Source of the DNA: Sphaerodactylus townsendi
Lineage: Eukaryota
Length of the DNA stretch: 64,000 nucleotides
Assembly (NCBI RefSeq): GCF_021028975.2
Contig: NC_059431.1
Span: 88,784,001 to 88,848,000, forward strand
Direction: 5' to 3'
The position numbers and the translations under genes were made by a program. Of the stretch, positions 1-64,000 are shown piece after piece. The notes below the pieces were generated by a model, which did no database searches, had not been told where the DNA came from, and saw only the letters and a list, made by a program, of their open reading frames with translations. The first letter of the stretch is position 1, and each line of letters begins with the position of its first letter.

Positions 1-519
1 TGAATAATATGCCTGGTTCCTGCTGACCCTGCATGTAAAAGTGCTGAGCTATGCATTGGTGATGGGGTGGGAGTTAGCACTGGAGGTGTGGAGGGGCAGT
101 TTTGCCCAGGGTTGCCTGTATGTTGTGCCCTCTTACGTTAAGTGTTTCCTAGTTTGCCATTCTGTGTTTCATGGTTTCTGCATGTGTCCTCTGGTTCAAC
201 AAATACAAACCAACCATGTTGTAAAACCACGATAGCGTTCCAGCCAACATTTCTTTACCCACAAGGAACCTGCTAAAGGAAGGTGTCCATGGCAGGGGGG
301 CAGTTTGCCTGAGATAAAGGTTTGGGCAGCAGCATGGAATGTTTCCAGACCAACCTCAAGGGATACACCCAGATTTCTTCCCTTTGTACTGAAGCCTGAC
401 AAGCTGCAGACAAGCTGCATACCTCAGGGGAGGCCAAAAGGTGGCCTCCCCGCCCCTTCATGTGAAAGACACAGTTGAAACTGCTGAAATGGACAGCCCT
501 GGCACATCCAAGGTTGGGC

Positions 520-1420
520 TGGCCCCAGTGGTGCTTGAATAAGAAAATGCATGAGGTCTGCTCTGACATAGAAACTGAGGTTACTAAAGACATAATGACA
601 AGTTGGGCCAAGAATTTAGGACATAATATAATGTTGGAAACTTGGCAGAAGATGAATTTTACTAGCAGTTGCTATATTAAGGAAAATTTCTATAAAAAGT
701 ACTATTGCTGGTACATGATGCCCTATAAATTATCCAAGATGAAAAGAGGATCAGATAAATGTTGGAAATGTAGAGAGGAGGAACCTTATATCATCAATGG
801 TGGAACTTTTTAAAAAAGCAAAACAATACTGGCAACAAATTCATGGAGAAATGTCAAAGAAAATGAAGTGTTGAAATCAGAATCATATTTATTGGGATTT
901 GTGGATATGCAAAGAGATAAAAGGTATGAGGAGTTATTTAGATATTTATTTACACTGGTGAGAATTGTCTGGGTGAGAAGTTGGAAATTACCAAATATTC
1001 TAGACATACAAGAATGGCAAAAACAAAGTTATGGAATTTGTGATACTGGCAAAAAATTGACAGAATATATATACACCTACTAATGAATTTAAATTCGTTT
1101 GGAAAGAGTGGGTAAAATATATTGTGCAGGATTATAATGACTGTTTAGCTATTGGTTGTGAAATCAGAAGGTAAGAAAAGGTTTTTTTCTAGTTGGATGA
1201 AATTTAAATGTAAAGGAAGTGAGATATTCGATTTAACTTGAGTGCTGTTTGGTGATGTCAGCAGGAAGTCTTTCATGTCTTTTATGTAATACGTAAAATT
1301 GGGGGATGGCCTTGTTTGAGGGACAAATTTTTGTTCTGGATTTATTGAAGATGGAATGGATATATAATTCATGTATTTGTTGCAATTGAATAAATGTATT
1401 ATTACAAAACAAACAAAAAC
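520..1420 (+). mobile_element. L1/Tx1-clade LINE 3' fragment (ORF2 C-terminus, 3' UTR, A-rich tail), frameshifted
   Basis: ORFs 475-813 and 868-1083 read ENFYKKYYCWYMMP..KCWKC (Cys-rich C-terminus of L1 ORF2) and YLLG..ELFRYLFT..RIVW..WK..P..EW. AATAAA near 1388 is followed by an A-rich tail ending near 1420. Confidence 0.8.
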
Positions 1421-3856
1421 TTCCAACCATCCTGAAATAAAGTTGGCATGGGAGGGAGGTGAGCAATAGTATGGGAGGAACTATTGTGGAGTGGGCAGGG
1501 GGGAATTGGGGAAGGAAAAACCCGAGGAAATCTGTATGCATGTGGATCTTTTTTGCTTTCCTGGTGAAGGGGGGGGGGATTGCATTTACAGAGCATTCAG
1601 ATGACTTTGGGGTTTGCAGATGTGAAAATGGGGTCAGTGTCAAGAGAAAAAGAACAACTGTGTAAAAGAAAACAATACTTTGGGAGGTTTTTTTGGACAA
1701 ATCTTCTGTTGGATACATTACCCTATTAATGTCTCTGAAGATCATTAACCTGAAAATCTAATATGGTTTGGAAAAAAAATCATAAACATTTTTTCTTGCA
1801 TTGTTTGGGGCATATATCATTGCCAATGTGTAAATCTCGACTTCCTGGGCCCTGGTTTTTAAGATAATATATCTTTCTCCAGAGTTTCTCTTTCAGAGAG
1901 AGACAAAATATCTCAAATGGCATCCAATTGGGAATGTAATGCAAATAAATATTGATTAGCAAAATATTGCCTGAAAGAATGTAGTGAAGTTATTTGCTTT
2001 GCAAATGACTTAACTGATAATTAGCAATCCTAGGCATCACAGTTAATGGAGGTTATCAAATATTTACCCACATAACCCAATTAAAATATGCTTATGTTAG
2101 AAGTAGGTACCCTATTTACCTAAAAGGAATACTAGGGTCCCCCCTCCCTCCCCAATATGTGCTGTCAAGGAAGAGGGAGCCCTCTTATATTCACATGCAA
2201 GTTATAGTTGTCTACAGTAACAGTTAATTTCCTTTTGGCTAAATGTGTGTAGGTTTAAGAAAAGATGCTCCCCATATGTGAATGATTAGTTAATGATTAG
2301 TTAAAGAACAGTTGATTAGTTAAACTTCTTTAGGTCTGATTTAGTATATTAGTAGGTTTTTCAGAACTGAACTCAGTGAGTCTATAAATAGATCGGCCAA
2401 GATCATTTGTATGCAGTTTCCCCTCTATATCAGGTATATCTATAAAGTTGATCAATGGACATTTATCAATATCTCTGTGAGAAGTAGTAGAGAATTCTTC
2501 ACAAACTTGGAGCCTCTGTGCTGTGCAGAATGTAGGCGTGAGAAGAGCTTGCTGCCAGATTACACAGAAATATAATGAACAAAATGATCTAAAGTGATGA
2601 AGTCTGAGAAATGAAAATCCAGATACTTAAAAAAAAAGAATTAGTGGATTTTATCTGCCAAAAGAAGAGGTGGGTATAAGAATAAAAATGTGGAAGAGAG
2701 ATTTATGGGGGAGTTTTGTAGAAATGTAGGGGAGAGAAAATAATGATGACCATCCAAATTAAATAAAGTCTGTGTAGGTTTGACAACTCGAATGTAAACA
2801 GAGATTTATACCACTAATTACTTAACCAAAATGCAAATCAAGTTGTTACTTGCAACTGTAATTCAGTTTATCTGCGGCAATGAGAGTGCCCTTTTGAAAT
2901 ATACTTTTTTCCCCGTGTATATTTCAGGCAACAAGCTTGTTGAATTCTGACTCACTGAGGCCCTCCAAACTAGATGTTCTAGCGGTATGTTGATCAGCTC
3001 AGTCACATAGGAAAAAGGGTATGTGGGTATAAAGTCTGAATAGCAAAAGTGCCCCATGTACTAGGATATGGGAAGATGTTATGAGTGAGATGCATAGGGT
3101 GCATAGCACTCTTCAACTGCTCACCGTATTCTTCTACAATCCATTCCCTCAAGTCAGATTGAGAAAGGATGTAGGCACAAACATATGCTCCCTTCACTCA
3201 TCTTCAGAGTCTAGAACTGGGTAATTGGACAGTGGCAAGTTGGTCTTCAGGAAGACCAACTGCTGAACTGTCCAGGGGAACAGACATGAGCAATATTGGC
3301 TGACAGTGACACCCACCTTGGAGAAAACATGCTCACTCTGCATGCTCATCAGAGGGCATGAGAGATCCAGCAGAGAGGTCCAGCCAGATCATCCCTTTCA
3401 TGACACAGTAAATTAGTGACCAGACCACCCCTTTCATGGCCCCATAGTTCAGTGGATTGGTGGTCTGTGATCATATGGCTGAGCAAGATACTCCTTCACC
3501 ATTGCAGCCACCGTATCCTGCCTTGTGTGCCTTGAACTCCCAGATGAGCCTAGTGTTTGCCTGATGAGCTCCATCTCCAAAGTCATGATTTTCCCCCAGA
3601 TTTCATCAGGATAACTGGCTAGCATTGAAGATTCTCTAATGTGTATTCAGCTGGGGGGAAAAAATCCACCCAAATACTGGTATTTTTATGTAATTTTTCC
3701 AGCTCAGATATTCCAAATACATATCTCTATTTGGGACTTCTGGAAAAAAATAGCTTGTTCCTTTAACAGAATCATAACAGAATGTTATTTACCAGCTGAT
3801 ATTATTTACCTCTGTGTTTGGAAAAGCTTCAACTGTCCATTTCCATACATTACACC

Positions 3857-3994
3857 CAGTGGTAGGATTCAAATAATTTAACAACAGGTTCTGAAAGGAC
3901 TCAGTGGTGAGATTGCAACCAGTTCTCTGAACTAGACAAAAAATTAGCTACCGGTACTACCGAATAGGTGCGAATAGGCTGAATCCCACCACTG
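3857..3994. mobile_element. hAT-type MITE (CAGTGGT[A/G]GGATTC termini)
   Basis: Inverted termini cagtggtaggattc...gaatcccaccactg. Same family as 62274-62466. No TSD is recognisable. Confidence 0.65.
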
Positions 3995-6989
3995 CTAAAA
4001 GAGTAAAGCAAAATATAACAAATAGTTCTATCTTACAGCAGTTTTGAAGGAATGTTCCTATGGTTGTGGGATACAGTTCACAAAATACTCATCCCCAAGG
4101 AAGAAAAGTTGTATCAGGAAATATGTTTCCTCTTCAAAGCAGTGGAAATCAATGTGAAAGTAAAAAATGAATAGTAAACAAAACAGACTGCAACTCAGTT
4201 TTTGTTATTCAAAGGGAAAAAGAATGACTTATAGTCTTTATATACAGTATATACACCCACACTACAGTCTCCCTCTCTCAATCTCTCTCCCTCTTTCCTA
4301 GTCTTAAACAGCCATTATCAAGGTTTCCATCTCTGACCTTGAGGAGCTTAACTGAAATGCCAGCTTGCTACCTGCACAATGGAAAGAAATAAGACAAATA
4401 GCAGTCCCTTAATATTTAGCCAGTAATTACTTAGCTACAAAAAAAGCAACAAACTATCAAAAAGCATGCTGATTTTTGCTTTTACGGTTTCAATCAAATC
4501 TACCAAAAGTGATGTTTTAAAATGAGAAAAATCATCAGTAGAAACCTTCTCCCCAAGCTGATATTTCCTCAAAAACGGTAGCATGAATGTGTACATTGTC
4601 TCCCACTAACAGAACATTTATTATCAGGAGGCTTTGTATATTGTTCAGGGTAAAGAAAGTCAGGTAGAAAAGAAATAATAATTTAGCAGCAGATTAAGTC
4701 AGGAAGTCAGCCAATTTTGGTGTCTGGATCCTAAACACAGATTGCTTTTGATCTACGATCCTTGGTTCTGATAAGGGCTGATCTAGAGGATATTATTTCC
4801 CTGAGTTTCCATGAGAACTTGCATCTATATTGCAGCATCAAGTTTCCAGCAGCCGCTCTATTTTTGGTTGTGGAAGGCAGAAATCAGGCTCCTAAGGTGC
4901 TTATAGATGGAGTCATTACTGGGAACTTGCACCTGCAGAATGGATGCGAGGCCTTATGGTGAACCCATGTTATGAGGGAACATGTAACTTGATTCTAAGC
5001 CCAAGCAAATACTTTTGGTCAGACCCAGTATAAATTCTAGCAACCTGGTCTTGTATCCTGCCTTGCTAGTGGAACAGTAACTTTCAGTTTTTGCTGACAG
5101 CATTTTTGGAAGATGCTGACTGTACCTAGTGCTGGAGGGCATGCTGTACAGGTGTGGATTTCAGTTATGACCACCCATGGCCCTTACCTGGCCATAACAT
5201 GCTACATGCAGGGTTGATACCACTTATCAGAGTCAATCCCGTTCACTTCAATTGTCCCTGTTTCAATTTCTCTTTTCCTTGTCATAAATAAACCTAGGAG
5301 TCCTTATTTCGGCTTCCTGTTCACATTAACACATTTTCAGTATTAATTATAAATCCGAGAATTTTGAATGAAGTGAATTGAAATTGATGACATCGACAGT
5401 GATGAAAGTAAATGAATGAAAATATTCACATCAGCATGTCCCACATCTTTGCTCCTTACCATGGAAAGGGGAAAAGCCTAAGCAAGTCTACTCAGAACTC
5501 CCATTTTATTCAATGGGCTTCATCCCATGAATGAGTTTTTAGGTTGGCAGCTGTAATTGCATGTTGAAAAGTTACGTGGGGTTAGCTGATAAGTTTCCAT
5601 CCACATGGCCTTGTAGAAGTCTATCAGGAAAAATACACATTCCTGCCTCCCTAATCTCCTTATAGGAATATAGGTTCTGTTGTTCTACAGACTTTCTTTA
5701 AAGACTAAAATGTTTGAAACAAGCTTTAAGAGAGAGGAAAATTGTTTTCTGGTAAGCCATTCTAGTCTGTCATGGGTTGCAATGAGGAAGAACTTGAGAA
5801 GAAGAAGCTGGTAATTTCTCCTAGCTGTGCTACTAATGGATACATTTTCTAGCCAGAGTATTTAGTAAGTGGCCAGCTGCTTGCATTTCGGATGAGAGCC
5901 TCCGGAGACTCCATCAAGCTAGCACTACATGAGAGATTGTCCATTTACTGAAATGGAGAACACCATGGCATTGACTGATGAATACCTTCCTAACCTTGGG
6001 ATTTGCCAGACGAGATGCTGACTGGAGATCATTATGGCCTGATCAATCACCCCAGATTTGCACATGTAGAAAGAGTGGCTTTTTACAAGGGATGCATATT
6101 CAAATAACTGCTCAAGAGCCACCTTGAACCATTTTAACAGAACTAATTCCCAATGTACAGTTAGAATTGAAAATGTTCCGATCTGTCTGTTATTCTGGTG
6201 CCTTATTTTCTGATTTCAGTTGTCTGGATGGTGGGAAGAATAGAAAAAGAGTTAGTAGATGTTCGCTTGCCAGTAATATTTTGTTCAGATTTTTCACTAG
6301 TTTCTTAGGCCCTTTAATTCTATAAAAGTGTGGACTTTTTACATCTGACAATTTTTCTGGGTTGTATCTGTTGTGCAGGGGCAATGCTTCATTTATAACC
6401 ATAGGCTGTCTTATACAGACTTGGGGAAACTGAGGCCCAGGCTTTGTTTATCCACAGCGACCTATCCTGCAGGAAACAATAGAGACAAATGCTTTGGGAA
6501 TAGTATTCACTGGCGAGCAGGCATGGCTGTGCAGAATGGGAGGCAGGATGTTAAAGAGAGAGACCCAGGCTTTGCACAGGCAAAACTGGACAGCATGCAT
6601 TTTTTGCAGACTGGGGGCTCAGACTGGGGGGACTGGGTTTTTTTGAACAATCTGATATTGAGATTTGGCTTTTTTCAGGGCTTTTGAAATTTTCCAGGAC
6701 TATTAAACCCAAGCTAAAAAAATGCTGACAAAAAAAATGGTGCACGACCTTAATTACAGCTTCACTTTCCAATCCCAACCAATAAGCACACACACAAAAA
6801 GTTGATATATGCAAGATCACTGAAAAATAGGATGCCTAATCGGCCTACTTGAAAATCCCTTCAATAGAAGCTTCATGAGTGGAAATGGGCACTTGAAGCA
6901 TTTGATAGCATGGAGGTAAATAACACCGCCTGGTAAATACACCCCTTTAAGCCTCTATTAAAAGAGCGGGCCATTTTTCTCCAGATATG

Positions 6990-7180
6990 CATGCATGTAA
7001 GGTGCCATCAAGCTGAAGGTGATCCCAGCAAGGTGTTTTCAAGGCAAATGAGAAGCAGAGGTGATTTGCCATTGCCTTCTTCTGTAGAGTTTTCCCTAGA
7101 GGTCTCCCTTTCAAGAATCAGCTCTGTTTAGCCTCCAAGATCTAATGATAATAGGGTGTGTCATGCTTTCTTCCCTCCCA
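6990..7180 (-). mobile_element. 5S rRNA-derived SINE with RTE/BovB-type tail, diverged
   Basis: The reverse complement has gatcttggaggctaaacagag..gggagacc (5S-like head) then gaagaaggcaatggcaaatcacctctgcttctc, shared with the copies at 35105, 36366, 48459 and 62979. Confidence 0.65.
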
Positions 7181-7290
7181 AACTCTAGTTATATGTAAGA
7201 ATTAAATTTGTTTTATAAAGCAGAACTATAAAGACAGGATCTGACACAGACAATCTTTTGTTTATGTACCTGTAAAGCAGGCTGATAGTA

Positions 7291-7321
7291 GTGTGTGTGT
7301 GTGTGTGTGGGGGGGGGGGGG
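7291..7321. repeat. (GT)n microsatellite followed by poly-G
   Basis: Directly visible. Confidence 0.95.
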
Positions 7322-7710
7322 TCCAAGGAAAATAGAGTGTACTGATCAGAGTAGTTAACCCCTGCCCCCACATTCCTTTCTACAGAGCTTTCCAAGGGGA
7401 AAAAAGTAATGTATGTGCCACTTTGTACCTTCCTGTACCCACTTGTACAAGCAAAAACTGATAAAAACACAGATGCTTTCTCCTGCTTGCTTTAAATTTT
7501 ACAGACAGAATGCCTTCTGTGAAGGGTATAATTCTGAAATGTTCATCTTTGTAAAATAGAAAAAAGATGCACTGAAAAATGTGTTTCCTATTAAAATCAA
7601 TAGAAACAGATAAGAGGAAGGGAATGAATGCAGGGGCTGGCATTTGAGAGCACTAAAGGGCAGAAAGGCAGTGAGATGATAGCAGATAGTTTTCTTTCAG
7701 TTTTATCTCC

Positions 7711-7741
<31 letters not shown>

Positions 7742-7770
7742 AATATACCGCCCAATCCCCGAAGGGCTCC
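7711..7770 (-). mobile_element. L2 LINE 3' tip with (TAA)n tail
   Basis: A (TAT)n run is followed by accgccc..ccccgaagggctc, the reverse complement of the L2 3' stem seen at 25081-25111 and 47559-47589. Confidence 0.6.
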
Positions 7771-7919
7771 TAGAACCCAGATAGAACAAGAGACAGGACA
7801 GAACTCATCCTTGAATGCTACAACACAGTCAACAAAAGGCAGAGTCTCCATTTATTTTAATTTCTTGACATTTGTAAAGTCATCTTCATTATATAAAGGT
7901 AAAAGACAAATGAGAACCA

Positions 7920-8056
7920 GAGGTGATTTGCCATTGCCTTCTTCTGTACAGTCTTCCCTAGAGGTCTCCCTTCCAAGAATCGGCTCTGTTTAGCCTCCAA
8001 GATCTAATGATATTAGGGTATGTCATGCTTTCTTCCTTCCCAAACTCTAATTATAT
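7920..8056 (-). repeat. Local duplicate of 7058-7193 (SINE 5' part plus flank)
   Basis: About 135 bp is collinear with 7058-7193 with roughly ten differences, including the flank aaactcta.ttatat. Confidence 0.85.
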
Positions 8057-8669
8057 AGTTTTTAATAATTCCCAAAATGAAATGTAAGATAGCAAGAGTG
8101 GCACAGTTAGTTCTTGGGATTCTCAGCTGGGTTCATTAATATGATATTGTCATATGTTTTAAAGTTCTATAAATAGAAAAGAAAGCACTTCAATCACAAC
8201 CTTGATGAAAGTGAAATAAGGCATGGTTATAAGCAGCAAACATTCTTGTGCCTGTTGAAAGACAGGCAGAAAGACAGAGTGGTCAAAGACTCCCCTTATT
8301 TAAATGTATTATTTGTCATCCATAAAGCATTGTTGTTTCTAAACTTCTAAATAATATTTCTTCAGTTTGTGAAAAAAACAAAAAAGAGACTAGAGAAATT
8401 TCTTAGTATTTATTTATTTAGATTTATTTAATATATTTAGAACACTATGCACAAGCTGGCAATACAGGCTACATCTCAAAGTGTACAGGAAGCACCCGGT
8501 ATTTGGGTGTCCAAAGAAATGCAGGCATCTTGTGTGTGGCGGGTGTTTTATAACTGCTAGAAGACACAAAAAGTTCAGTTTTCCTTCCTTTATTTTATGT
8601 TTCTTCCTATCTGTTAGTATTTTCTCTTTTTATATATTATTTTATTAATTTTCATAAATAAAAAGAAAA

Positions 8670-9730
8670 ACAAAAGAGGGCAAAGCAGGTGTTTTAAAGA
8701 TTCAGCGATGTCAAGGGCGTAGACTATGTTGCCACTGTGCATACATCATTGAGGTCCACACTATTCTTAAAAGGGCTTTAGTAGAGTGCACTTGATGGCA
8801 ATTGGTCAAGGAATGTTAGCCTTGCTGTAAGCCGGTCAAATAGCTGATGTCACCCATCAAGACAGAGTGGAAACAAATAAACAAAGCCTTGTCCTTCCTA
8901 AAGGACTTTGTTCTATCAATGTAATAAGACAGAGCCTGACGCAAATCCAGGGAGCACATGGCTCTGTCTTCTAGGCATCCTGGAAAAACACTGGTAGGAC
9001 CACATCCTGAGACAGGTGAAACCTAGACACCACCTTAGGTAAATGCTCAAGGCTTGGCCTAGCAACAGTTTGTCTGCAAAGAATTGCATAAATGGAGGGT
9101 TGCAACATAAAGCCCTCAAGTTACTGACCCTGGGTGCAGAGATAATAGCCACCAAGAAGGTTGTTTTATAGGATAGAAATCAAAATGGGCATAAAGTAAT
9201 GGGTTCAAATGGAGTTTGTGTGAGTCTAGTTCAGGGGTAGGGAACCTGCGGCTCTCCAGATGTTCAGGAACTACAATTCCCATCAGCCCCTTTCAGCATG
9301 GCCAATTGGCCATGCTGAAAGGGGCTGATGCGAATTGTAGTTCCTGAACATCTGGAGAGCCGCAGGTTCCCTACCCCTGGTCTAGTTAGTATCACCAGGA
9401 GGTTCCAACAAGGCTTAGGGGACTTAACAGGTGGGTACATGTTACCAGGTCCCTTAAAAGGCGTTTTGGCTAGAGGTAGAGAAAACAGTGAATGAGGGCT
9501 GACCCCATCATGAAAAGTGGATAGAGCTACTAAGTGTGCTTTAACCAAAGAGTTGGTCAGGCCAGCACTTTACAGGGACAAAAGGTATGGAAAGACCTTG
9601 TCTACTGGACGAGGGTTCAGGCTCTGTGATTCAGCCCAAACCTTGAATCTAGCCCATTTGGCTGTATATGATCTCTGGTAGAAGGCTTTCTAGAAGCAAT
9701 CAGGGCTGTCATGACTTCCTCTAGCCAGCT
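8670..9730 (-). pseudogene. DIRS tyrosine recombinase remnant
   Basis: Manual minus-strand translation gives CSLDLRQALSYYIDRTKSFRKDKALFICF (about 8870-8960) and HSTKA (about 8775-8790). Interrupted by the MITE at 9232. Confidence 0.75.
9232..9379. mobile_element. 148-bp palindromic hAT (Charlie-like) MITE
   Basis: Full-length inverted repeat caggggtagggaacc...ggttccctacccctg. Exact 8-bp TSD gtctagtt at 9224-9231 and 9380-9387. Confidence 0.95.
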
Positions 9731-9731
9731 G

Positions 9732-10330
9732 CTAATGAGTGTTGACCCAGGCCATGAGGCGTAGGGACACCACATCATGGAGCCATCCCTGCCTGACTCT
9801 CAGAAGATCAGGTTGCAGAGGCCTCCCTTGTGACAATGTGCCTAGGGAACCAAACCAAGGTCTCCTGGGCCAAAATGGTGCAATCAGGATTAGACTGGCT
9901 TTGCCTGTCTTGGCTTTGGCTATTATCTTGAGTATCAGAGGTAAGGGGGAAAAGTGTACAGCAGAGGTCCCAACCAGCATTCCCCAGGGAGCATTGTCCC
10001 ACTTCTCTCTTGGTGCAATATGGGGACATTTGGTAGTCACCTCTGAAGTAAACAAATCTATCTCTGGTTCCCTCCAGGTTTGGAACACAAGTGGGAGATA
10101 CTTCCCTGCTGTTTCCCACTTACATTGGGCTGTGCAGGTCCTGCTCAGCTCGTTTGCCCAGGTGTTGGATGTGCTGGCTACATGAATCACTGTCAGACAA
10201 AAGTCATGCTTGATCACCCACTCCCATATCTTGTACAACTCCTTGCACAACACCAGGGAACCTGTGCCATTTTGATAGTTGATGCAGAACTTGGCCACTA
10301 TGTTGTCTGTGGCAATTAGCACTTCTTTGT
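9732..10330 (-). pseudogene. DIRS RNase H and downstream (methyltransferase-like) region
   Basis: ORF 9732-10439, from about residue 37: VLIATDNIVAKFCINYQNGTGS..L..IWEW..HVASTSNTWANELSR..W..PEIDLF..ILIAPFWPRRPWF. The ORF N-terminus comes from inserted low-complexity DNA. Confidence 0.8.
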
Positions 10331-10339
10331 TCTTTCTTC

Positions 10340-11028
10340 TTTGCATGCCACCCCTCCCTCCCCTCCCCCTCCCTCCACTAGGGTGGGTAGGCCAGGTCCA
10401 GATGCTGGGTCCCCCTCCCTCCCCTCCCTTGCATGCCACCCCTCACTCCCTCCCCTCCCTTGCATGTCACCCCTAAGCATGGGTCACTGAGCTCTGTTCA
10501 TCGGACCATTCCACTTTAAGATTAATTAACCACAACCCACATTCCCGATTCCCTCCATCTATTTCAAATCAATTCATCCAACACTCAGGGACAGAGCAAG
10601 GGGGAACTGCACCCGGAGCATGCATGCGCCCTGCACCACTGCCACAGCATTGCCCGCCCCCACCCCAGAACGCCCCCTAACCCCTAACCCTAACCCCCCC
10701 ACACCCCCACCATGCCCCTGCTGCAGTGCACACCTGGGGCATCACCCCCCCGCCACATTGGTGCTATGCCACTGCCAACACTGCTTATATCCTTAGACTG
10801 TGTGTGCGTGTTTTGCTCCTTTGATTATTGAATGTTTGTAGAACTTGGCCACCCTATTATTCCTTAATAAAATTGTTAGCTTTATTTTGCTCTCCTGCTG
10901 ATTTCTTACAAAAGCTGAGTTCGGGAAACAAAGATCTTGAACTTTCCTGACCTTTTACTAAGCCAAGAGTCTGCTTTCACTAATTCCCCCACCCTGAAAG
11001 GGACAGATTTCCACCATTTCAGGTAACA
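10340..11028 (+). mobile_element. Unclassified, LTR-like insertion within the DIRS element
   Basis: Separates the DIRS RNase H from the RT. C-rich start, AATAAA near 10866, ends ...aggtaaca. No TSD found. Confidence 0.35.
10586..10774. mobile_element. GC-rich hAT-type MITE
   Basis: Imperfect termini cagggacagagc...gctatgccactg. Exact 8-bp TSD ccaacact at 10578-10585 and 10775-10782. Related to 36484-36662. Confidence 0.85.
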
Positions 11029-11039
11029 CTAACAAACCA

Positions 11040-11890
11040 ATTTTGCAGGGGCCTCATTTGAAGTCTGGCAAAATTCACTGCGAACATAGTTGAAGCCATT
11101 AAGCCTAAAAGCTTCTAAATGGAGATCACTTTCTCATAGAAAGAGCAAACTAGATGCTGAATAGCTCTTGCCCTGGTAATGGGGAGAATTGCCTTTCCTG
11201 CTTCTGAGTGCAGGGTAGTTCCTACAAACTCTATTCTAAGTGAGGGCTCAACTTAGCCATATTTACCACCAGCCCCAAGGCTTGGAACTTCTGTAGCGCA
11301 GCGATCAATTAGCATCGAAGATTGTCTGCTGTGTGGAAGATGAACAGCCAATCATCCAAATAAGAGAATACCATGCAGCCTCATAAGGTAAGAAATCCTA
11401 CTATTGCTGCCACTACCTTAGTGAACATTCTCGGGGAGGATGAGAGCCCAAAAGGGAAAACACTAAATTAATGCACCCTGTCATCTACGGCAAACCTGAA
11501 ATATTTACAATCATTGTTAGCAATGGCCACATGAAAAAAAAGCATCTTTCAGGTCTGTGACTGCAAACCAATCCTCTCTGTCAAGGAGGGGTAGATGTCA
11601 GGTATGGATAACATGCAAAACATGCAAATACTTATTTAAGCCCCTTAGGGCCAGGATGGGGCACTGGCTACCATTCCTTTTCTGAACCAGGAAATACCAG
11701 GAGAAAAATCCCCTCCCTACAGACTCAGGGGGTATCCTTCATATAGAACTTTTGTTCAATAGCAGAGAAATTGGCTCCACCTTAGAAGATAAAGGAGGCA
11801 GAGACAGGAATTCCGAAGAATAGCCATGTTTAATAACAGACAAAATCCATTTGTCAGAACAGCACAGTAGCTAGTTGGGTAAAAACTAAG
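11040..11890 (-). pseudogene. DIRS reverse transcriptase remnant
   Basis: Manual translation gives WILSVIKHGY, GFFSWYFLVQKRNG..PIL.LRGLN, KYFRFAV..FPFGLSSSPRMFTKV and VFSYLDDWL, with stops and frameshifts. Confidence 0.8.
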
Positions 11891-12449
11891 ATAAATGGTT
11901 TTCAAACTGTAACTTATGAACAGGAAAACAGGGAGCCTCTAATCAGGTAGATGGCTTTTTGCTTGCAGAAGTGGATCAATCCAGGGAGTTATTTCCATTA
12001 GAATAGAATCATGGAATCATAGAGTTGGAAGAGACCACAAGGGCAGTCAAGTTCAACCCGGCTGCCATGAAGGAATACACAGTCAAAGCACTCCTGACAG
12101 ATGACCACCCAGCCTCTGTTTAAAAACCTCCAAAGAAAGAGACTCCGCCATAATCTGCTGCAGTGTATTCCAGCTCTTATTGTCAGGAAGTTCTTCCTAA
12201 AGTTTAGGTGGAATCTCTTTTCCTGTACCTTGAATCCATTACTCCTTGTCCTACCTCTGGAGTAGCAGAAAAGAAGCTTTCTTTCTCATCAACATGACAT
12301 CCCTTCAAATATTTAAACATGGCTATCATGTCACCCCTTGACCTTCTCTTCTCCAGATTGAATATAGCCAGTTCCCTAAGTCTCTCCTCATAGGACATGG
12401 TTTCCAGACCTTTTACCATGTTGACCACCCTCCTCTGTATCTGTTCCAG

Positions 12450-12512
12450 TTTGTTTGTTTGTTTGTTTGTTTATTTATTCAATTTGATAAACCGCCCTAC
12501 CCCCAAAGGGCT
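12450..12512 (-). mobile_element. L2 3' tip inserted in CR1
   Basis: A (GTTT)n/(ATTT)n tail plus accgccctaccccaaagggc interrupts collinear CR1 sequence. Confidence 0.6.
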
Positions 12513-13793
12513 TAATATCCTTCTTGAACTGTGGTGCCCAGAACTGGACACAGTAGGTGAGGTTTGATCAATGCAGAATAGAGAGCTACTACTACATCCC
12601 TCAATCTAGACACTATACCCCTATTGATGTAGAACAGAATTGCATTGACTTTCTTGGATGCTGCATCACACTGCTGACTCATGTTTAGTTTATGGTCTAT
12701 TAAGATTCCCAGATCTCTTTCACGTGTACTGTTGTCAAGCCAGGTGTCACCTATTCTATATCTGTGCATTTCATTTTTTTCTGCTTAAGTGTAGTATCTT
12801 ACATTTATCTCTGTTGAAAATCATTTTATTACTTTTGACACAGTTCTCTCATCTGTCCAGGTCATTTGGAATTCTGACCCTGTCCTCTGGGGTATCACCC
12901 ATCCTAATGTGGTGTCATCTGCAAATGTGATTACCATGCCCTCTATTCCAATATATCCAATACACTGATAACAATATTGAATAGCACTTTGCCCAGGACA
13001 GAATCCTGTGGCACCCCACCAGTCACTTCTGTCTAGGACGAAGATGAGCCATTGGTGTTTGGTCAGACAACCTCTTTGGTCAGACAAACCATTTGGGTTT
13101 GGTCAGACAACCAATTACAAATCCATCTAACAGTAGCCTTGTCTAGCCCATATTTTACTAGCTTGCTTGCAAGAATATCATGAGACATCTTATGAAAGGC
13201 CTTACTAAAATCAAAGTATGCTATGTCTGCAGCATTCCCTTCATATACAAGCTTGTCACTCTATCAAAAAAAAAGAGATAAAATTAATCTGGCATGACTT
13301 ATTTTTGAAAAACCCATGTTGATAATGGCATTCCCTTCTAAGTGCTTACAGACTGTCTGTTTAATGATCTGCTCTAGAATCTTTCCTAGTATTGATGTCA
13401 GGCAGACTGGGTGCTAATTTTTTTGGTTCTGTCCCCCCCCCCCCATTTCGAAGATGGGGACAACATTAGTCCTCCATTTCTCTGCAACTTCTTCTGTTCT
13501 TTAAGAGAGCTCAAATATTATAGCAAGTAGTTCTGAGATTACTTCTGCCAGTTTTTTTAATACTCTGTGACATAGTTCATCAGGCATAGTTCATCAGGCC
13601 ATAACATTTGAGTTCATTTAAAGTAGCCAGGTATTCCTGTACTACTTCATGTGGTACTGAATTTCTCCTACTGCATCTTTTGTTCCATTTCTGCCAGTTT
13701 GAGTACTGTTTTCCTTTTGGGAGAAGACCAAGAAGGTGTTTAGTTCTGCCTTTTCTTCATCTACTGTTAGCATTTGCCATCAACTCCATATAG

Positions 13794-13933
13794 CCGTAGT
13801 GGCGAACCTTTGGCACTCCAGATGTTATGGACTACAATTCCCATCAGCCCCAATTGGCCATGCTGGCAGGGGCTGATGAGAATTGTGGTCCATAACATCT
13901 GGAGTGCCATAACATCTGGAGTGATAGTTACTG
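13794..13933. mobile_element. Palindromic hAT MITE (gtggcgaacctttggcactc subfamily) with a rearranged right end, inserted in CR1
   Basis: Same core as the 148-bp MITE. TSD ccatatag at 13786-13793 and 13934-13941. Confidence 0.85.
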
Positions 13934-16900
13934 CCATATAGTAACTATCATATCCTTTTTCTTCTTTTTGCCACAGATATAACAAAAATCCTTTTAAAAT
14001 TGTTTTTAATCTCTCTGGCAAGCCTGAGCTCATTCTGAGTTCAGCTTTTCTGACTTTTTTATTTACATGTCCTGGCTATTTGTTTGAATTCCTCTTTGGT
14101 GATTTCTCCCTTTTTCCGTTTCTTGTGCATATTTCTTTTAAATCTTAGCTCAGTTGAAAGTTCTTTAGACATCCATCCTGATTTCCTTAGATACCTCCCA
14201 TTTTTCCTCTTTATTGGAACTGTTTGCAATTGTGCCTTCAAGATCTCACTTTTAAGAAACTTCCATATCCATCATGCACTCCCTTCTGCTTTAGTATTCT
14301 TAAGCACTGGTCACTCCCAGTAGTTTCTGAGGGTTACTGAAATCCGCTTCTAGAATGTGTGTCTGATTATGCTTGGCATCCCCTTTCCACTGTATAACAA
14401 ACTCCAGGAGAATATGGTCACTCCCACTTAAGGATCCTGCCACTTCTACCCCATTAACCAGATCATCATGGTTGGTTAAGAGCAGATCTAATATAGGTGA
14501 TTCCCTTGTTACCTCTTCCAACTTCTGGACCATGAAGTTGTTTAAAAAAGAAATGAGGAATTTGTTGGACTTTATAGTCCTGGCAGAGTTTGATTCCCAA
14601 CAAATATCAGGATAATTGAAATCTCCCATTACTACTGCTTCTCTCTTTTCTGAAAGTTTGATTATTTGTTCCAGTTATGCACTCCCATGGGTCTCCACCA
14701 GCTCCCAGTCCATCATCCAAACTGTCTCCCATCTCATCTCCAGACGCCAATTCATATGGAATTGATGATCTGAAACTGGATGATGTAGGAATAGACTGGG
14801 ACCTATTGAGCGCAGCTTCTCGTTGATGTCTCTGTTGGAAAAGGGCCACATCCTGGGATGTCAGCCATTGTTGTGTGCCTGCTTAGAACAAGATACATTC
14901 CCAGGCCCCTGGGGATGGAGGCATGTAGCCCTATGCCCCAAAGGGCTACTGTGGGTCATCTGGCTGGTAGTCCCGGGCACCCCAGTTCATAGTTTCCTTC
15001 TCCAAGGAGGGATTCTGCAAGTCCCCCAAGGAAGGGGGCAGAGGGTATTGGCTATCATTGCCTGCCACCCTTGGAGAGGAGGCCACTCATGCCACGGCGG
15101 CTGGGGAGGCTCAGGTCTGCCAACCAGGGGAGTTTCCTTAGTCCACTCTAGCTCTGGCATCTCACTCCAGGGAGGGAGATTGAAGGTAAGATATAGGGAT
15201 CGACTCGCTTCTCAAGAGGATTGCCCATCTATGTGGTGGGCCTTTCTTGCTCTGGTGTCTTGAGGGGACTATAGGGCTCCCAGGGGAGCTGGCCTCTTTT
15301 AGAGGTGAGCATCGCCTTGCCAGCAAAAGCGATGTACTGTTAGTGCCTGACCTCATGAGGTGCTTGGTCTTCAGCTGGGCCTTTTTCAGAGGCTTTGAAG
15401 ACTGTCCCAAAATGTCAGCAGCAGTAGAGGTTCTCAGTCATGCCTTCTTTGGTGGGTTGAAGTATCTTGGTGCAGAGGGCCGGCTTAAGCTGAGTGGCTC
15501 TCTCTTTCTGCATCTTGCTGGAAAATATGCTACATGCCTTGCATGAAGCAGACTTTCTCCAAGACAGATCACATATTCCTTGTCATTGCCCAGTGGAGCA
15601 AGGGAGGAGCCGCAAGAATGACAGGCCTTTATGAGCACCATTTTGTCCCTCATGAGGAAGGTGCTTCACGTTCTCCAGAGAACTAACTATACTGAGGAAA
15701 AGAAAAATGCAAATAACACAAGAACAACACTAATTGGTAGTGTACTAATGGAAATAAAAACCTAAGAACACTATAAAGAAATTAAAATAAGAACAGAATA
15801 AAGATGGCCAGGCATAGCAAACTCTAAAAAATACAAACACTCCTCATAGCAGCAAACAGAGTTATGGAGAGAAGGAATGCATCCCTCCTCCCTAATCACA
15901 TGCCCTGGGCAGAGAAAGCAGATAGCCCAGGCTGTGACTGGGAGCGGGGAGTACTTAACTAATATCTATGAGCTTAAAATGCTGACTAAAAATGCTCTGT
16001 GGTAGGCCTGTATCAACACAGTCCCGTGTGGGACTGTACAGAAGCCGTGGTGATGAAAATCTGAATTCTAGAACCCTGAGAATCAAGGATAATTATTCTG
16101 TATTATTTCCTCATCCCTCTGCTCTTATAGAAATTAATGCACAGACTCTACCTTGAGGAATTTGAACCAGGAACCTCTGGGCCTCCCATGCAGAACTTAA
16201 TAGATAACCCTTCTATTTTTGACTGAGTGGACCCCTGGAAACATGGGTGCATTTTTGTGGATTTGGGGTGTGTGTGTGGAAATTATCATAACCACAATAG
16301 GTTCAACGAGCCAATATGTTTCCCATATTATCCTCCAGCATACTTCAGTCTTTAATGTGGAAGTAATTGTGAGAATTGCTGGTCTAGTGAATGTGACTGG
16401 TTTCAAAGAGCTGCACAGATTTTATGTTAAGGTCTCACATGATTAACGAAAGAAGGAACTTGTCAAGACAATTGAACTGCTTTAAACTTCATTATCTTGT
16501 CAATGTTATGGCAAAGGTTATATTGTTGACTTCAATACAGAATTTTTTTCAATTTTTTTCCTTGTCCTCACAATCTTTTTATAAAATTCTAGTGCGAATA
16601 TTGAAGCAGCCATTACACAAGATTAACCTGTATTAGATTCAGCTGTATGATTCACTATAATTGGCCTTGACTGTCATTCAGCCCCATTATGGCAAATTGT
16701 TCGTGGTACAGGAGATAAATGATAAATAGAAATTGTCATAACAAGTTTACCTAGCAAAAGCTAATTAGACTTTTCTCAAGTTAATTAGGATTCCATCTCT
16801 CTTTTTTTCCTGCAGAACCATCACTCCAAATGGCACATTTTTATTTTTTCCAAGTATTTTTCTCTGCTAAGATAACAATGCATTAGCTGCCTTATAAAAG

Positions 16901-17012
16901 AGCCAAGCTAGATGTGGATGCAACTGCTTAAATCTGAGGGTGCTAGTGAGGTATGATAGTATCATGAAGAAAATTACCTGGGGGAATAGACATAAGCCCA
17001 GTTTTGGGAATA

Positions 17013-17776
17013 CCGTATATACTCGTGCATAAACCGACTTTTTCAGCACATTTTTTATGCTGAAAAAGCCCCCCTCGGCTTATATTCAGGTCTTATACTC
17101 GAGTATATACGGTATTTATATATAACTGTATGTGCCCTAGCCTGTGGTGATAACCTCACACCAGCTATAGCTGAAGCTCTGTTTGTGTAACCCAGGGTCC
17201 ATTAGGGGGAGCTAAAGAGCTCAGATTTTCCATATAAGAAAGAAAAGGCTCCATTTCCTCAGAATTGTTCAGAGGCCTATAGCTGCATCAACAGTGCCAG
17301 AGGACTGTAAAGGATTGAGACCCTGCTAGTCTGTTTTGCATAGCAGGCCAGAACTATTATATGTTGATTATTGTTTCTGTATTGGTTTGCCATATTTCAT
17401 ATTTCAGGAGGAGGAATCCAGTTTTAAAGGATTTTAACTCTTGTGTTTTAGCTTGGTTGCTGATTGAGCTACTTTTTGTACTTTTTGTACTTTTAAAGTT
17501 ATTGTTGAGACCATATTGTTTTTGTTGACCCTCTTTTCCACTTACAGAGCTAGTTTACTGTTTTTCTTTGAAATAAATATTTAAAAATATTTAACCTACT
17601 GATGCCTCAATTAATGTAATTTTATTGGTATCTATTTTTATTTTTGAAATTTACCAGTAGCTGCTGCATTTCCCACCCTAGGCTTATATGTGAGTCAATA
17701 CGTTTTCCCAGTTTTTTGGGTTAAAATTAGGTGCCTTGGCTTATATTCAGGTCGGCTTATACTCGGGTATATACAG
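17013..17776. mobile_element. Tc1/mariner-superfamily (Tc2/pogo-like) non-autonomous DNA transposon
   Basis: Termini TA|ccgtatatactcg...cgggtatatacag|TA. An additional right-end copy (ctcgagtatatacgg|TA) lies at about 17090-17114. Confidence 0.75.
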
Positions 17777-18202
17777 TAGTTTAAAATTGCTACCTGCAAA
17801 CTCTAAAAATTGGACTCTGCCTTTTTTATTTACATGGCTGCCAAGAACTTCCATGAGCCCTTGGGCCAAGCTTCTCTCTGGGACCACATATTTGACTAAC
17901 TAGACCCAACTAGTAAAGAAATCATATGACTTGCCCAGTCCCATAGGACTGCCCCCCCCCCGGTGGGGGGGGGGGGGGGGGAATTATCACTGCAGAAAAC
18001 ATAATTTTCAGAACCCTTTCTCTGGGTTCTTCTGCAATTCCATCTACCCTGGTATAACGGAGAATGCCTGGAGCAATTAGGCTACAGCAGTTTTTAAAAA
18101 TCTCTCTCATGATTCTTTTATAGTATGTTAAATAGTTGCAGTGGAATACGGGTATAGATCATATGCCTGGCCTGTAGCACTGCAAAAATGCTTCTTATCA
18201 AA

Positions 18203-18343
18203 GGCTCATTCCGCACATGCAGAATAATGCACTTTCAAACTGCTTTCAGTGCTCTTTGAAGCTGTGCGGAATAGCAAAATCAACTTGCAAACAGTTGTGA
18301 AAGTGGTTTGAAAATGCATTATTTTGCGTGTGCGGAAGGGGCC
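18203..18343. mobile_element. PIF/Harbinger-type MITE
   Basis: Inverted termini ggctcattccgcacatgcagaataatgca...tgcattattttgcgtgtgcggaaggggcc, followed by TAA. Confidence 0.75.
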
Positions 18344-19980
18344 TAAGAAATAAATTGAGGGGGTATATAGGAATAGTAGCAGCATACCAGCATACCTTTG
18401 GAATGAGAAAGGGGCAGAGACAACATTTGTCTGGGGGCCCATCGTGGTTCTGAAGTCTGGGTATGACCTTAGGTTAACTGCTGTCTTTTAACCTCAACCC
18501 TTTTAACCTCAAAGCTCTTCTTGAAGCATGAGAATAAATAATAATATCAGCCTACTTCATTGTATGGATTACAGGATAATGTTTTGAATACTGAAGGCCC
18601 TCTGTAAATGTTCAGCATTATATTTATGCATGGCGGCTTGCTTGATGCAATCAGTTTAATTACCATTAACTTTACTGTACATGTTAAACTTGGTTTGGTC
18701 TCTAGCATTCAGGGTATGTACTGATCATCTTCATGGGTCACTTTGTGTTTTGAATAAAATACCATTCTGGCTGTACAAACTCACCCCACGCAGCTTGTAA
18801 ATTTAAAAAAAACAACCCTGCTTCAATATTCTTGTAAGTTTTACATGTACAGGTTCTGATCCGCTTTATGCTAGTAGAGCTATTCAATGGGCAATATTTT
18901 CCACACAGTGGCAGTAGTGAGTCACATAGGCCTGACAACAGACCTTAAAAGCATAATATTCATTATACAGGAAAGAGAGAGACTAACCAGTTAAAGAACA
19001 AGCAATCACCAGGAAATCTCTGACAGGCAGATGTGACTTGCCTCAATTATGGAATTGCCTCAATTATGGAATACTGTTTTTCTGACTGGTCCTAAGATCT
19101 CTGCTCAAAGTAACAGAACTATCTTTTCTAGCAATAATTTGTATTTTTACCCTTCACCATAGGCTGGGCATTTGTTTCCCTCAGGTGGGTGGCAACTACC
19201 ATAGGCTCTCTAAAAAAAAACCTCATTTCCTCCTCTAAAATGTGTTTTGATCCTTGATTTAATCAAGGGCACTGATGTGAATCTTCTCAAGCCTCAAGAA
19301 AAGCACAGTTTTTCTTTGGCCATGAATAGTTTTGGTAAGATAATATCACCATATTGCATCATGTTATCAGGTTTTATCCAGCATTTCAGTAGTAGAAGAC
19401 ATAAACACAGTTATCAGAGGCACATTGGAAAGTGTAGATGTGTCTGAAGATGAGAGAGGGTGAGAGAGCTAACATCTCAGCTGGTGTAAATCAATAGGGT
19501 AGGAATAGTGGCAATGACAGCAATAGTAGACTAGAAAAGACTGTGAGAGCATTATAACTTGAAAGGTACAGTAGCTGTTGGAAGCAAGAACTTAATTTCA
19601 GTCAGGACTGTGTCATAGAGCCGCCTTAGCCCTTTGAAGGATTATGTCCAGCCCAACCTGGGCAAGTTATGAGATAACCCATAATAGGTCTATTCAGAAG
19701 CATACCCAGGACTACACAACTGGGACTTATTTGCAGGAAAGTATCCTTGGGATTGCACTGCTAGTCCCGTGGGGTTTAATCCTAAATAGGCAACTATAGG
19801 AAAACATTGTTTCCAAGAATATGAGAAAAATATTTCTGCTGCCATTTAGTTACAGTTATTGAACAAGGGGAAGAACTTATCTAAAATGGGATTTATAGGT
19901 TCATTCCTCCTTGACAGCCACACTTTCAGGCAAGATGTAGCCAATTATCTCTTTTGTGGAAACAGGGAAAGAGAAAACAC

Positions 19981-20270
19981 ACTGTAGGGGTTAAGAGCAG
20001 GTAGATTCCAATTGAGAGAACATGTTTTGATTTCCTGCTCCTCCACATGAGAGGCCAACACTAATCTGGTGTACCAAGTTTGTTTCCCCACTCCTACACA
20101 TAAAGCATGTTGGGTGACCTTTGCTTAGTTACAGTTCTCTCAGGACTCTCTCCACCTCACCTACCTCACAAGCTGTCTATTGTGAGGAGGAGGGAAGGAA
20201 TTGCTAAGCCACTTTGAGCCTCCTTATGGTTGAGGAATGCAAGGTATAAATCAAAACTCTTTTCTTCTTC
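19981..20270 (+). mobile_element. tRNA-headed SINE with L2-related 3' end (squamate Squam3-like)
   Basis: tgtaggggttaagag (A-box-like), tttgatttcc (B-box-like), a gggtgaccttg core, taagccactttgag..gtataaat, and a (TTC)n tail. Confidence 0.7.
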
Positions 20271-20430
20271 TGTAGTCCTTTTTGGATGTTAAAGGAATAG
20301 AATGAATATGTGAGCAGGATTTAGAGTTGTCAGCTGGAGAAAAATGTTCTGTTCCTTTAATTTAATGAGCAAGTGGAGCTTTTCATAGCATTTATGTAAA
20401 TAACATCCCATTGGGTCTCTGAGGAACAAG

Positions 20431-20798
20431 CCCTGGTGTAGCAAGAGGGGAACAACGGGACAAGAGCCCTGGGCGCCACTTCCTGGGGTGCACAGGGCCA
20501 TGTCCTCCCTCTTGCAACTGCATCACAGTTAAAACACCAACCACGTGGAGTTTGACGTGTGGGGTCAATTGCCCTATCCGAATCTCCACATGGAGCTAGT
20601 TGCTAGTAGAATAAAACTAGAGTCAGTCAGCCTTCGGTGCTCAGCTGGCTCCTAGCCTCAGCAAGACTTGAGGCCAGCTGAGACCAGTACCAAACAGGCT
20701 GGTTTGAATTCCATGTGCAGATTGATGCAGAGCAGCTGGGGGGCAGGTTCAGCACCTGGGTTGAGCCATGGGTGCTGCTTTAGCAAGCTATGCCCCTG
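20431..20798. mobile_element. Old hAT-type MITE
   Basis: Degenerate termini ccctggtgtagc...gctatgcccctg. The flanks ggaacaag and ggcaaaag match at 6 of 8 positions. Confidence 0.45.
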
Positions 20799-22349
20799 GG
20801 CAAAAGGCACTTTTCTCCTGTTCAACTGGCAGCCCTAAGAAATCAGAGTAATGGAGTCAGGCTCCACTGTGATTTATGCTTTGCCTAGCAGTTAAATTTC
20901 AGTGGTTTGATGCCAGGAAAATTAGGGGGGGAAATTCCACATATAGTGTTATGAAAAGGGGGCAGGGAGGGAGATTCAGGCCCACTTTCATCTGGCAGAC
21001 TCTGAACTCCTGTTGCCTGTTGGATATGAAGTCCTTGAAGCAGACATGAAAATGTTATAGCATGTGAATGGACTTCCTCTGTGACTTCAGTGCATACACA
21101 TGCTTGCATGTGGTGACTACTGTCCATGTAGATGAGAGATGTGAGACAATTATCTGGCACTAATAGTATTTTATATTTTTAACATTAATTTCTGTGTTCT
21201 TTTAAAATATTTTTGTGTGGCAAATTACCTGTTACATCAAAGCCCTATGAAACATATTCACAGGTACCTCATGAAATAAATTCATAGTGGTACATAGAAT
21301 ACTGACATTAGTCCACATGTTCACTGTGACGTCACCAGAGCTCCTCACCCTGTGGCTCTCAGGATTTGAGGAACTGGTGACTAGTTATATATGGCATGCA
21401 AAGCATCAAACAGCTGATTTTTTAATATTAGAAAGAGAATGCCAAATTGATTTAAATATAGGTAATAATGGGTCCACATCAAATTCCAGTTAAATATTTG
21501 TTTTTGAAGCTGACAAGAGGTGATAATTTGTCACGTCAAATTGCCATGTGTGTTAATCAGGGAGGGCATGGGTGAGTGGGAAAGGAACTAAAAATGTATT
21601 ACTGTTAAATTGAAAATAAACCTTTGTTTTTGAAGCCAAGGAAGGTATGGCACCTTGCCCGGTATTCTGGACCACTGTGGCTCAGCTATCATTGGCAGTC
21701 TACTTCTAAATGTAATTCATATAATATCCCTTGCCTTGGACATAGCTAGCGTTCTTTAGTTTGCATACCACTGACAATAAGGGGATTCTGTACTGAAGGA
21801 TCTCTTTCTCTCTACTTAGCTGCACTAATAGTTTAATTAGAGCTGGGTGACTAATTCATTATGAATAATTTATCCGACAAATTTAGCCTTGTTTCCTGTA
21901 CCACAAGTAGCCCAGATTTCCTTGAACTTATTCATTATTCAAAATTATGTAATAAACTGTTTAAAAATAAAAATTAAATACATCGATAGGCCAGTTTTTG
22001 CTGTGGAAGCTGTATGAGTTCACAGTGGCTACCTTGGGAAAATGTGCCATGAACAACAGCAACAGGAACAAAAGGCTAACAAGTTTCTGCTTTGAATACA
22101 CAGCTCTTGAAAAGGACATAGAGACTCCTTTTACTATTCATGAGGGCCTGCCAATTAGAAAGTAATTTGCTGTAAATATTTTTTGTCATTAAAATGCAAA
22201 TATATGAATGCATATACAGCACTTCAGAATTCACTGAATATCAATATATCTGATTCTCATCATGGGAAAAAAAGATGTTCCATGAATGTCCTTTTGGGGT
22301 CTAGGAAGTCAGCATTGCTGAACTGGGCTTGGTCTCCTGGCCAGCACCA

Positions 22350-22575
22350 TTTATTTTATTTAATTATATTCCACCTACCTCCTTAATGTGGACACAAAAT
22401 CTCTTACATTATGTTCTCCTCCATATTACCACAGGATTTCTGTGAGGTAAGTTGGGCTGAGAGTGACCGACTCAAGGTCACCCAGAGAGCTTCTGTGGTA
22501 CAAGTGGAGAATCAAACCAGGATCTCCCAGATATGAGTTTGACTCTTTAACTATACATCACATTGGCCCACACTG
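22350..22575 (-). mobile_element. tRNA-headed SINE, diverged
   Basis: Contains the core ctgtgaggtaagttgggctgagagtgac..ctcaaggtcaccca..gaatcaaaccag..ctcttaactatac, the reverse of the 19981 SINE type, with a (TTTTA) tail. Confidence 0.6.
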
Positions 22576-22878
22576 CAAGTGGACCATAGTTTGCCCAGGA
22601 TGAGACTGCCAAAGGAAGGGAAGGAGAAAAGCTGATGATGGGAAAGTTTACTGAGTGACATTTGCCAGTCACACACCCATAGACTAACATGAAGGAGTTG
22701 CATGTCCCTTTTTATTGGGGAGAAAGGAAGGTTATAAATGGAGTACAATAAAATGAAGTAAATAACTCTTTCTGGGAAAAGACAGATTATGATGCTTTCT
22801 GCAAGAGAAACACTTAAAGAAGCTGCAAGGGTTGGCCACTCTTGAAATCTAATTTGGATAACTCAGTATATCCTAGTG

Positions 22879-23026
22879 CAGGGGTCTGCAACCTGCAGCT
22901 CTCCAGATGTTCATGGACTACAATTCCCATCAGCCCCTGCCACGATGGACAATTGGCCATAGTGGCAGCGGCTGATGGGAATTGTAGTCCATGAACATCT
23001 GGAGAGCTGCAGGTTGCAGACCCCTG
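22879..23026. mobile_element. 148-bp palindromic hAT MITE (gtctgcaacc subfamily)
   Basis: Inverted repeat with exact TSD tcctagtg at 22871-22878 and 23027-23034. Confidence 0.95.
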
Positions 23027-23242
23027 TCCTAGTGCAAATAGCCAGTCTCAAGGAGAAATGTTCATCAGGTGTGTGGGAATGTCCTTTCTGCATTACTATT
23101 GCTCTTTCCCCAGCCAAGCCCAAAGGAGAATCCCAGCTGTGAATCCTCTTCCACTTGCTTTAAAGCAGATCTTATAAGAGAGGGTGAGCCAGGGAGCTTC
23201 CAGGTTAATCACCTCCATTTTTCTTTTGCAGTTGGTCTAAAT

Positions 23243-23438
23243 CAGGGGTAGGGAACCTGTGGCTCTCCAGATGTTCAGGAACTACAATTCCCATCAGCCT
23301 CTGTCAGCATGGCCAATTATGGCCAATTCCCATCAGCCTCTGTCAGCATGGCCAATTATTCCAATTGGCCATGCTGGTAGGGGCTGATGGGAATTGTAGT
23401 TCCTGAACATCTGGAGAGCCGCAGGTTCCCTACCCCTG
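23243..23438. mobile_element. Palindromic hAT MITE with internal duplication (196 bp)
   Basis: Exact TSD gtctaaat at 23235-23242 and 23439-23446. The segment caattcccatcagcctctgtcagcatggccaattat occurs twice. Confidence 0.95.
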
Positions 23439-24649
23439 GTCTAAATGGATTGCACACAGTGGTGCTTGGGGTGGGAGAGTGAAATTTTTCATGCAAAAAT
23501 GGATGGAGTGGATGGTGTGAGTGTATTAGGTGTGAGTGTAATCTGATATGCTGCTGCCTAGGGCAGGAGTGCAGAAGGAGGCAAAATGTACATACACACA
23601 GTATCATAACCACCACTAGAAGAGGTAGTCTTGACATTGTCTCACTTCAAGTGGGCAATGCTCTGTTGGTTCAGCCCTCCCATCCTCCCTTTCATTCAGG
23701 CTGGGAGGAGACCTGTAGGAGGTAGAAACACATTGCATGATACATTAACATCTTGTCCAGGCATCAGCTGACATTCTGGAATAACTCTCAAACTCTATGG
23801 TAGCACCACAAAGTTTGGGGGAGGGGTGTCAACTGACCCACTGACATTTTTGAGGTTTTGTCTAGGTGTGATGTTAAGGCATCATATAATGTCATGGCTA
23901 CACCTTGCCCTATACCAAAAGGTTTGGGGGGTTCAGGGTGGCAACATGGCAACCATAAGAACAATATTCTAAACCAATTGAGAATTTTGAGATTCTGATA
24001 TATAATCTGGCAACATCTAAACTGAATAGTTTCAAAAAGTGGCAGAGGACAACAGATGGGCCTTCTGTCTGGTAACCAGCCATCAATGAACAAGGTGTGT
24101 TTTCTAGTTGTCTGTCAACCCCACAGGCCTGCTCAAGGTATCCTGTCACCTCAAGCAGAGTAGAATTCTGCTGCTCCCCAGAATGCCATTATTTCCTGAG
24201 CACACATCATGGGGCTCATGAAATAGCTTAAATTTTCTGAGATATAATGTTCTGTTCTTTTCCTTTTTACATTTTCTTTAACATTAATTGACTGCATTAG
24301 CAGACTGGGTTTTAATAGATGTTACAGTTGTTTTCATTCTTATAAACAAAAAGGAGTTTTGTGGCACCTCAAAGACTAACAAATCAAGTGCAGCATAAAT
24401 AACTGCTGAATTAGAATATAACGGGAGATGCAGTTGTGTTGTTTACATTGACTCAACTAACAGCTGCTGTGAATGGGCACTGTGCTTATGTTAAAAATCT
24501 TTAGAATTTTGTATGGCAATGTTACAAAGTGTACTTTCTCCATTTCTATTCACACTTTTCCCTTGTCTGTATTTATTAGTGTAGTTATATCTGCCAGCTG
24601 ATAACTCAGTTCATATTGAGGATCTGCTGTAATCATCATCATCATCATT

Positions 24650-25124
24650 CCCTCATGGGCACCCCCTTGTCATGGGAGAGGGACTTGTGTATTTTGATGT
24701 TGAGAGCAATACTGGAGGTATACTGCCAGAAGGGCTCCCAAGCCAGACAGGTCTCAACTGAGAAACCAGACTAAGAGTGTCCACCAATATGGTGATAAAA
24801 ATGAAAAATAATTCCATACTGCACTGGTTGTTGGGCAGGTTAACAAGGGCCACGTTGCATTGTGGGGTCCCTGGGCATGCATCGACAAGTGGGCTACAAG
24901 TGGATCCAAAAGAAACACATTAGTCTCCTGTGTTTGGGGTCCCTCTACCATCTATGGGACTCTTTCCCCCTCTTTGGGAGGGTTTTAATAAGGATTTTAT
25001 TGCTGACGCTGTTTTTATATGCTGACCGCTGTGTTTAATTTAAATAGGTTTTTAATTGTATGTTATATAACTATGTTGTTCACCGCCCAGAGCCCCTTGG
25101 GGGTAGGGCGGTATAAAAAACTTC

Positions 25125-25183
<59 letters not shown>

Positions 25184-25700
25184 ATATAGTGTGCAAGAAG
25201 ATCATGCCATCATGGTTCGTTACTACAACTCTGAGCTAGAAACAAAGAGGATACTTGAAGCGGATGTACAAACTGTGGAAACAACACTATCCCGATTCAG
25301 TTATCAGGGAAAAGATCATCCAGTAAGGACAATCAAATGAGGAAAGACAACGACTGCCAGCATTGAAAATGGTGCCCAAAAAGACCTGGCACCCATAATG
25401 AAGGATGTAAACATGATACTGATGACAATTGAAACAACTTCCATCAAACAAACCAATCAGTTCACGTATAGTACTGCAGTAGAGGTCACAAGAGAACAGG
25501 GCATTGAAATACCTAAACCCAAGATAAATCAACCTTCAAAACCAAAATGGAAAATTAGACTGAAACAGAATATCAAAAAACCAAGATTAGATGCCAGTAA
25601 CCTGAAAAATATGAAGGAACAAAGATTAAAGAATGGCAAGATCCTGAAAGAACTAATTAGAAGGTACTGGCTAGACACTAGCACAATTGAAGAAGCACTG
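24650..25700 (+). mobile_element. R4/Dong-clade non-LTR retrotransposon 5' fragment, interrupted by an L2 tail
   Basis: ORF 25398-25751 reads IETTSIKQTNQFTYSTA.EV..PKWKIRLKQNIKKPRLDASNL, resembling the pre-RT region of R4/Dong/Rex6 ORFs. A leader-like sequence starts right after an (ATC)n run. Confidence 0.6.
24900..25184 (+). mobile_element. L2 LINE 3' end with long (TAAA)n tail
   Basis: tgttgttcaccgcccagagcccc..gggcggtata followed by (TAAA)n. Matches the 3' end of the L2 at 47550-47624. The 5' boundary is approximate. Confidence 0.75.
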
Positions 25701-26419
25701 GTAGGATTGTTGAATCAAAGAAGGTGGCTGAAGCCCTGGCTTTATTTGTGATTAGATGTTTGTGGATGGCTGTATTTTAGGATCTGGATGGTCCTAGGAG
25801 GTGGATTATTGTTCTGCAAATCTTAATAATTATTGTCTGAATTTTGATCAGCACTGGGGATGCAAAAGAGACCAAGCCTCTAGAGGAACCTGGCAACTTC
25901 CTTGTGAATTTATTGTTCTGATTACCTGTAGCCTAATATTAATATCTCAGTTTTAATATGAAACATGGAGTCTCTCCTGTAATTCAGTATGATGCCTAGT
26001 CTGAGAGGAGGTGACCCAAAAACATGGCTCCTGAGCCAGATCTGCTTTCAGAGATTATACAAGTTGCCTGTGGGAACTATTTTGTAAATACAAAAGGGAA
26101 GCCACAACCTCTTTCCCCTAGAGGAAAAGAAACTCCACTCTTTATTTTCTCCTTACCACTTGCCAACTTTGAGATATTTAATAAAGGTTTAAAAAAATAT
26201 TGCAAAGTGACTGTTTAATTTTTAAAAAATGATGTTGGTGCTTTCTCAATAAGACAGAGCTATTCTACCAGGCCTATAGTTGAGGGCAGCAATGGGTTCC
26301 ATTGGCCTCCCTGCCTCTATTCCTCTTTCTTTCCCTTTCCCCATTCCCTTCCATTAGACTTCATTCCCCTTAGTTACAATTATGTTATGGCACAATTGAG
26401 GATTGACAAATTGTACTGG

Positions 26420-26510
26420 GTTTTAAACTGGTTTTCTGAAGGCTGCCCTGAGCCCGTCATGGGAAAGGGAAGTGTATAAATAAAATAATGCATAAATAAA
26501 TAATAAAAAT
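26420..26510 (+). mobile_element. L2-type 3' tip, diverged
   Basis: gctgccctgagccc..gggaaaggg..gtataaataaa followed by an A/TAAA-rich tail. Confidence 0.5.
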
Positions 26511-27974
26511 ATATTCAAGCATGTCTAGAAGTTTGAAAGAAGGAGTTCCCCCCATCATTACCCTCTGTCATTTCCCATCCCAAGAAACTTCTGCTGCAGC
26601 TCTTTCCTGATCTGCTCAATTGGTTACAGTAAGAAGCAGCCAACATTAAATACATCTAATTTGCATTTATCCCTGATGCTTTGTGAAGTTAGCTTCGGGG
26701 GTGTCATAAAATGCATATAAAACATTTATTTCATGCAAGTTTCTTTGCTTGTCTCTGTAACTGCTGTGGCCAGCAATTATAAGAGGGAGGGGAATTGTGC
26801 CAAAATAACCTTGAAGTCTTAGGTTAAAATGGTAGACGTATTTGTTTAGCAACACTAGTCATTTGTGAGGTACTTGGCTTTGGCTTTAGTTAAAACTATC
26901 AAGGAAGCCTCCAGAACTTCCCAGAGTACATCTTCTAATGGGAGGTGGAAGTAGACAAGAAAAAAAAAAGGGTGATCACGTATATGTGCCTACAACCACA
27001 CCTCTATTACCATGGTACTCCAAGTGGTCACTTGAGCGGAGAATTGGTCCAGAAGTTGCAGAGGAGACTGCTAAACTTGCCATGCATGGTGTCTTCCCTT
27101 TCAATCTATTCATGAGACTATGAATGTGAGAGAGTGACTCTGCCCAGGAATATTTCAGATCATAGGTTACAAGGCTGTCAGGAGCAAGATTAAGGTGAAG
27201 ATGATCATAGAATGAGAGCTAATCTAAAGGCATACAGGCTGTCCACTGAAATAAAACATAATGGGGGAAAATCAAACATATATGTTGTCCAGAACTGAGT
27301 CAAAGGGGCAGAGGTATCTATCATTCTTGTCTTGGCAAACGATGCTATCCATGAGATTTTAAGCAGGCCCTAATTGCAATCAGTCAACCTATGCGGAAAT
27401 GCTTACATATATAGTTGTGAAAACTTCATACATTGTTGCAGCTTTACTTCTCATTACGACAGCACCTGAAGAAAACAGATTTCTGTCTGGGAGCTGGTGT
27501 AAGTGACCCCTGAAGGCTCAGGTCGAATTCATACCCCTGTCTATGAGTGCTTTGAAGGCCTGAAGTAATGAGAATCCAGTCATGGATCTTTCTGTAATGT
27601 GAAGTTTGGCCCTTGAAACAGAAAGCCTACTTTAATGTTGTATCTTTTGATGAATTATTGTATCAAGCTGATACTTCAGCTTGTAAAAATCAATAAAGGA
27701 ATGGTAATGGAAACACTTGATCGAGAGATTCTCCATTTCATTTCATTGATGGAAGCTGTTCTGATTATGTTTCATTTACCCTTGTTTGATGATACACCAA
27801 TATGAATCTTGGAAAGAAAACCATTTTTTAAATCCTTCAGACAGTTTTTATTACAAAGCACAGATTCTTGATGAACAGTAAAAAGGGACGTAGTGATGCA
27901 TTTTGATATGCATCATGTTTATAAGAATACTTCTCTGCTTCTTTTGTTTCTGTGGCACCAGCTTAAGGAACTCA

Positions 27975-28114
27975 GGCTGATTCCGCATGGTTCAAAAACA
28001 GTGGTGTGAAAACCGTGTGAAAACAGTATAAACCCTTTTACACCATTTTAAATCCTTTTACACCATTTTCACACCGTTTTCAAACTGCTGTTTTTGGCCC
28101 ATGCGGAATCAGCC
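27975..28114. mobile_element. PIF/Harbinger-type MITE
   Basis: Perfect 16-bp TIR ggctgattccgcatgg...ccatgcggaatcagcc, with further internal inverted symmetry. Confidence 0.8.
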
Positions 28115-28898
28115 TTCGTTTAAGGAACGTAGCTCTTCAGCTCAGTCCTATAGAAAAGACTACCCCTGGTAGATTATTCTGTAAGTGCTATGAAGATTGA
28201 GCTGCTCTGATAGGACATGGAGCAAACACTATTCATGTTTCAAGGACAGCTGTTAAGCTCCCCCCCCACTGCCCCCACTGTTGCCCCTTGCTATGACACA
28301 CTTACTGTCTGCTCCCTTGCTCTTAACCTCCTCCCACTATGGTAAAGGTAAAGGCAGTGTGATTGAAGCATACTGCCCACACACTTTGCCCCAGGTGGCA
28401 GTGGGTGGCAAGTATGGCCAGTGGGTGGTAATAGGCAAGAGTGTGTTGGGGATGGGAGAGGGGCATAGGCAGGTATCAGAAAGAGGGTATGATGGAGTCA
28501 CAATGGTGGTGGTGGCAGCAGGTGGCAGGTACTGTCTGTTTAGGAACACCTGAAACTTGCCCTTTTGGGACAGATAAAAACCATCCCATACAATGCAATT
28601 ATTCCACAGTTTCCCTGTAGCCACTGGTGCAGCTATTTCATGGCACCAAAAGATGCAGACATGTGCCTCTCTGAGCATGAGTCACTTGCATGGAATCATC
28701 TGCTTTTTGATACTTAGGAGGGATGAGTGACTCCCTTCTGAACTTACTTGACAATTGAGTTTGTCCAAAACGGCAGTAACTTAGAAGTTGGGGAGGCAGA
28801 GATGGATGAGGGGAGATTCTCTTCCCACCTGTGAGCTGTTGTCCAGCCACCACTGCCATACAGATGTATCCACAGCTACTGCAAAGCAATAACAAAGT

Positions 28899-29105
28899 AT
28901 TCTAGTAGCATTTTCTCCTGAAGTTTCACCTGCATCTGAGGCTGGCATATTCAGAGGATCTGTGGCTGGCTTCAGAGTTCCCCTGAAGATGCCAGGCACA
29001 GATGCAGACAAAATGTCAGGAGAAAATGGTACTAGAACATGGCCATACAGCCAGAAACCATACAATACCATAGTGATTCTGGCTGTGAAAGCCTTCAACA
29101 ATACA
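28899..29105 (+). mobile_element. Penelope-like element terminus with inverted partial duplication and degenerate hammerhead core
   Basis: 28899-28961 is an inverted copy of about 28981-29037. cctgaagatgccagg..gatgcagacaaaatgtcagg resembles the CUGAnGA...GAAAC hammerhead carried by Penelope termini. Ends gtgaaagccttcaacaataca. Confidence 0.7.
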
Positions 29106-30052
29106 GTAACAAAGTAACTGAGGTGGTGGGAGACAGAAGTCAAAAAGGATGTAATTCAACTCTGTGGAGAGAAAGTATGGGAGGGGGCAGGAAATTGGAG
29201 GTACAGGCAGGCAACTTTATTTCCTGGGTAGGTAAATGGGAGGTTTATTGGCAGTAGCTTTCCAGAGGTGCAGGCCTCATGCCAGATATGGATATAAACA
29301 AATGCTAGTACTCATATATAAGGTTGCACCAATTTCCACCCGTGCCCTCCCCCTGTAGTTACCTGCTAGGCTGTTTATGAGGGCCCATTCTCTCTTTCTC
29401 TGGCTGAGTTGAATGGGCCAAAGCATGAGGAACAGGAGTTGGGTGAGCTCCAAATGGAGGTGCAGGGACTTGGTACTGGTGAGTACTGTCACAAAAGAGA
29501 CCAGAATGTATATGTGGCTTTTTTGGTTGACAGTAATTGTAATTGTAGCTCTCCATGAGCTGCAAAGGGAGTACCACTTCCCTAGAGCTTGATATGGTTC
29601 AATACAAAACTACATATGGCTCTTCAAAAAAAAAAAAGGCATATTATAAGTTAAGGAGGCTGGGTAGCTTGCCAGAACAAACCAGTACAGGAAGGGAACA
29701 GCATGCAAAGATTTTTATGGGACTAAACAGCTTCTTAGAGATACTTTGAAGAAAGGGAAATGATAGAGGTGAATAGATGCCAGTAACCTGAGTGTGGACA
29801 ATTCACAGATTTACACCAGAACACTGAACCAATCACACAGAACTCACAACCAGTGTCTCAGCTGTGGATATATTACCAATCAATCAACAAATCAATTATC
29901 TGTAATGTACAATTTTTTGTTATTTATATGGGTTTGTCTTATTCTGGCTTTTTGTTGATCTCTCGCTCTGAATTTGATGTTGTTTGGCTCTTTAGTTGTA
30001 GGATATGGAAGTTTCAGAATAATTTCAGATTTTTTGGACTATCCGGATAACA

Positions 30053-30156
30053 GAGACTTGAGACTAAATGGGACATACAAATGTTCCCTAAAAGAGCTTC
30101 CCTAAAAGAGACTTGAGTCTAAATGGGACATAAAAATGTTCCCTAGAAGAGCTTCT
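30053..30156. repeat. Tandem duplication (about 56-bp period)
   Basis: gagacttgag[a/t]ctaaatgggacata[c/a]aaatgttcccta[a/g]aagagctt occurs twice. Confidence 0.9.
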
Positions 30157-30719
30157 TTTCTGTGCATGATACATAGTAATGTTCTTCCATTATACTTAAC
30201 AGCTTCCAAATTTTGGGTTGACACATATAAGCCTATCATGATTCAGGCTACAAGTAGCTCCATACCCTTCAAACAGATTGCAAACCCCAGGGCACTTATG
30301 ATGAAAATAATCCTGCTGCTTTGTTATTCATTTTTTAATGTCATAGTTGAAATTCAGTTCAACTGCAAGCATTGGGTTGCTTTCATGATGTGTTGATGGG
30401 CCCCCGTGAGGGCTATGAAATGTTGGGAAAGGTGCTGGGTTTCAATCCTCCTGCTTTTGTGGATTGGTCCTTGAAGGATTCAGCATTATGCATTGCTTTG
30501 TTTTTGATTTAGTGTTGTTGTTTCATTTTTGTAGAAATTTGTCATGGATGTCACCCTAGGAAAAGGAGAATGAAAAAGTGATTTTGCTTCCCACTTCAAA
30601 GGATTATTGGTGGTGTTTACAGAAATGCAGCCAATGCATCTAGAAATGCATCTAGAAATGCAGCCAATGAACAACCCCCACTCCCCACACACACATACAC
30701 CTCTTACCAAATGTTTAAT

Positions 30720-31450
30720 ATAGACACTAATGCTGACACAAATGGGACGTCATTTCAGAGTCCATTTACAGGCACTTCAAGAACCATCCTTGCCTTTACC
30801 AAATCTCTTGCATATTTTCCAGTCCAGGGAGTGACAACTTGAATTGCATAGGATATTTCCAAGCTCAAACCCATTTTCAAGGGAAAGCCAAAAACCTCAA
30901 GGTTTATGTACTAAAAACTCAATTCAACAGCCTCCAGAGCAGAGACATAGATGTTGCAATGGGTTTGATCTGTCGCCTAGATGACTTTCCACTAGAATTG
31001 GGAACTTTACAAATACCTTCTGTCAAAATACAGCTAAAAGACAATGTTACACCCTACGGTGTCAGCACTGCTAGGTACATATCAGTACCTTAGCTTCCAA
31101 AAATGAAAGTTGAATTGCAGAATGGTTTGCTGAGGAATGATTGAGCAAATTACAGACTCTACAGATTGGTGGGTTCCGATGGTGCCAGTACCCTAAAAAG
31201 ATGGTTCAGTGCATATCTGTGTAGACTTAAAACAAGTTGTCAAGTGTGAACACTTCATTCTTCCAATCATAGATGACGTACTTCCAAGACTAGCCAGTGC
31301 CTGTGTCTTTTCACTGCTGGATGCTGCAAGTGGATTTTGGCATATTTGCTTGGAGTCTGAAAGTGCAAAACTAACTTTCATTACTCCTTTTGGCCAATAT
31401 TTTTTCACAGATTGCCATTTGGACTTTCCAGCACTCCAGAGTTATTCCAG
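30720..31450 (+). mobile_element. Ty3/Gypsy pol fragment (protease-RT junction and RT N-half), decayed
   Basis: TDWWVPMVPVP, KDGSVHICVDL, EHFILPIIDDVLPRL..VFSLLDAASGFWHI.L..ES.KLTFITPFGQYFF (ORF 31209-31589). Upstream IQLKDNVTPY..AR.I.VP. Confidence 0.85.
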
Positions 31451-31606
31451 AGATATGACCCACCAGTTACAGTGTGCAAACCAGTACAGATGCCACCATA
31501 TTTATGCTACTGCTAAGTATCTACAACATATGCATCAAATGTCAAGTGCTTTAATTATAACTAAAGTGCAAAGAGTGAACAAAGTGTAAAGTGCAAGAAA
31601 CAATAA

Positions 31607-32348
31607 CAACATAAGAAAGAGCCTGCTGGATCAGACCAGAGTCCATCTAGTCTAGCACTCTGCTACTCACAGTGGCCCATCAGATGCCTTTGGGAGCTCA
31701 CATGCAGGATGTGAAAGCAATGGCCTTCTGCTGCTGCTCCTGAGTACCTGGTCTGCTTAGGCATTTGCAATCTCAGATCAAAGAGGATCAAGATTGGTAG
31801 CCATAAATCTACTCCTCCATAAATCTGTCCAAGCCCCTTTTAAGGCTACCCAGGTCAGTGGCAATCACCACCTCCTGTGGCAGCATATTCCAAACACTAA
31901 TCATGCATTGCATGAAGAAATGTTTCCTTTTATTAGTCCTAATTCTTCCCCCCAGCATTTTCAATGTATGCCTCCTGGTTTTAGTATTGTGAGAAAGAGA
32001 GAAAAATTTCTCTCTGTCAACATTTTTCTACCCCATGCATAATTTTAAAGACTTCAATCAACCCCCCCCCCCCTTCAGACATCTTCTCGCCAAACTAAAG
32101 AGTCCCAAACTTCAGCCTCTCCTCATAAGGAAGGTGCTCCAATCCCTCAATCATCCTTGTAGCTCTTCTGTGCACTTTTTCTATCTCTTCGATATCCTTT
32201 TTGAGATGTGGCAACCAGAACTGAACACAGTACTCCAAGTGTGGTCGCACCACTGTTTTATATAAGGGCATGACAATCTTTGCAGTTTTATTATCAATTC
32301 CTTTCCTAATTATCCTCAGTATAGAGTTTGCCTTTTTCACAGCTGCCA
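31607..32348 (-). mobile_element. CR1 LINE 3' fragment (different subfamily from 12001)
   Basis: AAVKKANSILRII..MPLYKTVVRPHLEYCVQFW.PHLKKDI..EKV.RRATRMI.GLEHLPYEERL (ORF 32095-32469). The 3' end is aacataagaaagagcctgctggatcagacc. Confidence 0.9.
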
Positions 32349-32958
32349 TGCAGAGGCTTCTGTGGCATGCGCCCCAAGCCTGCCCCAAGCCTCTTATGGA
32401 GGCCCCCATAGGCGGGGAGGTCCGGCATGCAAGCTCACCCCCCCAAAAAAGATGCACTCCTCTGCCCAAACCGTCCCACAGGGCTGCGATGATAAAGCTA
32501 AAATCCCATCCCTAGCTTCAGGGAGGGCGGGTGGGTCAGTTCGCTTCCAGGTGTCGAAAAAGGGGCCAGAGCAACCGCGTGCTGCCTTATATAGGGCGCA
32601 TGCTCCACCCTAATGCCCACATGCACCAGCACACCCCTTCCTGGGTGGTCAGATGCAGCTGCCCGGCCGGCCAGCCCAGAGTCACGCATGCCCCTCTTCT
32701 GGAGCTCTTACCATGTGCTCTGCCCCCTGTCGCAATTACATGGCTCGTTGATTCTAGTGCCGTGATATATATCGACTGATGTGTGGATAGTAATGGCAAC
32801 CTATTATAGGGCAGAATAATTCCCAGGTGCTATTGGGATGCATGGTATTCTAATTATCACCTCAAGTTATGATGTCAACCTCTTTCTTTATATATCGTAA
32901 TTATTCATATTGTCATTTAGATAACTGTAATTTATTATATATTCAAAAGAGGGGAAGA

Positions 32959-33155
32959 TGTGGTGATGTGCGCCTTTAAGAGTTTGAATTGATGGGTGGA
33001 GTTAAGAGACCTGGGGAAAAGCAGTTGGAGTTGGAACTGAGACCTGAGACAGCTAAGGCTGAGAGCTTCCAGTTAGTTAGCTGCTCTAATAGTTATTGTT
33101 AGCCTTAAATAAACTTGCTTAAATCACTACAGTTGTCCTGCTACCCACCATAACA
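32959..33155 (+). mobile_element. Probable short 3' LTR preceded by a polypurine tract (may belong to the Gypsy fragment at 30720)
   Basis: aaaagaggggaaga|TGTGGTG...AATAAA (near 33109)...CATAACA. No matching 5' LTR found. Confidence 0.45.
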
Positions 33156-33800
33156 AAGGGGCTTCTCTCTCTCTCTCTCTCTCAGGTAATTGCTGCAGCC
33201 ACCTGAACTTTTGTTGCCATTGTCTACTAGGAGGGGTAGGACCCCCCAGCTGTTCTTCCAAACATTGAGGCCTTGTCTCAGTGTTTCCTGCTTCCCTATT
33301 CCTGGGCACTATGAGACAATGTATTCACTGGAGGAATATCCTCTCACCAGTTACCAGCTTTCCCCCTCCTGGAGCCCACTTTTTAAAAATAATATGCCCA
33401 AGACAGTGGAGGGCTGTATGGTACAGAGAACCTCTACCAGCATCTAAAGTTTAAAAGTATTTACTAAAACGATAATGTTTACAAGCATACTTTTAGCTCA
33501 GCACCAGAATGAGCAAGGGATCCAAGAGAAATGAGAGAAATGCAGTTCCTCTGACCTTCTTTCTATGCATGTTCTGTCAGAATGTAGGAGTAGCTCTTAA
33601 ACTAAGGATGTTAGAGATCTCTATAGAGTTTCTATTACCTAGAAATCTGCTTCAGCACACTGGGACAACACATGGTCAAAATGGCTACCTTCTCCAGATC
33701 TCAAATAAGAGTTCTGAGAGATCCAGCAAAGAGCTTCCTTCTAGCTCCCTGTAGTTTTATTCATTCCCTTTCTCCACCTACTGACCAGGTCAGCCTAGAT

Positions 33801-33948
33801 CAGGGGTAGGGAACCTGCGGCTCTCCAGATGTTCAGGAACTACAATTCCCATCAGCCTCTGTCAGCATGGTCAATTGGCCATGCTGGTAGGGGCTGATGG
33901 GAATTGTAGTTCCTGAACATCTGGAGAGCCGCAGGTTCCCTACCCCTG
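33801..33948. mobile_element. 148-bp palindromic hAT MITE
   Basis: Exact TSD gcctagat at 33793-33800 and 33949-33956. Confidence 0.95.
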
Positions 33949-35104
33949 GCCTAGATCAAAGAACGTTTTCCTGAATCTCCAGGAATTTCCTTCTCAAAGT
34001 ACTTTCTAGCAATTTGGAACTTCTAAATCTCTGATCCCTGCTTGGAGAAAGGGGAGAGAATTTAACCCATCCCACTGACTCTTGTTTCCTCTGTTAGCAT
34101 TTCTAAAAAGGTGGCAGATTGAGGCTGGAAAGCAATTGAACTGACTTCCCTGATCCTCATGCCCAGAAGGGAAAAATGCTTAAAATGTTCCCTTCAAATC
34201 TCAAGTGGAAACCAGCCATTTCTCCACACACTCTAAGAAGACTGCTTTCCTTTTCTGATTTTACTTTGCCCTCCCTCACCCCCATCCCCCCCCCCCACAC
34301 ACACAATAGCCACCAAAATATGTGTATGTTGTTGCAGGAGTTTTATGGCATTTCAAGATGTGAAGGTCTGTGGATTGCTGTTTTCCTAATCCTTGTGATT
34401 TTCAACATTGTGCACTGACAATTCCATTTCCCCCCACCTGCAAAACAGGATTTACATTTCCTGGCTGTAAATAAGTAGAGGAGTGGGTAACAAAATTCCC
34501 ACCTCACAGAGTGTAGCCATGGTTACCTCCAAAATAGTATGTGTAATTGGTTGACCCAACCACATTGGAGGTTCAAAAAAGGATGGGTTGACTATTGGGT
34601 ACCCTGAAGAAATTGCCTGCAAATGACTGGCTGGGATTGCATTGTGGCATCTCATTGGCATTCAGCACCATGACTGTCGCATCAAGGAGAGAAAAAATTA
34701 CACTAGAGACAGCAAGGTAGAAAAGGTAAAAGGTGAACACTGAGAATTAGCTTTGCTGCAGACTCCTTTTGAAAACAGACTTACAGATAGTTAAAGAATT
34801 GTGAGTTGGAAGTTCTACAGGGATGTGAGAAGGCACCTGGGGCTGCTTCTTATGTCATATGTGTGCACATCTCCACATTCCACTGTTCCTAAGCAGAATG
34901 TGCCCCAGTAATGAAGAACTCATTGCATTAAAGAACAAATCATGAATTTGTTTTCTGCAGCATGGTGTGAGGCTGGAAATGTATTTTCCCTCTTGATACT
35001 TCTTTACAGAAAGTGAAATGGGCAGTGTATGGTTTGTGGTATATACATGTAGAAATTCAAAGATGTTTTTAAAGTGAATCTTTTCTGGTCTGTCCTGCTC
35101 TGGA

Positions 35105-35306
35105 CAGGGAGGGAAGGCAGCATGGTATAGCCTGATCTCATCACATCTCAGAAGCAAAGCAGGGTTGGTGCTTGGAAGGAAGATCTCCACGGAATGCTTT
35201 GCAGAGGAAGGCAATGGCAAACCGCTTCCATTTCTCCCTTGGCTTGAAAGTCCCTTGCTGGGGCTGCCATGAGTTGACTGTGATTTGATTGCACGTTACA
35301 CACACA
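35105..35306 (+). mobile_element. 5S rRNA-derived SINE with RTE/BovB-type tail
   Basis: cctgatctcatcacatctcagaagcaaagcagggt resembles 5S rRNA CCCGATCTCGTCTGATCTCGGAAGCTAAGCAGGGT. Then gaggaaggcaatggcaaacc and a (CA)n tail. Confidence 0.75.
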
Positions 35307-36365
35307 GAGAGACACTGCTCCAGATGGTGAGTTTTAGTTCTTATGCTTCACCTTTTATCCAAAATATCAGTGAAACCTTTTTCCTCAAACAAGAGCTTTA
35401 GACCTTACATTGCACCTATGTTTGTCAATTTTGTTGTTCATGACATATGACATGTTTTAATTCTACTTGAAAACAATGCCTCTTTCACTATGTGTTTGCA
35501 GCCTGGAAAATACAGGCTATGTATGGCCACTCCTGCATGCACATTGATTGAGCATAGTGCCAGGATATGATGCACTCTCAGGCAGTGGGTCACCTTGTTA
35601 GAAGCTTGCATTCTTAGGCACGGAGCCCTTGGTAGCTGGCCAAGCATGCTGCTCATGCATGGTGACCCTGATTTGAAGTTTCAACATGTGCTCAGCAGTG
35701 GACACTATCAAGGGAAAGAGAATTCACTTGGTCTTTAGTTCCCAGAAGTCTCACATTTTGGCTGGCATTTCTGAACTCATCCTTCGTGTTGCTGCAGTTG
35801 CACTATTTTGAGCTCACAACTTGGGAGTCTTGGAACATATACCTGGTATAATGCACAAATGGAAGCAAAGCAGCCCCTCACAGCAGGTTCTCATGGAAAG
35901 GAAAACTTTGCACCCCGACATGCTTCATTTTCAGCGTACCCACAACTTATTTGATCTTCATTTCTCTCCATCCTTTCCAAAGTAACTACTTTTTCTTTAC
36001 ACAGGAACATATTGACCCACTGCCTCCCCATGGAAGGGATCACCTGTTGCAAATTGTTTCATTCAAGAGAGCAAGCTGACCAGAGGTTTCCTAAGAATCA
36101 TCTTTCGTTTGAAGATACACTCTAGCCATTATAGAAATTAACATTCTTTTGTCAGATCAGATGATGCTTCAGACAAAACCAGGGTGATTAACCTTTTCCC
36201 AATAACTGGCAGTAAATTTATATTGTCATTAACTCACTTTTCAAGTTTTTACATTAATAACTGATCCACCATGTGGACAGTTATTACTTGTTCTTGTTCT
36301 TACAGTGCCCCACTGTAAAAGCAGCCTCATATGTAAAAAATGGTGGACTACACAGTGAAACCAGG

Positions 36366-36745
36366 AGGGAAAGTGGCATGATATAACTTGATCTTGTCAG
36401 ATCTTGGAAGTTAAGCAGGTCAGTAATTGGAAGGGAGAGCTCCATGGAACGGTCTGCTGAGGAAGGCAATGGCTCCCTACCATCAGGGACGGAGCGAGGG
36501 GGGAAAGCGCCCGGTGCACTGGTGCATCCTCTGCCCCTGCCACTCCCCATCCCACCCTGGAATGCCCCTGCCATGCCCCCGGAATGCCCTCACCACACCC
36601 CTGCAGGGGCGCACACCCAGGGCGGTGCGCACCACCCTCTTCCCCTTGGAGCTACGCCTCTGCCTACCATTGCTTCTCATTAACCTTGAAGGGTCCATGT
36701 TGGGGTTGCCAAAAATCACTTGTAACTCTATGACACTTGTGTACC
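36366..36745 (+). mobile_element. 5S-derived SINE interrupted by a hAT MITE
   Basis: gatcttgtcagatcttggaagttaagcagg..gaggaaggcaatggc, then the MITE, then tgcttctc..ccttgaa..ggggttgcc. Confidence 0.7.
36484..36662. mobile_element. GC-rich hAT-type MITE
   Basis: Termini cagggacggagc...gctacgcctctg. Exact TSD cctaccat at 36476-36483 and 36663-36670. Confidence 0.88.
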
Positions 36746-38082
36746 TACGCAGTGAAAAATTTCATTTAGCAAAGAATATTTTTTTCTCACCAGAAACTCT
36801 TGACTTACCCACTGGGCTTCACTGAGGCTCCCAATGTGATATTTACCAGGTTTATTCATTATCTAAGGTTCTGGATGAAGATAGTCTGAAGTGTCTGTGG
36901 GCTGAAATTGTTAGACAATGAAGAAAAGGAAAGGGTACAATCACCATAATCTATGCCTGAGAATAAGGCCTAGTTGCTTAGAATTTCACCTGGTTCACCA
37001 TCCATTTAAGCTCGTTTCAGTTATTACAGTTTTGGTTCTGCAAGTATATGTAAGGGTGGATGGCACCACTTGAGATACTCCTGATAGGTGCTGACACTAT
37101 TTTGTGTGAATAGGGTAATGTCTATATTTTCCAGCTTCAGTGCATGTGAACCTCTTGCCTCAAAACTCTGGATTTCTGATTGTGTATACCAACACTGGAA
37201 AATATGGGTATCATCCTATGTACAAAAATGGCAACCATGTATCAAGAAGATGGCATGTTACACAGTCTTTCTATGCATGGTTGGATGATTGTCAGAATAT
37301 TAAAAACTGAACCGGGCTTAATTGATCCTGTTATGCTTTGTTCTAAAGAGCTAGCTAACATCTCCTATCTTTGTACAGGAATTTATCGAATATAATGAAA
37401 TCATGTAGCTTTATCAAGGTACCTGTGATCTCGCACTACACTGTGTGTTCTTCTTGTCTCTGAACACATTTGTCTTTGTAAGCGTATCTTCACCAAATTA
37501 CCATAATTAAAAATAAAGGGAGTTGAGGAAAAAGGTTTTACTGTTAGAATCCAGGAGCACTGAGGGAAAGAGAAACGTATTAGTATGTGCTGTGCACATG
37601 TAAGAATGAAACTGTAATTAATAGCTAATGAAACATTTCAGCTATGCTAAAAGACATTTGAAAGCAAAAAATGCAGGAAAATCTTATTTTCAAATGTTGA
37701 GTTGTGTCACAGATATTTGTATTCTTGTAAAAAAAAATCCTTCTACATTAAAAGCTTAGGTTTCCAGTGGCCAGTTCTTTGAAGATAGAAGTTTTTATTT
37801 AAAGAAAAGGGATTTTAGGTCCTTATTTATGAATATAGATGAATGTGATTCTATTACTTAGTTAAAAACCATCTGACCAAGGCTACTTCCTCCCAGTCCT
37901 CCAAGTTGTTAGACTTCTTAAAGTGAACTGATTGGAAAGGGTATGCTTGTTCAGAAATGAGAGTCACTGTTTTGAAGTAAAGCCTGACCTATATAAGATT
38001 TCAACCATTGAAAGCCAAGCTTATGTAGAGGACAGGAAACCAGCTAGATAGTTCTGGTTCAGCTACTTAGGAACCTTTAAAA

Positions 38083-38211
38083 CAGGGGCCTCCAACCTAT
38101 GGCCCTCATTGACAGCAATTCCCATCAGCTCTACCAATTGGCCATGCTGGCAGGGGTTGATGAGAATCACAGTCCATGAACATTTGGAGGGCCATAGGTT
38201 GGAGACCCCTG
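38083..38211. mobile_element. Older palindromic hAT MITE of the same group
   Basis: caggggcctccaacctatggccctc...gagggccataggttggagacccctg with an internal deletion. The TSD is degraded. Confidence 0.8.
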
Positions 38212-39419
38212 CTTAAAGTGCAATGGAGCTTGGCCTCTCAGGCTAAAAGATCCCTAGGAAATTAACCCTCCCAAGGATGCATACTTTAGGTACTAATTCT
38301 GATACCATTTGCCCCATCAGCCTAGCACAAGTCTTCACAATGGCTCCAGGATCCAGAGAGGTGAAAATGATTGCATAAACCCTTAAGCTGCTGCCACTTT
38401 GTTTCAGAGGATGAATGTCACTTGCACAGAAAGACAAGCAAGCCTGCACATGCTTTTGTCCCCAGTGTTGCCGAAAACCGCTGTGCACCCAACCCAAACA
38501 AATCACATGATTGGTCTGTCTTCTTGAGCCAGCAGGCTGATTAGGAGCCTCCCATATAGACTGCTTGGTGATCCCTAAAAATATATATTTAAGAATCAAG
38601 AATCAAGAACTGCAGCTTTTCTTACTCATCCAGAAATTGCCTGGATTGAGCATTGGGACTAATGTGGATCTTCTCATTTTGTTCCACCAAGCCAGTATCA
38701 CTGCTACCAATATGGTCAAGCTGGTTCCTTCCCTTCCTCTTTCTAGAGTTGCCAATGAGAAGGGGGGAGGCAAGGGAGGTGACAACCGTAATAGTGTGAT
38801 GGGTTGCATATGGTAAATCCAAAATTTTAATATATAACAAATAGTTTACTATTTGTTTACTATTAGTTTACTATTTATATTACTTTTCTATTTGTGATGT
38901 GTTAAAGTTTTGGGTAATTTATCATATGTAACTTATGAGAATCAATTTTGTCATTAGGCCCTTTTGTCAACTTTCCTGGTTACCCGGTTCTTCTGGACTG
39001 ATGTTTTTTCTTCCATTTTCTGTTTTGATTTTCCATGGAAAAGTAGGAAGTTATTATCAGATTTCTGAAGGAATTGCTGGAAACTATGGTAGAATCATAG
39101 GGAAGCTGACTGATTGGCTGTTAATTTTTTTTTGCCTTACCAAATTTCTTCAGTCAAGCCAGCAGCATTTCTCAGGGAGTATCCTGCCTGGCTGCTGAGT
39201 GATAGATTTGGTTCTTTTCAGACCTTGCTGGCTGAGGTGGAGAGCAAGCCTATGGGGATGTCACTATTTTTGTTACTGGGAAAAGCGTGCAGGCATGAAA
39301 CTTGGCCATACTGGTTACAGGCTTCCTTAGAAAATGCTGAACATTCTTTACTGAACAGAAAGGGATAATACTGGACTGTCCACTTCAAAACTGGACACCC
39401 AGCAATTCTAGCTCTAGGC

Positions 39420-39567
39420 CAGGGATAGGGAACCTGCGGCTCTCCAGATGTTCAGGAACTACAATTCCCATCAGCCTCTGTCAGCATGGCCAATTGGCCA
39501 TGCTGGTAGGGGCTGATGGGAATTGTAGTTCCTGAACATCTGGAGAGCCGCAGGTTCCCTACCCCTG
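39420..39567. mobile_element. 148-bp palindromic hAT MITE
   Basis: Exact TSD ctctaggc at 39412-39419 and 39568-39575. I count two differences from the copy at 33801. Confidence 0.95.
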
Positions 39568-42239
39568 CTCTAGGCCCTTTTCAGTCTAGCTTCAGGGATG
39601 GTTTAAGGACAGAATCATCCTTGGCAGTTCTGATGGGCAATCTCCATTCACAAATGGATAAGGCGAATGCACTTCCATTACCGTTATAGCACATTTCAGC
39701 TTCATTTGCGGCATTAGATCATTTTCTTTTGCTAAAGGGCATGGAGAAATATGTGGGACTTGGTGGGACTTGAAAAGATTGGAACCCTTTTAAATGAATG
39801 GTCCAAATGCAAAAATTGGCCATAAGGGATGAATAGGAAGCATGGGATTTGGTATGGGGAGTGCCATACATTCGAGTAATGTGAAATATGGAATATAGAT
39901 TCCATACATAACACTGGGTGGTAATAGAACCTGCTCTATGATATGCTTCATTAAATTCTTGTATGTGTGCTTCTAAGCTTGCAGGGATGAAGAAAAACAG
40001 CAATTGCAATTGTCCCTAAAATTTTCTGTGCATTTGGTATAGAGGCATATGGGGGCCATATGGTGCTCAGAGGCAAACCCCCCTCCAGGGTCCTCCCCAT
40101 GCAGAGCCTCACTTACTGCAAGTAAGCCCCTCTTACTTGCAAGTCAGGCTTCAGCCCCTTTTCCCAGCCCAGCAGCTGCAGTGCGACTTTCTCTCATGCC
40201 CTGGCTGCTGGGCCAGAAAGAGGCCAGCACGAGAGAGCAGCCCCACATGACCAGATTAGTTGCACCCGGGGATATGGGTAACCCTATGTCCCTGAACAAA
40301 TACACCACTGATTCAGTAACTGCAGCCTGAAATTTCCTAAACTTATTTAGAGATAGAGAATGCTCACAAGAGCATGTGGGAAATGTGTGTGTGTGTACAT
40401 AAAAGCTAAAGTTTTAGCCAAAGACCAACACTGCCCCCCTAAGTATTCCCTTCTCTCCATAACCCAGATTGTTTTGTGCCAATCTAACATGTACATGCTT
40501 GTGTTGCAAGAGAAAGAAAAGTGACCATGAAGCAGCAGAGAATGTTGGAGCTTAGCAAAAGGGCAACAAGGCTGCCTACAGGAAACATCTGGCACTGAGC
40601 CAGAAGTGGCTGTACCCACATATTGGAGTGTTGGGGAGAAGGACAAAAGAGACAAAGAAAGAGCAAAGCAAGACACTGTGGTGCCATTTCAGGCCTTCAA
40701 AGGATGTAAGATATAATTTCCATCATTAGCAGAGCTTTCTTGCACACAACTAAATTTGGTCAACTTTGAGAGCAGTGTGAATGAGGCCAGCCAAAGAGCT
40801 TAAGTGACTTCAATAAAGCTTTATTCCATTTAAAGAATTCACTGCTGGATGTGAAGGCTATGGGACCAGAGCCCTGCCTTAAAGTCTGATCAACCCTGGG
40901 GTATGAGGTCAAGCGACCACAAGTCTAGTTTTGTACCTGTCAGAGTGGTGAGCTGTAATTCATATCTGTGTGAAATCCCAGGGGGTACTATGTGGTACTG
41001 AAGCTCAGAATGTACCTTTGAAGGTGATTTGGCTCTGAGATCTGAAGAAGCCTTTCTAGACCTCATTCATTCAAACATTTATAGGCCACCTTTCTGTAGT
41101 TAAAGATTCAAGACAGTTGGAAAGGCAAAAGAAGAAACTATATATGTTTGATTGTGGCAAGTTTTAATTGGTTGCCTGTCAATCATTAATTATATTTATC
41201 CTGCTTTAGATAGAGACTGCATGCTAAAATCTGAAGTTGTACATGGCATCCAGATCTTACTTTGAAATATTACTAGCATTATTTAATTTGTAGCAGTAGC
41301 TGTGGTTTCTCTTCCTTAAAACCAAAAATCTAGTTCATTAATCCTTGATTTTTATCTGTATCCTTTTTTACACATGTGATTTTTCACACCAAGCTTCTCA
41401 CTTCATGCAAAGGGCAGGAAGACAAGAAAAATGTCTTGGCAATTTGAGAAACAGTGATCAAAACTAGTAGCTATCTTAAATCAACAGGAGTTCAGTGCTA
41501 GTCTTTTGTAATAACAAGAAATAAGCAAAGTACCTCTTGCTCAAAAGAACTATTTTGTGTAAGGCTTGACTTTTGAGGTCTATGAATTGATGTAAAAATA
41601 TTCCTTTGATCTTATTTCAGCAATTTTCCCTGAATCCAAAAAATGTCAGCGGAATATGCAATAAAATAAATTGGGATATAAAACCATGAAAGCATTAGGC
41701 AGTTTTAAAAAATCAGATTCTAAAAATGTACATAATTTTCCTAAAGCAACTGAACATGTGCAGTTGTTGGGAAGTCACTGGTATAGATCCACCTTGGTTC
41801 TCCAACAATTTCCCTCTGTGTGTTCTGTCAAGTTCGTCATATATTTTTTCCCATATTTTATGTGAATAGTAACTATATTATGGTTCCTTGCGCATTGAAT
41901 TCTGGGTGTCCCTGGATATTTACGTCAACTCTGCATCTAAGAGACTTCTGGGGGAAATTGTAATCTAAATAGGAGCACCTGTGAAGTGCTTCAGGGCCTT
42001 CTCCTCACTGGGGGTGTTTGAAGTGGAACACCAGAAAAAAAAGGAACATTTATCATCCTCTCACCACTCATAGATAGTTACATTTGACAGGTGAATCTTT
42101 CCAGAGTTCTACCAGGGATCTGCAGGTTCTGAAACCATCTAGGATAGTGAGGTAAAGGCAGGCTATAAAAGCCTATAAGATCAGGCTTCCTGTTTTTATC
42201 TTTATCCTTGTTATCTTTTTTCCTCATTTTCTTCTTTTT

Positions 42240-43090
42240 ATAATGGATTTTATTATATGGATTTCATACAGACTTTTTTGAAGTTCGATTGCACAACTGT
42301 GATGAAAATACTCAAGAAATCAGGATAATCAAAGAAAGATAGAAAGGAGTTGAACTGAGATTGGCAAGACCTTTGGATGGAAAGGGTGAAACAAAGGATT
42401 AAAACTTTGGCAGTGCAGTGCAGAAGCAATAATATATGAATTAGAGAAATTCCAGAGGATCTTGGTAGAGCAAATTTAGAAAACAACTATGGCAAGCTAT
42501 GACATGACTATTTAAAGATCCAAGGACCAGATATTCAGAATAGATGCAAGTTTTACATTTAAGAATAAATTGTCATGGTTTACTGGTCAGGTTTAGGCAT
42601 ACAAAACACAGCCACTAGATGACTAGAATAAACAAGAGAATCTCCACTCAAAGTGGCAGAGAAAGAAGTACTTAGTTTCCAAGACTTAGCTACAAGTTTG
42701 TTGAGAAAAAGGAGCGACTTTGATTTCTTAAGACAAATTCTACAAAGGAAAGAAATTCAGTATCACTGGAGAGTTCCGTTTGCTATAGAAGTTGCCCTAC
42801 CCAAGAGCAAAAGAATAATCACTGCAGTGGAGCAAGCTAAGCAACTGAAAGAAGAACTATCAAGTGAGAATATCTGAGGGAGAATCTGTAAGAAAATCTC
42901 CTATTAGTTCAAAAGTAAACTCTCCAAAAACAGGGGTGGGGTGGGGGTGGGAAGAGCATCGAATAAAAAAGGGCATAAACTAGATCAGGCCTCAGCATTA
43001 GAATAAAATGGACAAAGTGAAGATTGTATCAAACACTGAAGGACTAAATTTTCTTTCCAGTGAGCAAAAAAGTATTTAATCTATTAACAC
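42240..43090 (+). mobile_element. L1-clade LINE ORF1 remnant and start of ORF2
   Basis: RSNNI*IREIPED near 42420 (RRNNLRI.GIPE motif); FQDLATSLLRKR..L..KEIQYHWRVPF (ORF 42653-42877); an ORF2-like start MDKVKIVS..GLN at 43007. Confidence 0.7.
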
Positions 43091-43530
43091 TGTAACCCAA
43101 AGGACCACGAGCTGAAAGTGCTGTGGGGGGGGGGGGAGCACTCGAACGTAGTGCTTTGCACCTTCAGTTTAACACTTTACACATTGGACTCACTCCTAGC
43201 CCAACAGCTGGAATCTAGCACACAACAACTCTTCTAGGAGAGCAAAGCCAACACCCACAGTGTTGTCAAGCCCACATTCTGAATTTACTTTGTAGATTGT
43301 GTCGTCAAGTATCTGGGAACCAGTGACCAGAAAGTGAACAGACAAGTGAGATTCCCTCTCCATAGGTGACCTCCTTTCCGCTTTCTCCTTGCTTCATCAG
43401 GAGTCATCTGGTAGTTGACCTCAAGGGAGCGGGCATGGCAGGAAGGATGAGTGATTGGCCCCCATTTATCAGTGAGGCACAGCGGGGCCCAGGAGGGTGG
43501 GTGGAGGAAGGCCAAGGGGAGTCCGTTACA
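43091..43530. mobile_element. Possible solo LTR
   Basis: Inverted termini TGTAAC...GTTACA, starting exactly where the L1 similarity ends. No TSD. Confidence 0.35.
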
Positions 43531-44955
43531 TGGAGGGGAAACCAAGATCAGAAACACATGACTGCCATAACTGGATCACCCCATGTTGAGGGGACCCCAG
43601 CCGAACTCTTGCCTCTGTAATTGCTGTGACGTCTTGTTGCAGGGGAGGTGTTCCCCGATAGAGCAGTGGGAAAGGAAAATGAAATAATGGTTGTGCGGAT
43701 GGAACAGGACATCTGCAGCATGGCCAGCAACTGGTGTGAGCCAAAGCTTGCAGGGGCTCAGCTGGAGACTCCAGTGCCTCTGACTCAGCTCCTGAGGCAG
43801 CCACACCAGACCACAGGATGCACTATCACCTGAGTCTAGTGTTTAGGCTGCTGCACTGTGTGTTGTTGCTGCTTTCCCCAACAGATGCTGTGCCCATCAC
43901 TATTTGAGCCTCTGGCAGGCTCTGTGGAATAATAATATGCATCTGTGGAATGGAGCGACTGGTCAGCGGCCAGAAGAAGGTGGTGGTACGGAGACAGCCA
44001 CCCCTTCAATAAAGTTTCTGTGCACTCAACTGGATCAACCTCATGCCTCTGTTAGAGAAAGGTAGGGAGCTGGAGAGATACAGTTAGGGGTGGGGGGAAC
44101 AGGGGAAATTCTGGTAGGTAGCAGGCTTTCTGAGGGTGCATACAGCACCCACTCCACAGTTGGGATAAAAAGTAGGTAAATTGACTACACAGTTTGTCCC
44201 ACTTCTAATGTTTATGGCTACTTTTCTACATTACACAAATGTAGCAAACCAAGATTTACCACTCAGTGAACAATGAGCCAGTCAGTGACCCCTGTCAGTC
44301 TTGCCAAATGTCTGGAGGAAAATCAGCCTGGCTTATAGTTGTGCCTTTTACAGGACAGTTTCACCACCATGGAGATAAACTTTATGGGTTGAATCCTGCC
44401 ATCTTTTCCACTCAGTCTCAACTCCTTTTCTTCACTTACTGCAGCCCCTGTCCCATGTAGCTTTTGTCAATGCTGGTTCTATCCCCCCCCCCCCCCCCGC
44501 TCCCCAGTATAGCCTTTTCGTTGATCAAAAAGGTCTACTACTCCGCTTTTTCCCATGAGATCTGATAGGATACAACAATTCTATATCCTACAAGTGACTA
44601 TACAATGTGTTGCTGTTAAAATTGTAATTGAAAAGCTGGCAAATACATCTGTCTGATACTTATATGTTTTTGTTGCACCAACATTTTACATTAGTAGGTG
44701 TCCACTTGAAAGAACTTAGGTGAATACTTCAATGCTGTCCCCTTCACAGAGTTTCATAGCCTTAGTAGTTGGTTCTTATGTGGGTTGATAGTAGCATTGC
44801 AATTAACTCTTGTAGTCAAATAATGGTATTGTGGGATATGGGGCATAATATTCTTATTTCCAGATCACAGCATCCGCAGAAACCAGAAGTTAAACTTTTA
44901 CTTTTCTACGACAAAGTGGTAGTTCATTTCTTTTATGATTCTGTGATTTAGAAAA

Positions 44956-45094
44956 GCATTAGCGATCTCAGGGTCGGTGTTTCCTGAAGCTAATGGCTGT
45001 ATAGGTTAACAGTCCACCTGTTATCTCAGACCTTCAACTTCAGCCAGCCAGTCATTAGCTGCCAGGAAATGCCTGACTCAGAGGTCATTACTGC
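44956..45094 (+). other. Long imperfect hairpin, possibly an ancient palindromic repeat or structured RNA
   Basis: Arms of about 44 bp (gcattagcgatctcagggtcggtgtttcctgaagctaatggctg and cagtcattagctgccaggaaatgcctgactcagaggtcattactgc), plus an inner stem taacag/ctgtta. Confidence 0.7.
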
Positions 45095-45754
45095 CTAAAT
45101 ATTGCTTCTAAAAGCTTTTCATTACTTTCAATATATTTTTCTTTTGTGCTGTATTCGCAAGTCTAAGTATTAATACAATTAGCAATAACAACAAATCAGG
45201 GAAACGATAGGAGCTCTGTAGGCCAATGACAAGTCTCAGAAAGAACACTTCTGCTTGGCACAAATCTCCAGGACAGATGTGCATGTTGAAAACATTTCAA
45301 AGTCTGATCATTCCATGGGGTAGCCATGGGAGTTTATGCCATAAAAAATCAACAGAAGTATTGTGGCACCTTAAAGACTGATGACAACCCCATCCAAAGG
45401 GGCGGGGGTGAATCTGCCCATGAGAGCAGCACATAGCAGCACCAGCAGATTTTCCTGCCCCAAAGCACTTGCGCCAGTGGAGGGGCAAATCCACCAGTGG
45501 GCAGTCATCGTGGCCCTCCCAGGCGCTGGGATGTGTTCTCAAAACTATCCAGCACAAAATGCTTTAATTGTCATGGGAAGAAGGATGGAGAACTGGCCAT
45601 GGCATTAATTGATGGTGGAAGGCCTGTCAAGACCAAACCAAATACCTCTCCAAATGGAAAGTTATTGAAGATAGAGCATTATTTCGCCAAGCACATATAG
45701 AACATTCAAATGTGGATTCTGAGCAATGCTTGCTCATGGCATGGGAGGGAATTA

Positions 45755-45821
45755 TGCTGTTCGCCATCTTGAGCCCTTCAGGGGAGGGCGACCTATAAAT
45801 TTTAACAATAAATAAATAAAT
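45755..45821 (+). mobile_element. L2-type 3' tip
   Basis: tgttcgccatcttgagcccttcaggggagggcg..ataaat followed by (TAAA)n. Confidence 0.6.
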
Positions 45822-46125
45822 ATGTTGAACAATTTAACAGGAAAATTCATTTACAATATAAAACTTTGAGCAATTGACCTTATATACAGTTTTTTAAATA
45901 TTCTGAATAGTCCTGATGAAGATTGATAGCAGATATGGGCATTTGGCCTTATTTTAAGCAAATTTATCTGCATTTGTAATTTGTCATACAAGTATGTAAT
46001 ATTGGATAACTAGATACCAAAAGCAGCAAAGGTACAGTAGGCCATCAAAGTGTCTTCAGGAATGCAAAATGGGTCCCAGGTACAAAAATTGTTGCCAGTA
46101 GACGTGTGGCTAGAGGAAACTAAAA

Positions 46126-47624
46126 GGGTTTCCTGGAGGACACATTGGCTTTTGACCCCTTCCAGTCCGGCTTCCGTGCTGGGCATGGGACGGAGACCGT
46201 TCTCGTCGCCGTCACAGATACGCTCCGTATGCAGCTTGACCGAGGCGGATCGGCGCTGCTGGTATTATTAGATCTTACCGCAGCATTTGATGTGGTCGAT
46301 CACGACCTTTTGACCCACCGCCTGGCCACTTCCGGAGTGCGGGGCACTGTCCTTCAGTGGATTGTCTCATTTCTCCGGGACTGGAGTCAGCAAGTGTGGT
46401 GCGGGGATCAGGCCTCCCGAAGGTGCCCGCTTCATTGCGGTGTGCCTCAGGGTGCGCTCCTATCCCCGCTGTTATTTAATATCTATATGCGACCCCTTGC
46501 TCAGTTGGTACAGAGATTTGGGCTGATCTGTCACCAGTATGCTGATGACACTCAGCTCATTCTGTTGATGGAGAGGGGAGCGGCCGCCGCCCCTGCAGCT
46601 CTGCAGCATTGTTTGGAGGCGGTTGCTGGTTGGTTGCGACAGAGCAGGTTAAAACTAAACCCATCAAAGACGGAGATCCTCTGGCTAGGCCGCGAGGGGG
46701 AGGTTGGGGATTTTCAGCCGCCGGTGTGGGAGGGGGCCTCATTGGCACCGGCCCCCTCCGTTCGCAGCCGGGAGGTCCACCTGGATGTGTCTCTTTCAAT
46801 GGTGACCTAGGTGGCCCATACAACAGGTTGCGTTTTCCACCTCCGTCAGGCCCGGCGGCTGGCCCCTTCCTCTCCCAAGCGGACCTGGCCACTGTGATCC
46901 ACATAGCAGTCACCTCAGGCTAGACTATTGTAATTCGCTCGCTGGCCTGCCCTTGCGCCTGATTCGGAAGTTAAAGCTGGCCCAGCATGCGTGGCGCGTT
47001 TACTTACAGGAGGTGCCTACCGTGACCATATTCAGCCTGTACTCCGCCAGCTGCACTGGCTTCCAGTGGAATTCGAATCATCCACAAGGTATGGGTGTTA
47101 ACCTTTAAGACGCTTGCAGCGACCTGGGACCCTGCGTACCCTCGCGGGACCGCCTTACCCCATATGTCCCTACTACGGCCTCTGCGTTCAGCAGAGGCCA
47201 ATTACTAGTGGTTCCCAGCCCCTCAATGACCACGGCTGGCCTCCACCCGAACACTCTTCCTCAGCTGTCGGGCCCTGCGGGATCTTGGAGAGTTCAGCAG
47301 GGCCTGTAAAGATTTCGAAGTTGTTCCACCGGGCTTTTGGGGAGGCCAGCTGTTGAGGGTGAGCGCCCTCTTTGTCTTTCCCTTTTAACATCTTGGGAGC
47401 TGTAATTAGATCTACCGCCCCCTCTCTGGGAGGGGTTTTTATTGTTAGTTTTAAATCCTGGACGCCAAGTGGAATGCTGTAGTTTCATGTTTTAAATATG
47501 TATATTTATATTGATTATTTATTGTTATTATTGTTTCTGGAATATTATTTTGTTGTTCACCGCCCAGAGCCCTCAGGGGATGGGGCGGTATACAAATGTA
47601 ATTATAAATAAATAAATAAATAAA
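46126..47624 (+). mobile_element. L2-clade LINE, 5'-truncated, young (CpG-rich): RT domain to 3' tail
   Basis: ORF 46145-46810 reads DPFQSGFRAGHGTET..LLDLTAAFD..GVPQGALLSPLLFNIYM..YADDTQL..LKLNPSKTE. A frameshifted C-terminus follows (LDYCNS, QLHWLPV), then the 3' UTR and a (TAAA)n tail. Confidence 0.93.
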
Positions 47625-48239
47625 TTTGGCTTCAAAAGGGACAGCTCTTGGCAGTAAATGTCTGCTGAGCAGAATGCTCCTTGGAATTTGACCAGCCAAA
47701 AAGAAAGTAATATATTCAACAATGTCTTGCTTTTAGGTTTGATGAGATAAGAATAATTTGTCGCTCTTAGAATCTAGTCTCTTAACCAAGACAAGTCAGT
47801 GATTATTATAATTATGATTAACTTGAATACAGTGTCGGAGTTAGGAATGAACCTAACTCAATGAAAAGCAACACTGACAAACACCAAAGTGGACCATTCC
47901 ATTCCTTTCTCTTCCCAAAGGCATTGCTAGGGCATCAGTGATGGCACAGAAAAACAGCCATGGGCTTCAGTGGTGGTACTGAGGAGAAAGAATAAGCAAG
48001 ATCACCCTTTCTCCCACTTCTGTTAGTTTGCTACTGCCTATTGAAGGGTCTTGAGCAAGGATTTTAGAAATGAATTAACTGTGATTAGGGTTGCCAGCTT
48101 TTCAACTGCTCTGTTCATCCACTGCAATTATCAGGTGCCATGCCACGAATTAGGGGCAATTATTAGGTGCCATGCCATGAAAAGCATCAACTGCCCATTT
48201 TGCCATATTAAACCACTACTAAAAGGATAGGACTTTTTT

Positions 48240-48289
48240 TTACTTACTAGGAATGCTTAGTTGCATTACTTACTAGGAATGCTTAGTTG
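48240..48289. repeat. Exact tandem duplication (24-bp unit, 26-bp period)
   Basis: ttacttactaggaatgcttagttg occurs twice. A similar imperfect pair (gcaattat.aggtgccatgcca.gaa) lies at about 48124-48181. Confidence 0.9.
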
Positions 48290-48458
48290 GGATGGAATTC
48301 AATCCCATTCACAGTGGCATTTACTTAAGGATAAAGATGCATCAGATCCGTCTATAAAGCATGCATATGCTTTGTTCTTCCATGTTGTAGGACAAATAAT
48401 GTCCTTTCTTTCCCTTTACATTTGAATGTCATATGATTCTGATTATCTGATAATAACC

Positions 48459-48668
48459 CTGACCTGACCTGAATGGTGCAGGTTAGCCTGATCTTGTCAG
48501 AGTTCAAAGGTTAAGTAGGGGTCAGCCCTGGTTAGAACTTGAATGGAAGACCTCCAAGGAATACCAGCCTTGCCATTCAGAGGAAGCCAATGACAAATCA
48601 CCTTTGCCTTGAAAACGCTGCTGGCTTGCCATAAATTGGCTGAGATTTGAGTTCACTTTACACACACA
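48459..48668 (+). mobile_element. 5S-derived SINE
   Basis: cctgatcttgtcag..ggtcagccctggttagaacttgaatggaagacc (5S-like), then gaggaagccaatgacaaatcacc and a (CA)n tail. Confidence 0.7.
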
Positions 48669-50684
48669 ATAATAATAATAATAATAACCCTGGTTTTCTG
48701 TTTTATTGTGTTGTCATGTTTGTGATTTTAAAGCCTCTTCAACCAGGCACACACTTAAAATGCTCTGTGTCATTAGAAAATAGTTCCAGCTGATATATAA
48801 AAGCTGCACATGCCTAAAAGGCCACTAGAAAATTATTAATTATAAATTTGATTTAAGTGTCCGTGTGAAGTAGTGGCACTGATTGCTACCATTTTTGGGT
48901 GCTGTTTTTGAACTGGGAAGTAGCTGAAGGTTGAAGGCTGGGAGGTTTGCCTAACTTAGAAAATATTTAGGAGAAAGAGGTGGGGAGGAGGAGACCAATA
49001 AGAATATCAGAAAAGTGAATTGTGTAATTTTTGAAAATCACAGTGGCCCATGGAGCACTTCTGCTTTTAATCTTTGGATAGCATTTTTTTAAGGCAGGGT
49101 TTTTGGAAGCAAGGGAAATTTCATGAAAGGCAAAAAAAACCCCAAACCCCATGCTGCTTTGATTATCTAAAACACAGTAAATGGCTTAATTTATATTTTG
49201 AAAGCTGTGTGCAGTACACTTGGTAGCAGCTAGCATTTGAGTTGCAGCCATCTTTGCATATCAGTGTTTGAAGCCCTGAGAGCTTTTACCATTTGTTCTG
49301 ATTAGGTCTGTCTTCTGTAGATAAGTCTCTCAGGTAATTTGAAGCACAGGCTCAAAATGAAGCCCGTTTGATGGTCTAAAGCTAGGAAATGTCTCTTACC
49401 CAATTAATTAAATGCTGTTCTTCTTTAAAATCCAGCTTGTGTTTCGTTTTATGTGCCATTCTCTCAGATGTGTGAACCCAATGCACTTTCTGTAGGATCT
49501 TTTTTTTCTCCCGTCTCTGCTTGTGAAGAGTTGGTTCTTATGTAAGTAAGAAGCTCTACTTTTCCCCCATCATGAGCTGCATAATGGCCTGCTTCCCTTT
49601 CACCATTTTTTATAAACAGACACACACTCCTACTGGATCATTGGTGTATGACTTAATCTAAACGGAAATTTACATCTCAGGATTACTGTAATGTATTACA
49701 TTTCCCAGGGTGCCTTTGACTATTTAAAACTAGAAATAAATGTTAGACATAAGGCTGAAGAAAGCCTTAGGTTCATTCTGCATAGCCTCACCACAGTCCA
49801 TATTTCTTTGCTTTCACATTTGAAGATGACTGCTCTGATGATTTCTTTAATGCTTAACTTTTAGTATTTTATCCTTCATTGTGTCTTTGTCTGCTGGCAC
49901 TACATGCCAAAAACTTCCAATTGCAAACCACTGCCTTATTAAAACCATTCCAACTTCCACGTGTTGCTACTGGGCCATATCTATATCTACGCCAATTGGT
50001 TTAGGCAAATTGTTACAACAATCAAGCCGTATGCTTTAGTGCATGGTGTTTTAGCCTCCTTAAAGAAAGCATTGTATGGAGCATGGTGGATTGCCAGTGT
50101 CTCACAACATTTTGTGTCTAATGTTACAATAGTGTCTTGATGGGATTATTCTGTAAAATTTATCTTAAAATAACACATTCCCTTGCAGGAGATGGGTTTG
50201 ATATTTCTGTGTAGCAACCTTGCAAAAATAAAGTAGCATGGAAACCTGCAGTGCCTCCAGCTTGTTTAATGTGATGAATACAGGCACTTTGACGTATTTA
50301 GGCAAGTTGAATGCAAACCTTAAAGGGTTAAAATTAGAACTCTGTGTCATTGGCTGGAGGGAACCGGTGGGGGGGGGAGGGGAGTTCTTTAGCCAGAGTA
50401 CAGGAATTCTGAGAGGAGTTCTGCAGAGTTTCTGCTCCGAGAGAGGACTGGGTGGTGACAGAGATTTGTGTAGGGGTAGATTGAATGGAAGCATAACCAG
50501 ACTTCTCCAGTCTCTGGCAGTGTCCAGAGGGCCCTGTGGAATTGGGACTAAAAGAGCAGAGAAAGCATCTGTACTTTGTACCTGGTTTAAACCAAGAACA
50601 CACTAAAGCTGACACAGGGTTGATATTTGTGGTTTTCTGAAAAGGGTAAGATCCATTCTGGAAAATAAGTTGCATACTTACTAG

Positions 50685-51209
50685 GGCCGTTTCTGCACGG
50701 GCATTTAATGGCGGCCTGGAGACGGCAAAAACGCTGTCTCCAGGCCACCATTTGCACAGGGGGCGCAGCTGCATCGCAGCCGTGCCGCCCTCGCGCCACC
50801 CGCCCGTCGCGAAGCCGGCGTTTCCCCAGAGCGCTTGGAAGCGCTCTTTTCGGGGAAACGCTGCCGTGAAGCCGCTGCCGAGCGAACGGCAGCGACTTCA
50901 CGACGCCTCCACCCCCGCCTTGTTCCCAGCACTTACCTTGTCCCCTGGCCTCCGGCGTGTCGCCGAGGCCTGGGGACACGCCCCCTGCCCTGTGCTGCTG
51001 GAGCAGGCGCGCAGGGCCAGGGGGGCGTGTCCCCAGGTCTCGGCGACGTGCCGGAGGCCCGGGGACATGCCAGGTCGGCCGGGCACCGGTGCTCCGAGGC
51101 GCCGGCTGCCCGGCTGTTTCCAGGACCGTCCACGCGGACAGTCCCAGCGTCGTCGGGTCGGCGCAAAATGCGCCGACCTAGCCGTTTCCGCCTCCATGCG
51201 GAAACGGCC
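50685..51209. mobile_element. CpG-rich PIF/Harbinger non-autonomous element
   Basis: TIR ggccgtttctgcacgg...ccatgcggaaacggcc. 3-bp TSD TAG at 50682-50684 and 51210-51212. Large internal inverted repeat at 50940-51067. Confidence 0.88.
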
Positions 51210-51801
51210 TAGGAGTGGTGATCCTACAAAAAAGGAACAGGAGTGGGTTTTCGTATTCTGTACAAAGGTCAGAAAATTACAGAAAAATCCAGCTCAGGAA
51301 AATCAACCTGTTGCCAAGACAGATTAGATAGATCAATAGATCTGAGGAAAATCTTCTTAGGAAAAGAAGCACTGCAATTTGTTTTGTTTTAAAACAACTT
51401 CATTTATTTATTTAATGAAACATCTTATGGAGGAAACCTGAAATTGTAACAACTCAGAGAGAGAGAGTGGCTGAACTCAAGTAAAGCAATAACTTGTGTC
51501 AAACACAGCAGAAAGCTTCATTAAACTAAAAACCAACTTGCTGACTTACCTGATTACAGTTGTAAATATGTTGACCTTGCCAACATCTTTGGTGTTCCTG
51601 AAAATAAAACCTCTTATGTTTGTTTAACTTTTTGAAAGTACCCAAAGTCTCTTGTACCTTTCACTTTAGGAAGTTTGACAAGAAAAGAAAAGGGTTTTGG
51701 GAATTTTATTTTTATAATATAATCCTCTGTCTCAATTGAGCAGTTCATTGTTCTCTAATTTAGTTCACTCATTTTTGTAAGGTAGAAATAAATATCCTTC
51801 A

Positions 51802-52038
51802 GGCCGTTTCTGCACGGCCGTAAGGGCGCCTCCATGCCGGCAGGAATTCCGCCGGTGTGGAGGTGGAGGCCGTTTTAAGGGTTGTTGTTTAGGGCGGCCT
51901 GACACCGCCCTGGGGGAGGGGGAGCGCAGTCAGGTCGGCGCTGCTGCAACGCAGCAGCGCCGCCTGTGCGAACGGCGGCCTGGGGGCGGTGTTTTTACCG
52001 CCCCCAAGCCGTTGTTTTTGGCCCGTGCGGAAAGGGCC
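51802..52038. mobile_element. CpG-rich PIF/Harbinger MITE
   Basis: TIR ggccgtttctgcacgg...ccgtgcggaaagggcc. 3-bp TSD TCA at 51799-51801 and 52039-52041. Confidence 0.88.
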
Positions 52039-52819
52039 TCAGTGCCAAAAACATTGGGTGGCTGATCAGTGAGCTGTGACAGTGGCAGTTAGAATTTTGG
52101 CAGGAAAACTCCAGAGAGCACCTTGCCAGGACAGGAAAGAGGAAGTTGTCATATGTGGCCATCAGCCTATGTTCCAGTTGCAGGGGCACAGGATGGTACA
52201 AACTTGTATGCCCCACCTTACCACTCATACGAGAAATCCTCAGTATCCAGAGAGTTTGCAGTTAAATCCCTGTAAGTAGCCGGTGTTGGCAGCCTTTGTC
52301 TCTGCTGATATGAATGTTCATTCTCAATGGCTGCTTTCCTTCACAGCTTTCAGAACATTCTGGTTTTGTTCATGGAATTTGAGAAGAATTGGATGATAAA
52401 GAGACCCTTTTGCAACTGTCTCGGGAGTTCCTAATGAAATTGTCTCTCTCCTAATTAAATGATTTCTGTCTTTGAATCTTTAAAATGTCTTTGTTTAAGT
52501 TTGACGTCTTGCGTGGCTAATAATTATATATTGGCATCCTTTAACTAGAAGGACTATTGATAGTTAATGATCCAGTCCAAAAAGCAGTCAATATGGGAGG
52601 CTCATACCTGACCAAATGGCTTGCCCAAATGAATGGAAATTTTCTAAGAGGCAGTTGATAGAGGCAGGGGGGAAAGGCAGCAGAGAAGCAGCTGGTTGGA
52701 AGGTAGAAGTTCTTCAGGAATAAGTGAAGATCTGAGGGGCTGAAAGCAAGGAGGATTCACCATTAAAGAGAAGGAAGGAGAATATAGCCAAGGAAGTATC
52801 TTTATGCTTTTGGAACAGC

Positions 52820-52975
52820 CAGATTCAAGTCAAGTAGCACCTTAGAGACCATTAAGATTTTGGTGTATGAGCTTTGAGAGTCAAACTCCCATAATCAGAT
52901 ATGGTCTCTAAGGTGCTACTGGACTCAAATGTAGCTGTTCAACTGCAGACCAACACAGCTACCCTCTGAAACTAC
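52820..52975 (+). mobile_element. Penelope-like terminal fragment with inverted duplication
   Basis: Inverted pair agtagcaccttagagacca...tggtctctaaggtgctact, then cagaccaacacagctaccctctgaaac. Confidence 0.65.
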
Positions 52976-53893
52976 TTTTTTTGGAGTTGGTGACATATGG
53001 AAACATTTCTTGTGGCCTTATGGGGCCAGATGTGATGAGTGGGAAAGCCCTGTTGGCTTTATGCATTATCTTTTTGATGGGTCCACATACAGTGTTTTAT
53101 GTGTATCCTTAAAAGTGTAAGAAATGCAGTTCACAAGCATATTTTACACACCTTAGGGAGCAAGGATTGCCCATGACTCTGTACATCAAGAGGTAAACAG
53201 GTTTGACTCTGTGTGATATGTAAAGAGCCTTAGATGGGATTTTTCTCCTTGTTTTGAAATTATGGCTCATCTGTGTTCCCAAGTGTGACGTATACTAAGT
53301 GAAAATAGTATATTTAAAAATTATTTCATGGATGGATGATATAGTGTGTCTCACCTGATTTGGTGATGATAATGCTGACTGCCTAGTGGTACTCGTATCA
53401 CTGATAAATCAGGACCAGTTTAGTTTATAGTGGTATATAAATGGTAACTTTAGTTATGATACCTCTGCTTAATTTCATTACTTTGATATACTGTTGCTGT
53501 CAGGCATCGTTATTAATACTTCACAGAGCAGTGTAAACCCATTCGGTGTGTCAGTGCTTCAAAGGAAAGCCTTTATGGTATGCAGTGGTCATCAGATTAG
53601 TTCTGTGGAAGTTTTTAAACTTTTTGCGAACAGATTGTTCTAGCTCAGGGAATTAAAGAGTTTTATCTTCTTCCCTTTCACCACTATTGTTCTGGCCAGG
53701 ATGCAATTAGATTTCTAAAGACAGGCACTAAGAGAAAACTCTGAGGAGAGCATTAATGGACCTTCAGACAATGAAGAATGGATCTTGGTATGTGGGGTCC
53801 ATTCCCTGCCCTGTGTGACAGCAAACCTGGGATAGTTACAGACTACACAGGTGACAAGGGGTCACAGCAAAACCTGGATGCCTGATAAGTGAA

Positions 53894-53976
53894 AAAGCCC
53901 TGTTGGCATTATGCATTATCTTTTTGATGGGTCCACATACAGTGTTTTATGAATATCCTTAAAAAATGTAAGAAAT
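53894..53976 (+). repeat. Local duplicate of 53044-53125
   Basis: aaagccctgttggc.ttatgcattatctttttgatgggtccacatacagtgttttatg..tatccttaaaa..tgtaagaaat occurs twice, about 850 bp apart. Confidence 0.9.
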
Positions 53977-55273
53977 ATGACATTTGATGAATTTCTAACT
54001 GAACACTTAGTAATCATTCATGTACAGAGAAAATAAAATGTAGCCCATAAAGTCACTCTAATTAGTCAATTACAGTAGAGCTTTATTTTAGCTTCTATTA
54101 GCATAAGTCAAGAAGAGCACCTAGTAATAATGAAAAAAGTCAAAAAGAAGGGCAATATAAAATGTCAGGAGTAAGCAACTTAAATTTTGGAATTTCTCAA
54201 AAATATTAAATAGGAGCTTTGTGGTGATTTTTTTTAAATTTAAGCAAGTATCTTGTTTCTTTCAAAATGAATGACAACATGTGTCACTAATCACAAAATG
54301 CAGAAGAGTTGGAAGATATATTTGGAATGTATGAAGTGCAGATCACGAAGTCCATTGACCTGAATCCCACTGAAAATTTCCATTAATGGTAGAAATTGTT
54401 GGTCAGAGGGGTGGGACTTCCTTCCTTCCCACCTTCTGCTGTGGAGCAAACATGCCCCAAGTGCTATTCCTGGAGACCTTTGTGAACAGCAGGAATGATC
54501 TCAGGCAAAAATCACCACACTATTCCATCAGTAGAAATTTTTCACAGATCCAATTCATTGTTTCACCCACATGATGAAATGTGAATTAGAGATGGTTTTG
54601 AATGTCTCATCCACAGTTTTCATTTTGGTTGTGCTTCTCCATTTTGCAAAATTCTATTTTTTGTGCCATTTTCTGTTTTCTTGTATCATCCCCTCCCCAC
54701 ATATAAACATTTTTCATCGTTGTAAGCACTACTGATTATGTGTACATTACATGTATAAAAAGTATCATTTGGATGAATGTATACTGTATGAGTTGTGTCA
54801 AAAATACACCTTGCACCAAGAATATCCTATACACAAAACTATTAAGCTAACAGGAAAAAGAAGAGAACCAAAACACATTCATCTGGCTTTGTCTTTGTGG
54901 TCTTTCCTTTTCAGGCTGAAGGACTCTATCTCAGTTTATACTCATGTGGTTGTCACTTAAGTTCCATCTACACACTGCAAAGCCTTTATATTTGTAGGAG
55001 AACCAAATGAGATGTTTGTATCACAAGTCCAATGAGAGTTTTGTGCCTTCCAAATACTCACCAGTTCTTTTCTGTTTGTGGCACATATGTAGAAGTAGCT
55101 TTAGTCTCCCCACTACACAACATTTTTTCCTCCTCAGACTGCCCCATGCAGTCACTAGTTGGACAGTTTGAGAATGTAGAATTGGGTGGGGGGAGCTACA
55201 TCTGCTTCTCTGCGGTTGTGGTGATGTGGTGACGAACAGGAAAGAGCCAGTGTTCTTCTGGGAGGCACAAAAC

Positions 55274-55629
55274 TGAGAAGGAGCTACTCAGCAGCGGTCG
55301 TGGTAATAGCAGAAGCAGTTAAGGAAAAGAAAACACAGGAACCCAGGCGTTGTTCACTTCAAAGAACAGAAGGGTTTATTCCTTGTTTCCAAAGTCACAA
55401 AACAGTCTGACAGAGTGCAGCGCAGCAACTGTATAACCAAAGCACGCATAGACCAAACTGTTCTGTGCATACATATAGAGACATTCAACCAATCAGGGAG
55501 CAGTGATGCAATCACACTAGATGTGCTTAGTCATGGTTGCATCACCCACTGAAACTAGGTGAAAGGTAGAGGATTGCATCAACCAAGCTGTCAAGTAGAT
55601 TTTGGTGATCTAACTGTCAAGTCCTAACA
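55274..55629 (-). repeat. Copia 3' LTR
   Basis: Direct repeat of 59646-60001 with 2 substitutions. AATAAA on the minus strand at 55375-55380. Confidence 0.97.
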
Positions 55630-55638
55630 CCCCTTCCC
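55630..55638 (-). promoter_or_regulatory. Polypurine tract (GGGAAGGGG)
   Basis: Immediately precedes the TG of the 3' LTR on the minus strand. Confidence 0.85.
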
Positions 55639-55645
55639 AAAACTA

Positions 55646-58600
55646 CTATGACAGCACCTTTATTACTTTCAGCTGTTCTAACATTGTCTGATGCTTATTC
55701 TGTGACACAGCTTTAGTAAACACATCAGCAACATTTCGCTCTGTTTCAACATAGGCGAGTTGAATAGTTCCATTCTGTACTAGCTCTCTAACATTCTGGT
55801 ACTTTACTCCTATGTACTTAGTTCTTGTCTTCATGTTTGCAGTCTCTGCTAATGCGATGCAGGTCTGTGAATCATCAAACACGATTATAGGCTTCTTTAT
55901 GGATTCACCTAACTCAGTTAGCAGTGTCTCAACCCAAAGTAGTTCTGAACATGTTTCAGACAATGCGCAGAACTCAGCCTCAGAAGTGGACAGGCTGATT
56001 GTGGTCTGTTTTCTAGAACTACTAGCTACATCACCATACTGAATGACAAAACCAGTACAGGACTTCCTGTCACCACAGTCTGCAAATGAACTATCTGCAA
56101 TAGCACGCAACTCTGTGCTTTGCGTGGACTGGATCAGTAAACCATGATCAGCAGTTCCTTTTAAGTACCTAACCACACGTTTAACACCCTCCCAATCATG
56201 TTTGCTGGGCTTGCTAGCTTTTCTGCTTAGTGCACTAACAGCAAACGCTATATCTGAGCGTGTCCAGTTAGATATATGTAGGAGACTACCTACAACAGAT
56301 TTGTACAGTTCAGGATTGTTGAATTCCTCACTTTCACTAACTTTCTGAAAGTCTAGGGACATTGGTGTTGTGGCAACCCTTGCCTTTGACAATCTAGTCT
56401 TGCGCACCAACTCATTTATTTTGTTCTTCTGACTTAGGAGATAACCTTGCTTTGGTGTAGATATGACATCAATACCCAAGTAATGTTTGATAAAACCTAA
56501 GTCCTTTAGAACATACATGTCACTGAGTTGTTTGTACAATTTGTCAAATTCTTGTGTAGATCCTTGCTGTAACAATAACACATACTTGTCATCAACACGC
56601 ATAAAGAGAAGAATGACTCCTCTTGATTCTTATTAGTTCCCTGATGTATAAGCATGCATCAGCAACAGACTTCTTAAACCCCAGTTTAAGCAATGTACTG
56701 TTCAGTTCATCATACCCAAAGTTAGCACCAGCTTGTTTTTTAAAACCATACAAAGAGACGATGCAAAAAAGAGATAAACGAGTATTTGGGTCTGCTTCTT
56801 CATACCCTGGTGCAGGCTTCAGATAAATTGCTTCCTTCAATTTAGCATTTAAAAAAGCACACTGGAAGTCATAATGCTTCACCATAAAGCCTTTCTTACT
56901 AGCTAATGCAAGCATAGCTCTCAAAGACTCAGGTCGTGCCGTGGGAGAATAGGTCTGGTCATAATTCAGCAAACGGTCTTGTACAAACCCCTGGGCGACA
57001 AGCCTTGCTTTATACCTTTGAGTACCATTTGGCAACTCTTTCCTCCGAAACACCCACTTCGACCCAATTGCCTCCTCTCCTTCTGGCAAAACAGTCTTGG
57101 TAAACACCTGTTGTTGCACTAAGGTTTTATACTCCTCAGCCATAGCTTCACGCCAGAGCTCTATTTCAGCTGGCGGTAGCTTTAACATCTCTTTATAGGA
57201 GCTTGGCTCTGATACCTGTGCTTGACAAACATAGACGTTTTGAGAAAACCCATACCTGTCAGGAGGTATCCCTTTTGTAGACCTATCAGAGATACGAGGC
57301 ACCTTAATTTGTTTCTCATCTTCTTCACTACTGCTAGTGTCACTGTCTTGCAGCCCTTCCCCCTTCTCAGCTTTCTTCCTTGGACGCTTGCCACTACTGG
57401 AAGCAGTTGGTTGACCTTGAGCTGCTGCAGGCTGCTGCCTGGCAGTTCTGTTAACCCCTTCATGCTGAGTGAAAGGTAGCAAAACCTCTGTGTTAGCATG
57501 GATAGTTCCCATCCTGCATGCTTTTCAAAGTTTGCACTTCGAGAGATCACAACCTTCCCATAGGAATGTGCAAAACGAAAACCTTTTGTCCCAGATTCAT
57601 AACCAAGAAACCTCAATCTCACCCACCTCTGATCCCCCTTCCGCCTTTGGGCGTCAGGTACCAGCACATTGGCATAACTGCCAAAGATATGCAAATGATC
57701 CAGAGATGGATCTTTCTGGTACAGCAAAAAATAAGGAGTCTGGTTCACACTAGAAGACCATACTCTGTTGGTCAAGTATGTGGCAGTGTTCACAGCCTCA
57801 GCCCAGAAATGTTCAGGCATGTTGGCATCCAGAAGCAAACAGCGTTTTATAGTATGTAGAACCCCAAATTTCCTCTCAGCAACCCGTTTTCAAAAGGAGA
57901 GAAAGGGTTGGTCTTTCTGTGACGTATGCCTTTCTTTCTCAACCAGTTCTGGAACCCAGAACCCAGGAACTCACCTCCTCTGTCTGTTTGGAGGCAAGCC
58001 ACTTTATGTGAAAACTGTCTTTCCACCATTGCCACCCACTCTTTAAACCTTGGGTAAGCCTCAGCTTTGGATTTCAGGAAAAGACTATAGGTGAACCTGC
58101 TATAGTCATCCACCAAAACCATGTGGTACTTTGCATGCCCCTGACTGGGTTGAAATGGTCCAGAAAGGTCTGCATGAATTAAACCAAATGGCCTATCTTA
58201 CTGTCTGGTGCTTTTCCTTGTAGAAGGAAATGCCTTTACTTTGGCCTTACTGCACACAGTACAATCAAGATAATTAGGACAGGACTTGGCTTTCAAAACC
58301 ACACAACCTGGACATGTTTCCTAGCACTTTGAAACTGGCATGTCCTAGCACACGGTGCATATAATGAATACAGTCATCATGCATAGGTTTGTTAACTGCA
58401 TTAGCCATGCTTTGTCCTACAGCATTGTTATTTAGCTGATAAAGGTTATTCTGCAGTATACCTGTGGCACAGACTCTCCCTTGTTTCTTAATAGAACAGG
58501 TCTGCCCACTAAATTCCACCACATAACCCTCAGCTGTCAATCTTACAACGCTTAACAAACAAAATTCAAATGAAGGCACAAAATATACATTACTCAGAGA

Positions 58601-59568
58601 GCCATTTAGAGCAGGAACAAATGTTGATCCTTGTAGTTGCACCTTTGCTGCGGTGCCATCAGCTAAACAAACATGGTCAATAACAGGTTGGCGCACGTGG
58701 TCAGTAAGGAGACTTTCCTTATTCACTATATGCTCAGAACAAGCAGAGTCAATGAGCCATAGTGAGTTGGAGTCCTTCTCCTTGCTTGTTACCAGGAAAG
58801 TAGATGCTTGTGATTCCTGTCTGTTAGCCCTCGCTTTCCAAGGTGGTTTGTTCTTCCTCTGCGCCACTTTTGCATTTGTACAGGCCCGTGCAAAATGGCC
58901 AGGATTCCCACAACGAAAACATTTTTTCACAGCACAGGAAGTAGGGACGGCAGAATCAGCAGGAAAATCCCTCTGCGATGATTTCTCAGCCGTGCTCTCA
59001 AGCTGGTAGTCCCTCTGCTTCTGGTGGTCTAGCAGCTTGGCAGTGACGTAATCCAAAGTCAGCGTAGATTCCGCTATGCTGTTTATACTGCATACCGACT
59101 GGTCCCAGCTGGTATCCAGCGACGAAAGCAACAGATAAACTTTGTGGGAGTCTTCAAACTGTAAACCTCGATCAGCGAGCTGTGCAAACAGTTCACGCAT
59201 CTGCTTCAGATGCTCAAACACAGATCCTCCTGGCCTCAGTTTGAGATTGTACAGTTGTCTTGTGAGGAGGACCTTTGCCCCTGCCGACTCACATTGATAG
59301 ATGCCTTTCAAAGCCGCCCACGCCTTGGCTGCAGTCTCAGCTTCTCGCAGATAAAACCAACTGTGAGTTTTCCACTGCTAGCACAATAGACGCATACGTG
59401 CTTTTTCATCTGGTAACGTCGCTCAGCAACTGTAGGGGCCGCTGGAGGGGTAGAGATAACATTCCACAGGTCCTCACGAATGAGATAGCTCTGCATCTTC
59501 TGGCTCCAAGCCACATAGTTATGCTCATTCAGCCTCTCAAACAGCAAGCCGGACATAGTGGAAGCCAT
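55646..59568 (-). CDS. Copia gag-pol polyprotein, split into several frames in this sequence
   Basis: Gag LNEHNYVAWSQKMQSYL..LW; zinc knuckle CFRCGNPGHFARAC; protease WLIDSACSEH; integrase HRVLGH, HADLSGP, VDDYSR, QTDRGGEF and GTKGFR; RT GSKWVFRRK..YKARLVAQGF, DFQCAFLNA and xVDD; RNase H ADSSFA, STSEAEF and NVADVFTK. Spread over ORFs 59308-59601, 58274-59311, 57847-58122, 57182-57838, 56592-57512 and 55646-56602. Confidence 0.9.
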
Positions 59569-59630
59569 GGCAATAGCTGAGTCACACAGCACGCAGTACA
59601 CTCACTGTTACTCACGAGTAGCACGTAGGA

Positions 59631-59645
59631 GCTGGGCCCATAACC
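59631..59645 (-). promoter_or_regulatory. Primer-binding site GGTTATGGGCCCAGC (internal tRNA-iMet fragment type)
   Basis: Abuts the CA of the 5' LTR. Complementary to the anticodon-arm region of initiator Met tRNA, as in Drosophila copia. Confidence 0.85.
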
Positions 59646-60001
59646 TGAGAAGGAGCTACTCAGCAGCGGTCGTGGTAACAGCAGAAGCAGTTAAGGAAAA
59701 GAAAACACAGGAACCCAGGCGTTGTTCACTTCAAAGAACAGAAGGGTTTATTCCTTGTTTCCAAAGTCACAAAACAGTCTGACAGAGTGCAGCGCAGCAA
59801 CTGTATAACCAAAGCACGCATAGACCAAACTGTTCTGTGCATACATATAGAGACATTCAACCAATCAGGGAGCAGTGATGCAATCACACTAGATGTGCTT
59901 AGTCATGGTTGCATCACCCACTGAAACTAGGTGAAAGGTAGAGGATTGCATCAGCCAAGCTGTCAAGTAGATTTTGGTGATCTAACTGTCAAGTCCTAAC
60001 A
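59646..60001 (-). repeat. Copia 5' LTR
   Basis: Direct repeat of 55274-55629. Confidence 0.97.
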
Positions 60002-60221
60002 AAAACTTCCCTTCATGTGTGATACAAACTCCTTGTCTCTTTCCTTAGTAAGCACAAGAACTTTGTAATGAGTAGATGTGGCCTTATTGAATTACTCATG
60101 TATGTAACTTGCACGGACCCAGCCATTAACTCAAACACATCTGACACTTTGACAGAGGACACATTGCAAAGGGAAAAAGAACAACAGCTACCTGTATCTG
60201 AGCATCCTCCGTGTCAGCTCC

Positions 60222-60470
60222 AGCCCTTTCCACACAGGGTAATTAAACTGGGATAAACCTGGTTAAAAAAACTCAGGTTGGGTGGGAACTTCACATGGAT
60301 CCTGATCCTAATGTGGAACCGCTCCGCGTTTCCCCTCCCAATCGGGTTTTTCGACAATCATGTTTTGTGCGATTCATTTGTTTTAATGTTGCTGACAGCC
60401 ACGGCTTAGTGAACCGTCATGCGTTAAAACAAGAGAATCGCACGTAACACAATTCTCGAAAACCCCTTCC
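60222..60470. mobile_element. Harbinger-like left end with internal hairpin
   Basis: Terminus agccctttccacacagg, and an imperfect inverted repeat at about 60344-60465 (gggtttttcga..gtgcgattc.tttgttttaa / ttaaaacaagagaatcgcac..tcgaaaaccc). Confidence 0.55.
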
Positions 60471-62004
60471 CTGGTTCCCATCTGCAGTTGTATGTTTATA
60501 CTTCTTGCATTGTTTTTAATTGTATGATCCACGTCAAGCCTCAGCAGGTAAAGCAAAAGGAAATAAAATAAAACATCATGCAACATTAAAGTAAGCACAG
60601 TGCTTTTTTAATGGATATGGTTCACACAGCAGTGAGGATCCTCAAGTCATGAGGGATTGAAAATGCAATCTTGTTCAGAATTGGGACAGCCTATTGAAGC
60701 CCATGGGTTCAGACTTGAAACAGTTCTACATAGGATTGCATTGTCAATTATTTGTATTAATGTGCAAACAACTCAGTTGTCTCAAGTCTTTCCTCCTACT
60801 TATAAGACACTGAAATCGAGAAGACATTGTTTGATCTGCTAGGGGGGTTTGTAAGACTGGAAGGTCTTGCTTGAGGAGAACAACTTTCAGGCCCTGCAGT
60901 TCTTTGGCCATGCGTTGCTGTCTTCCAAGTTTCTTGCCATTTTCTTTCCACAATATGTCCTTTACCATTTTTGCTGCCTTTCCTCCCACTAACATAGTTT
61001 TCCCTAATCTCAGCAGAAGCTCTCCCACTGTCTCCCCCCTCCTTTTTGCCCTGTTGTATTATCTTCCTGTTTTGAACTCTTCTTGTGGCTGTTGTTGTCC
61101 TGGATTTTGCCAGGCTAAACCCAAACAACATGTTTTCTTTCTCTGCTGTGATTTAATCTCAATAATACTGTTTGCAGGAACAGCAAGTGCATACTTTATC
61201 TCCTGCTTGCGGAGCTGATCTGGTGAGCGACAATATATATATTTTCATCTCTTCTTTATTTCAGAGTAAAAAGTTTCACAAGGGCAAATTGACTTTCAGG
61301 GTAACATGGCACAATGAGTTTCTATCTTCATTTATTTGAGCCCTGCCACTCCATGTCTCTTCATTACACTCGGGTCAGCAACTTTATCCCCGATTTTAGA
61401 ACTGAAATTCCCTTGTAATCAGAAGCAATGTTGGGCAAATTTTCTTCCCTGGCATAAATCCATTGTAGTCTAAGGACTTGCACTAGGGATGAATTTGTCT
61501 GAGGGTGTTTTGGCATAGTATCAATCAGTTACTAAAGTTGGCTCCAGCTCTCTTCATTTTCATCACCCTTGGCTGCTCTCGCTGATACTTACATTTGAGT
61601 GGTAGTCAGATTTATTGGCGCTCCTTTGAGGGGGTTTAGAATAAACTTAACACCAGTTGGTTTAGAACTCACTGGGGGATTGATGCCACAGAGTGCTAGG
61701 TCCCCAGTAAAAGCCAGTCAAGCAGCTCTGCCTGTTAAGCCTGGGAGTCACTCTAAAGTTAATAGAATTTTGTGTGCTGAACTTTAAGCACAAGAGTACT
61801 TCAAAAAGTCAATCAACACCTTGTTTTGGCATTTCCTTTGTTGTGTTTTTGAAAGCCTGTTATAATAATATTCAGGCATGGTGCTAGGCTGAGCCATGAT
61901 AATTGAACCTGCACGGTCAAACCTCTGAATATTAGTGCTAGAAGGCAACATTGGGAGAGGACTTGGGCTTTGTACCCTGTTTGTTGGCCTTCCAGGTTAG
62001 CCAC

Positions 62005-62080
62005 TGTATGTACACCGCCCTGAGCCCTTTGGGAGAGGGCAGTTCAAAAATGCAATAAATAATAAATAATAATAATTAAT
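62005..62080 (+). mobile_element. L2-type 3' tip
   Basis: tgtacaccgccctgagccctttgggagagggc followed by (TAAA)n. Confidence 0.6.
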
Positions 62081-62273
62081 AGGATACTGAACTAGATGGT
62101 TTGATCCAGCAGCACTCTTCTCATATTCTTATAGCATTTTTTTGTTTTTTAAAAGAGCAAAGCAACTTCATTTAATTGTGTATGAGTGGGTGATTATACT
62201 TAAGGGTATGTATTCCTACTGTACACATAAGGAGCTTCTACACCACTCACTGGCTGTACAGTTGCCTTCAGTT

Positions 62274-62466
62274 CAGTGGTGGGAGCCAAAAAATTTAATA
62301 ACAGGTTCCAATGGTGGTGGGATTCAAACAGTGGCGCCGCCGCACACACGCACCTCCAGTCCCTATTGGGCAGGGAGGTTGCTTTAGTAACCCCTTCTCA
62401 GCACTCAGAAAAAAATTAGTAACCACTTCTAGAGAAGTGGTGAGAACTGGTTGAATCCCACCTCTG
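62274..62466. mobile_element. hAT-type MITE
   Basis: Termini cagtggtggga...tcccacctctg. Exact 8-bp TSD cttcagtt at 62266-62273 and 62467-62474. Confidence 0.88.
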
Positions 62467-62978
62467 CTTCAGTTGTACATACCTTTAAAATGATGATTCT
62501 AGATAACTTTGGCAGCAGTTCAAAATTGTTTTCCTATTATACTTTTAATTCTTCCAGAGGTGAATTCTTCCAATGTTTTTGATTATTGCTGAATAAAATA
62601 GAAATGCCACCTCTGTGATATGGATGGTTCTTGAGCAACAGTTCCCATTGTTCCATTCGAATGTTGCTCAGAGGGTTCCATTAAACCTCATTGTTATATA
62701 TTTGATTGTGTCAAAGTGAATCTGAAGTTCCATTGAATTTGATGTTCTAGCTACTAGTTTTACTTGCGGTGTTTGCTCAATAAAATAAGTTCCATTCTGA
62801 ACCCTGCTTTGTTTGGGAATCTTATGGAGTTGTAATGAGCTAGTAAGGCCTCAGATCCAAAGTCCTAAATGCAACCGGAACTTCTCCATATAGCTCCTCT
62901 CCCAGAAGGGCAATGCATTTTTACTTCTTTCTCACCTGAGCTTTGAAATATTAGAAAGCAAAGTATGCAGTACTTTGC

Positions 62979-63200
62979 CTTGGCCTGGATGATCCAAGCT
63001 AACCTAATTTCCTCAAATCTTTAAAAAAGCAGGGTCAGCCCTGGTTAGTACTTGGATGGGAGACCCCCATGGAAGTCCACAGTTGCTATGCAGAGAAAAC
63101 GAATGGCAAACCTTTTCTATTTGTCTCTCTCCTTGAAAACCCTACTAGGTTGCTGTGACTCAGCTGTGGCTTGATGGCACCATGCAGACACTCACATGCA
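62979..63200 (+). mobile_element. 5S-derived SINE
   Basis: agcagggtcagccctggttagtacttggatgggagacc nearly matches vertebrate 5S rRNA (intermediate element and C box). Followed by an aatggcaaacc RTE-type tail. Confidence 0.8.
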
Positions 63201-63259
63201 GGTCTCTAACCTGACAGGCAAAATGGGAATCTTATTACACTGAATCATTTTTGGGGCGG

Positions 63260-63497
63260 GATCTGTGCGACGTCCCCCCCCCCCAAACCCAGGTTTTTTT
63301 TATCTTGCTACACCAGTGGTGGCAAACCTTTGGCACTCCAGATGTCATGGACTACAATTCCCATCAGTCCCTGCCAGCATGGCCAATTGGGCATGCTGGC
63401 AGGGGCTGATGGGAATTGTAGTCCATAACATCTGGAGTGCCAAAGGTTCTCCACCACGTTCCTACACCCATGTCTACTGGCCTGTGTGGAAGGGGCC
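63260..63497. mobile_element. Harbinger-like right end, interrupted by a hAT MITE
   Basis: Terminus cctgtgtggaaggggcc|TTA. The subterminal sequence is a reverse-complement relative of 60266-60301. Confidence 0.5.
63314..63459. mobile_element. Palindromic hAT MITE (gtggcaaacctttggcactc subfamily)
   Basis: Inverted repeat. The flanks tgctacac and tcctacac match at 7 of 8 positions. Confidence 0.9.
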
Positions 63498-64000
63498 TTA
63501 GTTCCATGGAGTTCCACTGTTAACTCTCAAAGGTATTGAATACTGTTAGGCATCTTGAGTTAGTTGAAATTGTAATGTATAAGAAAGTTTTAAATGTTTT
63601 CAAATGTTTAATGTCTATACTGTTATATGGAAGATGGTGAGCAACCTGAAGCTTGAAACGGGCAGGGTGGCATACTCAGTCTAATAAATCTACATCTCAA
63701 TATCCCTCTCCTTGAGATGATACTTTCTTGTCTGTTATTCACTTGACCAACCAATAAGTTTTGAAACTTTTTGGCTCCAATCCAAACTTTTAGCTTTTTG
63801 AGAAGCATCTTTTTTCCTATGTATTTTAACACCTTTTGGAATAAAGATAGCTTCAGGGACCCCTAATTTTCAGTTTGGTTTTGACCCTGGTATTAGTGGG
63901 AGTATGTCGTAGGAATATGTATATACAGCTGCATTACCCCTGCAACCAACACAGGTGTGTCCAAGATTTCTCTCTTTTCCCATTTCACTCCTTCCACTGC

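What the first reader, a model, noticed from the sequence alone, without database searches (positions are those of the whole stretch)
55269..60006. Complete, very recent Ty1/Copia insertion in an amniote genome
Seen: all cis elements are intact (LTRs identical at 354 of 356 bp, TSD, PBS, PPT) and every gag-pol domain is present. Established: Copia elements are abundant in plants, fungi and insects, but scarce in vertebrates and essentially absent from mammals and birds. Inference: an active or recently active squamate Copia family, possibly uncatalogued, and a candidate for horizontal acquisition. It is the most functional-looking system in the window.
Basis: partly seen in the sequence, partly recalled or inferred. 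Interest (0 to 1): 0.7.

Follow-up and report, generated by a model that had tools for sequence, protein, structure and literature searches.

The report
Ordinary young lizard Copia retrotransposon copy
This is a real, young insertion of a Copia-type jumping gene, one of many copies of a family whose nearest relatives are other lizard and snake Copia elements, so it is ordinary for this group; its coding frame is broken as assembled, likely mostly through sequencing error, and it likely starts copying itself from half a tRNA.

Summary
The cis anatomy is confirmed. The element is on the minus strand at 55274-60001, with 356-bp LTRs identical at 354 positions, TG..CA ends, a 5-bp TSD, a PBS and a PPT. 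Domain order is Copia. 'Most functional-looking' fails: gag-pol is split over six open frames and the RT motif is disturbed. None of 27 two-LTR copies has an unbroken frame. Indels are about tenfold rarer near element ends than inside and are insertion-biased, which points to unpolished long-read error (about 70%). Contigs support both junctions in the host species. Two close relatives (flanks 1.6-2.5% apart) lack the LTR at this site but carry the family at high depth. In an RT/RNase H tree the family groups with other Copia families of the same genome (98/96), inside a squamate clade (99/95). Nothing supports recent horizontal transfer. A 2025 survey found Copia in 23 of 24 squamate genomes, all Mtanga clade, and a recently mobile corn-snake Copia is published. 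One addition: the PBS pairs with the anticodon arm of host tRNA-iMet (half-tRNA type), and the motif occurs at 401 sites.

The parts
55269..55273 (+). Target-site duplication, left copy (AAAAC)
55274..55629 (-). 3' LTR, 356 bp, TG..CA
   Evidence: 354/356 identical to the 5' LTR
55630..55638 (-). Polypurine tract (9 purines) abutting the 3' LTR
   Evidence: same tract in most two-LTR copies
55649..56629 (-). Open frame: end of reverse transcriptase plus RNase H; its start lies in the disturbed patch
   Evidence: RVT_2; RNase H acidic motifs; Copia homologues
56563..56780 (-). Disturbed patch holding 13 of the 21 indel places private to this copy; covers the RT catalytic motif; likely assembly error
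   Evidence: family contigs of 7 DNA runs and RNA reads differ from the window at the listed indel places they cover
56595..57524 (-). Open frame: linker and most of the reverse transcriptase
   Evidence: RVT_2 E=3.5e-33
57185..57889 (-). Open frame: integrase C-terminal part with SH3-like domain
   Evidence: PF25597
57850..58197 (-). Open frame: integrase core
   Evidence: rve E=5.7e-13; first two acidic motifs
58277..59377 (-). Open frame: gag, CCHC knuckle, protease (DSAC motif), pre-integrase region
59308..59598 (-). Open frame: gag N-terminus (DUF4219)
59631..59645 (-). Primer-binding site, 15 nt, complementary to nt 25-39 (sequential count) of host tRNA-iMet, the anticodon arm: half-tRNA type
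   Evidence: host tRNA-iMet genes L047, L048
59646..60001 (-). 5' LTR, 356 bp, TG..CA
60002..60006 (+). Target-site duplication, right copy (AAAAC); in organism C the flank contig begins matching exactly here with no LTR before it

Best explanation
This is one young copy of a multi-copy Ty1/Copia LTR-retrotransposon family that groups with other lizard and snake Copia elements and was likely inherited vertically, likely copies itself from a half-tRNA primer, and has a coding frame that is broken as assembled, likely mostly by sequencing error. Mechanism: the 5' LTR would drive a genomic RNA and one gag-pol frame (inferred from unbroken frames of about 1,325 codons in sister families). Minus-strand synthesis would start from a 5' fragment of tRNA-iMet cut in the anticodon stem (complementarity shown, cleavage inferred), and plus-strand synthesis from the PPT. 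Integrase left a 5-bp duplication (shown). This copy most likely inserted after the host split from organisms C and D (LTR absent at the site there) and before organisms A and B separated or were sampled.
For: Cis features and domain order. PBS is the exact 15-nt complement of the anticodon arm of the genome's own tRNA-iMet; Hemivirus-type elements start at nt 40 in the anticodon stem-loop (PMC1181622, passages). Copy number: 353 LTR and 228 interior first-look candidates (40 scored each), 64 exact LTR-end+PBS sites; 22 of 26 other two-LTR copies have matching TSDs. Junctions seen in organisms A (two samples) and B, LTR absent in C and D, family at high depth in all four. Tree of 38 rows: family plus 6 other own-genome Copia sequences form a clade (UFBoot 98/SH-aLRT 96) inside a clade with Podarcis-cluster, Rhineura and Pantherophis proteins and one unnamed protein (99/95). 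Error signature in 22 copies: 1.1 indels per kb per copy in the outer 180 bp, 3.1 in the inner LTR half, 12-16 inside; 1,074 extra-letter against 273 missing-letter events. Copies with at most 2 LTR substitutions carry 2-164 interior indels. This copy has 21 private indel places against 20 private substitutions, and the indels are clustered (p=0.0002).
Against: No read-level proof for this locus: all DNA runs were contigs that collapse the copies and drop rare variants, so the breaks may be partly real. LTR mismatches and interior indels correlate weakly across 27 copies (Spearman 0.42, p=0.03), as ageing would also give. Private substitutions are not enriched near the indels (4 of 20, p=0.54). 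The upper 95% bound of changes expected since insertion is 41, which equals the 41 private differences counted. Squamate branches in the tree are long and sampling is thin (4 named proteins, no amphibian or fish references). Two own-genome rows are degraded, one with a 2.26 branch. The PBS motif was not found in the supplement text of either corn-snake paper, so half-tRNA priming cannot be generalised to all squamate Copia.
Confidence: 0.82

Rival explanations
1. The interior damage is real. Defective copies are repeatedly copied in trans (each round resets the LTR clock), or reverse transcription is unusually indel-prone, so this copy was dead on arrival.
For: 0 of 27 two-LTR copies have an unbroken frame. 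The weak positive correlation of LTR mismatches with interior indels. Contigs cannot show single-copy variants reliably.
Against: The breaks are private to each copy, not shared: nearest interior neighbours are at least 1.5% apart, a star pattern. Indels avoid the LTR ends, where no coding selection acts. Up to 168 indels in 4 kb with a 4:1 extra-letter bias. High-depth family contigs and RNA reads lack the listed breaks. No G-to-A excess as in APOBEC editing (605 G>A, 496 A>G, 469 T>C, 409 C>T).
Confidence: 0.12
2. The family entered this lizard lineage recently by horizontal transfer.
For: No protein above about 43% identity outside this genome in three large searches. Runs labelled organisms E and G hold the element at about 98% identity with no cover of the 1.3-kb flank; their identity is coded.
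Against: The closest relatives are families in the same genome (51% aa; clade 98/96), then other squamates (99/95). The family is abundant in close relatives C and D. E and G have depth 3-7.6 and the LTRs collapse into a circle with no flank branches listed, as expected for low-coverage or trace DNA of a multi-copy repeat (inference).
Confidence: 0.04
3. The insertion is a current, polymorphic event from a family that is active now.
For: 6 of 27 two-LTR copies have LTR pairs without a substitution or gap. 645 RNA reads of organism D lie across the element.
Against: This insertion is present in two samples of organism A and in organism B. Its LTRs differ at 2 sites (0.56%, 95% range 0.07-2.0%). 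The RNA reads come from both strands at low depth and fit read-through or DNA background.
Confidence: 0.15

Closest known systems
Mtanga-clade Copia of Lepidosauria (PMC11889832: passages, section 13, supplement file 3; tuatara Mtanga-like element, PMC7116210, passage)
   Same: Copia domain order; squamate host type; many families per genome (the survey lists 16-492 copies in three gecko genomes and says only Mtanga is found in Lepidosauria). In my trees the family groups with squamate Copia, next to mosquito and Trichuris proteins, taxa in which the survey also lists Mtanga.
   Different: No direct comparison with the Mtanga reference or the survey's family sequences was possible (file not readable). 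The survey's main text does not mention PBS or tRNA (0 hits).
Corn-snake Copia inserted in OCA2 and CLCN2 (PMC4657000, PMC11948899; passages and supplement term searches)
   Same: Recently amplified squamate Copia family restricted to close relatives (85 copies; two inserts differ by one base).
   Different: 5,832 bp against 4,728 bp here. It has documented phenotypic insertions. The half-tRNA PBS motif was not found in the supplement text (inconclusive). A Pantherophis Copia protein is only 37% identical.
Hemivirus-type Pseudoviridae: Drosophila copia and 1731, yeast Ty5, Osser (PMC1181622, PMC6317226; passages)
   Same: PBS complementary to the anticodon stem-loop of tRNA-iMet, ending at canonical nt 40; single gag-pol frame in sister families.
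   Different: Vertebrate host. Hemivirus is defined by primer use and does not follow the RT tree (PMC1181622). Priming was not tested biochemically here.
GalEa-clade Copia (PMC3587641; passages)
   Same: Copia order; occurs in aquatic vertebrates.
   Different: GalEa PBS pairs with the 3' acceptor end of tRNA-Met; this element's does not.

Membership tests
Ty1/Copia superfamily (Pseudoviridae) | Direct LTRs with TG..CA ends and a 4-6 bp target-site duplication | tested here: met
Ty1/Copia superfamily (Pseudoviridae) | Domain order gag-PR-IN-RT-RNase H (integrase before RT) | tested here: met
Ty1/Copia superfamily (Pseudoviridae) | RT of RVT_2 type; RT/RNase H closest to Copia proteins | tested here: met
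Ty1/Copia superfamily (Pseudoviridae) | PBS behind the 5' LTR and PPT before the 3' LTR; no env frame | tested here: met
   the RNase H frame ends about 16 bp before the 3' LTR
Autonomous (functional) Copia copy | Unbroken gag-pol frame with intact catalytic motifs | tested here: not met
   six frames, RT motif disturbed in the assembly; the true allele is undecided
Hemivirus-type (half-tRNA primed) Copia | PBS complementary to the anticodon stem-loop of tRNA-iMet, ending at nt 40 | tested here: met
   15 of 15 nt against the host's tRNA-iMet genes; definition from PMC1181622
Hemivirus-type (half-tRNA primed) Copia | cDNA covalently primed by a cleaved tRNA fragment | not testable with these tools
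   needs particles or small-RNA and strong-stop sequencing
Mtanga clade | RT/RNase H clusters with the Anopheles gambiae Mtanga reference | tested here: inconclusive
   reference not available; the family sits in a squamate clade (99/95), with mosquito and Trichuris clades as unresolved neighbours
Mtanga clade | Only Copia clade reported in Lepidosauria | tested here: inconclusive
   literature statement; membership follows only by inference
GalEa clade | PBS complementary to the 3' end of tRNA-Met | tested here: not met
Recent horizontal transfer | Near-identical relative in a distant taxon and tree discordant with host tree | tested here: not met
   eukaryote genomes could not be searched at DNA level, so coverage is limited

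The most novel reading that the evidence does not exclude
A lizard genome carries a radiation of Copia families (401 exact LTR-end+PBS sites, several LTR types) that prime reverse transcription from a 5' half of initiator tRNA, a mode characterised in flies, yeast and algae. An amniote germ line would then have to cut tRNA-iMet in the anticodon stem and supply it to recently active retrotransposons, which makes the source of half-tRNA primers testable in a vertebrate. I found no paper stating this for squamates; these searches miss most subscription papers and Repbase notes.
Probability: 0.35. Interest if true: 0.4.

Novelty: new member of a known kind. Interest (0 to 1): 0.18.

Why it matters
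As an element it matters little: young Copia insertions are expected in lizards and snakes. Two points have some use. First, the half-tRNA type PBS shared by many Copia families in this genome points to an old priming mode at work in an amniote. Second, the assembly appears to garble repeat interiors while leaving LTR ends clean, so calls of 'intact' or 'dead' and interior-divergence ages for young repeats in this genome are unreliable. The site is also a presence/absence marker that separates organisms A and B from C and D.

Tried and rejected
Horizontal transfer: three protein searches found nothing above about 43% identity and the trees place the family among squamate Copia; rejected. Programmed frameshifting as the cause of the split frame: the breaks are private to this copy and sister families have one frame; rejected. 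APOBEC-type hypermutation: no G-to-A excess; rejected. Misassembled insertion: junction contigs in A and B; rejected. Expression: no RNA holder listed. One RNA run of organism D (about 6% read) gave 645 reads on both strands and none on the flank; with about 160 copies this cannot be told from background, so it is not used as evidence. Organisms E and G: element covered, flank not covered, low depth; inconclusive. ARAGORN found no tRNA at 3 of the 8 pattern sites tested; Rfam found tRNA at 2 of 7 loci. No host protein-coding exon was identified near the insertion (12 ORFs scanned, 2 LINE fragments hit) and no Rfam family in the window, so gene context is unknown. The GC-rich stretch at 50685-51210 is a repeat, not a promoter island. 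The careful 64-row tree did not finish and returned a quick tree; a 38-row careful tree replaced it. Tuatara supplement search for Mtanga or PBS found nothing. Earlier-findings look-ups near the site, by words and by sequence found nothing on this family.
Full report
Observation. The element lies on the minus strand at 55274-60001. Its LTRs (55274-55629 and 59646-60001) are 356 bp, identical at 354 positions and bounded by TG..CA. The 5-bp duplication AAAAC flanks it at 55269-55273 and 60002-60006. A 15-nt PBS follows the 5' LTR directly and a 9-purine tract precedes the 3' LTR. Pfam finds DUF4219, Copia gag, a CCHC knuckle, a protease-type beta-barrel, integrase core, SH3 and RVT_2 in the order gag-PR-IN-RT. 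RNase H had no Pfam hit but its acidic motifs are present. As assembled, the copy cannot encode a working polyprotein.

The family. In the window's own genome the LTR gave 353 first-look candidates and a 1-kb interior piece 228 (40 scored each). An exact LTR-end+PBS 22-mer occurs 64 times. I fetched 40 loci chosen for similarity to this copy, so the sample leans young. Of these, 26 had two detectable LTRs, 22 of the 26 with matching TSDs, and 2 were solo LTRs with matching TSDs. Counting this copy, 19 of 27 have at most 2 substitutions between their LTRs, and 6 have identical LTR pairs. The family amplified recently. None of the 27 has an unbroken frame (longest 888 codons).

Are the breaks real? 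Probably not, for the most part. Comparing each copy with two natural copies that agree, interiors carry 2-168 indel events in patches, while most LTRs carry none or few. Over 22 copies (five left out: the two comparators and three with poorly delimited LTRs), indel density is 1.1 per kb per copy in the outer 180 bp, 3.1 in the inner LTR half and 12-16 inside. Extra letters outnumber missing letters 1,074 to 273. Decay after insertion should not spare non-coding ends, whereas short-read polishing of a long-read assembly works only near unique flanks (inference). This copy differs from most of the 32-36 covering copies at 21 indel places and 20 substitutions; 13 of the indels lie in 56563-56780, and the clustering is significant (p=0.0002). 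High-depth family contigs from seven DNA runs, and RNA reads, differ from the window at the listed indel places they cover. Against this reading: contigs drop rare variants; LTR mismatches and interior indels correlate weakly (rho 0.42, p=0.03); substitutions are not enriched near indels (4 of 20, p=0.54); and the upper bound of changes expected since insertion is 41. I put about 70% on error explaining most breaks.

Age and distribution. Nineteen runs were listed, 12 holding the stretch; I laid 8. Organism A matches the flank without differences and has contigs across the right junction (run X1) and, in a second sample, the left junction (run X3). Organism B also has the right junction. These contigs reach 23-26 letters into the LTR, under the tool's 31-letter bridging rule. 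In organisms C and D the flank contig begins matching at 60002 and 60014, with about 1,340 unlike letters before it at single-copy depth, so the LTR is absent there. That these letters are the left flank is inferred from their length, which fits the left-flank contig of X3. Flanks differ by 31 of 1,958 (C) and 44 of 1,767 (D) positions. The main interior contigs are roughly 100-230 times deeper than the flank in A, C and D; this is a rough indication only, as the tool warns. So the family predates the split from C and D and this insertion most likely postdates it. LTR divergence is 0.56% (95% range 0.07-2.0%). This is young but shared between samples, so not demonstrably current. Organisms E and G show the element at depth 3-7.6 with no flank cover, which is inconclusive. 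The RNA run of D (645 reads, both strands) cannot separate transcription from background.

Priming. The PBS is the exact complement of nt 25-39 (sequential) of the genome's own tRNA-iMet genes (2 of 7 loci scanned were tRNAs). By the usual tRNA numbering (my knowledge) this ends at nt 40 in the anticodon stem, the start site described for half-tRNA-primed Hemivirus elements such as copia and Ty5 (PMC1181622, passages). The motif with the LTR's terminal CA occurs 401 times against 0 for the control. Of 20 sampled sites outside this family, 11 gave a tblastn match to Copia RT/RNase H, with several different LTR ends, and 2 have single frames of about 1,325 codons. The genome thus holds several Copia families with this PBS.

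Relatives. Three protein searches returned only Copia proteins, none above about 43% identity. I looked up names for 20 of the best hits. Named ones included a cluster with Podarcis lilfordi members, two Rhineura floridana proteins, Pantherophis guttatus, Anopheles, Aedes and Trichuris. A FastTree tree of 364 rows grouped the family with the squamate proteins (0.96), as did a quick 64-row tree (SH-aLRT 94). In a careful 38-row tree, which used 6 of 8 own-genome segments, the family forms a clade with the genome's other Copia families (98/96), inside a clade with the named squamate proteins and one unnamed protein (99/95). The sister family in the same genome is 51% identical. This is the pattern of long residence and in-lineage radiation, not of recent transfer. 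Sampling is thin, branches are long, and eukaryote genomes could not be searched at DNA level. The host being a squamate rests on this tree and on earlier scan notes that call it a lizard or gecko; I did not test it with a host gene.

What is known. PMC4350176 (passages) lists Copia as present in reptiles and lost in birds and mammals. PMC11889832 (passages, section 13 and supplement file 3) found Copia in 23 of 24 squamate genomes, 66% of all metazoan copies detected, only of the Mtanga clade, including three gecko genomes. It already raises ancient horizontal acquisition by sarcopterygians as an open alternative. Its reference FASTA and tree file cannot be read here and may contain this family. 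A recently mobile corn-snake Copia caused the OCA2 and CLCN2 alleles (PMC4657000, PMC11948899; passages). The tuatara has an abundant Mtanga-like element (PMC7116210, passage).

Verdict. A real, young, ordinary squamate Copia insertion: a new or already catalogued member of a known kind. Horizontal transfer is unsupported, and the 'complete, functional' reading fails for the assembled sequence. The half-tRNA type PBS is the one detail for which I found no squamate report. Interest 0.18.

Noticed in passing
window 50685-51210: CpG-rich, internally palindromic repeat of about 525 bp with 8,102 first-look candidates in the genome (88-92% identity); looks like a CpG island but is a MITE-like repeat. 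A shorter element with similar ends lies at about 51800-52040.
   Followed up: partly
window 60223-60480: Old palindromic repeat of about 260 bp (678 candidates, 73-79% identity) 220 bp from the insertion.
   Followed up: partly
window 9220-9385, 22867-23032, 23227-23454, 33789-33954, 39408-39573, 13789-13909, 38108-38211, 63309-63460: Family of about 160-bp fold-back MITE-like repeats, several near-perfect palindromes.
   Followed up: no
window 46124-46807 (+) and 14303-14674 (-): LINE fragments: RVT_1 reverse transcriptase and endonuclease domains.
   Followed up: no
window 31197-31586 (+): Short open frame that resembles a Ty3/gypsy-type RT start by eye; no Pfam hit.
   Followed up: no
window 48519-48597 and 63032-63110: Repeat that resembles the 5S rRNA internal promoter (recalled resemblance), possibly a 5S-derived SINE; no Rfam hit at gathering score.
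   Followed up: no
protein P0271 (Rhineura floridana XP_061477847.1): Annotated as ATG10 isoform X1 but carries a Copia RT/RNase H region; probably a gene model fused with an inserted Copia, or an exonised element.
   Followed up: no
L041-L046 (e.g. G000:C1:12521318-12521376): Five of seven loci with the 18-nt tRNA-iMet anticodon-arm motif are not called tRNA genes; one has two copies in inverted orientation 41 bp apart. Possibly PBS variants or tRNA fragments.
   Followed up: no
L049-L068: At least six different LTR-end types share the same PBS among 20 sampled sites: several further young Copia families in this genome.
   Followed up: partly
window 55413 (RNA run X17, organism D): 19 RNA reads leave the LTR here and continue into a shortened LTR end plus unlike flank: probably a deleted LTR copy inside a host transcript.
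   Followed up: no
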